A DNA stretch of 64,000 bases from an uncultured Anaerolineales bacterium (GTDB lineage Bacteria; Chloroflexota; Anaerolineae; B4-G1; SLSP01): contig CAZCTC010000010.1 of the NCBI GenBank assembly GCA_964501335.1, forward strand, positions 1-64,000, in the 5' to 3' direction. A program made the translations under genes and the position numbers. This document shows, piece after piece, positions 1-64,000 of the stretch. The stretch's first letter is position 1, and each line of letters starts with the position of its first letter. The notes below the pieces were generated by a model. That model did not search any database, was not told where the DNA came from, and saw only the letters and a list, made by a program, of their open reading frames with translations.

Positions 1-80
1 CATGGTCGGGATTGGTTAGTTTGTCTAGATCCGAGTTCTGAAGCCGCCGAAAATAGGTTTCTTGTGTCTGGGCTAATCGT

Positions 81-506
81 TTAGTGTTTCAGCGGTTGAT
101 ACCCGATGTATTCCAGAATTTTCCACTTCTGATCCCCGATCATTTCGGCCTCCCGGGCCAGGATTTTGCGCAGCAGCGGCAAAATGGGCTCCGTTCCCTT
201 CCAATGACGAATCAAGAGATCTTCATTGCCGGTTTCCCACAGTACCTGATCGGCCATAAAGGCGGCCAGAAAGATGTCGTCGATGTAGCCGTGAGGGCTT
301 GGGGGGCTTTCAGCGAAGATATCGGTCGGCAAAATGAAACAGGCAATGGCTCCCATGATGAAGGGGCGCAGCCGTTTGGGCAGTTCGGGATCGCTGAGGA
401 GGCCGGTGAGGTGCTGGAAGAAGGTGGGGGCAAGGGCAATCAGATCGGCGTGGCGTCCGGCGTAAGAGGAAATGTCTTCAGCCAGCAGTTCGTCGAAGGG
501 CTTCAT
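81..506 (-). CDS. DUF1232 (YkvA-like) domain protein
   Basis: ORF 81..635. Internal Met at 506 has AAGGAG 6 nt upstream and was chosen as start. Motif ILPTDIFAE..GYIDDIFLAAF resembles the DUF1232 signature (IPDFIP..GYLDD). Confidence 0.45.
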   Translation of the reverse strand: MKPFDELLAEDISSYAGRHADLIALAPTFFQHLTGLLSDPELPKRLRPFIMGAIACFILPTDIFAESPPSPHGYIDDIFLAAFMADQVLWETGNEDLLIRHWKGTEPILPLLRKILAREAEMIGDQKWKILEYIGYQPLKH

Positions 507-841
507 GGTTCTCCTTATAAAGAGCACACGGGCAATATGTGCGGTCATGACCGGACTTAGTTTGAGTTTAGCACAGCTTGATTTCATGGCAAATCTTGCT
601 GATGACATTGGTGTTATTTTAAGTATCCAATACAATTGATACCAGCCTGCTCATCTTCGGAGCGGGGAGGGATTTTCCCGGAATAATAGCGTTTGCCGTA
701 GAAAATTATGAATGATTGCAATATATAGTGAGGTTAAATCTTCTAAATTAAAAGGAGGTGGGGCTATACGGAAATCTCTGAGGGGTGACCGGGTGACCGG
801 TGCGATGGAGACGATTTTTTGAAGTTAATTCGGAGGAGACA

Positions 842-3800
842 ATGAGAAACTACCCCAGATTTTTTACGGCAATCGCGTTGACGCTGGCTATTTTGCTGGC
901 GGCGGGATTGCTGCCGACTGCGTCCCCGACCCTGGCTCAGGTGATGGCTGGAGACAAGGGCGGGACCCCGATTTTGAACGAAGGATTTGATGCTACAACT
1001 TTCCCCCCGACGAACTGGACGGCTGTGGCTTTGGTGGGAACTACTTATAACTGGGTTCGTTCAACTTCCGGCACCAATCCTTCGGCCACTCCGCATAACG
1101 GGTCGGCCGGGATGGTTTATTACAACAGTTACAGTTCTCCAAGCGGCAATCAGGCGCGGCTGTCTACGCCGGTTTTGAACCTGACTACGCTTACCAATCC
1201 AGTCCTGCAATTCTGGATGTACCACAGCACCATCGGATCAACCTATGCGGATTCCGTGTATGTGGATCTTTCGCTGGATGGCGGGACTTCTTATACGACC
1301 ACATTGGGAAATTTCCTGCGCTATACCAGCACGACTTCGGCCTGGGTGTTGCATACGATCGATCTCTCGGCTTATGCAACTCAGACCAATGTGAAAATCG
1401 GTTTCCGGGTCTACAGCAATGCCGGATATAACACCTTCCTGGATGACGTGGTTGTGAGCAATGCTGATCCGGATTATGCCGTTTCGACCAAGACGGCGGT
1501 ACCGGCCCACCTTTCTTCCGTTTCTTCCGGGCAGCTGATCACCTATACGGTCGTCGTGAGCAATTCTACCGTCACGGGCACGGCGACGTTGCGGGATACC
1601 TTCCCCTACAATGTGAACTATGTTCCCGGGTCGCTGGCGATCAGCAACTTCGGGACTCCGCTGGCCAGCGATGCGGCCGGGGAAAGCATCCCGGGCGGGG
1701 CGCCGGTCGATTTGGGGAATCTCTATGTGACCGATATCGGCCCCTATTTGCATATTGCCTTTACCGTCAATGCCGATATCAGCGGCAGCAACAACTGGGG
1801 CAAATATGCGCTGTATATCGATACCACCAACGACAGCAACGGCGCGACTTCGGATGCCTGGACGCGCAAAGTAACGGTGGCCGATCCTCACAAGCCCGAG
1901 TTCGGGATCTACACATGGGTGGACAATTCTCCTTACAGCCCCAGCGCCACGCAGCTCTGGCAATGGGGCGGCTCCAGCTGGAGCAATATCGGCTCCGTCG
2001 ATGCAGTCAAACTGACCACCGGGCCGGTTTCCACTATTGAGTGGGATGTGGCCAAAGCCAAACTGGGGAACCCTTCCCAGATTTGGGTGGAGGTCTGGTC
2101 TACGGGCGGCGGCACGACCGATAATGCTCAGGATACGATCAACGAGCCGACCGCCGATTGGAATGCTACGGATTGGTCGACCACGGCGACGCTGGCGAAT
2201 TCGACGGCCTATACGCCTTCCACCACCCTGGTGTGGAGCGGTCAGTCGTTGAAGAATCAGCCGATCACAGTGACTTACGCCGTGACGCCGACGATCCTCA
2301 CGGGGTCCGTGACCAATACGGCGACGATCAGCGATCCGACCACGGCGGCTACGGTTACCATGAGCACCCTGCACACGGTGGCGGCGCCGAACTACAATTC
2401 GTCGACGATTTTGCCCCACACCATCCATCCCGCTTCTTTGATGACCTACACCCTGGTTATTTACAATTCCAGCGCCGGGGCCGGGACCTCCACGTTTGTG
2501 ACCAGCTCGATTCCGGCCGGGACGACTTATGCCGGCGGAGCAGCGGTGCAGGGCGGCGGGACGCTGCTGGCGGATTCCGGCGGCATCACCTGGACCGGGC
2601 GTGTGACGGCGACGAGCCGGGTGACGATTACTTATCCGGTCATTCCCCCGGCCAGCGGGCGGTTGACGGTGACGGCGGGGATCAGCGATGTCGCATTGAG
2701 CGCGCCGGTCCTGAAAACTCAGTCCTTCACGCTTCAGCCCCCTTCCGGCGGGCCGGATGCCTTCGGTTATACCTATCAGGACAGCTATGCGTCCGGCGGC
2801 CCGACCTATTCCTGGGTGCCCACGACCACTGCGACCCAGCTGGTTACCCGGGCCGGGACTCTGGATCAAGGCTGGTATACGACGACGCTGCCCTTCAATT
2901 TTGTCTTTTACGGCAATGTCTATACCACGGTTTATCCCACGACCAACGGGTTGTTGACCTTTGGGGCCGGATCTTCGGCTTCTACAAATACCGGGATTCC
3001 TACTACCACAACTCCCAACAATTACATTGGCTGCTTCTGGGACGATCTGACGATCAATATCGTTGCGACCGAAGGGATTTCTTACGAAGTCCAGGGAACG
3101 GCTCCCAACCAGGTGGTGATTTACTCTTATGCGATCGAAAATTACGCTGCCAGCGGCGTGCCGTATGTCTTCCAGACTTTGCTGTTTGAAGGCTCCAATC
3201 AGATTGTGTGCCAGTACAAATCGATGGGGCCCAACGCCTACAGCGACGGTTCTTTTGCCACCGTCGGCATCGAAAATGCGGCGGGGACGACCGGCGTGCA
3301 GTATTCTTACAATCCGGCTTATGGCCCGATCGAGAACAAGCTGGCGATCCGGTTCCTGCCGCCGCAGCGGCCGATGTACGATCTTTCGACTAAGAGCGTT
3401 TTCCCGACCGGGGTCGTGACTCCGGGCGATCAGTTGACCTATACGGTCGTGGTCCGGAATGTCGGGCCGGTGGACGGAACTATGATTTTCAGCGATCCGA
3501 TCCCGGCCGGCGCGACTTTTGTGGAAGCCCTGGGCGATACGTTGCCGACTTTTGACGGCACGGCCCTTAACTGGACCGGGACTGTGACCAAAGGGGAATC
3601 GATTACGTTTACCTATGTGGTGAATGTGATCGGGCATGGTTCAGGCATGATCACCAATACGGCGACGATCAGCGATGCGCAGATTCCGGCGCCGATCACG
3701 CGGGTGACGACAAATGGGGTGAAGATTCCGGCTTACAGCACCTCGACCAAGACCGTGGCCCCGACCGGGACGGTCTTCCCGGGGCAGCTGTTGACCTATA

Positions 3801-6800
3801 CCGTGGTGCTTCTGAACAGCGGCACCTTTACGGGGACGGCGACGCTCAGCGACGTTATTCCTAGCGGGGTGAATTACGTGCCGGGTACGGCGGCGGTGGT
3901 GGGCGGCGGCACGCTGGACGACAGCAACGGCATTGCCTGGTCCGGGCCGGTCTCTGTTTCCGGCCGGGTTACAGTGACCTACAATGCATTGGTGACGGCG
4001 ATTCAGGGCTCGATTACCAACACGGCGGTGATCAGCGATCCGTTGATTTCGGCTTCGGTGTCGAAGTCGGTGAACAACTCAATTGCGGCTCCGATCTACA
4101 GTGGTTCCTCGAAATCCGCTTCGACGGCCGGCGCAGTTAATCCGGGCCAGCAGTTGACCTATACAATTGTGTTGAGCAACAGCGGTCTATTGACCGGTAC
4201 GGCGACCCTGGATGATCCTTTGCCGGCTGAGGTCAGCTATGTGGCCGCCTCGGCGGCGGTGGTGGGCGGTGGGACATTGACCGATACTGCCGGGATTGCC
4301 TGGAGTGGGTCGATCACGCCCGGCGGGCGGATCACGATCACGTACAAGGTGCTGGTGACCGGCATCCGCGGCACCATTACCAATACGGCGACGATCAGCG
4401 ATCCGCTGCTGCTGGCACCCGTCGCGAAATCGGTGGCGAACGCCATTGCTGTTCCGGTGTTGAGCACCTCGGCCAAGACCGTTTCGGTGAATGCGGCTCC
4501 GGTCGGTGGGACTCTCACCTACTGGGTGGCGATCAAGAATACCGGTTCGATGACGGCTCAGACGGCTTCGCTGGTGGATGTTTTGCCGGCGGGTTTGATG
4601 CCCAATACTGGTGCCCTGGCCGCTTCTTCCGGTTCAATCATCGCGGCGGCGGGGGCGGTAAGATGGAACGGGTTGGTGCCGCCGGCGGCGACGGTCTATC
4701 TGACGATTCCGACCACGGTCGGCAGCGATTTGTGCGGTCAGACGATTATGAGCAATACGGCCGTCATTTCCGACCCGGCGTTGCTGGCTTCGGTTCCGGT
4801 AACGGCCGCGATGGTTCAGATCTACGGCGCCAATGTTAAATTCAGTGAAGGTTTTGACGAGGTGACTTTCCCACCGACGGGGTGGACAACGCTGGTCGTT
4901 ACTCCTTCAACGGGCACTGATCCTGCGCCCGCCTGGTCCCGTGTGACCGCTGGAACCAATCCCGTCGCTTCTCTTTATAACGGCGCGGGGATGCTTAGTT
5001 TCAATTCGTATAACGCCAGTGATTATGCCGCGAATCGGTTGTCCAGCCCCAGCTTTAGCCTTAGCGGGGCGGGGGATGCGGCCTTGGTGTTTGCGATGTA
5101 CCACGATTCGGGTTATTCTTCTTCTCCGGATCGGATTCAGGTACAGATTTCTCTGGATGGCGGGACGGTTTACACGAATGTCGGCGCGCCTATCCAGCGC
5201 TATTCGCTGACGACGGGCTGGTTGATTCATATGGTGGATCTTTCGGCCTATAAGGGGCAGTCGGTCCGGCTGGCCTTGTTGGGGATCAGCGATTACGGCA
5301 ATAACATGTTTGTGGATTTGTTGAGTGTCCGGAGCTGCTGCGATCTTCCCGACGGCGGAGACTTTACCTTTGCGCCGCCCTCGCCGTTGACCGGGCAATC
5401 GATCGATTTCACCGGTGCGGTTCTGACGGGCACGGCGCCCTTTACCTACAGCTGGGACTTCGGCGACGGCAGCGCGGTGGCTACCGGCAATCCGGCAACT
5501 CATAGCTATGCGGCGGCGGCCACTTATCCGGTGACCATGACGGTGATCAACCGCTGCGGTTCGACCCAGACTGCCAAATCCGTGACGGTGATGGATGCCC
5601 CGGTGGCACCGGTGATCTCGCTGGTTTCTTCCAGCCCGACGGTGCTCGGCAATCCGACTTACTTCACCGGCACACTGCAAACCGGCTCGACGCCGATCAC
5701 CTATACCTGGGACTTCGGGGACGGGACGGTGTTGGAAGCGGGTCTGACGATGTCGCATACCTATGCGGCGGGTTCTTACACTGCCATCCTGACCGCGTCC
5801 AATGTGGCGGGGACGGTTTCTCAGACCGTTACCGTGTTGGTCGGAACCGGTCCGACGGCAGGCTTCACGCCGACTTCGGTGACGCTCAATGCACCGAATA
5901 CGACGGCGGCCTTTACTTCGACGAGCTCGAATGAACTGGGCTGGCTGTGGAACTTCGGCGACGGCATGACCAGCACGTTGCAGAACCCGACCCATGCTTA
6001 TCCGACGCCGGCTGCTCAGGCCGCGAATTCCTACACGGTTACCCTGACGGTGACCAATACGTACGGGACGGCGCAGGCGACCGGACGGGTAACGATCACC
6101 AACTACTATCCTTCTTTCACGGGCGTCAGTTCGGGGCTTTTCGGCCTGATTCAGCAGGGCTCTCTCTTGACTTACACGATGCGGGTGACCAACAGCGGTA
6201 AGGTGACGGCTGCGCAGGCCAGCCTGGTCGATACCTTCCCCGGTGGGGCGACGGGGCCGGCGATCAATGTCGCGGCCAGCAGCGGCAGCATCGTGGCCAA
6301 CACTGCTTCCGGGTTGACCTGGAACGGCACGTTGGGCGTGAGCGAGAGCGTCACCCTGACCTTTGTCTTGACGGCTACGGGGAGCTGCGGCTCCAGTGTT
6401 CTGTCGAATACGGCGGTGGTTTCAGATCCTTTGACGGTGACCCCCTTGACGTTGACGACGCCGGGGAGCGGAATCTACAGTTACAGCTATCTCAGTCAAG
6501 GGTTTGATGCCACGACATTCCCGCCGACCGGGTGGAGTACCGCGGTACTGACCTTCACGGGCGATACCGCGCCGGCCTGGTCGCAGGCGACTTCCGGGTC
6601 CAATCCGACGGTTTCCCCGCGCACCGGCGCCGGGATGCTCAAGTTTAATTCTTACAGTGCCGATGCGGGGGATGCTGCCCGCCTGGTTTTGCCGGCTCAG
6701 TTGCCGGGGGTCGCGGTCTTCCAGTTTGCGATGTATCACGATACGGGCTACACCACCACCTACGATCTGGTTCTGGTGCAGATTTCGACGGATAACGGCG

Positions 6801-7561
6801 CGACTTACAGCACCCTGGCGAATTTCAGACGTTATGACGGCAGCACGGGATGGAAGTTGCATTCGGTCGATCTGACCGCTTATGCGGGGCAGAGTGTGCG
6901 GCTGGCCCTGTTGGGCGTCAGCGCCTACGGCAACAACATGTTCCTGGACGATCTGTTCGTCGGCGGTTGCCAGAGTTGTGCGGTGCCTTCCGGCGGCAAT
7001 ATCCTGGCTTCGCCGGATCAACCGGTCATCGGTCAGGCGGTTACCTTTACCGGGGTCGTCACGGGTTCCGCTCCTATGAGCTACAGCTGGAATTTTGGCG
7101 ACAACGGCACGGGTACCGGGATCACGGCAACGCATACCTATACGGCGGCCCGGGCTTACACCGTCGTGATGACCGCGACCAATTCCTGTGGTTTTGCGGT
7201 CTATACGAAGACGGTGAATGTGGCCTCTTCCTGTGTCAATGTGAGCGGTGTGGACTTCAACTGGACGCCGGTCACGCCGACAGCCGGGGTGGCTTCCTTC
7301 TTTACGGCGACGTTGGCTGCGGGGACGGCGCCTTTGACCTACACCTGGAATTTCGGCCATGGCGCCGATGTGGTGGATGGAGCGACGATTTCGCACACCT
7401 TCCCGGTGACGGCGGCCAACCAGACTTATACGGTTTCGTTGACGGTTGCCAACGGTTGTTCGGCGGCTCCGGCCGTGGTGAAAGCGGTCACCGTGGCGGG
7501 GGCAACTCCGGTGCTGGATAAGTATGTCTTCCTCCCGATTGTGATCCGCAACAGTCAGTAA
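842..7561 (+). CDS. Giant secreted surface/adhesin-like protein (2,240 aa). Signal peptide, three copies of a choice-of-anchor-J/MAM-like module (FDxxTFPPTGW..MYHD..DLSAYxGQ), about 10 DUF11-type repeats (LTYTxVxxNxG...GTATLxD) and about 8 PKD-like domains (FTGxxxxGxxPxTYxWxFGDG)
   Basis: Long ORF 800..7561. ATG at 842 is preceded by GGAGGAG. N-terminus MRNYPRFFTAIALTLAILLAAG is a signal peptide. Repeat motifs were read directly from the translation. Confidence 0.85.
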   Translation: MRNYPRFFTAIALTLAILLAAGLLPTASPTLAQVMAGDKGGTPILNEGFDATTFPPTNWTAVALVGTTYNWVRSTSGTNPSATPHNGSAGMVYYNSYSSPSGNQARLSTPVLNLTTLTNPVLQFWMYHSTIGSTYADSVYVDLSLDGGTSYTTTLGNFLRYTSTTSAWVLHTIDLSAYATQTNVKIGFRVYSNAGYNTFLDDVVVSNADPDYAVSTKTAVPAHLSSVSSGQLITYTVVVSNSTVTGTATLRDTFPYNVNYVPGSLAISNFGTPLASDAAGESIPGGAPVDLGNLYVTDIGPYLHIAFTVNADISGSNNWGKYALYIDTTNDSNGATSDAWTRKVTVADPHKPEFGIYTWVDNSPYSPSATQLWQWGGSSWSNIGSVDAVKLTTGPVSTIEWDVAKAKLGNPSQIWVEVWSTGGGTTDNAQDTINEPTADWNATDWSTTATLANSTAYTPSTTLVWSGQSLKNQPITVTYAVTPTILTGSVTNTATISDPTTAATVTMSTLHTVAAPNYNSSTILPHTIHPASLMTYTLVIYNSSAGAGTSTFVTSSIPAGTTYAGGAAVQGGGTLLADSGGITWTGRVTATSRVTITYPVIPPASGRLTVTAGISDVALSAPVLKTQSFTLQPPSGGPDAFGYTYQDSYASGGPTYSWVPTTTATQLVTRAGTLDQGWYTTTLPFNFVFYGNVYTTVYPTTNGLLTFGAGSSASTNTGIPTTTTPNNYIGCFWDDLTINIVATEGISYEVQGTAPNQVVIYSYAIENYAASGVPYVFQTLLFEGSNQIVCQYKSMGPNAYSDGSFATVGIENAAGTTGVQYSYNPAYGPIENKLAIRFLPPQRPMYDLSTKSVFPTGVVTPGDQLTYTVVVRNVGPVDGTMIFSDPIPAGATFVEALGDTLPTFDGTALNWTGTVTKGESITFTYVVNVIGHGSGMITNTATISDAQIPAPITRVTTNGVKIPAYSTSTKTVAPTGTVFPGQLLTYTVVLLNSGTFTGTATLSDVIPSGVNYVPGTAAVVGGGTLDDSNGIAWSGPVSVSGRVTVTYNALVTAIQGSITNTAVISDPLISASVSKSVNNSIAAPIYSGSSKSASTAGAVNPGQQLTYTIVLSNSGLLTGTATLDDPLPAEVSYVAASAAVVGGGTLTDTAGIAWSGSITPGGRITITYKVLVTGIRGTITNTATISDPLLLAPVAKSVANAIAVPVLSTSAKTVSVNAAPVGGTLTYWVAIKNTGSMTAQTASLVDVLPAGLMPNTGALAASSGSIIAAAGAVRWNGLVPPAATVYLTIPTTVGSDLCGQTIMSNTAVISDPALLASVPVTAAMVQIYGANVKFSEGFDEVTFPPTGWTTLVVTPSTGTDPAPAWSRVTAGTNPVASLYNGAGMLSFNSYNASDYAANRLSSPSFSLSGAGDAALVFAMYHDSGYSSSPDRIQVQISLDGGTVYTNVGAPIQRYSLTTGWLIHMVDLSAYKGQSVRLALLGISDYGNNMFVDLLSVRSCCDLPDGGDFTFAPPSPLTGQSIDFTGAVLTGTAPFTYSWDFGDGSAVATGNPATHSYAAAATYPVTMTVINRCGSTQTAKSVTVMDAPVAPVISLVSSSPTVLGNPTYFTGTLQTGSTPITYTWDFGDGTVLEAGLTMSHTYAAGSYTAILTASNVAGTVSQTVTVLVGTGPTAGFTPTSVTLNAPNTTAAFTSTSSNELGWLWNFGDGMTSTLQNPTHAYPTPAAQAANSYTVTLTVTNTYGTAQATGRVTITNYYPSFTGVSSGLFGLIQQGSLLTYTMRVTNSGKVTAAQASLVDTFPGGATGPAINVAASSGSIVANTASGLTWNGTLGVSESVTLTFVLTATGSCGSSVLSNTAVVSDPLTVTPLTLTTPGSGIYSYSYLSQGFDATTFPPTGWSTAVLTFTGDTAPAWSQATSGSNPTVSPRTGAGMLKFNSYSADAGDAARLVLPAQLPGVAVFQFAMYHDTGYTTTYDLVLVQISTDNGATYSTLANFRRYDGSTGWKLHSVDLTAYAGQSVRLALLGVSAYGNNMFLDDLFVGGCQSCAVPSGGNILASPDQPVIGQAVTFTGVVTGSAPMSYSWNFGDNGTGTGITATHTYTAARAYTVVMTATNSCGFAVYTKTVNVASSCVNVSGVDFNWTPVTPTAGVASFFTATLAAGTAPLTYTWNFGHGADVVDGATISHTFPVTAANQTYTVSLTVANGCSAAPAVVKAVTVAGATPVLDKYVFLPIVIRNSQ

Positions 7562-7589
7562 TCGCGGAGCGGTCAGTTTTCGGGGATCA

Positions 7590-7626
7590 AAAGCAGATAG
7601 GGCTCGCCCTATCTGCTTTTTCATTT
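7590..7626 (+). terminator. Intrinsic terminator after the giant gene
   Basis: agcagataggg-ctcg-ccctatctgct hairpin followed by TTTTT, 30 nt after the stop codon. Confidence 0.6.
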
Positions 7627-7670
7627 TTCGGGGTGCCGTCCCCGGCCTGGCGTTCTGTCCTGAAAATAGG
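7617..7670. repeat. Intergenic repeat family B, copy 1 (ttttcatNNttcggggtgccgNccccggc..ttctgtcctgaaaatag)
   Basis: About 50-nt near-identical second copy at 7960..8012. Contains the small hairpin cgggg-tgccg-ccccg. Confidence 0.6.
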
Positions 7671-7700
7671 TTTTTATAGCATGGCCCCAGCCTTGTAACG

Positions 7701-7802
7701 TCCCGCAAATGATCTTTTCCCGGTCAGATACGACGCGCAGGATGGGCAGAGAGAGTTTTTTGTTTATGTTTTCGCGGGCTTCAGAAAGCCCGCGAAAACA
7801 TA
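7701..7802. repeat. Composite intergenic palindromic element (arm tcccgcaaa..gacgcgc..gggagagagtttttt plus GC hairpin core 7766..7801)
   Basis: Arm and hairpin (ttttcgcgggc-ttcagaaa-gcccgcgaaaa) recur at 12768, 14024, 58142 and 58282. Inverted arms recur at 11900 and 19870. Confidence 0.7.
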
Positions 7803-7959
7803 GTCCTTTTTCAGAGCCGCCCCGGCAACGCACTCTGAAGTCCCTCCCCCTCACTCCGATGCCGGCGGCGCATCTTCGCCACGAATCTCCTGGAAGCGCG
7901 TTGCGCCTTCACAACCGCATGGGGGAGGGATTAGGGAGAGGGCCAGCGCGCGAAAACCA

Positions 7960-8012
7960 TTTTCATCCTTCGGGGTGCCGCCCCCGGCATGACCTTCTGT
8001 CCTGAAAATAGC
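7960..8012. repeat. Intergenic repeat family B, copy 2
   Basis: Near-identical to 7617..7670. Confidence 0.6.
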
Positions 8013-8214
8013 CCACGCCGTGCCCCCCACGGGCGACCATAAAGGTCGCCCCTACCCGAACCCCGCCAATGTAGGGACAGGTGGGCGCCCTCTCGTCTGA
8101 AAACAGGCTTTTTTCTCAGACTAATCGCATCGGTCGGTAAAAACAAGAGGCTTTCTGACTAATTCGCGGTGCATTGCATTTTTTGAGGAGCTGAAGTATA
8201 ATAAACAAACGTAA

Positions 8215-8262
8215 TTCTAACCTTTTTCAGGTAATTAGAAAGAAGTTTTCTAACTTTTCAGG
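8215..8262 (+). promoter_or_regulatory. Two direct repeats (ttctaac[c]tttt[t]cagg) between a TATAAT-like box (8197..8202) and the terpene cyclase start
   Basis: Repeats at 8215..8231 and 8247..8262, about 16 nt apart. Possible operator or 5'-UTR element. Confidence 0.25.
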
Positions 8263-8271
8263 AAGGTAAAG

Positions 8272-9825
8272 ATGGAAACCACGGAAGCCGCAGAATTCTT
8301 ATTCGATGAACTTTCACAGCTGCTCAAGGCTTGTGGGGCAACGGGGGGATTGGTAAGTCCTTCCGTATATGACACGGCTCAAGTGTTGCGCCTGGCTCCC
8401 CCGCCTGATCCGGAACCGGCTCTGCGCTGGTTACTCGATCAACAGCAACCCGATGGGGGGTGGGGCAGTTCATTGATGTCGAGTGCGCGGGACTTGTCGA
8501 CCCTGGCCGCGATCCTGGCCTTGAAGAAGTATCCTCAATTGAAAGGCGTTGAGGAAGCGGTGGCGGGCGGTTTACATTATTTAAATGCTCACGCGACGGT
8601 GTGGGCTTTTGAGCCGGTCGATCACTGGATGGTGGGGGTCGAGTTGATCCTGCCGCATTTGCTGCAGGAGGCTCGAAACTGGGGGTGGGAGCTTCCTTAC
8701 CATCTTTATGAGCCGTTGATGCAGGTGGGAGAGCGGCGCCGGCAACGTCTGGCGAAGATGAAACCCCGGGCCGGCACGCCGTTTGTCCATTCCTGGGAAG
8801 CCTGGGGCGAAATTGCCGATCCGGCTTTGCTGGACGGCACCGGGGGGGTGGGGCATAGTCCGGCCGCTACGGCGGGGTGGTTGGGGGCTGCCGGCGAGAC
8901 TCCCGAGCTGGAGGCTTCGCGGCAGGCCGCCCGGAGCTATCTGGCCCAGGCGGCCGAATCGACCGGATTGGGAATCTCCGGGGTCGTGCCGACGGTCTGG
9001 CCGATCGTCCATTACGAGCGGGCTTTCATGCTTTATTTTCTGGTCGTGACCGGGTTGTGGGACCATCCCCGTTTAAAAGCGGCGGTGGAACCCCAGCTGG
9101 ATCTATTGGCCGCAGCGTTGCGGGAAGATGGTTTGGGGTTTAGTGATTATTTTATTCCTGATGGCGATGATTCTACGGTAGCGGTGGCGGTTTTAAAGGC
9201 GACCGGTCGAGCGGTCTCGATTGAGGCTATTCGCCAGTTTATGCAGGAAGGCTTTTTTTCCACCTATGCGAATGAATTGAACCCTTCCCTTTCGGCTTCG
9301 GCTCATGGGGTGCATGCCCTGGGAATTTTGGGGGAACCGGAATACAATTTTTATCTGGATTATCTCTTGCAGAGACAGCTGCCTGAAGGTTATTGGAAGG
9401 GCGATAAGTGGAATATCTCCTGGCTGTATGTGACGGAGCAGGTGGTTCTGGCGCTGGCGGAGAACTTACCGGAAGCGGATGCGGAGCGCGTTTTGCAGGC
9501 TGTCCTGGCGGCTCAGAAAGCCGACGGCAGCTGGGGGACGATCGAAGAGACGGCCTATGCCTTCACGGTGATGCGAACCTTACGGAATATTTCCGGTCCC
9601 TTCTATTTTGACGTGATCAATGCTTTGATGCGAAGCGGGCATTGGTTGGTGAGAAAATTCAAGTTTCGGCAATTTGCGCCGGTTAATTTGTGGGTGGGTA
9701 AGGAGCTTTATTGTCCTTATCGGGTGGTGCGGACGATGGAATTATCGGCTTTGCTGGCCGGAATGTTGGAATATGCGGATGTGGGAATTGAAGTGCCGAT
9801 TTTTTCATCGGTTATGATTCATTGA
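8272..9825 (+). CDS. Class II terpene cyclase-like protein (squalene/diterpene cyclase beta-gamma fold)
   Basis: QW-type motif QQQPDGGWG, DxDD motif in FIPDGDDSTVAV, and a SPAATA-like motif (HSPAATAGW) typical of class II di/triterpene cyclases. Its 517 aa length fits bacterial type-B diterpene cyclases. RBS AGGAAGG precedes the ATG. Confidence 0.55.
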   Translation: METTEAAEFLFDELSQLLKACGATGGLVSPSVYDTAQVLRLAPPPDPEPALRWLLDQQQPDGGWGSSLMSSARDLSTLAAILALKKYPQLKGVEEAVAGGLHYLNAHATVWAFEPVDHWMVGVELILPHLLQEARNWGWELPYHLYEPLMQVGERRRQRLAKMKPRAGTPFVHSWEAWGEIADPALLDGTGGVGHSPAATAGWLGAAGETPELEASRQAARSYLAQAAESTGLGISGVVPTVWPIVHYERAFMLYFLVVTGLWDHPRLKAAVEPQLDLLAAALREDGLGFSDYFIPDGDDSTVAVAVLKATGRAVSIEAIRQFMQEGFFSTYANELNPSLSASAHGVHALGILGEPEYNFYLDYLLQRQLPEGYWKGDKWNISWLYVTEQVVLALAENLPEADAERVLQAVLAAQKADGSWGTIEETAYAFTVMRTLRNISGPFYFDVINALMRSGHWLVRKFKFRQFAPVNLWVGKELYCPYRVVRTMELSALLAGMLEYADVGIEVPIFSSVMIH

Positions 9826-9835
9826 CAACTGGAAG

Positions 9836-9889
9836 TTAAAAAGGATCGCGCGCGGCCCCTCGGAGAGGCCGCGCGCGATCCTTTTTTGT
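9836..9889. terminator. Bidirectional terminator between convergent genes
   Basis: AAAAA-ggatcgcgcgcggcc-loop-ggccgcgcgcgatcc-TTTTTT. Confidence 0.65.
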
Positions 9890-9897
9890 TTGATGTG

Positions 9898-11598
9898 TTA
9901 TCCCGGGAAGACTTTGTGATAGATCTGCGGGGCTTTGCGTTCGACCCGTTGTTCGGCGGCCAGGGCCAGCCGTAAGAGCAACGGTTCTTCCCAGGCCCGG
10001 CCGATGGCCTGCATTCCGACGGGCAATCCTGCCGGCGTATATCCGGCGGGGAACGAAATGGCCGGCAAGCCGGTCAGGTTCCCGGGAGTGGCAAAGCGCA
10101 TAATTTCCACCAGCGTGGAGATATCCGATTCCCCGTTTTTAAGGGCATCGGTCGGGATGGCGGGGGCGGCAATGCCGGTGGCCGGGGTGAGGATCAGATC
10201 GACTTTTTGCAGGGCCCGGTCGAAGCTGGCCATTAACTGGGTGCGGACCCGTTGGGCCTTGACGTAATCCATGGTCGTGAAGGCCCGGGCCAGGGCCAGG
10301 CTGAGGCGTACTTCCAGGCTGTGTTCGTGATGATGGGCGGGATAGGTGGCGCTGAGGGCCTGGGCCATTTCGCCGGCGATGGTGACCGTGTGGGCGATGC
10401 GGGCAGCTTCCAGATCGGGCAGCGTGATTTCCTGCAGCTGCCCTCCCAGCAGCTCGAATTGCTGGAGCAAGGTTTCACAGACGGCGACAACTTCCGGGGC
10501 GGCATGGCGGAACCAGGGCCAGTAAATGCCCAGGGTAAGGCCGTGGAGATCGGACCGGTTCCAACCTTCGAGGAGCGGGGTGGGTTGGCGCAGGGTGTTG
10601 GCGTCCAGGAGGTCGGGGCCGGCCATCAGGGCATATCCCAGCGCGGCATCCGTCACGGAGGCGGCGAGGGGGCCGATGTGGGCGACACTCCAGCAGAGCG
10701 GTGCGGCTCCGTATTCGCTCACCCGGCCGTAAGTCGGTTTCAGGCCGACGACGCCGCAGAAGGAAGCCGGGATGCGAATGGAACCGCCGCCGTCGGCTCC
10801 GATGGCCAGGGGGCAGAAACCGGCCGCAACGGCCACCGCAGAGCCGCTGGAACTGCCGCCGGTGTAATGTCCCGGGGCGTAGGGATTGCGGGGCGTGCCA
10901 TGGATCGGGTTGGAGCCGGTCACGCCGATGCCGATTTCGTGCATGTTGGTTTTGCCGATCAGCAGGGCGCCGGCCGCCCGCAGCCGGGCGACGACGGTGG
11001 CGTCATCGGTGGCGGGGGCATTGCCGAGGAAGGCCGTTCCAACCGTGGTGGGGTAGGGACGTTGGTTGATTTCGTCTTTGACGGCTACCGGGACTCCGTC
11101 GAGGATACTGAGTGGGCGGCCGTTTTTCCAGCGGGCGGCGGATTCGTGAGCCTGGCGCAGGAGGTCGGTTGAGTCACTGGCGATGACGGCCCGCAGCGGC
11201 GGCTGATCACGGTGGGTGGCATTGCTGGCTTCAATGGCCTCCTGGACCCGGGCGGCGACATCTTCGGGCGTAAAGCGGCCCTCTCGATAGCCCTGGGCAT
11301 ATTCGTGGACCGTGGGGAAGTGAAAGCCGGGGGCTGCGGGACCGGGAGCCGGCCATTGAGTTTGGGGAACGGTGGTTTCCGGGTCTGCCGGGGCGGAGTT
11401 GAGAAAATGGATTGGCTGAGGGGTAGGGCCTTCATTAATAATTTGGTCGCGCAGCCAGAGAACGCCGGCGTTTTTCAGCATATTTTGGGTCAGCAGTCCG
11501 CCCAGGGGACTTTCGAGGAGTCCGACAATCAGTCGTAAACTGGGACCGGCCAGACGGGGAAATTTAACAGAATGAAGGTCATAGCTTTCTTGTGCCAT
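9898..11598 (-). CDS. Amidase-signature family amidase (GatA-like)
   Basis: Amidase signature GGSSSGSAVAVAAG..IGADGGGSIRIPASFCGVVGLKPTYGRVS, with an N-terminal extension of about 120 aa. Confidence 0.8.
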   Translation of the reverse strand: MAQESYDLHSVKFPRLAGPSLRLIVGLLESPLGGLLTQNMLKNAGVLWLRDQIINEGPTPQPIHFLNSAPADPETTVPQTQWPAPGPAAPGFHFPTVHEYAQGYREGRFTPEDVAARVQEAIEASNATHRDQPPLRAVIASDSTDLLRQAHESAARWKNGRPLSILDGVPVAVKDEINQRPYPTTVGTAFLGNAPATDDATVVARLRAAGALLIGKTNMHEIGIGVTGSNPIHGTPRNPYAPGHYTGGSSSGSAVAVAAGFCPLAIGADGGGSIRIPASFCGVVGLKPTYGRVSEYGAAPLCWSVAHIGPLAASVTDAALGYALMAGPDLLDANTLRQPTPLLEGWNRSDLHGLTLGIYWPWFRHAAPEVVAVCETLLQQFELLGGQLQEITLPDLEAARIAHTVTIAGEMAQALSATYPAHHHEHSLEVRLSLALARAFTTMDYVKAQRVRTQLMASFDRALQKVDLILTPATGIAAPAIPTDALKNGESDISTLVEIMRFATPGNLTGLPAISFPAGYTPAGLPVGMQAIGRAWEEPLLLRLALAAEQRVERKAPQIYHKVFPG

Positions 11599-11660
11599 CG
11601 TTTTTCTTTCGGTTTATCTGGGGCTGGATAAAAAAAAACGGCCCGGGGAGGCCATTTATG

Positions 11661-11737
11661 TGGTGGGTCGTACAGGATTCGAACCTGTGGCCCTGGGCTT
11701 AAAAGGCCCCTGCTCTGCCGGACTGAGCTAACGACCC
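11661..11737 (-). tRNA. tRNA-Lys (anticodon UUU)
   Basis: Reverse complement reads GGGTCGTTAGCTCAGTCCGGCAGAGCAGGGGCCTTTTAAGCCCAGGGCCACAGGTTCGAATCCTGTACGACCCACCA. It is near-identical in architecture to E. coli tRNA-Lys. Anticodon loop CUUUUAA, T-loop GGTTCGAATCC, CCA encoded. Confidence 0.9.
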
Positions 11738-11788
11738 ACGCGGCTCAAAGTATAACACGCCTCTCTGAGTTGTCAACTTGGGGGCCGG

Positions 11789-11958
11789 CGTCCTGCAAAA
11801 GGAGTTCTTTGACCTGTGCGGTTGGCCCGGAATGGTGGGAGAAACTGAGCCCGTGTTTTTGCGCGCATAAGAATGCGCGCAAAAACACAAAAAAAACACT
11901 TTCTGTCTGCTTCGCACCGCGCGGCGTTTTTTACCGGGAAAGTATCTGTTGCGGGACG
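11789..11958. repeat. Composite palindromic element with both arms (left arm 11789..11852, GC hairpin 11853..11888 gtgtttttgcgcgcat-aagaa-tgcgcgcaaaaacac, inverted right arm 11900..11958)
   Basis: The right arm caccgcgcggcg..accgggaaagt..gcgggacg is the reverse complement of the arm consensus cgtcccgcaaa..cccggt..gacgcgc. Confidence 0.65.
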
Positions 11959-12040
11959 AAAAAACTGTGCTGGATTGTTCCTGCCGGCAATCGGAATACA
12001 ATAGAAAAAAATCGGTTTTCTTTTTGTTGAAGGAGGGTGT

Positions 12041-12715
12041 ATGTGCGGACGATTTACGCTGGCGTTGGGGCGGGCCGGTTTGATGGAAGCCTTTCCGGGT
12101 TTCGATGTCCCGGAGGATTTGCCGACGCGCTATAACATTGCACCATCCCAGGCGGTTCCCGTCATTGCCAACCAGGGGGCTCAGCGGGTGGAACTTTTTC
12201 GTTGGGGCTTGATTCCATCCTGGGCCAAAGATCCGGCCATCGGCAACAAAATGATCAATGCCCGGGCGGAAACTCTGACCGAAAAACCGGCTTTCCGGGC
12301 GGCTTATCGGCGGCGGCGCTGTCTGATTCTGGCGGACGGCTTTTATGAATGGCAGGCGCAGGCGGGCAGCCGGACCAAGACGCCGTTCTATTTCAAGCTG
12401 GCCTCGGGAAAGGCTTTTGGCTTTGCCGGGCTGTGGGAGTTCTGGCAGTCGGCTGCCGGGGATGAGATCTGTTCCTGCACCATTATCACGACCGACGCCA
12501 ATGCACTGGTGGCTTCGGTTCACGATCGGATGCCGGTCATTTTGCCGCCGGAAGCCCATGCGGCCTGGCTCGATCCGGCGGAGATCGATCCGGCGGTGTT
12601 GAACTCATGGTTGAAGCCCTATCCAGCCGAGGCGATGACGACTTATACTGTTTCCGCGGCAGTCAACAGCCCGCAAAACGATTCGCCGGTCTGCATTGTT
12701 CCGACGGCGGCGTAA
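12041..12715 (+). CDS. SOS-response-associated peptidase (SRAP/YedK/HMCES) abasic-site processing protein
   Basis: N-terminus MCGRF with catalytic Cys2. Conserved YNIAPSQ..FRWGLIPSWAKD. RBS GAAGGAGGG. Confidence 0.9.
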   Translation: MCGRFTLALGRAGLMEAFPGFDVPEDLPTRYNIAPSQAVPVIANQGAQRVELFRWGLIPSWAKDPAIGNKMINARAETLTEKPAFRAAYRRRRCLILADGFYEWQAQAGSRTKTPFYFKLASGKAFGFAGLWEFWQSAAGDEICSCTIITTDANALVASVHDRMPVILPPEAHAAWLDPAEIDPAVLNSWLKPYPAEAMTTYTVSAAVNSPQNDSPVCIVPTAA

Positions 12716-12767
12716 GGGGCTTTGGGCATATCAGACAATTTAAGGCGCGGCGCTGGCAGCTTTAGCA

Positions 12768-12866
12768 CCCCGCACAAGGTGCTTCTCCCGTAAAATACAC
12801 CGCGCTGGATGGGGGAGAGAGTTTTTATTCATTTTTTCGCGCGCCGTCTGCGGCGCGCGAAAAAAT
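12768..12866. repeat. Composite palindromic element (arm plus hairpin core 12832..12865 ttttttcgcgcgcc-gtctgc-ggcgcgcgaaaaaa)
   Basis: Shares ccccgcacaagg..ggatgggggagagagttttt with the other copies. Confidence 0.65.
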
Positions 12867-12923
12867 AAAAATAAATCAAGAAACTCAATTTGTCATTTTG
12901 TGGACTGCTGGTATATTTTTCGT

Positions 12924-14006
12924 ATGCTAAGTCGAAGACATTATCGCTGGTTGGTATTGGGATTGTTAGGGTTAGCGGCCTGCACTCAGACTACTGCGAC
13001 GGGAACACCTCCTCCTGAAACCACTGCATGGACTTCGACACCGGAAATGGGCGCGACGTTTACTCCTACTTTGCTGCCGACGGCCATACCTCAAATTTCT
13101 CCCACGGCTATCTCTTCTCCTGTCCCGGTCGATACTCCGATGCCGGTCGTGTATGTCGTCCAGGCCGGGGATACGCTCTTAGGCGTGGCGTTGGATCAGG
13201 GCGTACCGATGGCGGCTATCCAGCTGGCCAATGAGATGGGGTCTTCAACCGTGGTCCAGGTGGGACAGGAACTGGTGATCCCTCCCACTACCGGCTGGGA
13301 AGGGGCTACGGCTTTTTGGGCCCTCCATCGAGTGGAGGCGGGTGAGACGCTGTACGGGATTGCCGAAGCCTATGGGATTGATCCGGCCCGTTTGCAGTCG
13401 GTCAATGGGCTGGGGGATGCCGATCTGGTGACCGTGGGACAGGATTTGATCCTGCCGATGGCGGCTCCGGGTTCGACTCCTGAATTGACTGAGGTTCCGG
13501 TTGTGGTTGAAGCAACGATGACGCCGGTTCCCCTTCTCACTGAACTGCCTTCTCCGACTTCGGTTCCTGTACCGGTACCTGCGACGGCGGTCGCTCCGCC
13601 CTCGGATGTGATCGATTGGCCGCGGGAGACGGTGCGATTGATCAATGAAGTGCGGGCCAGTTACAATTTGCCTCCGCTGGTTTATAACGAGAAGCTGGCG
13701 TTGGCGGCGCAGGGGCAGGCCAATGATTGCAGCCAGCGGGGCTGGTGCAGCCATACCGGATCGGATGGCTCGGATATCAAAGCGCGGATTTTGCGGGTGG
13801 GATACGATCCTTCCAACTGGGCGGAGTGTTGGGCGCAGCGGCAGAGTCCGCAGGATGCCGTCAATGTCTGGATGAATGAGACACCTCCTGATGATCCACA
13901 CCGCCGGACTCTGCTCAGTACGTGGTTGACTGAGATCGGGATCGGGGTGGCGCCGACGACCTGGGGCTATTATTTTCTGGCCGATTTTGGTAAGCCGCGT
14001 TCCTGA
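12924..14006 (+). CDS. Lipoprotein with two LysM domains and a C-terminal CAP/SCP/PR-1 (YkwD-like) domain
   Basis: Signal/lipobox MLSRRHYRWLVLGLLGLAAC. LysM domains YVVQAGDTLLGVA..VGQELVIP and HRVEAGETLYGIA..VGQDLILP. CAP motifs HTGSDGSD..NVWMNE..HRRTLLS. The ORF could begin at GTG 12900 instead. Confidence 0.75.
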   Translation: MLSRRHYRWLVLGLLGLAACTQTTATGTPPPETTAWTSTPEMGATFTPTLLPTAIPQISPTAISSPVPVDTPMPVVYVVQAGDTLLGVALDQGVPMAAIQLANEMGSSTVVQVGQELVIPPTTGWEGATAFWALHRVEAGETLYGIAEAYGIDPARLQSVNGLGDADLVTVGQDLILPMAAPGSTPELTEVPVVVEATMTPVPLLTELPSPTSVPVPVPATAVAPPSDVIDWPRETVRLINEVRASYNLPPLVYNEKLALAAQGQANDCSQRGWCSHTGSDGSDIKARILRVGYDPSNWAECWAQRQSPQDAVNVWMNETPPDDPHRRTLLSTWLTEIGIGVAPTTWGYYFLADFGKPRS

Positions 14007-14023
14007 CGGGGGAGGTTTTTACG

Positions 14024-14130
14024 TCCCGCAAGGGGTTTTATTCGGTTTGAAGCGACGCGCTGTGCGAAGCAGGGGGAGAGAGTTTTTTGTTAGTGTTTTT
14101 GCGCGCATTCTTATGCGCGCAAAAACACGG
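14024..14130. repeat. Composite palindromic element (arm plus hairpin core 14093..14128, followed by a T-run)
   Basis: tcccgcaagg..gaagcgacgcgc..agggggagagagttttttgttagtgtttttgcgcgcat-tctta-tgcgcgcaaaaacac then ggttttttct. May also terminate the upstream + strand gene. Confidence 0.65.
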
Positions 14131-14269
14131 TTTTTTCTGTTTTCCAGGGGTGATTACACAGGTTGAGAGTTTTTCTAAGAGGGCTTGCAGGATTGCCTGC
14201 TCGTGGTAGACTCAGGGGCAGCTCACTACACTTCATTGACTCTAAATTCTATCAAAAGGCAGGAGAATC

Positions 14270-14737
14270 ATGCGGATTTTGCGGACTTTGACGATTTCTG
14301 TGATGGCGGCGGCAGTTTTGATGGGCTGTGCCGTTACCCCGACGACCCCGGCCCCTACGCCGACGCCTGAAGCCACGGCTACTCCCAAGGAAGAAATCAT
14401 CACTACGGCCTCCGGATTGCAATATATCGATTTGAAGGTCGGCGAGGGCGAGACGCCCCAGGCGGGCCAGGTCGTTGTGGTGCATTATACCGGTTGGCTG
14501 GATGATGGCACCAAGTTCGACAGCTCGGTGGACCGCGGCGAACCTTTCTCTTTCCCGATCGGAATGGGGTATGTGATTACGGGATGGGATGAGGGGGTAG
14601 CGACGATGAAAGTAGGCGGTATCCGCAAGCTGATCATTCCGGCTGAACTGGGCTATGGGGCGCAGGGGGCCGGCGGCGTTATCCCTCCGAATGCCCGGCT
14701 GACCTTCCAGGTTGAATTGCTGGAAATCCAGAAATAG
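14270..14737 (+). CDS. FKBP-type peptidyl-prolyl cis-trans isomerase (lipoprotein)
   Basis: Classic FKBP domain (HYTGWLDDGTKFDSS..FPIGMGYVITGWDEG..IPPNARLTFQVELL). N-terminal lipobox LMGCAVT. RBS AGGAGAA. Confidence 0.9.
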   Translation: MRILRTLTISVMAAAVLMGCAVTPTTPAPTPTPEATATPKEEIITTASGLQYIDLKVGEGETPQAGQVVVVHYTGWLDDGTKFDSSVDRGEPFSFPIGMGYVITGWDEGVATMKVGGIRKLIIPAELGYGAQGAGGVIPPNARLTFQVELLEIQK

Positions 14738-14743
14738 TACGAG

Positions 14744-14776
14744 TTCTTAAGCATTTTTTCGCGCGCCTACAGGGCG
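14744..14776. repeat. GC-hairpin repeat (ttttttcgcgcgcc-tacag-ggcgcgcgaaaaaa)
   Basis: Same gcgcgc-stem family as 12832 and 16260. Confidence 0.65.
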
Positions 14777-14812
14777 CGCGAAAAAATTAAAAATTACTGA
14801 ATAAGGAGCTCC

Positions 14813-16189
14813 ATGAATCCGATCGACTATGCCCGCGACCATCAACCCGATTTTTTGGCGGAGCTGAAGGATTTCCTTTCTATCCCCAGTGTAAGCACTC
14901 AGGATGCGCATAAGCCCGACATCGCTGCGGCCGCAGAATGGCTGCGGAAGCGGTTGCTGGAGGCTGGTTTCACTCGCGCTGAAGTCATGCCGACCCCCCG
15001 CCATCCGATTGTCTATGCGGAATGGCTGGCGGCCGGGCCGGAGGCTCCCACCGTTTTGATTTACGGCCATTATGATGTGCAGCCGCCCGATCCCGTGGAG
15101 CTGTGGCATACGCCGCCGTTTGAGCCGACTGTGGTCGGCGACGATCTTTTTGCCCGCGGCGCTGCGGACGACAAGGGCCAGCTGTATGTCCATGTGAAGG
15201 CGGTGGAGGCGTTTAAGGAAACCGAGGGAAGGCCGCCGGTGAACGTCAAGTGTATTTTCGAAGGTGAAGAGGAGATCGGCAGTCCCAGCCTCGATCCGTT
15301 TGTCCGTTCGCATCGAGAGCTGTTGGCGGCCGATGTGGCGTTGATCTCCGACACCCATATTTTAGGGAAAGATATTCCCGCCATGATCTATGCGCTGCGC
15401 GGGCTGGCCTATATTGAGGTCGAGGTCACCAGTGCCGCCGGCGATCTTCATTCCGGAATTTTCGGCGGGGCCGTTCAGAATCCCATTCACGCCCTGAGCC
15501 GGATGATCTGCCAGTTGCAGGATGCCGAGGGTCGGATTCTTATTCCCGGCTTTTACGATAAAGTGCGGCCGCTTACGGCGGAAGATCGTGCCGAGATCGC
15601 GCGGGTGCCTTTCAAGCGGGAAAACTGGCTGGAAGAGGCGGGCGTCAAGCTCGATTGGGGCGATCCTGAGTACACCATTCAAGAACGGGTGTCGGCCCGC
15701 CCCACGCTGGATGTGAACGGTATCTGGGGCGGCTATATCGCTCCGGGCGCCAAGACTGTTTTGCCGAACAAGGCGACCGCCAAAATTTCTATGCGTCTGG
15801 TTCCCGACCAGAAGCCGGCGGAGATCAGCAGATTGATTGCGGATTATTTGAAGGCAATTGCGCCGGCGACCGTGTCGGTGGAAGTGCGCGATTTGCATGG
15901 CGGGGATGGCGCCATTGTGCGCCGCGACAGCCCGGAGATGCAGGCGGCCTTCCAGGCCTATGCTTCGGCTTTTGGGGTGGAACCGGTCTTTATGCGCGAA
16001 GGCGGTTCGATTCCGGTGGTGGCAACCTTCCAGCGAGAGCTGGGCATCGAGACGATGTTGATGGGGATGGGGTTGCCGGACGATCGGCTGCATGCCCCCG
16101 ATGAAAAGATCCATCTGCCCAATCTCTACAAAGGGATTGCGATGTCGATCTATTTCATGGAAAATCTGGGGAAGAATAAGAAGAAGTAG
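14813..16189 (+). CDS. M20 family dipeptidase (ArgE/DapE/CPG2 family)
   Basis: Conserved metal-binding region LIYGHYDVQPPDP..ARGAADDKGQ..EGEEEIGS. 458 aa. RBS AAGGAG. Confidence 0.85.
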   Translation: MNPIDYARDHQPDFLAELKDFLSIPSVSTQDAHKPDIAAAAEWLRKRLLEAGFTRAEVMPTPRHPIVYAEWLAAGPEAPTVLIYGHYDVQPPDPVELWHTPPFEPTVVGDDLFARGAADDKGQLYVHVKAVEAFKETEGRPPVNVKCIFEGEEEIGSPSLDPFVRSHRELLAADVALISDTHILGKDIPAMIYALRGLAYIEVEVTSAAGDLHSGIFGGAVQNPIHALSRMICQLQDAEGRILIPGFYDKVRPLTAEDRAEIARVPFKRENWLEEAGVKLDWGDPEYTIQERVSARPTLDVNGIWGGYIAPGAKTVLPNKATAKISMRLVPDQKPAEISRLIADYLKAIAPATVSVEVRDLHGGDGAIVRRDSPEMQAAFQAYASAFGVEPVFMREGGSIPVVATFQRELGIETMLMGMGLPDDRLHAPDEKIHLPNLYKGIAMSIYFMENLGKNKKK

Positions 16190-16259
16190 ACAGCGGCAAG
16201 TAGACAGTAGACAGCAAGGCTTTTTCTACAGGGCAGTGCTGTCAAGCAAGGTAAGGTTT

Positions 16260-16294
16260 AAATTTTCGCGCGCCTTCTCAGGCGCGCGAAAATT
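16260..16294. repeat. GC-hairpin repeat (aaattttcgcgcgcc-ttctca-ggcgcgcgaaaattt) between convergent genes
   Basis: Perfect inverted repeat. Likely also a bidirectional terminator. Confidence 0.65.
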
Positions 16295-16304
16295 TAAATA
16301 GAAT

Positions 16305-17156
16305 TTATTCAATGATGATGACGGCGGGGATTTCGCCGCCGGAATCGATCTGGGCCGCCGGCTCATTCAACAGCCAGAGTCCGGTCGAGGGGCCCCCATC
16401 CAGATTGAGCGCTATATCCACCTCAAGATCGTTCTCCGTTAGCCAGACCGCCAGTTCGTGCAGGCTGAACAATCCACGCCGGGCTACCATAAAGATCAGC
16501 CGTCCCTGGCGATCCTGTGCGACTACCGTGCGGCGGGCATTTTGACCCTCATCCGCATCTTCGGGAAATCCCATCACCCCGCCGGGTTTGACCAGCACCG
16601 GGAAACACTGTACCCCCTGATCCAGCTTTTCATTGGGATTGAAGGGCCTGGCGCGTAGCCAGCGCACTTCCGGTTTCCCGGCCGTAGGAACGGTCAGCAT
16701 GCCCGCATAATCCTCGTAGGAAACCCCATGATAATTTCCGTCATTGACCAGCAGACCGGTGGCCAGATTTTCTTCAGTGAAGTAACCGGCATTGATTACC
16801 ATCCGGGCGCCGCTTTGTCCGGCCCATTCGCTGATTTTGCGGGGATGATCGGGCGTATAGAGGACGCGCGGCCGTAGACTTTGGGGCTCGATGCGGACCA
16901 TAATAATGCGCTCGGTTCCCAGTGTTAGCGAGAGCGGCAGACTGCGCCATTCGATGCCGGGGCCGTAAGGTTGCCAGCCGGTGTCGGGCGGTTCGGGTGT
17001 GGTTGCCGGCGGCTGCGACGGCTGGACTGGCATGGTGGTGGGAGGGATAGGAGTGGAGGTGGGGAGGGGCGTTGCTGTGGGGGTGGGAGCGGGGGCGATG
17101 GTGCAGGCCAGGGTCAGGATGAGAATGACGAGCCCTATAAGGTTTTGTTTGTGCAT
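16305..17156 (-). CDS. Secreted phosphodiester glycosidase family protein (DUF2233/NAGPA-like)
   Basis: Signal peptide followed by a Pro/Thr linker. Motifs VINAGYF..NLDGGPSTGLW are typical of DUF2233. Confidence 0.6.
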   Translation of the reverse strand: MHKQNLIGLVILILTLACTIAPAPTPTATPLPTSTPIPPTTMPVQPSQPPATTPEPPDTGWQPYGPGIEWRSLPLSLTLGTERIIMVRIEPQSLRPRVLYTPDHPRKISEWAGQSGARMVINAGYFTEENLATGLLVNDGNYHGVSYEDYAGMLTVPTAGKPEVRWLRARPFNPNEKLDQGVQCFPVLVKPGGVMGFPEDADEGQNARRTVVAQDRQGRLIFMVARRGLFSLHELAVWLTENDLEVDIALNLDGGPSTGLWLLNEPAAQIDSGGEIPAVIIIE

Positions 17157-17238
17157 GGTTGACTCCGTTCAGGTGTTTTGTAAAGGTTTTGGGGATACCT
17201 GTTAGCGACGCACAGAAGATTCAGAGAGTTCCTTATTT

Positions 17239-17276
17239 ATATTTTTCGCCCGCCTTGGCAGGCGGGCGAAAAATAT
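17239..17276. repeat. GC-hairpin repeat (atatttttcgcccgcc-ttggc-aggcgggcgaaaaatat)
   Basis: Same cgcccgcc-stem subfamily as 60643. Preceded by the arm fragment cagagagttccttatttat. Confidence 0.65.
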
Positions 17277-17320
17277 AGCCTTTGGTTAATCGCGTGGGGA
17301 AAGTCTGTCCCCTGGTTGGA

Positions 17321-18583
<1,263 letters not shown>

Positions 18584-18646
18584 TTATCGACTCCTCAAGA
18601 AGTTCTCTTACCAGGACTAAAAACGCCTGGATTCCGGAAAGGCGTT

Positions 18647-19612
18647 TCAGGCGAGGGCCGTGGTAACTTCGTCTTCGCCGAAGACGCTGCGATAGCGCGC
18701 AATAAAATCGGCGCGCGTATAGCTGTGGGTTTGCGGCCCGTATTGTTCCAGGACGTAGGCGGCGGCCAGGCTGCCGATCCGTCCGGCGGCGGCCCAGGGC
18801 AGATGAAGGGCCAGTCCTTTGAGCAGGCCGGCGCGATAAGCATCCCCGACGCCGGTGGGGTCGAGGATTTGAATGGGCGGCACGATGGGGATAAGAATGG
18901 GTTCCCAGTGTTGATCCCGGGCCCAGATGCAGGAGCCTTCGGCTCCGCGGGTGACAATGACCGCCTGTTTCACATTTTCGCAGATCTGAGCCTGCGTCAT
19001 TCCGGTGCGTTCTTTCAGCAATTCGAACTCATAGTCGTTGACGATCAGGAGCGTGGCGCCTTCCACGCCGTCTTTCAACTGATCGGGGCTGACCCGCACG
19101 ACCTGCTGGCTGGGATCGTAGAGGTAAGGAATGTTCAGGTTTTTACATTCGGCTGTATAGCGGGCCATGGCTTCCGGATCGTTGGGCGAGATCACGGCCA
19201 TATCGACCGGCGCGTTGAAGTTATGGAAGGAGAGCTGGCGGGCGTAGGCCATGGCGCCCGTGTAGAAGGTGGCAATCTGGTTTTGTTCCTGATCTGTACT
19301 GACGAAGAATGAGGCTGTAAATTCTTCGGGGATTTCAACGATGGCTGAAGTATCGATGTTATGTTCATCGAGCCAGCGCCGGTATTCGGCAAAATCCTGT
19401 CCTACAGTTGCCATAATCCAGGGGCGTTCCCCCAGGAGAGCGATGGTGTAAGCGATATTGGCTGCACAACCGCCCCGTTGGCGTTTCATAGAATCTACCA
19501 GGAAGCTCAGGCTGAGCTTTTCTAAGCGGTCGGCCAGGATGTGTTCCCGGAATCGACCAGGAAAGGACATGATGTAATCAAAGGCTATTGAGCCTGTTAC
19601 GACTATATTCAT
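18647..19612 (-). CDS. PfkB-family carbohydrate/nucleoside kinase (adenosine kinase-like)
   Basis: ORF 18647..19885 has an implausible N-terminus overlapping a hairpin repeat. Start reassigned to MNIVVTGSIAFDY (ATG 19612, GGAGG upstream). PfkB motifs include DPTGVGDAYRAG. Confidence 0.8.
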   Translation of the reverse strand: MNIVVTGSIAFDYIMSFPGRFREHILADRLEKLSLSFLVDSMKRQRGGCAANIAYTIALLGERPWIMATVGQDFAEYRRWLDEHNIDTSAIVEIPEEFTASFFVSTDQEQNQIATFYTGAMAYARQLSFHNFNAPVDMAVISPNDPEAMARYTAECKNLNIPYLYDPSQQVVRVSPDQLKDGVEGATLLIVNDYEFELLKERTGMTQAQICENVKQAVIVTRGAEGSCIWARDQHWEPILIPIVPPIQILDPTGVGDAYRAGLLKGLALHLPWAAAGRIGSLAAAYVLEQYGPQTHSYTRADFIARYRSVFGEDEVTTALA

Positions 19613-19814
19613 TTTGCCTCCGTGGCAAGGTCCATCCAGGAGTGTTGATTGAATGGACCCAAACGGGCCCAACTTTACCACAAAAGGGGAGAATGGCAAG
19701 GCGGCAGGAGAAGGAAACGTGAAAGAAGATAAACCTAAGTTTTGGCAGCGTCTGCGGCGCACGAAAACAGGGATAAAAAAACCGACCTGTGCGGTCAGGC
19801 TGAGAAAAAAGCCC

Positions 19815-19935
19815 ATTTTTTTCGGCGGCTTTCTGAAGCCGCCGAAAAAAATGAATAAAATAATTTCTCTTTGCCTGCTTCGCACCGCGCGTTGTATCTT
19901 AACAGGAAAGTGCCGGGTGCGGGATGTCAGAGTGC
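19815..19935. repeat. Composite palindromic element (hairpin 19815..19850 tttttttcggcggc-tttctgaa-gccgccgaaaaaaa plus inverted arm 19870..19935)
   Basis: The loop tttctgaa is the reverse complement of ttcagaaa seen at 7766 and 58216. The arm ctgcttcgcaccgcgcg..ggaaagt..gcgggatg matches 11900..11958. Confidence 0.65.
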
Positions 19936-19953
19936 GAATTCCGAAAGTGTTTT

Positions 19954-30122: not shown

Positions 30123-30882
30123 ATCGTTTTTTTCCAGGATTAAGGCCAGAGTTAAGGAAACCGCTGAGGGTGTCCATAAAGGATTTCAGGAAGAGCGGGC
30201 GACCAGCGCGGTGCCTTTAATGGTGCGTTTGAATGACGGCCGGATTGTGGTTGAGTTATCTGCCGATATGGTATCGCGTTATCGATTGCTTTATACACGA
30301 ATGTCCCGAGGGGTGGGGCTGCCGAAACGGATTGGATTGCAGGCTACGTTGCGAGGGGAAGGGGTAACAACGGTAGCTCTGGGATTGGCGGCGGTGTTGG
30401 CCAGTGACTTAGAAGCTGATGTTTGTATGGTGGAGACGAATTTTTGGTGGCCGGGCCCGATTTCAGGCCGGTTCCATTCCGGTCTGGCCGATGTGGTCAC
30501 TGAAAAGTTGCAGGTTGAGGCGGCGGTCGTTTTTACGGCCCGGCGGAATTTGGGGGTACTTCCGGCGGGTGAGGTGGAGCCCGGGCTTCGTTCGGCCTTA
30601 GTCCGAAGTCAGGCTTTAGGGCGGGCTTTTGATGTGTTGGGAGAACGTTTTGATTATCTGGTGATCGATTTGCCGGCGGTGCTGGCCTGTGGGGATGCGG
30701 TACCTTTGGCGGAACAATCGGATGTGCTCTATTGGGTGGTGCGGCAAGGTGTAACGCCGTTGCCTTTGATTCGTCAGGCTCTGGAAGAAGTGGCACATCT
30801 GCCCGTGCAGGGATTGATCCTCAATGGAGCGCGTTCTAATTTGCCTTCCCGCTTATTGAACTGGTTAGGAGAGCCCCTGTGA
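30112..30882 (+). CDS. BY-kinase-like P-loop ATPase domain protein with a degenerate Walker A (CapB/CpsD-like pseudo-kinase)
   Basis: Architecture matches CpsD/CapB. Walker A is GEGVTT with no Lys, and Walker A' is VETNF instead of DxD. Walker B DYLVIDLPAV is retained. Confidence 0.5.
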   Translation: MEIESFFSRIKARVKETAEGVHKGFQEERATSAVPLMVRLNDGRIVVELSADMVSRYRLLYTRMSRGVGLPKRIGLQATLRGEGVTTVALGLAAVLASDLEADVCMVETNFWWPGPISGRFHSGLADVVTEKLQVEAAVVFTARRNLGVLPAGEVEPGLRSALVRSQALGRAFDVLGERFDYLVIDLPAVLACGDAVPLAEQSDVLYWVVRQGVTPLPLIRQALEEVAHLPVQGLILNGARSNLPSRLLNWLGEPL

Positions 30883-31137
30883 AATTTTTCCTTTTTTATC
30901 TGATTGCGATTTTTGTTTTAGGAATCTATCAGCAAAATAAACTCCCGCTTTCTCGGGGAAAACTGATGGGAATTGCTTTGCTCGTCTGTATGGGATATTT
31001 TTTCCTGAATCTTATCTAGCGGTGATTGAGAATTTCTGGCAGGAGAAAATCAAGTGGTGGTTAGCAGGGTTGGGAAGTACAACATTGAATATTGTCTGAA
31101 CCGTCAACAAGGGATTTTAAGAACCTGGGTTGGCGGG

Positions 31138-32601
31138 ATGGTTCTTGTGAGTTTGTTTTGGGGCAGTGGTATGTTGTTCCTGGGAGTTTCTCCGGTTGCG
31201 ATGGCTTGGCTGATCTTTTTTGTCGGTGTGATCCTTATTATCCTTCAACCCCGGTATGGACTTTATTTGATACTTTTTTTCTCTTTGTTGGGGGACAGTT
31301 TTTTAATGCCCTGGTATCCTTTTGTGAAAAACTTTTCCAGTTCGGAATCGATTTTCTATGTGCAGGATACGTTGATTTTTTCACCGGCAGAAGCTTATCT
31401 GGTGTTGGTTTTGTTGTCGTGGGGATTGCGGCTTTGGCCGGTGCGGCGATTGCCCTGTCATGGGGGAGCCTTGGGTTTGCCTTTTGGGATGTTTTCATTG
31501 AGTCTGGCGGTGGGGATCGGGTACGGGATTTTCCGAGGGGGGAATTTAAATATCGCTTTGTGGGAAGTGCGTCCTATTTTTTATTTTCCTTTGGTTTATT
31601 TGTTGACGGTCAATTTAATTACGGAACGGGTTCATATTTCGACGCTGGTTTGGAGTGTGATACTGGCTCTTGGATTGAAAGGCTTGATCGGAGTCCATTA
31701 TTTCCTGATTGTGCGGGGCGGGGATTTGGGAGGATTGGAAGCTATTACGGATCATGCTGCGGCGGTTCATATGAATAGCTTATTTGTGATGGCTTTGAAT
31801 TTCTGGATATTTCGGGGTACTTCATCGATTAAGAAGCTGGGCTTATTGGTGTTGTTGCCGGGAGTGGCGCTCACGTATCTGGCAACCCAGCGCCGGGCAG
31901 CGTTTGTGGGATTGGCGTTGGCGTTTGGGTTGATAGCCATTGTGCTTTATCGGGAAAACCGCCGGCTTTTTTGGACTCTGGTTCCTCCCCTGACCATTTT
32001 AGCTTTGTTATATCTGGGAGCTTTTTGGAATAATTCGGGTTTGTTGGGGATGCCGGCCCGGGGAATTCGTTCGGTTTTCTTTGCTGAGCAAAACAGCAAG
32101 GATTATACCTCGAATATGGCGCGGGTTGTGGAGAATATCAATACAAATTTCACGATCCATCGGGCTCCGTTGGGGGTGGGGTTTGGCAATCCATTTCTTA
32201 TTGTAGCGACGATGCCGGATATCAGTTTTTTTATCTGGTGGCAGTACATAACGCATAATTCAGTTTTATGGATCTGGATGCAAACCGGGGTGATCGGTTT
32301 CTTTTCGTTGATGTTTTTGATAGAAAGCATCATCTTGTTGGGGATCAGAGTGTCAGGCACTGTAAGCGATGGAGAATTGAAAGCGATTGCTTTAACCTGG
32401 TTGCTTTATGTCATCATGCATTTTGTCTATGCCTATGTAGATATGTCCTGGGACAGCCAGAGTATGTTGTATCTGGGAAGTGCTGCCGGCGGATTGAGTG
32501 TCTTGATGGAGGCGCCGTTTGCCCGGAGTAATCAGAAGATAGATCAAAAGAAGCTGCTAAAGAAAACACCTTATTGGGAACTGAGAAAGAGCTATGAATA
32601 A
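31138..32601 (+). CDS. O-antigen ligase/polymerase (Wzy/WaaL-like) polytopic membrane protein
   Basis: Multi-TM protein with a large periplasmic loop, sitting in a polysaccharide locus. Start uncertain (ORF opens at 31054 with GTG; first ATG at 31138). Confidence 0.5.
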   Translation: MVLVSLFWGSGMLFLGVSPVAMAWLIFFVGVILIILQPRYGLYLILFFSLLGDSFLMPWYPFVKNFSSSESIFYVQDTLIFSPAEAYLVLVLLSWGLRLWPVRRLPCHGGALGLPFGMFSLSLAVGIGYGIFRGGNLNIALWEVRPIFYFPLVYLLTVNLITERVHISTLVWSVILALGLKGLIGVHYFLIVRGGDLGGLEAITDHAAAVHMNSLFVMALNFWIFRGTSSIKKLGLLVLLPGVALTYLATQRRAAFVGLALAFGLIAIVLYRENRRLFWTLVPPLTILALLYLGAFWNNSGLLGMPARGIRSVFFAEQNSKDYTSNMARVVENINTNFTIHRAPLGVGFGNPFLIVATMPDISFFIWWQYITHNSVLWIWMQTGVIGFFSLMFLIESIILLGIRVSGTVSDGELKAIALTWLLYVIMHFVYAYVDMSWDSQSMLYLGSAAGGLSVLMEAPFARSNQKIDQKKLLKKTPYWELRKSYE

Positions 32602-33160
32602 GTTTCAACAGTTTATGAAAGATGAGTTGATCGGTTTTAATCCCCGGCTTCACCTGGCCCAATTTTTGGGAAATTTGTGGCCGTTTTATACGGGGAATCG
32701 TGGGCGGGCCACTTTATTGAGGATGCTGGGGTTTCAGGTAGGCTCGGGAACTTTCTTTTTGGGGATGCCTTTGTTAACCGGCGTTGGTCCGATTCACGAG
32801 CGTTTGCATGTGGGTTCTGCCTGCTGGTTTAACATCAAGATCTTGATCAATTTGGGAGCTGAGGTCGTGATAGAAGATCAGGTTTCTGTGGGCCATGAGA
32901 CGATGATTTTAACGGAAACGCATGACTTAGGCGAACCGGACCGTCGATGTGGGACTCGCCATGCTTTGCCGGTGTATGTCGGAAAAGGGGCCTGGTTGGG
33001 ATCACGGGTGATGGTTCTGCCGGGGGTGACTATCGGGGCGGGGGCTGTTGTGGGGGCAGGGGCCCTGGTGGCTCATGATGTACCAGTCAATACACTGGTT
33101 GCCGGGGTGCCGGCGAAAGTGATTCGGGAATTGCCCGATCGGGCAATGAGGGACGGATGA
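32594..33160 (+). CDS. Hexapeptide-repeat (LbH) sugar O-acetyltransferase
   Basis: Left-handed beta-helix repeats VGHETMILTETHDL..GKGAWLGSRVMVLPGVTIGAGAVVGAGALV, as in maltose/galactoside acetyltransferase. Confidence 0.75.
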   Translation: MNKFQQFMKDELIGFNPRLHLAQFLGNLWPFYTGNRGRATLLRMLGFQVGSGTFFLGMPLLTGVGPIHERLHVGSACWFNIKILINLGAEVVIEDQVSVGHETMILTETHDLGEPDRRCGTRHALPVYVGKGAWLGSRVMVLPGVTIGAGAVVGAGALVAHDVPVNTLVAGVPAKVIRELPDRAMRDG

Positions 33161-33696
33161 ACTTCAAGCGGGTCTGGCAGGATGGCAATGCCGTATTACG
33201 GGCCTGGTGGTATTTGCGGCAGGCCGATGTTTTAGGGGAGCGGGCCCGGGTATGGGGCCACCCTATTATTACTAAAAATGGAATTCTAGAGGTGGGAACT
33301 CGTTTACGGTTGGTAGCGACGGTGGCCCGGACTGAGTTAGCGATTGGTCCGGAAGGTCATCTGGTCATCGGGGATGAAGTATTTATCAATTATGGCAGTT
33401 CTATTGCCGCTCAACAAAGGGTGGAGATTGGAAATCACTGTTCTTTAGGAACCTATGTTTTGATTATGGATAACGATTTTCACCAGGTAGATCCTGAATT
33501 GCGCAATGTTCTTCCGGCAGCGCAGCCGATCATTCTGGAGGACAATGTGTGGTTGGGAGCGCGGGTGATTGTTCTCAAAGGGGTAAGGATTGGACGGGAT
33601 AGCGTCATTGGCGCTGGCAGTGTGGTGACCCGAGATATTCCTCCGTATAGTGTTGCTGCGGGGGTTCCAGCACGGGTAATTAGAGCTGTAAAGTGA
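33157..33696 (+). CDS. Hexapeptide-repeat (LbH) acetyltransferase
   Basis: Hexapeptide repeats IGNHCSLGTYVLIMD..VWLGARVIVLKGVRIGRDSVIGAGSVV. Overlaps the upstream stop. Confidence 0.75.
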   Translation: MNFKRVWQDGNAVLRAWWYLRQADVLGERARVWGHPIITKNGILEVGTRLRLVATVARTELAIGPEGHLVIGDEVFINYGSSIAAQQRVEIGNHCSLGTYVLIMDNDFHQVDPELRNVLPAAQPIILEDNVWLGARVIVLKGVRIGRDSVIGAGSVVTRDIPPYSVAAGVPARVIRAVK

Positions 33697-33744
33697 ACCG
33701 TATGGGAACGGTAAAACCGGTGTGATTAATAAGGTAGGGCAAAT

Positions 33745-34704
33745 ATGGCACAGATTGATGTAATTATTCCAACTCGAAATCGGGGCTTTCTGATTGCGGG
33801 GACGTTGCAAAGCCTTCAGGCTTCTAATTTCAGCGATTTCCATGTCTGGATCGCGGATCAAAGTACCAATTCAGAAACCGCAAATGCAGTGGCGGAATTG
33901 GTGGGAACGGATGCTCGTTTTACTTATTTATATGCGAATACGCAGGGAAGTAATCGAGGGCGGAATTTGGGATTGCAGTTCAGCAATGCCCCTTTAGTGG
34001 CTTTTACAGACGATGATTGTCGAGTCGATCCTGATTGGTTGGGCAAGCTAGTCTCTGAGTATGATCAGGATTCTCGTGCCTGGGCCGTTTTTGGACAGAT
34101 ATTGCCCGATACCAATTCTTCAATGTGTCAGAAGGAAGAACGTTTACGGCAGGCGATTCCCATTGCCTTGAAAGGCAGTATGGAACGAAAGGTTTTTGAA
34201 GGGAATCGTTTCAATCTGGGCTTTGGCCATGGGGCAAATATGTCTTTTCGGAGAGTTGTTTTTACCTGCGTGGGGCCGTTCGATGAATTGTTGGGAACCG
34301 GCGCTCCTTTGCGAGCCTGGCCGGAACGTGATCTGGGGTATCGGATTTTAGTGGCCGGCGGACGGATTATTTACACACCTGAAGCCCGGGTGACCCATTG
34401 TCATTGGCGAAGCTGGGACGAAGTCAGAAAAACCTATCGGAATTATGCAATCGGTACCGGGGCGGCGGTGATTAAATATTGGCGCCATGGAGATCGTAAA
34501 TCCCTACTTTTGTTGGGGGAATGGTTATGGAGTCAGGGGGTTCGTCAGATGGCTTCCGGTCTGTTTAAGTGGCATAGCTGGCAGAAGGTGGTGGTGGGCG
34601 CTTTGCAACTGGTTTACCCTTTTTGGGGAATCTGGCATGGGTTACGCTATCCAATTTCTAAGGAATATTGCATTTATCAATGGCCGCGAAAAACTGGAGT
34701 TTGA
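33745..34704 (+). CDS. Glycosyltransferase family 2
   Basis: DVIIPTRNRGFL..FTDDDC (GT-A DxD). Confidence 0.8.
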   Translation: MAQIDVIIPTRNRGFLIAGTLQSLQASNFSDFHVWIADQSTNSETANAVAELVGTDARFTYLYANTQGSNRGRNLGLQFSNAPLVAFTDDDCRVDPDWLGKLVSEYDQDSRAWAVFGQILPDTNSSMCQKEERLRQAIPIALKGSMERKVFEGNRFNLGFGHGANMSFRRVVFTCVGPFDELLGTGAPLRAWPERDLGYRILVAGGRIIYTPEARVTHCHWRSWDEVRKTYRNYAIGTGAAVIKYWRHGDRKSLLLLGEWLWSQGVRQMASGLFKWHSWQKVVVGALQLVYPFWGIWHGLRYPISKEYCIYQWPRKTGV

Positions 34705-34705
34705 A

Positions 34706-35737
34706 ATGGTGGAATTAAGCATCATTATTCCAACCTTTAATCGTTTACAGCAGTTGCAACGGGTTTTAGATGCGTTGGAAAATCAAACTTTTCCTGTAGA
34801 ACGTTTTGAAGTGGTCGTAGTTTCTGATGGATCGAATGACGGGACGAATGAGTATCTGAAGAATTTCCATCCACCTTTTACTTTTTCCCCTTTGATTCAA
34901 TCCAATCAGGGTCCGGCGGCCGCGCGGAACCACGGTATTGAACTGGCTCAGGGCAAATGGATTCTCTTTTTAGATGACGATGTGGTTCCAATGCCGGAAT
35001 TGGTGGCTGAACACAGACGGATGCTGGATCAGGATGAAAACATTGTCGTGTTAGGACCGATGTTGATTCCTCCTAAAGTCCAGTTGGAGCCCTGGATTGT
35101 GTGGGAAGCGCGAATGTTGGAGAAGCAGTACCGGGCCATGCAGGCCGGTTTGTGGGTTTCTACCGCTCGTCAGTTCTATACAGGAAATACCTCATTGGCT
35201 CGTCGTCATCTTGTGGAAGCCGGAGGATTTGACGCCAGATTTTATCGGGCTGAAGATGTGGAACTGGCCTATCGATTGGCAGAATTAGGGTTAAGGTTTG
35301 TTTTTGTGCCGGAGGCCGTGGGATATCATTATGCCCGGCGGAGCTTTCAGTCCTGGTTTAACATCGCCTATGCTTATGGGCGATATGATGTGATTATTTC
35401 TCAGCAAAAAGGTCGATCCTGGCTACTGTCAGCTGTGTTGTGGGAGTTTTGGGAACGAAGTGTTTTGATTCAATCGCTGGTCCGTTTTTGTTTGGGGCGG
35501 CCCTGTTTAAGCATGCATTGTATCAACGATTTGAAGCGTATGGCGATTTTGGGAAATCGAGTGCGATGGGAGCAGATTTCTCAGTTTGCTTACAGCGGGA
35601 TCTTCAATTTGCGTTATTACCAGGGGGTGGCGGATACCCTGGGCGGAGCGGCAAATTTTTGGCGGGCCGTGACCGTCGAGCGAAATCAACGGAAAATACA
35701 TTGTGCCTGCGTCATGCGGAGAGAATCTGATGTTTAA
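34706..35737 (+). CDS. Glycosyltransferase family 2
   Basis: LSIIIPTFNR..VVVSDGSNDGT..FLDDDV. Start reassigned to ATG 34706 immediately after the upstream TGA. The ORF's 5' part lies in another frame relative to the upstream gene. Confidence 0.8.
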   Translation: MVELSIIIPTFNRLQQLQRVLDALENQTFPVERFEVVVVSDGSNDGTNEYLKNFHPPFTFSPLIQSNQGPAAARNHGIELAQGKWILFLDDDVVPMPELVAEHRRMLDQDENIVVLGPMLIPPKVQLEPWIVWEARMLEKQYRAMQAGLWVSTARQFYTGNTSLARRHLVEAGGFDARFYRAEDVELAYRLAELGLRFVFVPEAVGYHYARRSFQSWFNIAYAYGRYDVIISQQKGRSWLLSAVLWEFWERSVLIQSLVRFCLGRPCLSMHCINDLKRMAILGNRVRWEQISQFAYSGIFNLRYYQGVADTLGGAANFWRAVTVERNQRKIHCACVMRRESDV

Positions 35738-36299
35738 AACCGTGTGTGAGGATTTGCGGCGGTGGGTGGTTCCGGGGCAGATTGTTCCTGATGCGGCGTT
35801 GACCTGGCCTGTGATTGTCCGGTTGTTTTTTTATCATCTTCCAGTGCGCGCGGTGGTTGTTTTCAGACTGGCTAACTGGTGTAAGCGGCATCGAGTTCCC
35901 TTTTTTCCGGGTTTTTTACAACGCTATATTTATCAACATTATGGCCTGGAGATTTCTTCGGGAGCTGAAATTGGAGGGGGACTTTATATTGCCCATCCGG
36001 TGGGATGTGTGATCGGTGCCCGGAAAATCGGGCGCAATTGCAGTGTGATTGCAGCGGTGACCATTGGCATGCGTAATACCTGGGCTTTTCCCGTGATCGG
36101 CGACAATGTCACCATCGGGGCCGGCGCTCGCGTTCTTGGGGATCTCCGGATTGGAAATGATGTGACGATTGGAGCCAATGCGGTGGTCATCCATGATGTT
36201 CCGGATGGTGCTACCGTTGTGGGGATGCCGGCTCGTCCCATTAAGATTTATGGGCAACCGTTGATTCCTGTTTCTGAAAAGTCGGTAGGAGAAGGTTAA
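35730..36299 (+). CDS. Serine O-acetyltransferase-like hexapeptide acyltransferase
   Basis: GAEIGGGLYIAHPVGCVIGA..IGDNVTIGAGARVLGDLRIGNDVTIGANAVV is CysE-like. Confidence 0.7.
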   Translation: MFKTVCEDLRRWVVPGQIVPDAALTWPVIVRLFFYHLPVRAVVVFRLANWCKRHRVPFFPGFLQRYIYQHYGLEISSGAEIGGGLYIAHPVGCVIGARKIGRNCSVIAAVTIGMRNTWAFPVIGDNVTIGAGARVLGDLRIGNDVTIGANAVVIHDVPDGATVVGMPARPIKIYGQPLIPVSEKSVGEG

Positions 36300-37336
36300 T
36301 GGTAAAGAGCAGTCGGGTTAGTCAATGGGGGATGGGCATGATGTTCCTTTTATTAGGAAGCGGTTGTCTGGCGAAAACTGTGACGGCTCTGCCCCCTATC
36401 CCGCCTACGGTGGCCCCTTTTTTCGCTCCGGATTCTCAAGTTTCTATGGCGACTGCGTTACCCTCTGTTTTGACGCCCTCGGCGACAGCTCCGCCTCCGG
36501 CGACTGCGGTTGCCCCGATGATTCCGACCGCAACTCAAAGTGTTGTACCCGAGCCTTCCGTTTCTCCATTTCCATCATCGACCGTCATTCCGTCACCTTC
36601 GCCGACCGGGTTACCGGCTCCCACTGCCGCACCGACAGTTCTTTATTCTACAGCTACCCCTACATCTGTTCCTGTACCCCTTTCACCAACTCCATTTAAG
36701 CCGACTGCTACGTTGGTTCCGGTTGCAGCGACGCCCACGATTTCGGTTCAACCGATGCCTTCGCCTACGTCCGTGGCGCCGGGGATTGTTTCAGGGACAA
36801 TCGAAGTTTATTCCGAAACATTGGCGTCCGGGTGGAGTTTTATGGATAGTTCAGTGGTGACCGTCACGACCAATACGCGGACTTATTTTCACAGTGGGAC
36901 CCGTTCTTTGTCTTTTGGCCCCTGGCGGGATTACGGTTTTTTGTTTTTGACGGTACTTTCCGGTGCTCCGGTGAAATATCGTCGGGATCAGATTCAGGGG
37001 GTGCGTTTCTGGATTTCTGCGGGAGCCGATGTGCTTGATCCTGAGGATCTGGCTGTCGCGGTGGTAGGAAGCAATGATTATCCTTATTACATTAAAGGCG
37101 ATCATTCGGTTGAACCTTTAACGGTAGGCCAACCCACTTTTTCGGAGACCCGCCTTTCTTACCTGGGGCTTAATCGTGCTATTCCCGCCGGCCAATGGGC
37201 AGAAATTACGATCTGGTTGGATGATTTGCAATTTGACCCGGATTATACCTACATTACCGGGATCTATTTAAAAAATGATGCGGGTGTGAGGAGTACATTT
37301 TTCATCGATGAATTGACCTTTATTTCTTATCCTTAA
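36299..37336 (+). CDS. Secreted/lipoprotein with a Pro/Thr/Ser-rich linker and a C-terminal beta-sandwich-like domain homologous to the N-terminus of the next gene
   Basis: Signal plus LLGSGC. The C-terminal domain (GWSF..RFWISAG..FIDELTF) shares motifs with 37353-ORF residues about 50-250 (GWSV..RFWLSVD..VDDIEL). Confidence 0.5.
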   Translation: MVKSSRVSQWGMGMMFLLLGSGCLAKTVTALPPIPPTVAPFFAPDSQVSMATALPSVLTPSATAPPPATAVAPMIPTATQSVVPEPSVSPFPSSTVIPSPSPTGLPAPTAAPTVLYSTATPTSVPVPLSPTPFKPTATLVPVAATPTISVQPMPSPTSVAPGIVSGTIEVYSETLASGWSFMDSSVVTVTTNTRTYFHSGTRSLSFGPWRDYGFLFLTVLSGAPVKYRRDQIQGVRFWISAGADVLDPEDLAVAVVGSNDYPYYIKGDHSVEPLTVGQPTFSETRLSYLGLNRAIPAGQWAEITIWLDDLQFDPDYTYITGIYLKNDAGVRSTFFIDELTFISYP

Positions 37337-37352
37337 TGGAAGGAACGGTTTT

Positions 37353-39782
37353 ATGAGATTTCGAAGATTTTGGATTTTTATCACGCTGATTTTATGGGCG
37401 GGGTGTCAGAGTGGTGTAAATTCGGGAAATGCGATCCTGGAGCCCGGGGTTAACCGTTCGGTTTTGGCGACAGGAACTCCTTTGCTTTCTACCATAACCA
37501 CAAGTCCCATTTATGGAGATCAACTGGCCGTTGGATGGAGTGTGGATCGCAGCTGGGGGCTGGATTACGATCTCGAGGCGAAAGGGAATGTCCATGGGGG
37601 GCAATACGCCATTGCCGTGAGTCCGCATATGGATGATGCCGAGCTTTTGTTTTCAACCCGTGTCGATAGCGATATTTATGATCAATTTCATTTATTAGGG
37701 ATTCGGTTTTGGTTAAGTGTGGATGCGCCGCTGGATATGAATTCCCTGTCATTGGTCCTGGTGGAAGATATTCCTTTGCAGGGGACGGCGGCGAGTGCGG
37801 TTTCTACCCGAACCGTAGCGGTTCCTTTGACATCGTTAGGGATTGGCGATTTGCAGCCCTTCCAGTGGACTTTGGTTGAATTTTGGCTTTCAAAATTTTC
37901 CGATGCCGCTTTGCCGCGTTATTTCCGAGGGTTCTACCTTCAAAGCAGCGGGGAGCAATGGGTTTCTTTTCGAGTTGATGATATAGAGCTGATGGTTTTG
38001 CGCGATACGGTGGCTCCCATTTTGCTGGAAGTGAAAAATCCCGAGTTGGATCAGGTGGTGCTTTATTTCAGCAAGGATGTGAATCCTTATCTGGTAGCCA
38101 ATCCGGCTGTTTATCATATTTCTGTACGGGGTAACGGCAAGGATGAATCCATGGGCGTTGCGACCATTGATTATTCTCCTTTGCGGCGGGAGGCTCTATT
38201 GCATCTGGCAGAGCCATTGCATGCCGGTGAGACGTATCAGGTCGATATGGAGGGCCTTGCGGATCTTGCCTCCCCGCCGAATCTGTTGGTTTCCGAGCCG
38301 ATGACTTTTACGGCCGGGACCTTGATGGTTTTGATCGAGGCCGGGCAGCCTACCCATTCGATCAGCCCTTACGTTTATGGAGTGTCGGGATTGGATCCGG
38401 AATACATTGGAGATTTGCGCCCTGGTTTGATCAGTTGGGGGGGGAATCCCAGCAGCCGTTATAACTGGAAACTGGGCAATGCCTGGAGTGCCGCCCGCGA
38501 TTGGCAATATAAAAATGGAACGTATGACTATCAAGGTGCTTCCGCATCCGATGATTTTGTTCGGCGTAATCGTGAATGGGGAATTGGGACCCGGTTGGCT
38601 GTACCGACTTTAGGATGGGTAGCCCGGGATACCAGCTCTTGTTCTTTCCCGCAGGCCGACGGTAGTTGCGGCAATGCCGGCAATGCTACCTGTGATCATC
38701 CGGGCCCGATAGCTGATCCTTCTCAGAGCAGTGTGGCGGCCCCTCCTGAATTTGTGGCGGAATGGATTACGCATCTGGTCACAGATGTGCAGGGAGATTT
38801 AACTTTTGTGGCGATGGATAATGAGCCGGAACTTTGGGGGGTGACGCATTATGATGTGCATCCTACCTGTACGACCTATGATGAAATCCTTGAGCGTTTT
38901 GTTTCCTATGGCGAGGCGGTCAAAGCCGTTTCTCCCCAAAGCAAAATCGTCGGTCCTGTGACCTGCTGTTGGGCGTTTTACTGGAGCACCCTTGGGGGTA
39001 CGGTTGATAAGATAGCTCATGGAGGGGAAGATTTTCTGCCCTGGTTTTTAAAAGAGATGGCTGAATATGAAACTCGAACCGGAACCCGGCTTTTGGATTA
39101 TCTGGATATCCATTATTACCCGGAAGGGTTTTATTCGGATGATGTTCAGCCGGTTGTGGCGGAAGGTCGCTTGCGTTCCACACGTTCTTTATGGGATAAG
39201 AGTTTTAACGATGAATCCTGGATCAATCAACCCATTTATTTGATTCCCAGGATGAAGGAGATGATTGCCAAATATTATCCGGGAACCGGTTTTGGAATCA
39301 GCGAATGGAATTGGGGCGCGGATAAAACGATGAATGGGGCCTTGGCCATCGGCGATGTGTTGGGGATTTTGGGACGTGAAAATGTAGATTACGCGGCTTA
39401 CTGGCGTTATCCCGAGCCGGGAAGTGCCGGTTACAACGCTTTTAAGTTGTATACCAATTACGATGGGCAGGGAGGGCGCTTTGGCAATATTTCCGTACCG
39501 GCGTTTTCCAGCAATTCGAATTTGATCAGCGTTTATTCGACTTTGGATGAGAAACAGGAAAACCTTTATGTGATGTTGGTGCATAAGGGATTGGAGCGGC
39601 CCATGACTATTTTGGTTCAGGTGAAGGGCGTTTTGCCTGGAAGTAAAGGCCGTTGGTATCGGTTGGATCAGATGCAATCTCAGCAAATTACTTCCGGGGA
39701 GCTGGCGACAGGATCGCAGTTTGATCTGGAACTGTCGCCTTACTCGATTACTTTACTGGTGCTACCGTTGGAGGCTCAATAA
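37353..39782 (+). CDS. Lipoprotein glycoside hydrolase, GH44-like (clan GH-A)
   Basis: Signal plus ILWAGC lipobox. Catalytic-domain motifs SPYVYG..ISWGGNPSSRYNWKLGN and MDNEPELW (NEP acid/base) resemble GH44 endoglucanases. An N-terminal CBM-like domain is shared with the upstream gene. Confidence 0.5.
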   Translation: MRFRRFWIFITLILWAGCQSGVNSGNAILEPGVNRSVLATGTPLLSTITTSPIYGDQLAVGWSVDRSWGLDYDLEAKGNVHGGQYAIAVSPHMDDAELLFSTRVDSDIYDQFHLLGIRFWLSVDAPLDMNSLSLVLVEDIPLQGTAASAVSTRTVAVPLTSLGIGDLQPFQWTLVEFWLSKFSDAALPRYFRGFYLQSSGEQWVSFRVDDIELMVLRDTVAPILLEVKNPELDQVVLYFSKDVNPYLVANPAVYHISVRGNGKDESMGVATIDYSPLRREALLHLAEPLHAGETYQVDMEGLADLASPPNLLVSEPMTFTAGTLMVLIEAGQPTHSISPYVYGVSGLDPEYIGDLRPGLISWGGNPSSRYNWKLGNAWSAARDWQYKNGTYDYQGASASDDFVRRNREWGIGTRLAVPTLGWVARDTSSCSFPQADGSCGNAGNATCDHPGPIADPSQSSVAAPPEFVAEWITHLVTDVQGDLTFVAMDNEPELWGVTHYDVHPTCTTYDEILERFVSYGEAVKAVSPQSKIVGPVTCCWAFYWSTLGGTVDKIAHGGEDFLPWFLKEMAEYETRTGTRLLDYLDIHYYPEGFYSDDVQPVVAEGRLRSTRSLWDKSFNDESWINQPIYLIPRMKEMIAKYYPGTGFGISEWNWGADKTMNGALAIGDVLGILGRENVDYAAYWRYPEPGSAGYNAFKLYTNYDGQGGRFGNISVPAFSSNSNLISVYSTLDEKQENLYVMLVHKGLERPMTILVQVKGVLPGSKGRWYRLDQMQSQQITSGELATGSQFDLELSPYSITLLVLPLEAQ

Positions 39783-39821
39783 ACGGAAGTTTTTCTAACG
39801 GTAAAAGTAAATGGGGGGAAT

Positions 39822-40949
39822 ATGTACCAGTGTGTTTTTATTATGGAACAGGTTTTAGGTCACATTGCTTATGGGAATAATTTAAAGCGGCAAATAGCAT
39901 CGTCACAGGATATCGATCCTCATTGGTTACCGGTTGCTTTTCCGGTCTCCGGGGTTGCGGCTCATCTACCGGGATATGGCAGTAACTGGACGGTGCGTGC
40001 GGGTTTTCGCACGCGGCAGTCTCTGGCGAAAGTGCGAACCCAGACAAACCCTGATGTTCTCTTTTTCCATACTCAAGTAACGGGGGTTTTGGCTCAAGAT
40101 TGGGTGGAGCGATATCCCAGTGTGGTTTCGCTGGATGCCACACCCATTCTTTACGATACGTTGGGGGATTTATATCATCATTATCGGGGACCTCGCGTTA
40201 TCGAGCAATGGAAGCAATGGATGAATGCCCGGCTTTTCCATAAGGCGCAGGCTTTAGTGACCTGGTCGGATTGGGCGCGGAACAGTTTGATTGCGGACTA
40301 TCAGGTGTCGGAAGAGAAGGTGACCGTGATTCGGCCCGGGATCGATTTGACTTTATGGCAGCCGGACCGCCGGATTTTATCACAACAAAACCGGGTGCGG
40401 ATTTTGTTTGTGGGGGGGGACCTTTTACGTAAAGGCGGTGCCGTTTTGTTGGAGGCTTTTCGTGCCTTGCGCCAACGGCTGGCGCGCCTGGGGCAGGAAG
40501 ATAATTTGGAATTGCATATGGTGACTAAAACTCAGATCAAAGCTGAACCTGGGGTTTTCATCTATTCGGATTTAGGACCGAATGATCCTCGTTTGATTAA
40601 TTTGTATCATACCTGTGATCTGTTTGTTTTACCGACCTTTGGAGATTGTCTGGGGGTGGCGTTATTGGAAGCTGCTGCGGCCGGATTGCCGGTGATCACG
40701 ACGCGGGTAGGGGCCATTCCGGAGATTGTTATTTCCGGCGAGACTGGCATCCTTATTCCTCCGGGTGATCTGGCTGCTTTAACGGCGGCTTTAGTTCATC
40801 TGGTAGAAGAGCCTGCGTTGCGGTTACGGATGGGAATTCAGGCTTTGGAACTGGCGCGGCAGGAGTTTGATGGGCAGCAAACGACGGTTCAGCTTTTGAC
40901 TTTGTTGCGAGCTGTGGCGGATCAGAATCGAGGTGGGGTTCATGGCTGA
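39822..40949 (+). CDS. Glycosyltransferase family 4 (GT-B)
   Basis: C-terminal GT4 signature GETGILIPPGD..L. Confidence 0.8.
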   Translation: MYQCVFIMEQVLGHIAYGNNLKRQIASSQDIDPHWLPVAFPVSGVAAHLPGYGSNWTVRAGFRTRQSLAKVRTQTNPDVLFFHTQVTGVLAQDWVERYPSVVSLDATPILYDTLGDLYHHYRGPRVIEQWKQWMNARLFHKAQALVTWSDWARNSLIADYQVSEEKVTVIRPGIDLTLWQPDRRILSQQNRVRILFVGGDLLRKGGAVLLEAFRALRQRLARLGQEDNLELHMVTKTQIKAEPGVFIYSDLGPNDPRLINLYHTCDLFVLPTFGDCLGVALLEAAAAGLPVITTRVGAIPEIVISGETGILIPPGDLAALTAALVHLVEEPALRLRMGIQALELARQEFDGQQTTVQLLTLLRAVADQNRGGVHG

Positions 40950-42015
40950 CATATTGCTGACGGTATCGGGGGTGATTCCGCCGGATTTGGAAGCTCAGGT
41001 GGCCGCCGGGAGACGACCTCGTGCGGATTATCTGGAACTGGCCCGGGCTCTCAAGGCGGATCTGTTAGATTATGGGCAGATGCGAGCCGCAGGAAAGCTG
41101 GTACGCTGGCTGGAACATTGGGGGGGGGCTGACCTGGCGCTGGCCTGGGTTTGTTTTCAGCGTCGGCATCATTATCGGTTGATTTTAACGGATGGGGAAC
41201 AGATTGGAATCCCGCTGGCCTTTTTTTTGAATGGACTGAGAAGACGCGCTCTGCACCATATCATGATTTCACATCGCCTGTCGATCCCGAAGAAGATGTT
41301 TTTTTTCGACAGATTTCAAATTCAACGGGTTATCGATCGTTTTATAGTCTATTCCACCTGGCAAAAGAGGTTTATTGAAGCACGGTGGGGGCTGCCGGCG
41401 GAGCGGGTTTTTTGGACTCCTTTTCAGGTGGATGGAAGTTTCTTTTCTCCAGGGAATATTTCCCGGCAGCCGGGGCCGATGATTGGAGCTGCGGGGCTGG
41501 AATATCGGGATTATCCTACCTTGCTGGCCGCGCTTGAACCTTTACAGGTGCCGACCACCATTGCCGCGGCCAGTCCCTGGTCTAAACGGCTCAGCTCTCT
41601 GGATTCGCGGTCGGTTCCGGATTGGGTCACGGTGTGCCGGCTTGACCTCCATGAATTACGTGAACTGTATGCGCGAGTGCGGTTTGTGGTGTTGCCGCTC
41701 TACGAGGTTTCCTTTCAGGCCGGCGTAACGACTTTGTTGGAGGCGATGGCGATGGGGAAAGCCGTGATCGTTTCCCGCACTCAGGGGCAAACCGATGTGG
41801 TGGTGGATGGGGAGACTGGATTGTATGTGCCTCCAGGGGATGTTATGGCTTTGCGAAAAGCCATTGCTTATTTATGGGAACATCCCCAAGAGGCAATTCG
41901 GATGGGGGCGCGGGGCCGAAAGTTGATCGAAACTCAGATGGATCTGGATCATTATACGGCTCGTTTTAAAGGGCTTGTGGAACGGTGTCTGGACGATGGC
42001 GGAGCCGGACTTTGA
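40942..42015 (+). CDS. Glycosyltransferase family 4 (GT-B)
   Basis: VVDGETGLYVPPGDVMAL. Start overlaps the upstream gene. Confidence 0.75.
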   Translation: MADILLTVSGVIPPDLEAQVAAGRRPRADYLELARALKADLLDYGQMRAAGKLVRWLEHWGGADLALAWVCFQRRHHYRLILTDGEQIGIPLAFFLNGLRRRALHHIMISHRLSIPKKMFFFDRFQIQRVIDRFIVYSTWQKRFIEARWGLPAERVFWTPFQVDGSFFSPGNISRQPGPMIGAAGLEYRDYPTLLAALEPLQVPTTIAAASPWSKRLSSLDSRSVPDWVTVCRLDLHELRELYARVRFVVLPLYEVSFQAGVTTLLEAMAMGKAVIVSRTQGQTDVVVDGETGLYVPPGDVMALRKAIAYLWEHPQEAIRMGARGRKLIETQMDLDHYTARFKGLVERCLDDGGAGL

Positions 42016-42064
42016 AAAAGTTGTTAGAGCTGTTTTTACAGCGGAAGATTGAGTTAAGAGGTGC

Positions 42065-43264
42065 ATGCCCGTGGAGATTTTATATGGGTTAATTTTGGGG
42101 TTTGAACTGGTGTTGTTGCTGCCTGTAGGGTATTTGCTGATTTTGATGCTGGCTGCTTTGTGGCCCCGAAAAGCGCTGCTTTATCCTGATAAACCTCACA
42201 CCCGTTTTGCCGTTTTGATTCCAGCCCACAATGAAGAACAATGGCTTCCGGATAATTTAGCGGCTTTGAAGGCCCAAAATTACCCTTCGACTCTTTATCG
42301 GGTGTATGTGATTGCCGATAACTGTTCCGATCATACCTTGGTTCTGGCCCGCAGTGCGGGAGTGACTGTCTATGAACGCCACAACACGGTCCAAATTGGC
42401 AAAGGCTATGCTTTAAATGCATTGATCGGCCATCTTGAGGCTGAGAAAAAACGTCAGGGGACCTTCGATGTTTTTGTGGTGGTCGATGCTGACACGGTCC
42501 TGGCCCCAGACTTTTTGCAGGTTATGGATGGTTATTTTCAGCAGGGCGCGCGCGTTGTTCAAGGCTATTACACAGTGCGGGATGTGGATAGTTCCTGGGT
42601 GGCGGCTTTGCGTTATATGGCTTTGGTAGTTTTGCATTATCTACGGCCTTTGGGGCGTAAGCGACTGGGGGGGTCTGCTGGATTGAAAGGGAATGGGATG
42701 GCCTTTACGGCGGATTTGATCCGGAAATTTTCCTGGAGCGGTTCGGTTACCGAAGACATTGAATATCACATGGCTTTGTTGCTGGCCGGCGAAAAGGTCT
42801 GGTTTGCTCCTGAGGCCCGATTGGAGGCGGTGATGCCCTCGACCTTGAAAGGGGCCCGGACCCAAAATGTGCGTTGGGAAGCCGGGCGGCTTCAAATGGC
42901 TGCGCAATATTTAAAACCTTTGCTGATCGAAGCACTTCGCCGGCCCCGGTTTGTTTTGTGGGATGCGATGATTGAGCATTTAATTCCACCTACATCCGTA
43001 TTGGTTTCTCTGATTTTGTTGGTTTGGGGAGGGGGGATCGTTGCGGGTTTGGTTAATCGAATGTGGCTGGCCGCCTGGCTGGGGGGCGGATTGTTTTTGG
43101 GGATTGTGATCTATCTGTTAGCCGGTTTGGTATTGGTTCGGGCGCCTTTTCAAGTGTGGAAGGCTTTGGCTTATGTGCCGTTCTTTCTGGTATGGAAGGT
43201 GGGGCTATATTTTCGAATCCTTTTTCGCCGAGAAAAACAGGGATGGGTTCGTACGGAGCGTTAA
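42065..43264 (+). CDS. Membrane-integrated GT2 glycosyltransferase (processive synthase-like)
   Basis: N-terminal TM, GT-A domain AVLIPAHNEE..VVVDADT, C-terminal TM bundle. Confidence 0.75.
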   Translation: MPVEILYGLILGFELVLLLPVGYLLILMLAALWPRKALLYPDKPHTRFAVLIPAHNEEQWLPDNLAALKAQNYPSTLYRVYVIADNCSDHTLVLARSAGVTVYERHNTVQIGKGYALNALIGHLEAEKKRQGTFDVFVVVDADTVLAPDFLQVMDGYFQQGARVVQGYYTVRDVDSSWVAALRYMALVVLHYLRPLGRKRLGGSAGLKGNGMAFTADLIRKFSWSGSVTEDIEYHMALLLAGEKVWFAPEARLEAVMPSTLKGARTQNVRWEAGRLQMAAQYLKPLLIEALRRPRFVLWDAMIEHLIPPTSVLVSLILLVWGGGIVAGLVNRMWLAAWLGGGLFLGIVIYLLAGLVLVRAPFQVWKALAYVPFFLVWKVGLYFRILFRREKQGWVRTER

Positions 43265-43266
43265 CA

Positions 43267-44010
43267 ATGGCTGAATTTAAAAATATTGAAGATTTGGTCC
43301 GTGTGGAACAGGTGGTGGAATTGTTTGCCCGGGGCGATTTTCCCAATAAAGGTTTTCTTCGATCCCTGGAGTTTGGGGGGCGATGGTTGATCTGGATCGG
43401 AGGAACCGAATTGCACCGCTTTTCCAAAAGGGCGCTGGATATCGTCGGAGCTTTGATCGCTTTGATTCTGGCGGCGCCCTTGATGGTGGTGACCGTGTTG
43501 CTGATCAAATTGGATTCTCCAGGGCCGATTCTCTTTTTTCAAACCCGGGTGGGACGGTGGGGACGGAAGTTTACCTGTTATAAATTCCGTTCCATGTATA
43601 TCGATGCTGAGAAAAGACTTCTCGATTTACATCAACTCAATGAAGCGGATGGTCCGATTTTTAAAATACGTCGGGACCCCCGGGTTACCCGGGTGGGGCG
43701 GGTGATCCGAAAACTGAGCATTGACGAATTGCCGCAGATTTTCAATGTTCTCAAAGGGGATATGTCTCTGGTCGGCCCCCGACCTCCGTTGCCCCGGGAG
43801 GTGGTTCGTTATACCCTGGAACATCGACGGCGCCTGGATGCGATTCCCGGTATTACCGGATTGCAGCAGATTTCCGGACGGAGCGATTTGCCTTTTGAAC
43901 GTTGGGTGGCTTTGGATGTGGAATACATCGAAAATCAGTCGTTTTGGTATGATCTGGAGATCCTTTTGAAAACAATTCCGACGGTATTGGGGGGCAAGGG
44001 CGCTTATTAA
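43267..44010 (+). CDS. Polyprenyl-phosphate sugar phosphotransferase (Bac_transf / WbaP-EpsL family)
   Basis: KRALDIVGALIAL..PGPILFFQTRVG..FKFRSM..DELPQ..MSLVGPRP..PGITGLQQ. Confidence 0.85.
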   Translation: MAEFKNIEDLVRVEQVVELFARGDFPNKGFLRSLEFGGRWLIWIGGTELHRFSKRALDIVGALIALILAAPLMVVTVLLIKLDSPGPILFFQTRVGRWGRKFTCYKFRSMYIDAEKRLLDLHQLNEADGPIFKIRRDPRVTRVGRVIRKLSIDELPQIFNVLKGDMSLVGPRPPLPREVVRYTLEHRRRLDAIPGITGLQQISGRSDLPFERWVALDVEYIENQSFWYDLEILLKTIPTVLGGKGAY

Positions 44011-44032
44011 GGGGAAAAGGCGGAGGTTCAGC

Positions 44033-45502
44033 ATGCGAAAATTGTTGGTAATTGCCGGGGTGCCGGTGGATGATTTGACGATGGAAGAGGTATTGGATCG
44101 CATTGAATCTTTTGTGGATTCGGGTTCTTTTCATCAGATAGCTACGGTCAATGCGGATTTTGTGGTACAGGCCTGGGATGATCCGGAGTTGCGCTACATT
44201 CTGCAGGTGGCGGATATATTGACGCCGGATGGAATGCCGTTGGTGTGGGGGGCGCGGTTGTTGGGCGTCCCGCTTTATGGACGTGTGACGGGAGCGGATC
44301 TGGTTCCTGCTTTATGTGAACGCGGGGCTCAAAGGGGGTGGCGATTTTATTTTTTAGGAGCCGGCCCGGGGGTGGCGGTGCGGGCGGCTCAGGTACTGAC
44401 AGCTCGTTATCCGGGATTGCAAATTGTAGGGATTGCTTCTCCGCCTAATTTGCCCGTTGTAGAGATGGATTTTTCGGTAGTGGAGCAGATCCGTGAGGTT
44501 CGGCCTGACCTTTTGTTGGTCGCTTTTGGCAATCCCAAACAGGAAAAATGGATCCATATGCATGGATTGGAGTTGGGGGTCAAAGTAGCGATTGGGGTCG
44601 GCGGGACATTTGATTTGATTGCGGGAAAATTACAGCGTGCTCCTCAGTGGATGCAAAAAGGCGGGTTGGAATGGTGTTATCGTTTGTTTCAAGAACCGCG
44701 GCGTTTATGGCGGCGGTATGTGCGGGACTTAATTCGTTTTTCGCGCTTCTTTGGCGAGCAATGGTGGGCTCAACAGCAGGGGCGCATTCCTTTAGGCGTT
44801 ATACCTCAAATTGAAGAGGCCGAATTGAACGATCCGGTTACCTTAAAAGGTCCGCTTGTAATTTCATTTAATGGTCCCTTGACGGTTGCCACGCGGGAGA
44901 CTTTAGTCAGTTGTGTGGAAGATGCTTTGTTGCGCAGTGCCAATCTGGTGTTGGATGCGAGCCGGTTACCTTTTGTCGACAGTGCCGGGTTGGGGACGCT
45001 GGTCGATTTGTCGCGCCGGGCCCGGGCGGCGGGAGGTGACTTGAAGCTGGCGGGGGCTTTACCGCAAGTGGTCCGGACTTTGGAGTTGACCCAACTGGAT
45101 CGGTTTTTGACATTGGTGCCTTCTCTTGAGGATGGATTGGCAACCCATCGAGATCCTTTACCCCTTTTATCCTTAACGCGTCAGGTAGGATGTTGGACGG
45201 TTCTGCCGCTTCCGGCGCGTTTGGACCTGCACACGATTCCTCAGGTGCGCTCTGAAGCTGAATCTGCGCTGGCTGCGGTTCCTACTCTGGTTTTAGATTT
45301 CGGTTCGACTCGTTTTCTGGACAGTGCCGGCATTGCGATTTTGCTTTCCTGGCATCGCCAGGCCCGACAGCAAGGCGGTGAAGTGCGATTGGCGGCTCTT
45401 TCCCGGGAGATCCGGCGCACCTTGGAGCTGGCAGGTGTTGAATCCATATTGTCCTTGTATTCCAGTGTTGAAGAAGCGCTGATGCAAGGGGTCAGCCGAT
45501 AG
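44033..45502 (+). CDS. WecB/TagA/CpsF (GT26) glycosyltransferase fused to two C-terminal STAS domains
   Basis: N-terminal 250 aa align to TagA/WecG (TPDGMPLVWGARLLG..FGNPKQEKWI..VGGTFDLIAG..RAPQWMQKGGLEWCYRL). It is followed by two STAS units, each with a DSAG(L/I) motif (VDSAGLGTLV; LDSAGIAILL). Confidence 0.75.
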   Translation: MRKLLVIAGVPVDDLTMEEVLDRIESFVDSGSFHQIATVNADFVVQAWDDPELRYILQVADILTPDGMPLVWGARLLGVPLYGRVTGADLVPALCERGAQRGWRFYFLGAGPGVAVRAAQVLTARYPGLQIVGIASPPNLPVVEMDFSVVEQIREVRPDLLLVAFGNPKQEKWIHMHGLELGVKVAIGVGGTFDLIAGKLQRAPQWMQKGGLEWCYRLFQEPRRLWRRYVRDLIRFSRFFGEQWWAQQQGRIPLGVIPQIEEAELNDPVTLKGPLVISFNGPLTVATRETLVSCVEDALLRSANLVLDASRLPFVDSAGLGTLVDLSRRARAAGGDLKLAGALPQVVRTLELTQLDRFLTLVPSLEDGLATHRDPLPLLSLTRQVGCWTVLPLPARLDLHTIPQVRSEAESALAAVPTLVLDFGSTRFLDSAGIAILLSWHRQARQQGGEVRLAALSREIRRTLELAGVESILSLYSSVEEALMQGVSR

Positions 45503-45549
45503 CAGGTCTGGTAGCGGCTGGCTGCCTTTTTCATGCAGGAGGTAAGCCC

Positions 45550-47214
45550 ATGAAGGCCATTATTCTGGCAGCCGGAATGGCATTGCGAGGTCCCCTGGGG
45601 CATTTTATTCCGGGTGTTTTGCTGCCATTAGGGAACAAACCTTTGTTGGAACATCTTTTGGAGACGCTGGCCCGCTCGGGATTTCGGGAAGTGGTAGTGA
45701 TTTTGCATGAGCTTCCCTATGAGGTGGAACGTTATTTTGGAGATGGGCAGCGCTGGGGATTGGAAATTGATTATCGTTTAGAGCAGCATCCCGATTCTCT
45801 ATCCCAATTACGTCGTTTTGCGCTTCAGGCTGAAGAACCTTTTTTGGTGTTGCCGGGAAATATTCTGGTTGATTTTGATTTACACCGTCTGATAACTTTT
45901 CATCAAGAATCCTCAGCGTTGATAACAATAGCTTTAGGATCGGGAACTGCTGAGGGGCAACGAATTCGGGTGGGGGCGCGTGGGCGGGTGATTGCGTTAC
46001 CGGAGAAAAATGGTCGGAAAGTTTCCTCTGATTATGTCGATAGCGGTATCTGGGTTTGTTCGCCTGCTATAGGGATAGAACTTTCTTCCATGGGACGGAC
46101 TTTAAAGACTCTGGATCAGGGGCGTGTTTTGAATGACTTGTTTGACAAGGGGGTCGTGATTTGTGGTTATCCCATGATGACGTCGGGGCAGACGATTCGT
46201 TGTGAAAATGATTGGTTAGTGGCGCAGCGGGCTTTATTAAAAGCTGAGGTTGGGCGATTGTCTCCTTCTGGAAAATTGCTCAAACCGGGGGTTTGGATAG
46301 GGCGGCATACGATAATTCATCCTAAAGCGCAATTGGTACCTCCCGTTGTGATCGGTGACTATGCTCGGATTGGGGCAGAGGCCTCTATTGGGCCTGAAAC
46401 GGTGTTGGGAACGCGCGTTTTTGTCGATAAGGGGGCGACGATTGCTCATACCATGGTCGCCGAAGGTACCTATATCGGTCGCTGGCTTAATCTGGAAAAT
46501 TGTTTGGTTTATCGCAATCTTCTGATCAAGGCGCCTACCGGGACGAGCCTTTTTGTTCCGGATTCATTTCTTTTAGATGCTACGGTGGTAGAAACCAGAG
46601 TTGAAATCTTGAGACGCTGGGGCGAACGATTGGGAGCCTTAATCTTGTTGGGGTTGAGTTTGCCGTTGTGGGGGCCGGCTTTAGGTCTGGCCTTTATCGG
46701 GGGATCGGGCCCTTTGATTGTAAGTGAAGTTCAGGCGGTAGCGGATTGGCAATCCCTTCATAAGGAAGGTCGGGTTGCCTGGCGGTTGGTGACGGTGCAT
46801 CGACTGCGTTTTGATCCGGACACCTGGGCTGGGAAATTGCTGCAATGTTTGGGATGGGCGGATTTACCCAAACTTATTGATGCTGTTTGTGGAAAGCTGG
46901 CTCTGGTGGGGGTCAGCCCATTGACTTCCGAACAGGTGGGGTATTTACAGGATGAGTGGCAACAGTTGCATTTTCGGGCTCCCACCGGGTTGACAGGTTT
47001 ATGGTATCTGAATGCGGATCAGGAAGAAAGTTCTCTGGATTTGGATATGCAGTTGATTGCCGACAGTTATTACGTGGCAACGCGGAACTGGATGGAGGAC
47101 TTGCGAATTTTGTTTCGTACGCTTCGGATTTGGGGGCGCCGTTTGCGCCGCTCGATTTCCAAACCCTGGGAGCGTAAGGTTCCGGCCCTGGCGAGGCAAT
47201 TTGAAGAAGATTAA
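45550..47214 (+). CDS. Tri-domain protein: sugar-phosphate nucleotidyltransferase plus left-handed beta-helix plus C-terminal Bac_transf phosphoglycosyl-transferase domain
   Basis: MKAIILAAG..LLPLGNKPLLEH (NTP_transferase). Hexapeptide repeats (IGDYARIGAEASIGPETVLGTRVFV). TM segment LGALILLGLSLPLWGPALGLAFIGG. Then LALVGVSPLT..GLTGLWYL..DLDMQLIADSYYV..DLRILFRT, matching the Bac_transf C-terminus. Confidence 0.7.
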   Translation: MKAIILAAGMALRGPLGHFIPGVLLPLGNKPLLEHLLETLARSGFREVVVILHELPYEVERYFGDGQRWGLEIDYRLEQHPDSLSQLRRFALQAEEPFLVLPGNILVDFDLHRLITFHQESSALITIALGSGTAEGQRIRVGARGRVIALPEKNGRKVSSDYVDSGIWVCSPAIGIELSSMGRTLKTLDQGRVLNDLFDKGVVICGYPMMTSGQTIRCENDWLVAQRALLKAEVGRLSPSGKLLKPGVWIGRHTIIHPKAQLVPPVVIGDYARIGAEASIGPETVLGTRVFVDKGATIAHTMVAEGTYIGRWLNLENCLVYRNLLIKAPTGTSLFVPDSFLLDATVVETRVEILRRWGERLGALILLGLSLPLWGPALGLAFIGGSGPLIVSEVQAVADWQSLHKEGRVAWRLVTVHRLRFDPDTWAGKLLQCLGWADLPKLIDAVCGKLALVGVSPLTSEQVGYLQDEWQQLHFRAPTGLTGLWYLNADQEESSLDLDMQLIADSYYVATRNWMEDLRILFRTLRIWGRRLRRSISKPWERKVPALARQFEED

Positions 47215-47232
47215 TCTTAACAGGAGGTTGCG

Positions 47233-47571
47233 ATGAAAGCGACGGTAGAGCAGATTGGGCGTTTGACGGTGGTCAGTTTGAATGGACGTTTTGACGCGCA
47301 TACGGCGGGGGTGGCTCGGGAAATTTTTGAACACAAGGTTTCTTGTTCTATGCCCGTTTTGATCGATATGAGTCGGGTGGTTTTTGTCGACAGCATGGGG
47401 CTTTCGGTACTGGTCAGCAGTTTGAAACATTCCCGGGAAGCCGGAGGGGAACTGGCCCTGGCGGGATTGCAACCCACAGTCCGTTTGATTTTTGAATTGA
47501 CGCGCCTGGATAAGGCCTTCCGGATCTATCATGATCGGGCTTCTGCGGAAGCCGAAATGGGTATTCTTTGA
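47233..47571 (+). CDS. STAS-domain anti-sigma-factor antagonist (SpoIIAA/RsbV-like)
   Basis: VFVDSMGLSVLV with conserved phosphorylatable Ser. 112 aa. RBS AGGAGG. Confidence 0.85.
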   Translation: MKATVEQIGRLTVVSLNGRFDAHTAGVAREIFEHKVSCSMPVLIDMSRVVFVDSMGLSVLVSSLKHSREAGGELALAGLQPTVRLIFELTRLDKAFRIYHDRASAEAEMGIL

Positions 47572-49109
47572 TGTGGGATTCTTTTTGCCGCGCCAATCGG
47601 GCCTTTTTGCGCCGATTGGCCGGAACCTGGGAAGCGCAGGGCTGGCAGGCCTATTTTCTGGCGGATCGGGATGGGCGATGGCTGTGGCCTCCGGTTCCTG
47701 TTGCCTTATCTCCCGAGGCCATTGTTCACGAGCTCCCGCCGGCAGGATGGGAGATTTTACCGCTTTGTGTGGCGGGGGGAGGATTTATCGGCTGTTCGCC
47801 GGTGACCTCTCATGGGGAGCTGGCGGCTCAGGCTTTGCTTTTGGAACAGCTTTTATCGCGGGAACTCGAACTTGAGGCGATGGCCGGGGAACTGGCCGAG
47901 GCTTACGATCAACTGGTGGCGATGTATCGGGTTTCTGAAGCAACGCGTTCTCAGTTGAGTTTGCATGACATTCTCAGCTCATTTGTGTTGATGGCTTTGA
48001 GATTGAGCGGGGCTGTTCACGGCTTTGCCGTGATCCTTTATGGACAGGAATTCCGTTGTATTATGAGTACGTTGCCTTCCGGTCCTGAGCCGGTGATGCC
48101 GCTGTTTCAGCAGGCCCGCCTTCAACGGCGTTCTATTTTAGGCAATGCTCCACGAGAATTACGGCAATGGGCTACCCGGCTTCCGGCATGGATTGAACGG
48201 GGGTTGATTATCCCTATTGCAGTGGAAGGGGAAATCGTTGCCGGTTTGGGACTCTTCAACAAGGCTACGGATTTCACTTCGGGGGATTTAAAACTTCTCG
48301 ATGCCCTGGCCAATGAGGTGGGGGTGATTGTGGAGCGGGCTCGTTGGCAGGCTCGCTTGTTGGTCCAGGAGCGGGTGCGGCGGGAATTGGAGATTGCGGC
48401 GGAAATCCAGGCTCGAATGTTGCCCCGTATTTTGCCTCAGGTGCCGGGGTTGGAAATTTCAGCCCATTGCCGGCCGGCCAATGAGGTCGGAGGTGATTTT
48501 TACGATTTTGTCCGCCATCCTGGCGGCGCCCTGGGGGTGGTGTTAGGAGATGTGACCGGCAAGGGCGTTCCGGCGGCGCTCTTTGTCACCGTGGCCCATA
48601 TTTTGTTGCATAGCGGCCTGACCTATACTCAAACGCCCTATGAGATGGTGTTGCGATTGAATTCGGATTTGTACGAAGAGCTTAACCAGGCGGGGATGTT
48701 TATTACGCTTTTCCTGGCTTATTATTATGCGGAAAGTCGGCGGTTGGTGATGGTCAATGCCGGACATGCGCCGGTGTTGCTTTATTCGGCGGCGCAGAAA
48801 CGTTGTAAGTTGTGCATTGCCGATGGCCCCCCTTTGGGTGTACTTCCTCAAATTTTAAGTTTTGAACAAACGGTGGTGTTGACGCCGGGGGACATTTTAG
48901 TGGTGTTGAGTGATGGGTTTAATGAAATGATGAATCCTCAAGGCGAGTTGTTTGGGATCGATCGGCTGATTGAGCTGGTAGAATCCAATGCCGATACGAC
49001 GGCGACCGATCTGCGGATGCGGCTCTTTAAAGCGGTTACGTCGTTTGCTCAGGAAACTCCTCAGGGTGATGATCTGACGCTCTGTATTCTCAAAGCGACT
49101 GCTGAATAA
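47571..49109 (+). CDS. GAF-domain PP2C (SpoIIE/RsbU-like) serine phosphatase
   Basis: C-terminal PP2C motifs GGDFYDF..GDVTGKGVPAAL..LSDGFNE..GDDLTL. An N-terminal GAF-like sensor region. ATG overlaps the STAS stop (TGATG). Confidence 0.8.
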   Translation: MWDSFCRANRAFLRRLAGTWEAQGWQAYFLADRDGRWLWPPVPVALSPEAIVHELPPAGWEILPLCVAGGGFIGCSPVTSHGELAAQALLLEQLLSRELELEAMAGELAEAYDQLVAMYRVSEATRSQLSLHDILSSFVLMALRLSGAVHGFAVILYGQEFRCIMSTLPSGPEPVMPLFQQARLQRRSILGNAPRELRQWATRLPAWIERGLIIPIAVEGEIVAGLGLFNKATDFTSGDLKLLDALANEVGVIVERARWQARLLVQERVRRELEIAAEIQARMLPRILPQVPGLEISAHCRPANEVGGDFYDFVRHPGGALGVVLGDVTGKGVPAALFVTVAHILLHSGLTYTQTPYEMVLRLNSDLYEELNQAGMFITLFLAYYYAESRRLVMVNAGHAPVLLYSAAQKRCKLCIADGPPLGVLPQILSFEQTVVLTPGDILVVLSDGFNEMMNPQGELFGIDRLIELVESNADTTATDLRMRLFKAVTSFAQETPQGDDLTLCILKATAE

Positions 49110-49149
49110 TTTTTGTTTATACCTTCTTCGAAAAGGAGATCCAACGGGA

Positions 49150-49626
49150 ATGATCATGAATGGTGATCCGGAATGCGTCTCTTTGCGGTTTCCCAGTCAC
49201 ACCCGGTATTTGGGGTTAGTGAGCGGCTGCGCGGCTGAAATTTGTCGAATGATGGGATCGGCTGGTAACGCTGCTCTGGTTTATGATGTGCAGTTGTCCA
49301 TTAATGAAGCTGTGGTCAATGCCATTCAACATGCCTATGCCGGCCGCAGTGATGGTTGGGTGGCTGTGGATTTTTCCCTTTATGCAGATCGTTTGGAAAT
49401 TTCGATTATCGATTGGGGGCAGGGGTTTGATTGGCAGGAGTTACCCGTTCCCGATCTTTCGCAACCTTTAGAACATGGATACGGTTTATATCTGGTATGC
49501 CGGGTGATGGATGAGGTGATCTATCATGCTGATCCTATTCAGGGTAACTGCCTGCATTTGATCAAACGTCTGCCCGGCCCGCTCAGGAAGGATGGTAGCG
49601 ATGGCAACGATTCTGGTGGTCGATGA
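49150..49626 (+). CDS. Anti-sigma regulatory factor, HATPase_c Ser/Thr kinase (RsbW/SpoIIAB-like)
   Basis: GHKL motifs NAIQHAY..DWGQGF..GYGLYL. Confidence 0.8.
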   Translation: MIMNGDPECVSLRFPSHTRYLGLVSGCAAEICRMMGSAGNAALVYDVQLSINEAVVNAIQHAYAGRSDGWVAVDFSLYADRLEISIIDWGQGFDWQELPVPDLSQPLEHGYGLYLVCRVMDEVIYHADPIQGNCLHLIKRLPGPLRKDGSDGNDSGGR

Positions 49627-49966
49627 TGATGTGGCCAGCCGCCGGCTGGTCACTTACATTTTGGAGCGGCATCAACACATTCCAATTCCTGCCTGTAGTG
49701 CGCAGGAAGCTCTGGAATGGCTGGAGGAGAATTGTCCGGAGCTGGCCGTGATGGATATTGCGATGCCGGTGATGGATGGAATGGCTTTGCTTCATCAGTT
49801 GCGAGCCGATCCGCGGTTTCAGAAGCTGCCGGTGTTGGTGGTGACGGCCAGCAGTTATGAGGAGGCCCGCGTCATTGCCGGTGTGGAAGGCGCGAATGGT
49901 TTTTTGACGAAGCCGATCAGTTCGCAGGACCTTCTGGAAGCGGTTGAGCGGCTTTTATCTCGATAA
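49601..49966 (+). CDS. Stand-alone response-regulator receiver (REC) protein
   Basis: ILVVDDD..AVMDIAMPVMDG..TKP. Start taken at MATIL (GGAAGGA upstream). Overlaps the kinase 3' end. Confidence 0.85.
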   Translation: MATILVVDDDVASRRLVTYILERHQHIPIPACSAQEALEWLEENCPELAVMDIAMPVMDGMALLHQLRADPRFQKLPVLVVTASSYEEARVIAGVEGANGFLTKPISSQDLLEAVERLLSR

Positions 49967-49985
49967 CTTTTTCTTTTAAAGATGA

Positions 49986-50034
49986 TTAAGCCATTGGGGC
50001 GCGCTGTCGCAGACAGCGCGCCCCAATGGCTTAA
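49986..50034. repeat. 49-nt perfect palindrome (ttaagccattggggcgcgctgtc-gca-gacagcgcgccccaatggcttaa)
   Basis: Read directly. A 23-bp stem. Lies at the 3' end of the EPS/partner-switch operon. Confidence 0.65.
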
Positions 50035-50082
50035 TTGTAACTTGGGCGGTGAGCCCAGAAAACAAGGCAAAGAAAAACTCAT

Positions 50083-50113
50083 TTTTCGGCGGCTTTCCGA
50101 AGCCGCCGAAAAA
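50083..50113. repeat. GC-hairpin repeat (tttttcggcggc-tttccgaa-gccgccgaaaaa)
   Basis: Same subfamily as 19815 and the truncated copy at the window start (about 40..60). Confidence 0.65.
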
Positions 50114-50364
50114 TGAAAGACAGCACTCTCTTCCCATCCAGCGTGTCGTTTTCTACCAAACAAAGGCTTTTTGCGGGACGCAAGAAACCGAAGATGTGCA
50201 GGCCGAGGGGCGTAAAAGGTACTTGGGGCGGTTTGCCTCTCTTGCAGCTTGGTGTATACTCTACCTTGTTCGCTTACCTGCTGATCGGTAATTTCCCAAG
50301 CTTTTTCATTTGGTGCTGGTTTGGTTTCCCATTAGTCAGAAAAACAAGACCAGGAAAGTACTTT

Positions 50365-51690
50365 ATGGCAAAACCATCCATCGTTTGGAACGTAGAACAG
50401 ATCCTTGCGTTTGCGCCCGATGCCCAGGTGGGGAAGGCGGGACAGGGTTTGACCCGGCCTGCGAAGTGGACCGACCTGGGGTGTAACGAGGAAGCTGTTT
50501 GGGGTCTTCAAAAGGGCTCCGGCAGTGAACCTTATCAGGTTGTAGTGGACCCCGTAGCTCCCGCTTTCAAATGCAGTTGTCCCAGCCATAAAAAACCCTG
50601 TAAACATGCGATCGGTTTGTTATTGCTGGCCCAGAGCAATTTGAAGGCTTTTACTGAGGCCGATCCGCCGGATTGGGTGAAGAGCTGGCTGGCAGGACGG
50701 GCGGCTGCGGCAGCGAAAAAGGCCCGGACGGATAAGTCGCCTGTGGATGCGGAGGCTCAAGCCAAACGGGCGGCTAAACGGGAAGCCAAGGTGCAACAGG
50801 GGATTGATGCTCTTTATCTCTGGCTGGAAGATCTCATGCGCCAGGGATTGGGGTCTCTTTCGAGTCAGCCGACCTCCTTTTGGGAGACCCAGGCGGCGCG
50901 GTTGGTGGATGCTCAGGCTGCGGGATTGGCGCGCCGGGTGCGTGATTTGGAATCGGTGATTTATTCCGGGGAAGGGTGGCCGGCGCGAATGCTGGAACGC
51001 CTGGGACGCCTCTATTTGTTGCTCGATGCTTTCGGGCGTCTGGAATCTCTGCCTCCCGACTTGCAGGATGAAGTGCGAACTCAGGTGGGCTGGAGCCAGG
51101 ATCAGGATTCGCTGCTGAAGGTCGACGGCGTGCGGGATCTCTGGGCGATTGTAGGACAGCGAGAAACCGAAGAGGATCGGCTGCGGGTGCGGCGGACCTG
51201 GTTGTGGGGAATTCAGAGCCAGCGAGGTGCGCTGGTTTTGGATTTTGCAGCTCCCGGTCAGACTTTGGAAGGCGGCGGGGCTCCCGGCATCCTGGTGGAT
51301 GGGGAATTGGTTTTCTGGAACAGCCCTTATCCCCAGCGAGCGATTTTCAAAAATCGGGGCATTTCTCGCCCTATGGATAGGCTTCCCGGCTATTCGGGGG
51401 TGCAGGCGGCTCTCGGAGTCTACGGGGCTGCCCTTGCTGCGAATCCCTGGATGGATCAGTTCCTTTTCCTTTTAGATGAGGTCCGACCTGTGTTGCAGGG
51501 TTCCACCTGGTGGATCTGTGACCGGGAGAATGCTCGCCTGCCCCTCTCCATCGTTCCTCAAGAGGGCTGGCGGTTGATGGGGATGAGCGGGGGGCGCCCC
51601 TGTGTGTTGGCGGGGGAGTGGAACGGTGAAAAACTGACTCCGCTCGGTGTCTGGGCTGAAGGTGTTTTTACCGTTTTCCGAAATGCCTGA
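50365..51690 (+). CDS. SWIM zinc-finger protein
   Basis: SWIM CxCx(n)CxH signature in FKCSCPSHKKPCKHAIGLL. Start reassigned to ATG 50365 (AGGAAAG upstream) because the ORF's 5' part overlaps a hairpin repeat. Confidence 0.7.
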   Translation: MAKPSIVWNVEQILAFAPDAQVGKAGQGLTRPAKWTDLGCNEEAVWGLQKGSGSEPYQVVVDPVAPAFKCSCPSHKKPCKHAIGLLLLAQSNLKAFTEADPPDWVKSWLAGRAAAAAKKARTDKSPVDAEAQAKRAAKREAKVQQGIDALYLWLEDLMRQGLGSLSSQPTSFWETQAARLVDAQAAGLARRVRDLESVIYSGEGWPARMLERLGRLYLLLDAFGRLESLPPDLQDEVRTQVGWSQDQDSLLKVDGVRDLWAIVGQRETEEDRLRVRRTWLWGIQSQRGALVLDFAAPGQTLEGGGAPGILVDGELVFWNSPYPQRAIFKNRGISRPMDRLPGYSGVQAALGVYGAALAANPWMDQFLFLLDEVRPVLQGSTWWICDRENARLPLSIVPQEGWRLMGMSGGRPCVLAGEWNGEKLTPLGVWAEGVFTVFRNA

Positions 51691-51734
51691 CCTCTTTGCC
51701 TCTTTTTGTCTATGTTAAATCCCGGAGGTGAAAT

Positions 51735-53282
51735 TTGAGCCTGTGGTCTGACTATGTGGCTGCTGCCTTGGTGGGGACAGCCCGGGCCGGATTGCCTGCT
51801 TTGTCCAGTCCGACGACCCCTCTGGAAAAATTGGTGGCTCAGTTGCAAGGGCTGCCGCCTGAACGTCAATTGTTGGCTGCCAGTGCTACCGTGGCACTCT
51901 GGCAGCAGGCCGGGGTGGAACCGTTGGTGGCCGGCGATGGGCTGCCGGCTGAAGCCGAAGCCGAGAAGGAATCGTTTTGTTCCAGTCAGGCGACGGCGTT
52001 GTTGACCCGCATTTTGCAGGGGGAGCTCCCGGCGTTGCTTCCGGAATGGCTGCGGCGCTTGCGGGAATCCCACGGGGTGCTGCCGTTGCGGGTGCTGCCG
52101 GAAATGTTGGATATGGCGGTGCAGCAGGCTTATCTGCAGGATGCCATTGTGCCGGTTTTAGGAAGTCGGGGGCGCTGGTTGGCGGCCCACAATGTGACCT
52201 GGACCGAGCTGTTGTTGCCTGAAACGCCGGAAGCTCAGCTGGAAGCCTGGCAAACGGGCAGCCGGGGGGTGCGGCGAGCGCTGTTGCGTCAGGCACGTCA
52301 AGCCGATCCTCAACGGGCCTGGACTCTGTTACATGCCAGCTGGAGCCAGGAGGCCGCGGCGGAACGGGCGTCGTTCCTGGAGTTGTTCAAAGTCGGTCTG
52401 AACTCTGCGGATGAGCCTTTTTTGGAGACGACCCTGGATGATCGCAGCAAGGTGGTGCGGGGGGTGGCGGCGGAGTTGCTTTCTCAGTTGCCTGGGTCCG
52501 GATTGATGCAGCGGATGAAGGCTCGCCTGGAGCCCTTGATTGCGCTGGGAAAGGGGCGCCGTCTGATGAGCGCCGAGAAGTTGAAGGTGACCCTGCCGAC
52601 TGAATGTGATGCGGCGATGGAACGGGATGGAATTGATCCTAAACCACCTTCGGGCATCGGGGAGCATACCTGGCTGTTGTTGCAGATCATCGCGGCGGTC
52701 GATCCGGCCTATTGGTGCGAACATTGGGAAAAAACGCCCGATGAACTGATCCATCTGGCGAAGGACAGCGATGAAGAACGGGCGCTCTTGGAAGGTTGGG
52801 CCCGGGCTGCCATCCGCTGCCGCCGGGAAGATTGGGCCAGGGCGCTCCTTTTCCGCTGGATCGAGAAGCCCTGGACGGCCGTGGCCCTGCGGCAGGCGCC
52901 TTATACCTTTATCGAACAAGAAGCTTTGATCCGGTTGGTGCCGCAGGCCGATCTGGAAGATCGTTTGATTATGTTGTCGGGGACAGCGGTGGGAATGAAA
53001 GATGAAGGCCGTCTGTTGTTGACGATTTTCCAGGGCCATAAACGGCCCTGGGGGGCGGATCTGACGACGGCTTTTATTCATATGATGCGCTCTTTCCTCA
53101 AAAAGAAAGTAGGGGGCTATTGGTATTGGTGGAATGCGCTGGCGGAGCTGGCGCTCTACGCCGACCCCCAACTGGTCAGGGAATCCAGTCAGGGATGGCC
53201 TGAGAATATGTCGCGACAGTCTTCGCTGGATCAGTGGAATTCCATTTTGGAGTTCCGTCGAACCATGAATGAAGCTTTCTAA
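51735..53282 (+). CDS. Large alpha-helical protein (DUF5691-like) of the SWIM/MoxR/vWA cassette
   Basis: TTG start with GGAGGTG RBS. Leu/Ala-rich helical repeats. Sits between the SWIM and MoxR genes. The DUF name is from memory. Confidence 0.5.
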   Translation: MSLWSDYVAAALVGTARAGLPALSSPTTPLEKLVAQLQGLPPERQLLAASATVALWQQAGVEPLVAGDGLPAEAEAEKESFCSSQATALLTRILQGELPALLPEWLRRLRESHGVLPLRVLPEMLDMAVQQAYLQDAIVPVLGSRGRWLAAHNVTWTELLLPETPEAQLEAWQTGSRGVRRALLRQARQADPQRAWTLLHASWSQEAAAERASFLELFKVGLNSADEPFLETTLDDRSKVVRGVAAELLSQLPGSGLMQRMKARLEPLIALGKGRRLMSAEKLKVTLPTECDAAMERDGIDPKPPSGIGEHTWLLLQIIAAVDPAYWCEHWEKTPDELIHLAKDSDEERALLEGWARAAIRCRREDWARALLFRWIEKPWTAVALRQAPYTFIEQEALIRLVPQADLEDRLIMLSGTAVGMKDEGRLLLTIFQGHKRPWGADLTTAFIHMMRSFLKKKVGGYWYWWNALAELALYADPQLVRESSQGWPENMSRQSSLDQWNSILEFRRTMNEAF

Positions 53283-53310
53283 TTAACCATAAAGAACTTA
53301 AGGAGAACTT

Positions 53311-54396
53311 ATGGAGACGAATCTGCTACGCCAACATGCCGAACAGCAATTTGCCGAGGAGCTGCATGAGCTGGCCAGGGTGGACACCCGTGCTCGCCCT
53401 CCCAAGTGGAAGCTTTCGCCCTGGGCGGTAACGACCTATCTGTTGGGGGGCAAGCTGTCCAGCGGCTTTGTCGTTTCGCCCAAGTACATCGGCAACCGGG
53501 CTTTGATGGAAATTGCCGTGGCGACGTTGACGACGGATCGCGCTTTGTTGCTTTATGGGGTGCCCGGGACCGCCAAGAGCTGGGTCTCGGAACATCTGGC
53601 CGCTGCCGTCAGCGGGGATTCTACAATGATCGTCCAGGGGACGGCGGGGACCAGTGAAGAGGCCATTCGCTACGGCTGGAACTATGCCAAACTGCTCACT
53701 GACGGTCCTTCGATCGATGCCCTGGTTACCAGCCCGGTGATGCGGGCGATGACCGAGGGCAAGATTGCCCGCGTGGAAGAGTTGACCCGTATTCCTTCGG
53801 ATGTGCAGGATGCGCTGATTACGATCCTTTCTGAAAAATCGCTGCCGATTCCCGAACTCAATTCGGAGGCGCAGGCGGTGAAGGGGTTCAATATCATTGC
53901 GACGGCCAATAACCGCGATCGCGGCGTCAATGAACTTTCCAGCGCGTTGAAGCGCCGTTTCAATACGGTGGTGCTGCCGGTTCCCAGTACGTTGGAAGAG
54001 GAAACCAAGATCGTTTTGCAGCGCGTGGCTTCGTTGGGCAAGGCGCTGGAGCTGCCGGCGGAGGCGCCTTCAGCGGATGAGGTGAAGCGGATTGTGACGA
54101 TCTTCCGCGAGTTGCGCGACGGCACGACGATCGACGGCAAGACCCGTCTGAAGTCGCCGAGCGGCACGCTGAGCACGGCGGAAGCGATTTCGGTGGTCAA
54201 CAGCGGGCTGGCGTTGGCCGGCTATTTCGGCGACGGCCAGTTGCGGGCTTCGGATATGGCCTCCAGCATTACCGGCGCTGTGGTGAAAGATCCGGTGCAG
54301 GATCGGATTGTCTGGCTGGAATATCTGGAGACGGTGATCAAAGAACGCGATGGTTGGAAGGATCTCTATCGGGCGTGCCGTGAGATGGTGGATTGA
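53311..54396 (+). CDS. MoxR-like AAA+ ATPase
   Basis: Walker A LLYGVPGTAKS, Walker B/sensor region IARVEELTR..ATANN. Size and topology fit MoxR/AAA_5. RBS AAGGAG. Confidence 0.85.
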   Translation: METNLLRQHAEQQFAEELHELARVDTRARPPKWKLSPWAVTTYLLGGKLSSGFVVSPKYIGNRALMEIAVATLTTDRALLLYGVPGTAKSWVSEHLAAAVSGDSTMIVQGTAGTSEEAIRYGWNYAKLLTDGPSIDALVTSPVMRAMTEGKIARVEELTRIPSDVQDALITILSEKSLPIPELNSEAQAVKGFNIIATANNRDRGVNELSSALKRRFNTVVLPVPSTLEEETKIVLQRVASLGKALELPAEAPSADEVKRIVTIFRELRDGTTIDGKTRLKSPSGTLSTAEAISVVNSGLALAGYFGDGQLRASDMASSITGAVVKDPVQDRIVWLEYLETVIKERDGWKDLYRACREMVD

Positions 54397-54479
54397 GGAT
54401 GCGGTGGGCGTGAGCCGCTGCAAAGATGAACGGTACCTATCTGGCTTGCCGATGACACCCATAACAAGGAGGCTGTACG

Positions 54480-56861
54480 ATGGCGCCTTCGGGGAGTGAT
54501 CCTTCTGTCCGGATTTTCGGTATCCGCCACCATGGGCCGGGTTCGGCGCGTAATCTGGTGGCGGCGCTGAAGGCGTTTGCGCCCGACGGGATTTTGATTG
54601 AAGGGCCGGTCGAGGCGAGCGATTTGATCGCCATGACGGCTAATCCCAAAATGAAACCGCCGGTGGCACTGCTGGTCTATGTCCCTGATCGGCCGCAGTG
54701 TTCCGGTTTTTATCCTTTTGCGGTTTTTTCTCCGGAATGGCAGGCCATGCAGTATGCTTTGAAAAACAACCTGCCGGTCCGGTTTATGGATCTGCCGCAG
54801 CAAAACTGGCTGGCTTTGAATCCGGCCGCGGAAGAGGAATCGCTTATTCCCATACTTCCGGCGGAAGGGGAAGCAGCGGCGGCACCGGCGGCTGAGCCTG
54901 AGCCTGAGGCGCCGGCAGCTTCTGTGGACTCGACAGCCTGTGAGGCCGATGGGGGCGAGGCGGTGGATTTGATGACGATCGCGGCTGATCCACTGGATCT
55001 GCTGGCCAAAGTGGCCGGCGCGGAGAGCGGCGAGATCTGGTGGGGGCAGCTGGTCGAGGAACATAAGGAAGAGCCGGAGCTTTTCCCGGCGATTCTGGAG
55101 GCGATGGGGGCGTTGCGGATGCTCGATAAGGACGGCATCCCGACGGCAGATCCCCGCGATCCGGTGGAGCCGCTGCGCGAGGCTTCGATGCGGACCATCA
55201 TCCGGGCGGCTCAGAAAGAAGGCTGGCAGCGCATCGCGGTGGTCTGCGGAGCCTGGCATGCGCCGGCCCTGGTGCCTTTGACCCGGACGGTCAAATCCGA
55301 TCGGGATCTGTTGAAGGGACTGGCCAAAGTTAAAGTGGAGGCGACATGGGTGCCGTGGAGCTACGGCCATCTGGCGCGCGAAAGCGGTTACGGCGCGGGA
55401 ATTTTGTCGCCGGGCTGGTATGAGCATCTCTGGCGGACGCCGCAACATACGGCGGTGAAGTGGCTGGGTCGGGTGGCCAAGTTGCTGCGCCACGAGGATC
55501 TGGATGCCTCGGCCGCTCAGGTGATCGATGCGGTGCGGCTTTCGGAGGCGCTGGCGGCGATCCGCGGATTGGCTCGCCCCGGTCTGACTGAATTGAATGA
55601 AGCGGTGCTGACGGTTTTCTGCTTCGGCAATGCGGTCCCCTTGAAGGTGATCGAGAAGCAGATGATCGTGGGCGAGAAGCTGGGGGAGGTGCCGGCCGAT
55701 ACGCCGGGGGTGCCGTTGCAGGCCGATCTGGCGGCGTTACAGAAAAAGCTGCGGATGCTGCCCAAGCCTGAGGCGGAGACAAAGGATCTGGATCTGCGGG
55801 AGCCGATGGATCTGGCGCGCAGTACCCTGCTGCATCGGTTGAAGCTGCTGGAGATTCCGTGGGGTAAACCGGGACGTTCGGGCGGCGGCAAAGGGACCTT
55901 CCATGAGATATGGACGTTGAAATGGGACCCGGCTTTTTCGGTGGCGCTGGTCGATGCCTCTCATTGGGGCAATACGGTGGCGACGGCGGCGCTGGGGTTG
56001 GCGACTTTCAAGGCTGAGAATGCGCCTAATCTGGGATTCCTGACCGGATTGCTGGATCAGGTGCTGCTGGCCGATCTGCCGAAGGCGGTGGGGCCGGTGA
56101 TGACCGGTATCCAGGCGCGAATGGCGAGAAGCGGCGATGTGGCGGGGCTGATGGATGCGATTCCGCCGCTGGCGCGGGCGATGCGTTATGGCACGGTGCG
56201 TCAGACTTCGGGGACGGCGCAATTCGATTTTAAGGCTTTCAACGAGATCCTCGATGGGATGGTCACCCGTATCTGCATCGGGTTGCCGCTGGCCTGCGCT
56301 TCGCTGGACGACGCGGCGGCGGATGCAATGTTGAGCCTGATCGAATCCACGCAGGAGAGTCTGGATCTGTTGCAAAACGAAAGCTGGTTGACGAGCTGGC
56401 GGCAGGTGTTGTTGCGGCTGGCCGATCAGGGTGGGTTGCACGGGTTGATTGCGGGGCGTTGCACCCGGATGCTGTTCGATGTCGGGATGCTGGATGCGGA
56501 GGAAGTGGCGAAACGGTTGGGCCTGGCCCTTTCTCCGGGCAACGGTCCGGAGGCCTCGGCGACCTGGCTGGCCGGGTTGCTGCGAGGCAGTGGGCTGTTG
56601 TTGTTGCACGATGCGAAACTCTGGTCGATCCTGGACGGCTGGGTGCGGGATCTGTCGGCGGACCATTTTATCACCGTCTTGCCGCTGCTGCGGCGGGCTT
56701 TCTCGGCCTTCACGCCGCCTGAACGGCGGCAGATGGGCGAGCTGGTGGTCCGGGGGGTGAAGAAATCCCATGGACCTGCCGATCTGGCCGTGGATGAGGA
56801 ACGGGCCAATGCCGTGTTGCCTCAGCTGGCCCGGCTGTTGGGCCTGAGTTTGAACGAATAG
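54480..56861 (+). CDS. Large protein (DUF5682-like) with N-terminal TraB/TIKI-like motifs
   Basis: 793 aa. N-terminal IFGIRHHGPGSA..(about 230 aa)..VVCGAWHAPAL resembles the paired GxxH motifs of the TraB/PrgY/TIKI/GumN superfamily. The rest is helical. RBS AAGGAGG. Confidence 0.55.
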   Translation: MAPSGSDPSVRIFGIRHHGPGSARNLVAALKAFAPDGILIEGPVEASDLIAMTANPKMKPPVALLVYVPDRPQCSGFYPFAVFSPEWQAMQYALKNNLPVRFMDLPQQNWLALNPAAEEESLIPILPAEGEAAAAPAAEPEPEAPAASVDSTACEADGGEAVDLMTIAADPLDLLAKVAGAESGEIWWGQLVEEHKEEPELFPAILEAMGALRMLDKDGIPTADPRDPVEPLREASMRTIIRAAQKEGWQRIAVVCGAWHAPALVPLTRTVKSDRDLLKGLAKVKVEATWVPWSYGHLARESGYGAGILSPGWYEHLWRTPQHTAVKWLGRVAKLLRHEDLDASAAQVIDAVRLSEALAAIRGLARPGLTELNEAVLTVFCFGNAVPLKVIEKQMIVGEKLGEVPADTPGVPLQADLAALQKKLRMLPKPEAETKDLDLREPMDLARSTLLHRLKLLEIPWGKPGRSGGGKGTFHEIWTLKWDPAFSVALVDASHWGNTVATAALGLATFKAENAPNLGFLTGLLDQVLLADLPKAVGPVMTGIQARMARSGDVAGLMDAIPPLARAMRYGTVRQTSGTAQFDFKAFNEILDGMVTRICIGLPLACASLDDAAADAMLSLIESTQESLDLLQNESWLTSWRQVLLRLADQGGLHGLIAGRCTRMLFDVGMLDAEEVAKRLGLALSPGNGPEASATWLAGLLRGSGLLLLHDAKLWSILDGWVRDLSADHFITVLPLLRRAFSAFTPPERRQMGELVVRGVKKSHGPADLAVDEERANAVLPQLARLLGLSLNE

Positions 56862-56874
56862 GAGGCCGGGAACG

Positions 56875-58059
56875 ATGGCAAAAGGATCGACCTCAATGGA
56901 AGTGGTGGATGAGCGCACCCGGCGCTGGCGTCTGATTCTGGGCGGCGGCGAGGCCGATGGGACCGGAATGTGCGCCGGAATAGGGGGCGGTTTGAGTGCG
57001 GAGGATATCGGGATGGATAAGGCGCTGACGGCGCTTTACGACAGCGATCGGAGCGCCGGTCTGGGCAGCTCGGCTCCCAATGTGGCGCGCTGGCTGGGCG
57101 ATATCCGCACCTATTTTCCGCAGAGTGTGGTGCAGGTTTTGCAGAAGGATGCTCTGGAGCGGTTGGATCTGAAGCAGATGTTGATGGAGCCGGAGATGTT
57201 GGAACAGATCCAGCCGGATGTCCATCTGGCGGCGACGCTGGTTTCACTCAAGAGCGCGTTGCCGGGTAAGACGCGGGATACGGCGCGGGTGGTGGTACGC
57301 AAGGTGGTGGAAGATCTGGAGCGCCGTCTGGGCGAGCCGCTGCGCCAGGCGGTGCGGGGCAGCCTGGACCGTACGGCGCGGACTTTTCGCCCGCGTTTCA
57401 ATGAAATCGACTGGAACCGGACGATTCGGATCAACCTGAGCCGCTATCAGAAGGATTATCACACGATTATCCCGGAACGGCGGGTGGGCTATCCCCGGCG
57501 GCGCGGGTCGGCGCTGCGGCATATCGTGCTGTGCGTGGATCAGAGCGGTTCGATGGCCTCTTCGGTGGTCTATGCCGGGATCTTCGGGGCGGTGCTGGCT
57601 TCGTTGAAGGCGGTGAGCACCCGGGTGGTGGTTTTCGATACCGAGGTGGTGGATCTGACGGAGATGATTGCCGATCCGGTGGAGATGTTGTTCGGGACGC
57701 AGCTGGGCGGCGGTACCGATATCAATCGGGCGCTGGCTTATTGTCAGACGGTCATCGACAAGCCGCAGGATACCATTCTGGTGTTGTTGAGCGATATGTA
57801 CGAAGGGGGCAACGAGACGGAGATGATCCAGCGGGCCCGGGCCCTGGTGGATTCCGGGGTGCAGATGATCGGGTTGCTGGCGCTGGACGATCACGGGGCG
57901 CCGTCGTACAGCCATCGGGTGGCGGCGGATCTGGCGGCGCTGGGCGTGCCGTCGTTTGCCTGCACGCCGGATCAGTTCCCGCAGATGATGGCGGCGGCCA
58001 TTCAGCGGCAGGATATGTCGATGTGGGCGGCGACGGAAGGGATTGCGATCGCCCACTGA
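56875..58059 (+). CDS. vWA-domain protein (MoxR partner)
   Basis: MIDAS DQSGSM..GGGTD. C-terminal vWA domain, N-terminal helical region. Confidence 0.8.
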   Translation: MAKGSTSMEVVDERTRRWRLILGGGEADGTGMCAGIGGGLSAEDIGMDKALTALYDSDRSAGLGSSAPNVARWLGDIRTYFPQSVVQVLQKDALERLDLKQMLMEPEMLEQIQPDVHLAATLVSLKSALPGKTRDTARVVVRKVVEDLERRLGEPLRQAVRGSLDRTARTFRPRFNEIDWNRTIRINLSRYQKDYHTIIPERRVGYPRRRGSALRHIVLCVDQSGSMASSVVYAGIFGAVLASLKAVSTRVVVFDTEVVDLTEMIADPVEMLFGTQLGGGTDINRALAYCQTVIDKPQDTILVLLSDMYEGGNETEMIQRARALVDSGVQMIGLLALDDHGAPSYSHRVAADLAALGVPSFACTPDQFPQMMAAAIQRQDMSMWAATEGIAIAH

Positions 58060-58070
58060 GTTTTTAGTTT

Positions 58071-58128
58071 AGAGCATTTTGTAAGGGCGCCGGCCATAGG
58101 CCGGCGCCCTTATAAAATGCTCTTTTTA
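58071..58128 (+). terminator. Intrinsic terminator after the vWA gene
   Basis: agagcattttgtaagggcgccggcc-atag-gccggcgcccttataaaatgctct followed by TTTTT. Confidence 0.7.
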
Positions 58129-58141
58129 CTCGGGTGATTAA

Positions 58142-58251
58142 CATTTTAGCATCCCGCAAAAGGCTTTCGTTCGGCTTGAAGCGACGCGCGGGAGGGGGAG
58201 AGAGTTTTTTTGTTTATGTTTTCGCGGGCTTCAGAAAGCCCGCGAAAACAT
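58142..58251. repeat. Composite palindromic element, tandem copy 1 (hairpin core 58216..58251)
   Basis: cattttagcatcccgcaaaaggctttcgttcggcttgaagcgacgcgcgggagggggagagagtttttttgtttatgttttcgcgggc-ttcagaaa-gcccgcgaaaacat. Confidence 0.7.
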
Positions 58252-58281
58252 GGGCTTTTTTTCTGTGCCCCTGATGCCGGG

Positions 58282-58390
58282 CATTTTAGCATTCCGCAAA
58301 AGGCTTTCGTTCGGCTTGAAGCGACGCGCGGGATGGGGAGAGAGTTTTTTTGTTTATGTTTTTGCGGGCTTCAGAAAGCCCGCGAAAACA
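58282..58390. repeat. Composite palindromic element, tandem copy 2 (hairpin core 58356..58390)
   Basis: Near-identical to 58142..58251 (about 130-bp tandem duplication). Confidence 0.7.
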
Positions 58391-58580
58391 GGGGTTTTTC
58401 CTTTACTTGTTTTCCGGGCTCACCGCACAGGTGGGAATTTATTCAAAATGTTTTTTATTCCGGCGATTTTTGACTTCGGCCCAAGGTGGGCTATACTGGG
58501 GGCATATTTATAACTTTGCGACTTATGGCGCTTGTGTGCGTATTTCTTATCTTGTAAGGAATGTAAGGAGGAGACGGATC

Positions 58581-59342
58581 ATGAGCAAACGACCTGGTGG
58601 TGAGTTGGCGACGCGGCCTTTGCACTTCATCTGGATTGCAGACTGCTCGGGTTCCATGACGACGGACGGCAAAATTCAGGCTTTGAACAACGCGATTCGA
58701 GAGGCGATTCCGCACATGCAGAAGGTCGCCGATGAGAATCCCAATGCTCAGGTTTTGATCCGGGCGATCAAGTTCTCCAATGGGGCGCAGTGGCATATTT
58801 CTCAACCGACGCCGGTGGAAGATTTCAAGTGGGTGGATCTGCCGGCCGAGGGCGTGACCGATATGGGGCGTGCTCTGACGATGGTGGCCGAACAGTTGAA
58901 GATCCCGCCCATGACCGACCGGGCGCTGCCTCCGGTGCTGGTGCTGCTTTCCGATGGGCAGCCGACCGATGATTTCAACAAGGGGTTGAAGGATCTGTTG
59001 GATCAACCCTGGGGCAAGAAGGCGGTCCGGATTGCCATCGCGATCGGCGCCGATGCGGATAAGGATGTTTTGCAGAAATTTATCAACCATCCGGAATTGC
59101 GGCCGTTGCAGGCCAACAATCCGGAGGCGTTGGTGCGCCATATCAAGTGGGTCTCGACGGCGGTGTTGAAGTCGGCATCCGCACCCGCCAGCCAGACGAC
59201 GGCTCCGACTCCGACTCCGACTCCTGCGGGTGTGCCGGTGGACAACGCCGGAGGCGCTCCGAGCCAACCCGCTGTTTCCAATGTGCCGATGCCGGTAGCG
59301 CCGCCGCCGGATGACCCCAATTCTTCCGCGGACGTCTGGTAG
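58581..59342 (+). CDS. TerY-like vWA-domain protein
   Basis: MIDAS DCSGSM. Compact vWA (about 190 aa) plus Pro/Thr-rich tail. RBS AGGAGGAG. Immediately upstream of a PP2C gene (TerY-P arrangement). Confidence 0.75.
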   Translation: MSKRPGGELATRPLHFIWIADCSGSMTTDGKIQALNNAIREAIPHMQKVADENPNAQVLIRAIKFSNGAQWHISQPTPVEDFKWVDLPAEGVTDMGRALTMVAEQLKIPPMTDRALPPVLVLLSDGQPTDDFNKGLKDLLDQPWGKKAVRIAIAIGADADKDVLQKFINHPELRPLQANNPEALVRHIKWVSTAVLKSASAPASQTTAPTPTPTPAGVPVDNAGGAPSQPAVSNVPMPVAPPPDDPNSSADVW

Positions 59343-59346
59343 GTCG

Positions 59347-60591
59347 ATGGAGATGAGCGGCGGGAAGCCTTCCTTGAAGTGGCGGGCCATCGGCCGCTCG
59401 GTTATTGGCGCTTCTCATATCCGGTCGGGGATGCCGAATCAGGATGCGATTCGGCTTCCGGATGAAGTAGAAGGAGCGCTGATCCTGGCGGTTTCGGATG
59501 GTCATGGTAGTTCGCGGTACTTCCGCAGCGACCGGGGCGCGCGCATGGCGGTGGATTGTTCAGTGACGCTGCTGAAGGAATTTTTGAAGGGGCAGCCGGA
59601 TCTGACCAATCTTTCGTCGATCAAGCGGACGGCCGATGAGCGGTTGCCTCAGGAACTGGTCCGGCGCTGGCATGCGGCTGTGGCAGAAGATCTGAGCCGT
59701 GAACCGTTGACTTCGGAGGAATTGACCATCCTGGAGCGGAAAGAGAGCAGTAAAGCCCGCCAGTCGGTCGAGCGTAAGCCGATGCTGGCTTATGGGGCCA
59801 CGTTGCTTGCGGTGGTGGTGACGGAAGCCTTTATTTTCTACCTGCAACTGGGGGATGGCGATATCCTGACTGTTTCGGAAGATGGGGAAGTCTCGCGACC
59901 GATTCCTCACGATCCGCGATTGATGGCCAATCAGACGACTTCGCTGTGTGCGGATGATGCCTGGCGGGATGTGATTGTGCGGTTGCAGGCCGTGGTGGGC
60001 AAGCCCCCGGCGTTGATCCTGCTTTCTACGGACGGGTATGCCAACTCATTTGTGAATGAAGAGGCGTTCCTGAAGGTCGGGAGCGATATCCTCGATATTA
60101 TCCAGGAATCGGGGCTGGCTTTTGTGGAAAAGGATCTGGAGAGCTGGCTGACTGAGGCCTCCCGGGCAGGCAGCGGCGACGACATTACGATGGGGATTGT
60201 CTGTCGGATGGATGTCCCGGGCGTGACGTGGGGCCCGAAGGAGACTCCAGCCATGCTGGTCCAGAAACCGCCGCAGATTCATGAACGGCCGAAGGCGGAA
60301 GAGCCGGTTGAGGCTAAAAAAAACGAACCGGCTGAGGCCGAGGAATCAAAGCCGGAAGAAGAGAAGCCCGTCGAAGCGAAGCCTGCGGAAGGCAAAGAAG
60401 CTGAGGCGAATTTGGCGGCGGCGGAAGAGCCGGCCATCCCTCAACCTGCGGAACCGGCTTCACTTCCTGAGCGGGGAGAATCGGAATCTCCGGCGAAAGA
60501 TTCCGGGGGCACTCCCGGCGATGAGGATTCTGACGGCTATCCCTGGATGTATCCGACGGTGACCCAACCGCCGAGAATTAAGCCGCGCTAG
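59347..60591 (+). CDS. PP2C-family Ser/Thr phosphatase with acidic low-complexity C-terminal tail
   Basis: ASHIRSGMPNQDA..LAVSDGHGSS..; C-terminal Glu/Pro/Ala/Lys-rich tail. Confidence 0.8.
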   Translation: MEMSGGKPSLKWRAIGRSVIGASHIRSGMPNQDAIRLPDEVEGALILAVSDGHGSSRYFRSDRGARMAVDCSVTLLKEFLKGQPDLTNLSSIKRTADERLPQELVRRWHAAVAEDLSREPLTSEELTILERKESSKARQSVERKPMLAYGATLLAVVVTEAFIFYLQLGDGDILTVSEDGEVSRPIPHDPRLMANQTTSLCADDAWRDVIVRLQAVVGKPPALILLSTDGYANSFVNEEAFLKVGSDILDIIQESGLAFVEKDLESWLTEASRAGSGDDITMGIVCRMDVPGVTWGPKETPAMLVQKPPQIHERPKAEEPVEAKKNEPAEAEESKPEEEKPVEAKPAEGKEAEANLAAAEEPAIPQPAEPASLPERGESESPAKDSGGTPGDEDSDGYPWMYPTVTQPPRIKPR

Positions 60592-60642
60592 GTCAGGAAA
60601 AACTTACCAGCCTATTGCGGGCAACCCTTAAATCTATACTTA

Positions 60643-60675
60643 TATTTTCGCCCGCCTCAACAGGCGGGCGAAAAT
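60643..60675. repeat. GC-hairpin repeat (attttcgcccgcc-tcaaca-ggcgggcgaaaat)
   Basis: Same subfamily as 17239. Confidence 0.65.
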
Positions 60676-60698
60676 GTAAGAATACAAGCGAGACGAAT

Positions 60699-62042
60699 TT
60701 GAACGAGCGACCACGTCAAATACTCCAACAGATTATCCAACAGTATGGGGTCAGTGTCTGTGACAATCCCCGGCGCTGTGAGGGGCTATTGCGGGATTTG
60801 GGCGGAGAATTCCGGCGGGAGATCTTTGTGTTGGTCAGCGCCCTGGAACAGGGGGTCCCGCAAGACTTGCAGTCGATGGGCAAGCAGATGCCCTATCCTG
60901 TCGTTCAGTCCCAATTGACCCGGCGTTTGCAGGAAGACCTGGCCCTGGATGAAGCGGCGGCGCGGTGGGCCGTGGATTCCTGGGCGCTGGCATTGGGGAT
61001 GTCGGTGCCGACTTTGCCGACCGGTAATTCGGGGACGGTGGCGACCCCGGTCACGCCGACGCCGCCGGAGCCGGCAGTCAAGAATCCGACGGGGAATGTG
61101 CCGGTGACACTTCCGGTCACGCCGCCGGCCAGTTTGCCGACGGGATTGCGGCCGGGAACGGTGCTGCCCGGACATCAGGGCGAGGCGGTGGTAGCGGCGT
61201 TCAGTCCAGACGGCCGCTGGCTGGTTTCTTCCGGCTTTGATGGGCAGGTGCGGTTTTGGGATGTGAATTCGGGGCGGGAGAGCCGCCATCAGGAATGGAG
61301 TGGGGGATGGGTCAACGATATCGCTTTTGTGCCGGGTGAGGCCGCGATTGCGTTGGCGGGCAGCGACGGTATGGTGGGGGTATGGAGCGCTCCGGAAGGC
61401 CGGGAAGTGCGGCGGATGCGGGGCCATGACGGGCCGGTTTTAGGCGTGGCCTGTAGTCCGGATGGCCGGCAGATGGCTTCCAGTGGGACCGATAAGCGGG
61501 TGCGGTTGTGGGATTTAGGCGATGGGCACGAGTTGCTGCGGCTGGAAGGCCAGCAGGAGTCGGCGCCGGCGGTGGCCTTCAGTCCGGACGGCCGGTTGCT
61601 GGCGGCCGCAGGCGGCTGGGAGCGGACGGTGCGCATTTGGGAGTTGCCTTCGGGTAAGTTGTTGCATCGTCTGGTGGGACATGCGGCAAATGTGACTTCG
61701 GTGGCGTTCAGTGCGGACGGTTCGCTGCTGGCTTCGGCCGGTTGGGACGAGACGCTGGTTTTCTGGAATCCGTTGACGGGTGCCGAGGTGAAGCGGGTGG
61801 TGGAGAGTTCCAGCCTGCCCCATTTGATTTTTACGATGGCCTTTGCGCCGAACGGGCGGACGGTCGTGACGGGGGGTTGGGATCGGACGATCCGGCTCTG
61901 GAATGTGGAGGGGGGGAAAGAGATCCAATCCACGACGGAGCCTCTGACCATGGTGACCTGTCTGGTTTTCAGTGCGGACGGCCGATTGGTGGCCTCGACC
62001 ACCCGGGACGGCAAAGTTCGATTATGGACGGTATTGGGATAA
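60699..62042 (+). CDS. WD40-repeat protein with N-terminal conserved domain shared with the downstream LRR protein
   Basis: Seven WD40-like repeats (FSPDGRWLVSSGFDGQVRFWD..). Start placed at TTG 60699 after the hairpin, by analogy to the paralogue's MDDRPRH. Pro/Thr linker. Confidence 0.65.
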   Translation: MNERPRQILQQIIQQYGVSVCDNPRRCEGLLRDLGGEFRREIFVLVSALEQGVPQDLQSMGKQMPYPVVQSQLTRRLQEDLALDEAAARWAVDSWALALGMSVPTLPTGNSGTVATPVTPTPPEPAVKNPTGNVPVTLPVTPPASLPTGLRPGTVLPGHQGEAVVAAFSPDGRWLVSSGFDGQVRFWDVNSGRESRHQEWSGGWVNDIAFVPGEAAIALAGSDGMVGVWSAPEGREVRRMRGHDGPVLGVACSPDGRQMASSGTDKRVRLWDLGDGHELLRLEGQQESAPAVAFSPDGRLLAAAGGWERTVRIWELPSGKLLHRLVGHAANVTSVAFSADGSLLASAGWDETLVFWNPLTGAEVKRVVESSSLPHLIFTMAFAPNGRTVVTGGWDRTIRLWNVEGGKEIQSTTEPLTMVTCLVFSADGRLVASTTRDGKVRLWTVLG

Positions 62043-62058
62043 AAGGAAGCTCAAAGAG

Positions 62059-63117
62059 ATGGACGATCGCCCACGCCACAAACTTCGTGAACTGGTGCAG
62101 CAATATGGCCGGGAGATCGCTCAGGATGCTCAGCGCTGCCGCGGTCTGCTGATGGATTTCTGCGGGGGCTCTCCTCGAGAAATTTTTGTATTGGTGAGTG
62201 CGGTGGAAGAGAAGGCAACAGCGGAATTGCTGTCGCTGCCGCCGGGAGCGCCTCCCGCTGTGATTTTGCGACGGTTGACGCAGCGGTTGGTGGAGCGGCG
62301 CGCCATTTCTGAAGATGCGGCGCAGTGGTCGATTGAATCGTGGGCGCTGGCCCTGGATATCGAAGGGGTCTCCGAGGCAGCGGCGAAGACCCGCCCGCTG
62401 GGTGAGCTTGAAGCCCGGGAACCGGTGTCGGCCGGGGGGAAAGTTCAGGCGGCTGAGTCCCCTAACGGCAAGGTTTTTGTCTCCTCTTTGCCGGTGGTGG
62501 TTTGGGGCTGGTCGCGGTTGGGAATCCGTTGGGGGTGGATGCAATTGGGGACCACGCCGGGTGTGGTGCCGATTCCGGTGGGCTATGATCTGGGTTTTTC
62601 CTGTCAGGTGAACGATGCTAATTTGGCGGTGCTGGCGCCGCAGTTTGCTGCGTGTGGCAGGGTGCTGTCGTTGACGTTGATGGGGAGTTCGATTACCGCC
62701 CGAGGATTGACGGCTCTGGAATCTCTTCCCTCATTGACGGCCCTGGATCTGGCGCGGTGTGAGCGGTTGAGCGATCGGTCGCTGGAGCGATTGAAGGTTT
62801 TGCCCCGATTGGAGCGTTTGAACCTGGCGGGGACGGTGATTTCCGATGCGGGGGTGAAGGCGCTGGTGCGGTTAGGAAATTTGAGCAACCTTAACCTTTC
62901 GGGATGCGGCATCACGGATTTGGGTGTGACGTATTTGCGGAAGGTGGTCAATCTGACCCATTTGAATCTGGAGGATTGCCGGCAGGTGTCGGATGCCGGG
63001 GTGCTGGCGCTGCGGGGGATGGAGCATTTGACGACGATGAATTTGCGGGGGTGTGTGCGGGTGACGCGGGCTGCCATTATGGAGCTGCGCCGGCAAAATG
63101 TGGATGTATTGGTGTAA
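62059..63117 (+). CDS. Leucine-rich-repeat protein (Cys-containing LRR type) with the same N-terminal domain
   Basis: N-terminus RPRHKLRELVQQYG..RCRGLLMDFCGG..REIFVLVSAVE parallels the WD40 protein. C-terminal LRRs LDLARCERLSD..LNLAGTVISDAG..LNLSGCGITD..LNLEDCRQVSD. Confidence 0.7.
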   Translation: MDDRPRHKLRELVQQYGREIAQDAQRCRGLLMDFCGGSPREIFVLVSAVEEKATAELLSLPPGAPPAVILRRLTQRLVERRAISEDAAQWSIESWALALDIEGVSEAAAKTRPLGELEAREPVSAGGKVQAAESPNGKVFVSSLPVVVWGWSRLGIRWGWMQLGTTPGVVPIPVGYDLGFSCQVNDANLAVLAPQFAACGRVLSLTLMGSSITARGLTALESLPSLTALDLARCERLSDRSLERLKVLPRLERLNLAGTVISDAGVKALVRLGNLSNLNLSGCGITDLGVTYLRKVVNLTHLNLEDCRQVSDAGVLALRGMEHLTTMNLRGCVRVTRAAIMELRRQNVDVLV

Positions 63118-63131
63118 GTTTTTTTGCCCAT

Positions 63132-63176
63132 GTCGGGCGCCCACGTAGGGGCGCCCCTACGTGGGCGCCCGACTTT
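63132..63176 (+). terminator. Hairpin/terminator after the LRR gene
   Basis: gtcgggcgcccacgtagg-ggcgc-cctacgtgggcgcccgac followed by TTTATT. Confidence 0.5.
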
Positions 63177-63220
63177 ATTGAGGAGTTGGCGATAGCTTTC
63201 TTATTCAAAAAGGGGGAGTT

Positions 63221-63577
63221 ATGGATCAACGACCGAATGTGGTGATTGTGTTGGCCCGGTGCGGTAAAGAGAAGAAATCTTTCGGGCTGCGGTTTGAGGA
63301 GACGACGCCGGGAACCTGGACGGCCGATTGGGCCTTTGCGATTCCAGAGGCTCAGGCGCAACGGGAAGGCTACGATCTGGGGGAGATCAAAGGTAATTTT
63401 GCCTTTGCTTCGACCTATCCGGGATGCCCGCATTGTGGGGGGCAGTCGGTCTTAAAATGTAGCTGTGGGAAGGTTTCCTGTTGGGATGGACAGCAGAAGA
63501 AGATCATCTGTCCCTGGTGTGGGGCGCAGGGTGAGATCAAAGGCAAAGTGGACAGCCTGCGTTCCGGCGGCGTTTAA
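63221..63577 (+). CDS. Small Cys-rich zinc-ribbon protein (possible TerY-C-like metal-binding domain)
   Basis: CPHCGG..CSCGKVSC..CPWCG. Lies between the vWA/PP2C genes and the kinase. Confidence 0.45.
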   Translation: MDQRPNVVIVLARCGKEKKSFGLRFEETTPGTWTADWAFAIPEAQAQREGYDLGEIKGNFAFASTYPGCPHCGGQSVLKCSCGKVSCWDGQQKKIICPWCGAQGEIKGKVDSLRSGGV

Positions 63578-63638
63578 ATTTGTGTTGTTCTCGGTCCGGG
63601 GAACCGGGCTGAGTGGATAGGAATTTTTATGGGAGGCG

Positions 63639-64000
63639 ATGATGAACCAAATCCTTAAAATCGGACAGATTGTACAGACGGAGTCCGGCGTACCTTGCAA
63701 AGTGGAGACTTTCCTGGGCGGTGGCGGTCAGGGGGAAGTCTACAAAGCTGACTTGAGCGGTAAGTCGATTGCGCTCAAGTGGTATTACCCGGCCCAGGCA
63801 ACTCCGGAGCAATATGCGGCGTTGGCCCGGTTGGTGAAGATGGGGCCACCCACCAATTTGTTCCTCTGGCCGTTGGAGCTGACCAAGGCAGCGGATACCC
63901 CGGGATTCGGCTACATCATGCCACTGCGGGAATCGCGTTTTAAGGGGATTGTGGATCTGATGAAGCGGCGGATCGAGCCGACGTTCCGGGCGCTGGCGAC
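63639..64000 (+). CDS. Ser/Thr protein kinase (5' partial, runs off the window)
   Basis: Gly-rich loop LGGGGQGEVYKA and VAIK-like IALKWY. RBS GGGAGG. Not in the ORF track because there is no stop inside the window. Confidence 0.7.
   Translation, partial: MMNQILKIGQIVQTESGVPCKVETFLGGGGQGEVYKADLSGKSIALKWYYPAQATPEQYAALARLVKMGPPTNLFLWPLELTKAADTPGFGYIMPLRESRFKGIVDLMKRRIEPTFRALA

Follow-up and report, generated by a model that had tools for sequence, protein, structure and literature searches.

The ddrTUVWX operon of Deinococcus (Deide_18730-Deide_18690) belongs to the IrrE/DdrO RDR regulon (Blanchard et al. 2017, PMC5552922) and has been described as part of the radiation/desiccation regulon of these bacteria (PMC2669436, PMC4007540, PMC5552922). 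The operon is preceded by an RDRM and shares its regulon with recA, ssb, uvrA, uvrB, ddrA-D and pprA. DdrO acts as its repressor, and radiation brings about its induction, which requires IrrE and exceeds 10-fold and 5-fold (PMC5552922). A locus of D. taeanensis has also been given as ddrTUVWX (PMC9510100). The operon is missing from D. radiodurans and is therefore dispensable for extreme radioresistance. Damage induction of the operon is known from Deinococcus only. Among MoxR AAA+ ATPases, a YehL subfamily is recognized (Snider & Houry 2006, as cited in PMC3893208). Four MoxR-vWA systems have been described as conflict systems; they depend on a VMAP, iSTAND, FtsH or beta-propeller component and on a vWA protein that carries hypervariable effector domains, and the paper describing them makes no mention of SWIM or YehL (Kaur, Burroughs, Iyer & Aravind 2020, PMC7159879).

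We analysed a stretch of 64,000 nucleotides from an uncultured Anaerolineales bacterium, hereafter the window, in which five tightly spaced, co-directional open reading frames occupy positions 50365-58059 of the + strand, as an earlier note on this DNA had observed. Because all five products are homologous to Ddr proteins and three to Yeh proteins, it is almost certain that this cassette is a homologue of ddrTUVWX, the core of which is also found as yehL-yehM-yehP in Escherichia coli. The cassette is not new, having been named previously as ddrTUVWX in Deinococcus and yehLMP in E. coli; the earlier note, which called it uncharacterised, had overlooked these names. Its description of the function as unassigned is supported. 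A 2018 review counts the ddrTUVWX operon as unstudied.

Layout and regulation of the locus

The features of the locus are as follows.

49987..50033, no strand: GC-rich perfect hairpin with a 20-bp stem, 3' of the upstream receiver gene
50078..50117, no strand: second hairpin with an 18-bp stem, unlike the first in sequence
50233..50260, +: sigma-70-like promoter candidate TTGCCT-16-TATACT, a consensus match only
50365..51690, +: SWIM gene, ddrT homologue, 441 aa
51735..53282, +: DUF5691 gene, ddrU homologue, 515 aa, TTG start
53311..54396, +: MoxR AAA+ ATPase gene (AAA_5), ddrV/yehL homologue, 361 aa
54480..56861, +: DUF5682 gene, ddrW/yehM homologue, 793 aa
56875..58059, +: CoxE-type vWA gene, ddrX/yehP homologue, 394 aa
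58074..58120, +: intrinsic terminator with a 20-bp stem (11 GC pairs) and a T-run, 15 nt past the vWA stop codon

The genes are separated by gaps of 44, 28, 83 and 13 nt, in order, and each is preceded by a Shine-Dalgarno-like site. The longest open reading frame called by the program for the SWIM gene would begin at 50113. However, the 120 homologues listed are all 413-466 aa long, nearly all of them 434-466 aa, which favours the start at 50365 given in the earlier note, about 105 nt 3' of the promoter candidate. The first hairpin probably terminates or delimits the upstream operon. The strong upstream hairpins and the downstream terminator that had been reported to bracket the cassette are present, but the hairpins are two distinct palindromes rather than copies of one repeat.

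The D. taeanensis locus has the same layout as the window cassette, and its products share 35% (DdrT), 38% (DdrU, local alignment), 69% (DdrV), 42% (DdrW) and 54% (DdrX) identity with those of the window. The sole exact RDRM-type palindrome in that locus overlaps the ddrT promoter. In 49 non-Deinococcus loci, the window included, the sequence 5' of the SWIM gene contains neither an RDRM nor a LexA box, and no palindrome there is common to the loci; therefore, DdrO/IrrE control and radiation induction cannot be assumed for the window.

The five predicted proteins

In the profile search for which the earlier note had called, all five proteins matched Pfam families, and the DUF5691 and DUF5682 numbers given in that note were correct. 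No transmembrane segments were predicted in any of the five. The products of yehL, yehM and yehP are 40%, 27% and 36% identical to their counterparts in the window, with matching Pfam families (YehM to DUF5682, E = 2.4e-98).

The DdrV homologue matches AAA_5 (E = 7.9e-37), its match to bpMoxR being sub-threshold (22.4 vs 27 bits), and among solved structures it is closest to Midasin and NorQ. It contains a Walker A motif (GVPGTAKS, G83-S90), a Walker B variant (R154-V-E156-E157), sensor-1 N200 and R215/R216, all of which are invariant among 58 orthologues. The DdrX homologue matches VWA_CoxE (E = 7e-50) and combines a helical N-terminal region with a complete MIDAS (motif DQSGS), the residues of which (D222, S224, S226, T281 and D307) are invariant in 53-56 of 56 vWA orthologues. 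The MoxR-vWA remodelling pair with intact MIDAS noticed earlier is thus present.

The DdrU homologue matches DUF5691 (E = 8.6e-125) and is alpha-helical, with a HEAT-like repeat segment in its centre (aa ~184-271). HEAT_2 is also matched by 6 of 30 DdrU orthologues, the PDB profile matches are alphaRep proteins, and in one genome the protein is fused to the SWIM protein (L060:5994-8891). Both the HEAT-like character of DUF5691 and this fusion are new here.

The DdrT homologue matches Pfam SWIM (E = 4e-05, 23.5 bits, cut-off 19.6) through the motif CSCPSHKKPCKH, with the zinc-finger residues C70, C72, C79 and H81. An N-terminal beta-sheet bearing this finger is followed by a helical bundle (aa ~103-251) and by two beta-barrel, OB-like domains (aa ~256-437). 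The protein resembles the cullin-RING ligase substrate receptor ZSWIM8 (PDB 9rwz), a likeness new here, as are the terminal OB-like barrels; Foldseek supports it only weakly (rank 29, E=0.13), the likeness spans just part of both proteins, and the cassette lacks cullin, BC-box and ubiquitin machinery. A substrate-recognition role, which had been suggested for the SWIM protein, fits this structural match.

These features also bear on a reading in which the SWIM/OB subunit recognises damaged DNA or proteins trapped on DNA, which the complex would extract and cleave as a bacterial analogue of p97-SPRTN/Wss1 DNA-protein crosslink repair. Such a role would suit the company of recA and the other genes of the RDR regulon, the RDRM on the ddrT promoter in a second Deinococcus species, the mildly basic SWIM and helical parts of DdrT (pI about 8.8) together with its OB-like barrels, and the kinship of the ATPase with Midasin, which strips factors off a nucleoprotein particle. 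Also in its favour, E. coli has yehF (WGR) and DUF4132 genes as neighbours, and DUF4132 genes lie 3' of the cassette in two Bacteroidota genomes. However, the OB-like region is acidic across homologues (median pI 5.6) and only weakly matched in fold (best Foldseek E about 0.01), Pfam detects neither a nuclease or helicase nor any known DNA-binding domain, and the 49 non-Deinococcus loci lack damage-regulator boxes upstream. We regard this reading as decidedly unlikely.

The DdrW homologue matches DUF5682 (E = 6.6e-256). In the predicted structure, its N-terminal domain (aa ~10-300, with an acidic disordered insert at aa 118-167) has a TIKI/TraB/erythromycin-esterase fold and leads into a large alpha-solenoid (aa ~310-790), an architecture of DUF5682 that is new here. 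The earlier label of this 793-aa protein as TraB/TIKI therefore holds at the level of fold but not of sequence: Pfam TraB gave no match, and hhalign against E. coli YbaP was not significant. Not all TIKI-fold proteins are hydrolases: ChaN is a haem-binding protein, and the catalytic motif is missing from PMT. In the orthologue alignment, His, Glu and Arg residues of the domain are invariant and may form a putative 2His/2Glu/Arg-type hydrolase site, which would include H17, E41, E86 and H260; the TIKI family signature consists of 2His/2Glu plus a basic residue (PMC6254334).

Residues at the ATPase, MIDAS and SWIM motifs and at the putative hydrolase site are all intact and invariant, the catalytic motifs across phyla.

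Distribution and genomic context

The neighbourhood test across phyla that had been proposed bears out a conserved five-gene cassette: all five genes are collinear and co-directional in 48 of 58 loci that offer sufficient flanking sequence, across about 15 phyla. The DUF5682 signature occurs in at least 595 species genomes and is enriched in lineages with large genomes or a filamentous or multicellular habit, such as cyanobacteria, Chloroflexota, Planctomycetota and Myxococcota. The best matches of the window cassette are in Anaerolineae/Chloroflexota MAGs, at 58-61% identity. Clustering of open reading frames across all 80 loci revealed no other conserved neighbour, and Pfam/PADLOC scans found no family recurring more than three times among 123 neighbour proteins from about 25 loci.

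This context bears directly on the possibility that the cassette is a metallocentre or cofactor-insertion chaperone, in which the MoxR-vWA pair drives insertion of metal or tetrapyrrole into a client enzyme. The models would be CoxD-CoxE(-CoxF), NorQ-NorD, MoxR, CobS-CobT-CobN and BchI-BchD-BchH. The metal- or cofactor-binding subunit would be DdrW, which has a ChaN-like fold and invariant His/Glu/Cys. Known insertion systems, however, adjoin their client genes, whereas no neighbour of the cassette recurs in the surveys of 80 loci and 123 neighbour proteins above. Membership of a DNA-damage regulon in Deinococcus would not be expected, known insertases have nothing that corresponds to the SWIM and HEAT subunits, and the His/Glu/Arg pattern of DdrW suits the hydrolytic TIKI signature. 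We therefore consider this role unlikely.

The same surveys address the proposed link to NTP-dependent conflict and defence systems, in which the SWIM protein would sense an invader and the MoxR-vWA switch would gate DdrW as a toxic TIKI-fold effector. Effector gating by MoxR-vWA switches is known from the four conflict systems of Kaur et al. (PMC7159879), the TIKI fold occurs in several toxins or effectors (RRSP, HopBA1, PMT; PMC6254334), and the phyletic spread given above would be in keeping with such a role. A Methylosinus plasmid carries VapC and Imm26 genes near the cassette. Prolonged DdrO depletion leads to apoptotic-like death in D. radiodurans, yet this species lacks the operon (2018 review). 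On the other side, PADLOC gave no significant match on the window, and the flanks contain just three generic kinases among the 123 neighbours and otherwise no defence genes, so that co-localisation with defence islands, which the earlier note had suggested checking, was not seen. The cassette falls outside the systems of Kaur et al. (PMC7159879), containing none of their additional components; its architecture is fixed, without variable effector domains (the vWA orthologues used are 360-470 aa), and its conservation across phyla is strikingly high for a conflict system (median identity 75% for the ATPase and 63% for the vWA protein). The E. coli operon is single-copy and core (5,353/5,426 genomes), and a DUF5682 search found the cassette in only 1 of 50,697 phage and 37 of 72,556 plasmid records, the latter mostly megaplasmids or mislabelled chromosomes. 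A role in defence thus appears very unlikely.

A possible remodelling complex and its relatives

As a whole, the cassette is best explained, with modest confidence, as a ddrTUVWX-homologous AAA+/vWA remodelling complex that responds to stress and includes a hydrolase subunit. Stress-triggered remodelling and processing is a likely role because the Deinococcus operon is DdrO-repressed and radiation-induced. We infer complex formation among the five proteins from the operon structure and the one fusion. How such a complex might work is more tentative, and we offer a five-subunit, self-contained cytoplasmic AAA+ machine only as a possible scheme, by analogy with RavA-ViaA, NorQ-NorD, CoxD-CoxE and Midasin. 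DdrV would form a MoxR ring hydrolysing ATP, with DdrX as its vWA adaptor, the MIDAS metal site of which would hold a partner or client by one of its acidic residues. DdrT, with its ZSWIM8-like SWIM module, helical bundle and two beta-barrels, would be the receptor for the client or a ligand, and DdrU a HEAT-like solenoid scaffold bound to it. DdrW, a putative hydrolase domain of TIKI/TraB/erythromycin-esterase fold on a large alpha-solenoid, would probably cleave or de-modify the client after the ATPase remodels or extracts it. The client gene would lie outside the cassette neighbourhood, and the likely target would be a damaged or regulatory cytoplasmic protein or a nucleoprotein complex.

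Several described systems share parts of this arrangement. The N-terminal domain of DdrW has no significant sequence match to the TIKI/TraB/PrgY/ChaN/erythromycin-esterase superfamily, and it differs from the described contexts of that superfamily in its fused alpha-solenoid (~480 aa) and MoxR-vWA operon setting. The vWA-MoxR ternary conflict systems resemble the cassette in joining a MoxR-vWA pair to further dedicated components and in their enrichment in large-genome and multicellular bacteria, but the window lacks VMAP, iSTAND, FtsH and beta-propeller components and its vWA protein lacks variable effector domains. CoxD-CoxE, NorQ-NorD and RavA-ViaA likewise combine an AAA_5/MoxR ATPase with a MIDAS-bearing vWA adaptor, which in the window falls in the CoxE Pfam family, and a presumed ATP-driven remodelling logic is common to these systems and the cassette (PMC7159879). 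However, their genes adjoin those of client enzymes, whereas the window cassette has no linked client, and they lack SWIM, DUF5691 and DUF5682 partners.

The E. coli yehL-yehM-yehP-yehQ operon is closer, as its ATPase, DUF5682 and vWA genes are adjacent and co-directional and it includes a SWIM protein. Its order differs, with the ATPase gene first and the SWIM gene last; it contains no DUF5691 gene, YehQ (614 aa) has nothing but the SWIM motif in common with DdrT, and its WGR-domain (yehF) and DUF4132 neighbours are absent from the window. Deinococcus ddrTUVWX differs in its RDRM operator and, in D. taeanensis, in an additional 78-aa open reading frame in the ddrV-ddrW interval, which in the window is the 83-nt gap. 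The window host is not a Deinococcus. The window cassette and ddrTUVWX share SWIM, DUF5691, MoxR AAA+, DUF5682 and CoxE-type vWA genes in identical order.

Architecture and surroundings of the cassette

The earlier note described five co-directional genes in this region, and both the ORF listing and Pfam matches for all five products bear this description out. The DUF5691 and DUF5682 labels given there were also right, since Pfam assigns precisely these families to the second and fourth products.

The cassette and its bordering features (window coordinates; cassette genes from the ORF listing, with Pfam matches)
49987-50033 and 50078-50117: two strong hairpins upstream of the cassette, unrelated to each other in sequence
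50365-51690 (longer ORF 50113-51690), + strand: SWIM gene (SWIM, 4e-05, 23.5 bits against a 19.6-bit cut-off)
51735-53282, + strand: DUF5691 gene (8.6e-125)
53311-54396, + strand: MoxR AAA+ ATPase gene (AAA_5, 7.9e-37)
54480-56861, + strand: DUF5682 gene (6.6e-256)
56875-58059, + strand: CoxE-type vWA gene (VWA_CoxE, PF05762, 7e-50)
58074-58120: terminator, a 20-bp stem and T-run 3' of the last cassette stop codon
58350-63117: separate co-directional module downstream, with four genes
58350-59342: vWA protein (PF00092)
59311-60591: PP2C phosphatase
60615-62042: WD40 beta-propeller
61972-63117: LRR protein

The five genes are separated by gaps of 44, 28, 83 and 13 nt, in that order, and each is preceded by a GGAG-type ribosome-binding site. 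A start at 50113 for the first gene was ruled out by the lengths of its homologues (413-466 aa for the 120 among the matches listed); because nearly all of these measure 434-466 aa, the start at 50365 is favored. Hairpins upstream and a terminator downstream are present, as had been proposed, although the upstream hairpins are not repeats. Predicted membrane segments are absent from all five proteins, and an NCBIfam scan of the five returned nothing specific.

Between the cassette terminator and the next gene lies a 118-nt direct repeat (58142-58259 and 58282-58399; 96% identical, 140-nt spacing), both copies of which finish in a GC hairpin and T-run; these are the only two copies in the window. 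The module at 58350-63117 looks like a vWA/PP2C signaling set. On the upstream side, positions 42065-49966 contain exopolysaccharide glycosyltransferases and a partner-switching set, the latter including a WecG transferase fused to two STAS domains, a GAF-SpoIIE phosphatase, an RsbW-like kinase and a receiver domain. GC content is 0.49-0.53 across 28000-50000 versus 0.57-0.63 on either side, and the cassette begins where it climbs back; the stretch 28000-50000 may have been acquired horizontally as a polysaccharide island.

Conservation and relationship to ddrTUVWX and yehLMPQ

Clustered at 90% identity, DUF5682 gives more than 7,900 groups among the matches listed, and its signature was found in at least 595 species genomes, with one genome scanned per species. 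We examined the best 80 of these loci, which derive from Chloroflexota, Cyanobacteriota (including Melainabacteria), Acidobacteriota, Planctomycetota, Verrucomicrobiota, Bacteroidota, Pseudomonadota, Deinococcota, Myxococcota, Desulfobacterota, Methylomirabilota and Bacillota; a plasmid collection added DUF5682 loci from Actinomycetota, Fusobacteriota and Alphaproteobacteria. In 48 of the 58 loci with enough flanking sequence, the five genes are all present, collinear with those of the window and co-directional, which confirms the cross-phyla neighborhood conservation that the earlier note had proposed to check. Relative to the window proteins, median identity falls from 75% in the ATPase through 63% in the vWA protein, 48% in DUF5682 and 43% in the SWIM protein to 32% in DUF5691. 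Conservation of the ATPase, with roughly 75% identity across phyla, is unusually strong.

This gene order is that of the ddrTUVWX operon of Deinococcus. In D. deserti the operon, which was named by Blanchard et al. 2017 (PMC5552922), carries an RDRM operator, the mark of the DdrO/IrrE regulon. Irradiation induces it there in an IrrE-dependent manner, the first gene by more than 10-fold and three others by more than 5-fold (PMC5552922). The same paper reports RDRM-bearing homologues in several other Deinococcus species; in the retrieved passages, expression data on induction concern D. deserti only (PMC4007540, PMC5552922). A 2018 review, which describes the function of ddrTUVWX as unstudied, records the operon from 7 of 11 species of Deinococcus (PMC6300522). 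Using the window DUF5682 protein as a tblastn query, we located the plasmid locus of D. taeanensis (L082), whose operon has been explicitly termed ddrTUVWX, with a 78-aa extra ORF between ddrV and ddrW (PMC9510100). Its annotation contains this ORF and gives the same layout as the window: SWIM, DUF5691, AAA, DUF5682, vWA. By BLASTP, the window proteins match DdrT at 35% identity over the full length (3e-61), DdrV at 69%, DdrW at 42% (6e-164) and DdrX at 54% (1e-140). The match to DdrU is weak (38% over 71 aa, 7e-9), and both proteins are assigned to DUF5691 by Pfam or annotation. At the level of sequence comparison, all five products are homologous to Deinococcus DdrT, DdrU, DdrV, DdrW and DdrX.

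The 16-kb D. taeanensis locus has a single exact palindrome of the RDRM type, TTACGCCAGAAACATAA. It is located 20 nt 5' of ddrT, where it overlaps the -10 element of a promoter close to consensus, TTGACA-N16-TACAAT (L082:2739-2781). An RDRM-type site was not found within 260 nt 5' of the SWIM gene in any of 49 loci including the window, nor was any LexA box of five taxon-specific types found upstream of it. A de novo palindrome search upstream of the SWIM gene in the 49 loci yielded nothing significant (best p=7e-5 in 3,328 tests); the few 7-mers found there, rich in AT, are probably compositional. Damage induction is not to be assumed for the window organism.

A second relative is present in the yeh region of E. 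coli K-12. YehL defines one of seven recognized MoxR subfamilies and is described as uncharacterized (PMC3893208); the window ATPase is 40% identical to it over 362 aa (E=2e-77). As in the window, the ATPase gene is adjoined by genes for a DUF5682 protein (YehM; Pfam 2.4e-98, 27% identical to its window counterpart) and a VWA_CoxE protein (YehP; 36% identity, 1e-75). YehQ aligns with the window SWIM protein through the SWIM motif alone (BLAST E=0.087; hhalign probability 0.4%); BLAST and hhalign comparisons of YehQ as a DdrT, a DdrU or a DdrT-DdrU fusion likewise recovered only this motif. No DUF5691 gene was found in E. coli.

The flanks of the cassette were also examined. Clustering of flanking ORFs across all 80 best loci revealed no further conserved neighbor or client gene, the recurrent clusters being generic receiver and kinase families and antisense shadow ORFs. 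Among 123 flanking proteins from approximately 25 loci, each Pfam family occurs three times at most, and these proteins are housekeeping in nature (e.g., ATP synthase, ABC transporters, permeases). In two Bacteroidota, a HEAT+DUF4132 protein of about 985 aa is encoded directly 3' of the vWA gene on the same strand (L076:13617-16580 and L081:13453-16407), an arrangement that recalls the yehI/yehH (DUF4132) and yehF (WGR) neighbors of E. coli yehL. On plasmid pOB3b3 of Methylosinus trichosporium OB3b (L084), no vWA gene is annotated after DUF5682, and a recombinase, IS66 elements, VapC and an Imm26 immunity protein surround the cassette, which may here be a decaying or mobile copy.

Features of the five proteins

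The window ATPase has a Walker A motif of GVPGTAKS and an unusual Walker B motif at aa 154-157 that reads R-h-E-E, in contrast to the canonical hhhhDE. This form is shared with E. coli YehL (FEE), and it is invariant, like the other ATPase motifs, across 58 orthologues. The closest solved relatives are Midasin/Rea1 and NorQ. The vWA protein (394 aa) carries its vWA domain at the C-terminal end (Pfam stretch 154-370), with a MIDAS of DQSGS; the five MIDAS residues are invariant in 53-56 of 56 orthologues of 360-470 aa, which are 48-71% identical. Searches of PDB sequences with the vWA, SWIM and DUF5682 proteins returned no relative.

The SWIM signature of the first protein, C70-x-C72-x6-C79-x-H81, fits CxCxnCxH, and C70, C72, C79 and H81 are invariant among 43 homologues. 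At the level of fold, we assign to DdrT a putative ZSWIM8-like receptor module. The C-terminal OB-like domains of DdrT are acidic, and because of this charge a DNA-binding reading of them is weakened. DUF5691 contains a HEAT-like segment. In an uncultured Chloroflexia, the first two proteins are fused in a single 965-aa product (L060:5994-8891; SWIM protein aa 8-441, DUF5691 aa 469-957). Kinship of DUF5691 with DUF4132/YehI was considered, and hhalign found nothing. One of 30 DUF5691 ORF translations weakly matched the prokaryotic ubiquitin-like protein UBact (E=0.0072), which may be an ORF-start artefact.

[quoted passage not shown] We compared it with the signature of this superfamily, a 2His/2Glu constellation plus a conserved basic residue. 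The candidate catalytic residues H17, H18, H260, E41, E86, E234, R16 and R233, which sit at strand ends, are unchanged in 74-75 of 75 orthologues. We propose that DdrW/YehM contains a TIKI-fold domain and is a putative hydrolase. Besides DUF5682, Pfam gave no match in DdrW, whether to TraB (PF01963) or to the relatives of TraB, and hhalign against E. coli YbaP fell short of significance (probability 0.08%), its sole aligned stretch placing R233...GAWH260 over R...GALH of YbaP. An acidic, Ala/Pro/Glu-rich insert within the TIKI-like domain (aa 118-167) is predicted to be disordered (pLDDT 30-35); the matching stretch of E. coli YehM is much shorter.

Possible functions and comparison with known systems

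The earlier note, whose interpretation is supported in part, linked the cassette to defense, by way of the vWA-MoxR ternary systems placed among conflict systems. Our data argue against this link, and this evidence is itself a useful outcome of the analysis. A PADLOC scan of the five proteins gave nothing significant (best E-value 5e-4), and the only PADLOC matches at E<=1e-10 among the 123 flanking proteins were three generic Ser/Thr kinases, so that a location in defense islands was not found in these approximately 25 loci. Furthermore, of 5,426 complete E. coli genomes, 5,353 carry yehLMPQ as one chromosomal copy (98.7% for the YehLMP core), and DUF5682 occurs in only 1 of 50,697 phage records and in 37 of 72,556 plasmid records, mostly megaplasmids, chromids or mislabeled chromosomes. 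The conflict systems include as a third component VMAP, an inactive STAND NTPase, FtsH or a beta-propeller (Kaur et al. 2020, PMC7159879), which Pfam did not find in the five window proteins; a bpMoxR match in the cassette scored 22.4 bits, below the 27-bit cut-off. They also carry variable effector domains on the vWA C-terminus, whereas the window vWA protein does not. Given all of this, we consider a defense role very unlikely.

Maturation of metal centers offers another comparison. In CoxD/CoxE systems a CoxE-family vWA protein is paired with a MoxR partner, as in the window. Non-synonymous yehM mutations have been reported among those confined to copper-exposed evolved E. coli populations (PMC12409786), an anecdotal observation that is notable because the vWA partner is akin to CoxE, a protein of copper-cluster maturation. 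However, CoxD/CoxE systems are linked to a client metalloenzyme, and neither the clustered flanks of the best 80 loci nor the 123 scanned neighbors from approximately 25 loci contained a recurrent neighbor family. A metallocenter insertase appears unlikely, if somewhat less so than a defense system.

What the analysis shows is homology, kept gene order, catalytic motifs that do not vary, folds from prediction, a single fusion and the regulation in Deinococcus. The mechanism that we infer is a remodeling complex in which DdrV would form a MoxR ring, the MIDAS site of DdrX would couple that ring to a partner or client, DdrT and DdrU would serve as receptor and scaffold, and DdrW, as a hydrolase, would process the client. 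The client gene is not genomically linked to the cassette. A rival reading, in which the complex specifically remodels nucleoprotein after DNA damage, strikes us as improbable. In that reading the ZSWIM8-like receptor (DdrT and DdrU) would recognize DNA-trapped proteins or damaged complexes, the DdrV ring would extract these via the DdrX MIDAS adaptor, and the TIKI-fold hydrolase DdrW would then cleave them. It would provide a function for the last uncharacterized MoxR subfamily and for four E. coli y-genes. The cassette would then be a stress-induced bacterial counterpart of eukaryotic AAA+-segregase-plus-protease pathways (p97 with SPRTN/Wss1, or Midasin-type factor stripping), an equivalence that we regard as a long shot.

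The window locus is a new, and ordinary, member of an operon family that has been described but whose function is unexplained, and the five-gene unit is among the more widespread uncharacterized bacterial operons. DUF5682 and DUF5691 were not mentioned in the literature searched, and the retrieved Deinococcus passages make no mention of yeh genes; work on Deinococcus ddrTUVWX and work on E. coli YehL and MoxR proteins form two separate and apparently unconnected bodies. Linking them is a useful outcome of this analysis, and together with the DdrW/YehM and DdrT assignments it makes an operon of unknown function experimentally approachable in tractable organisms.
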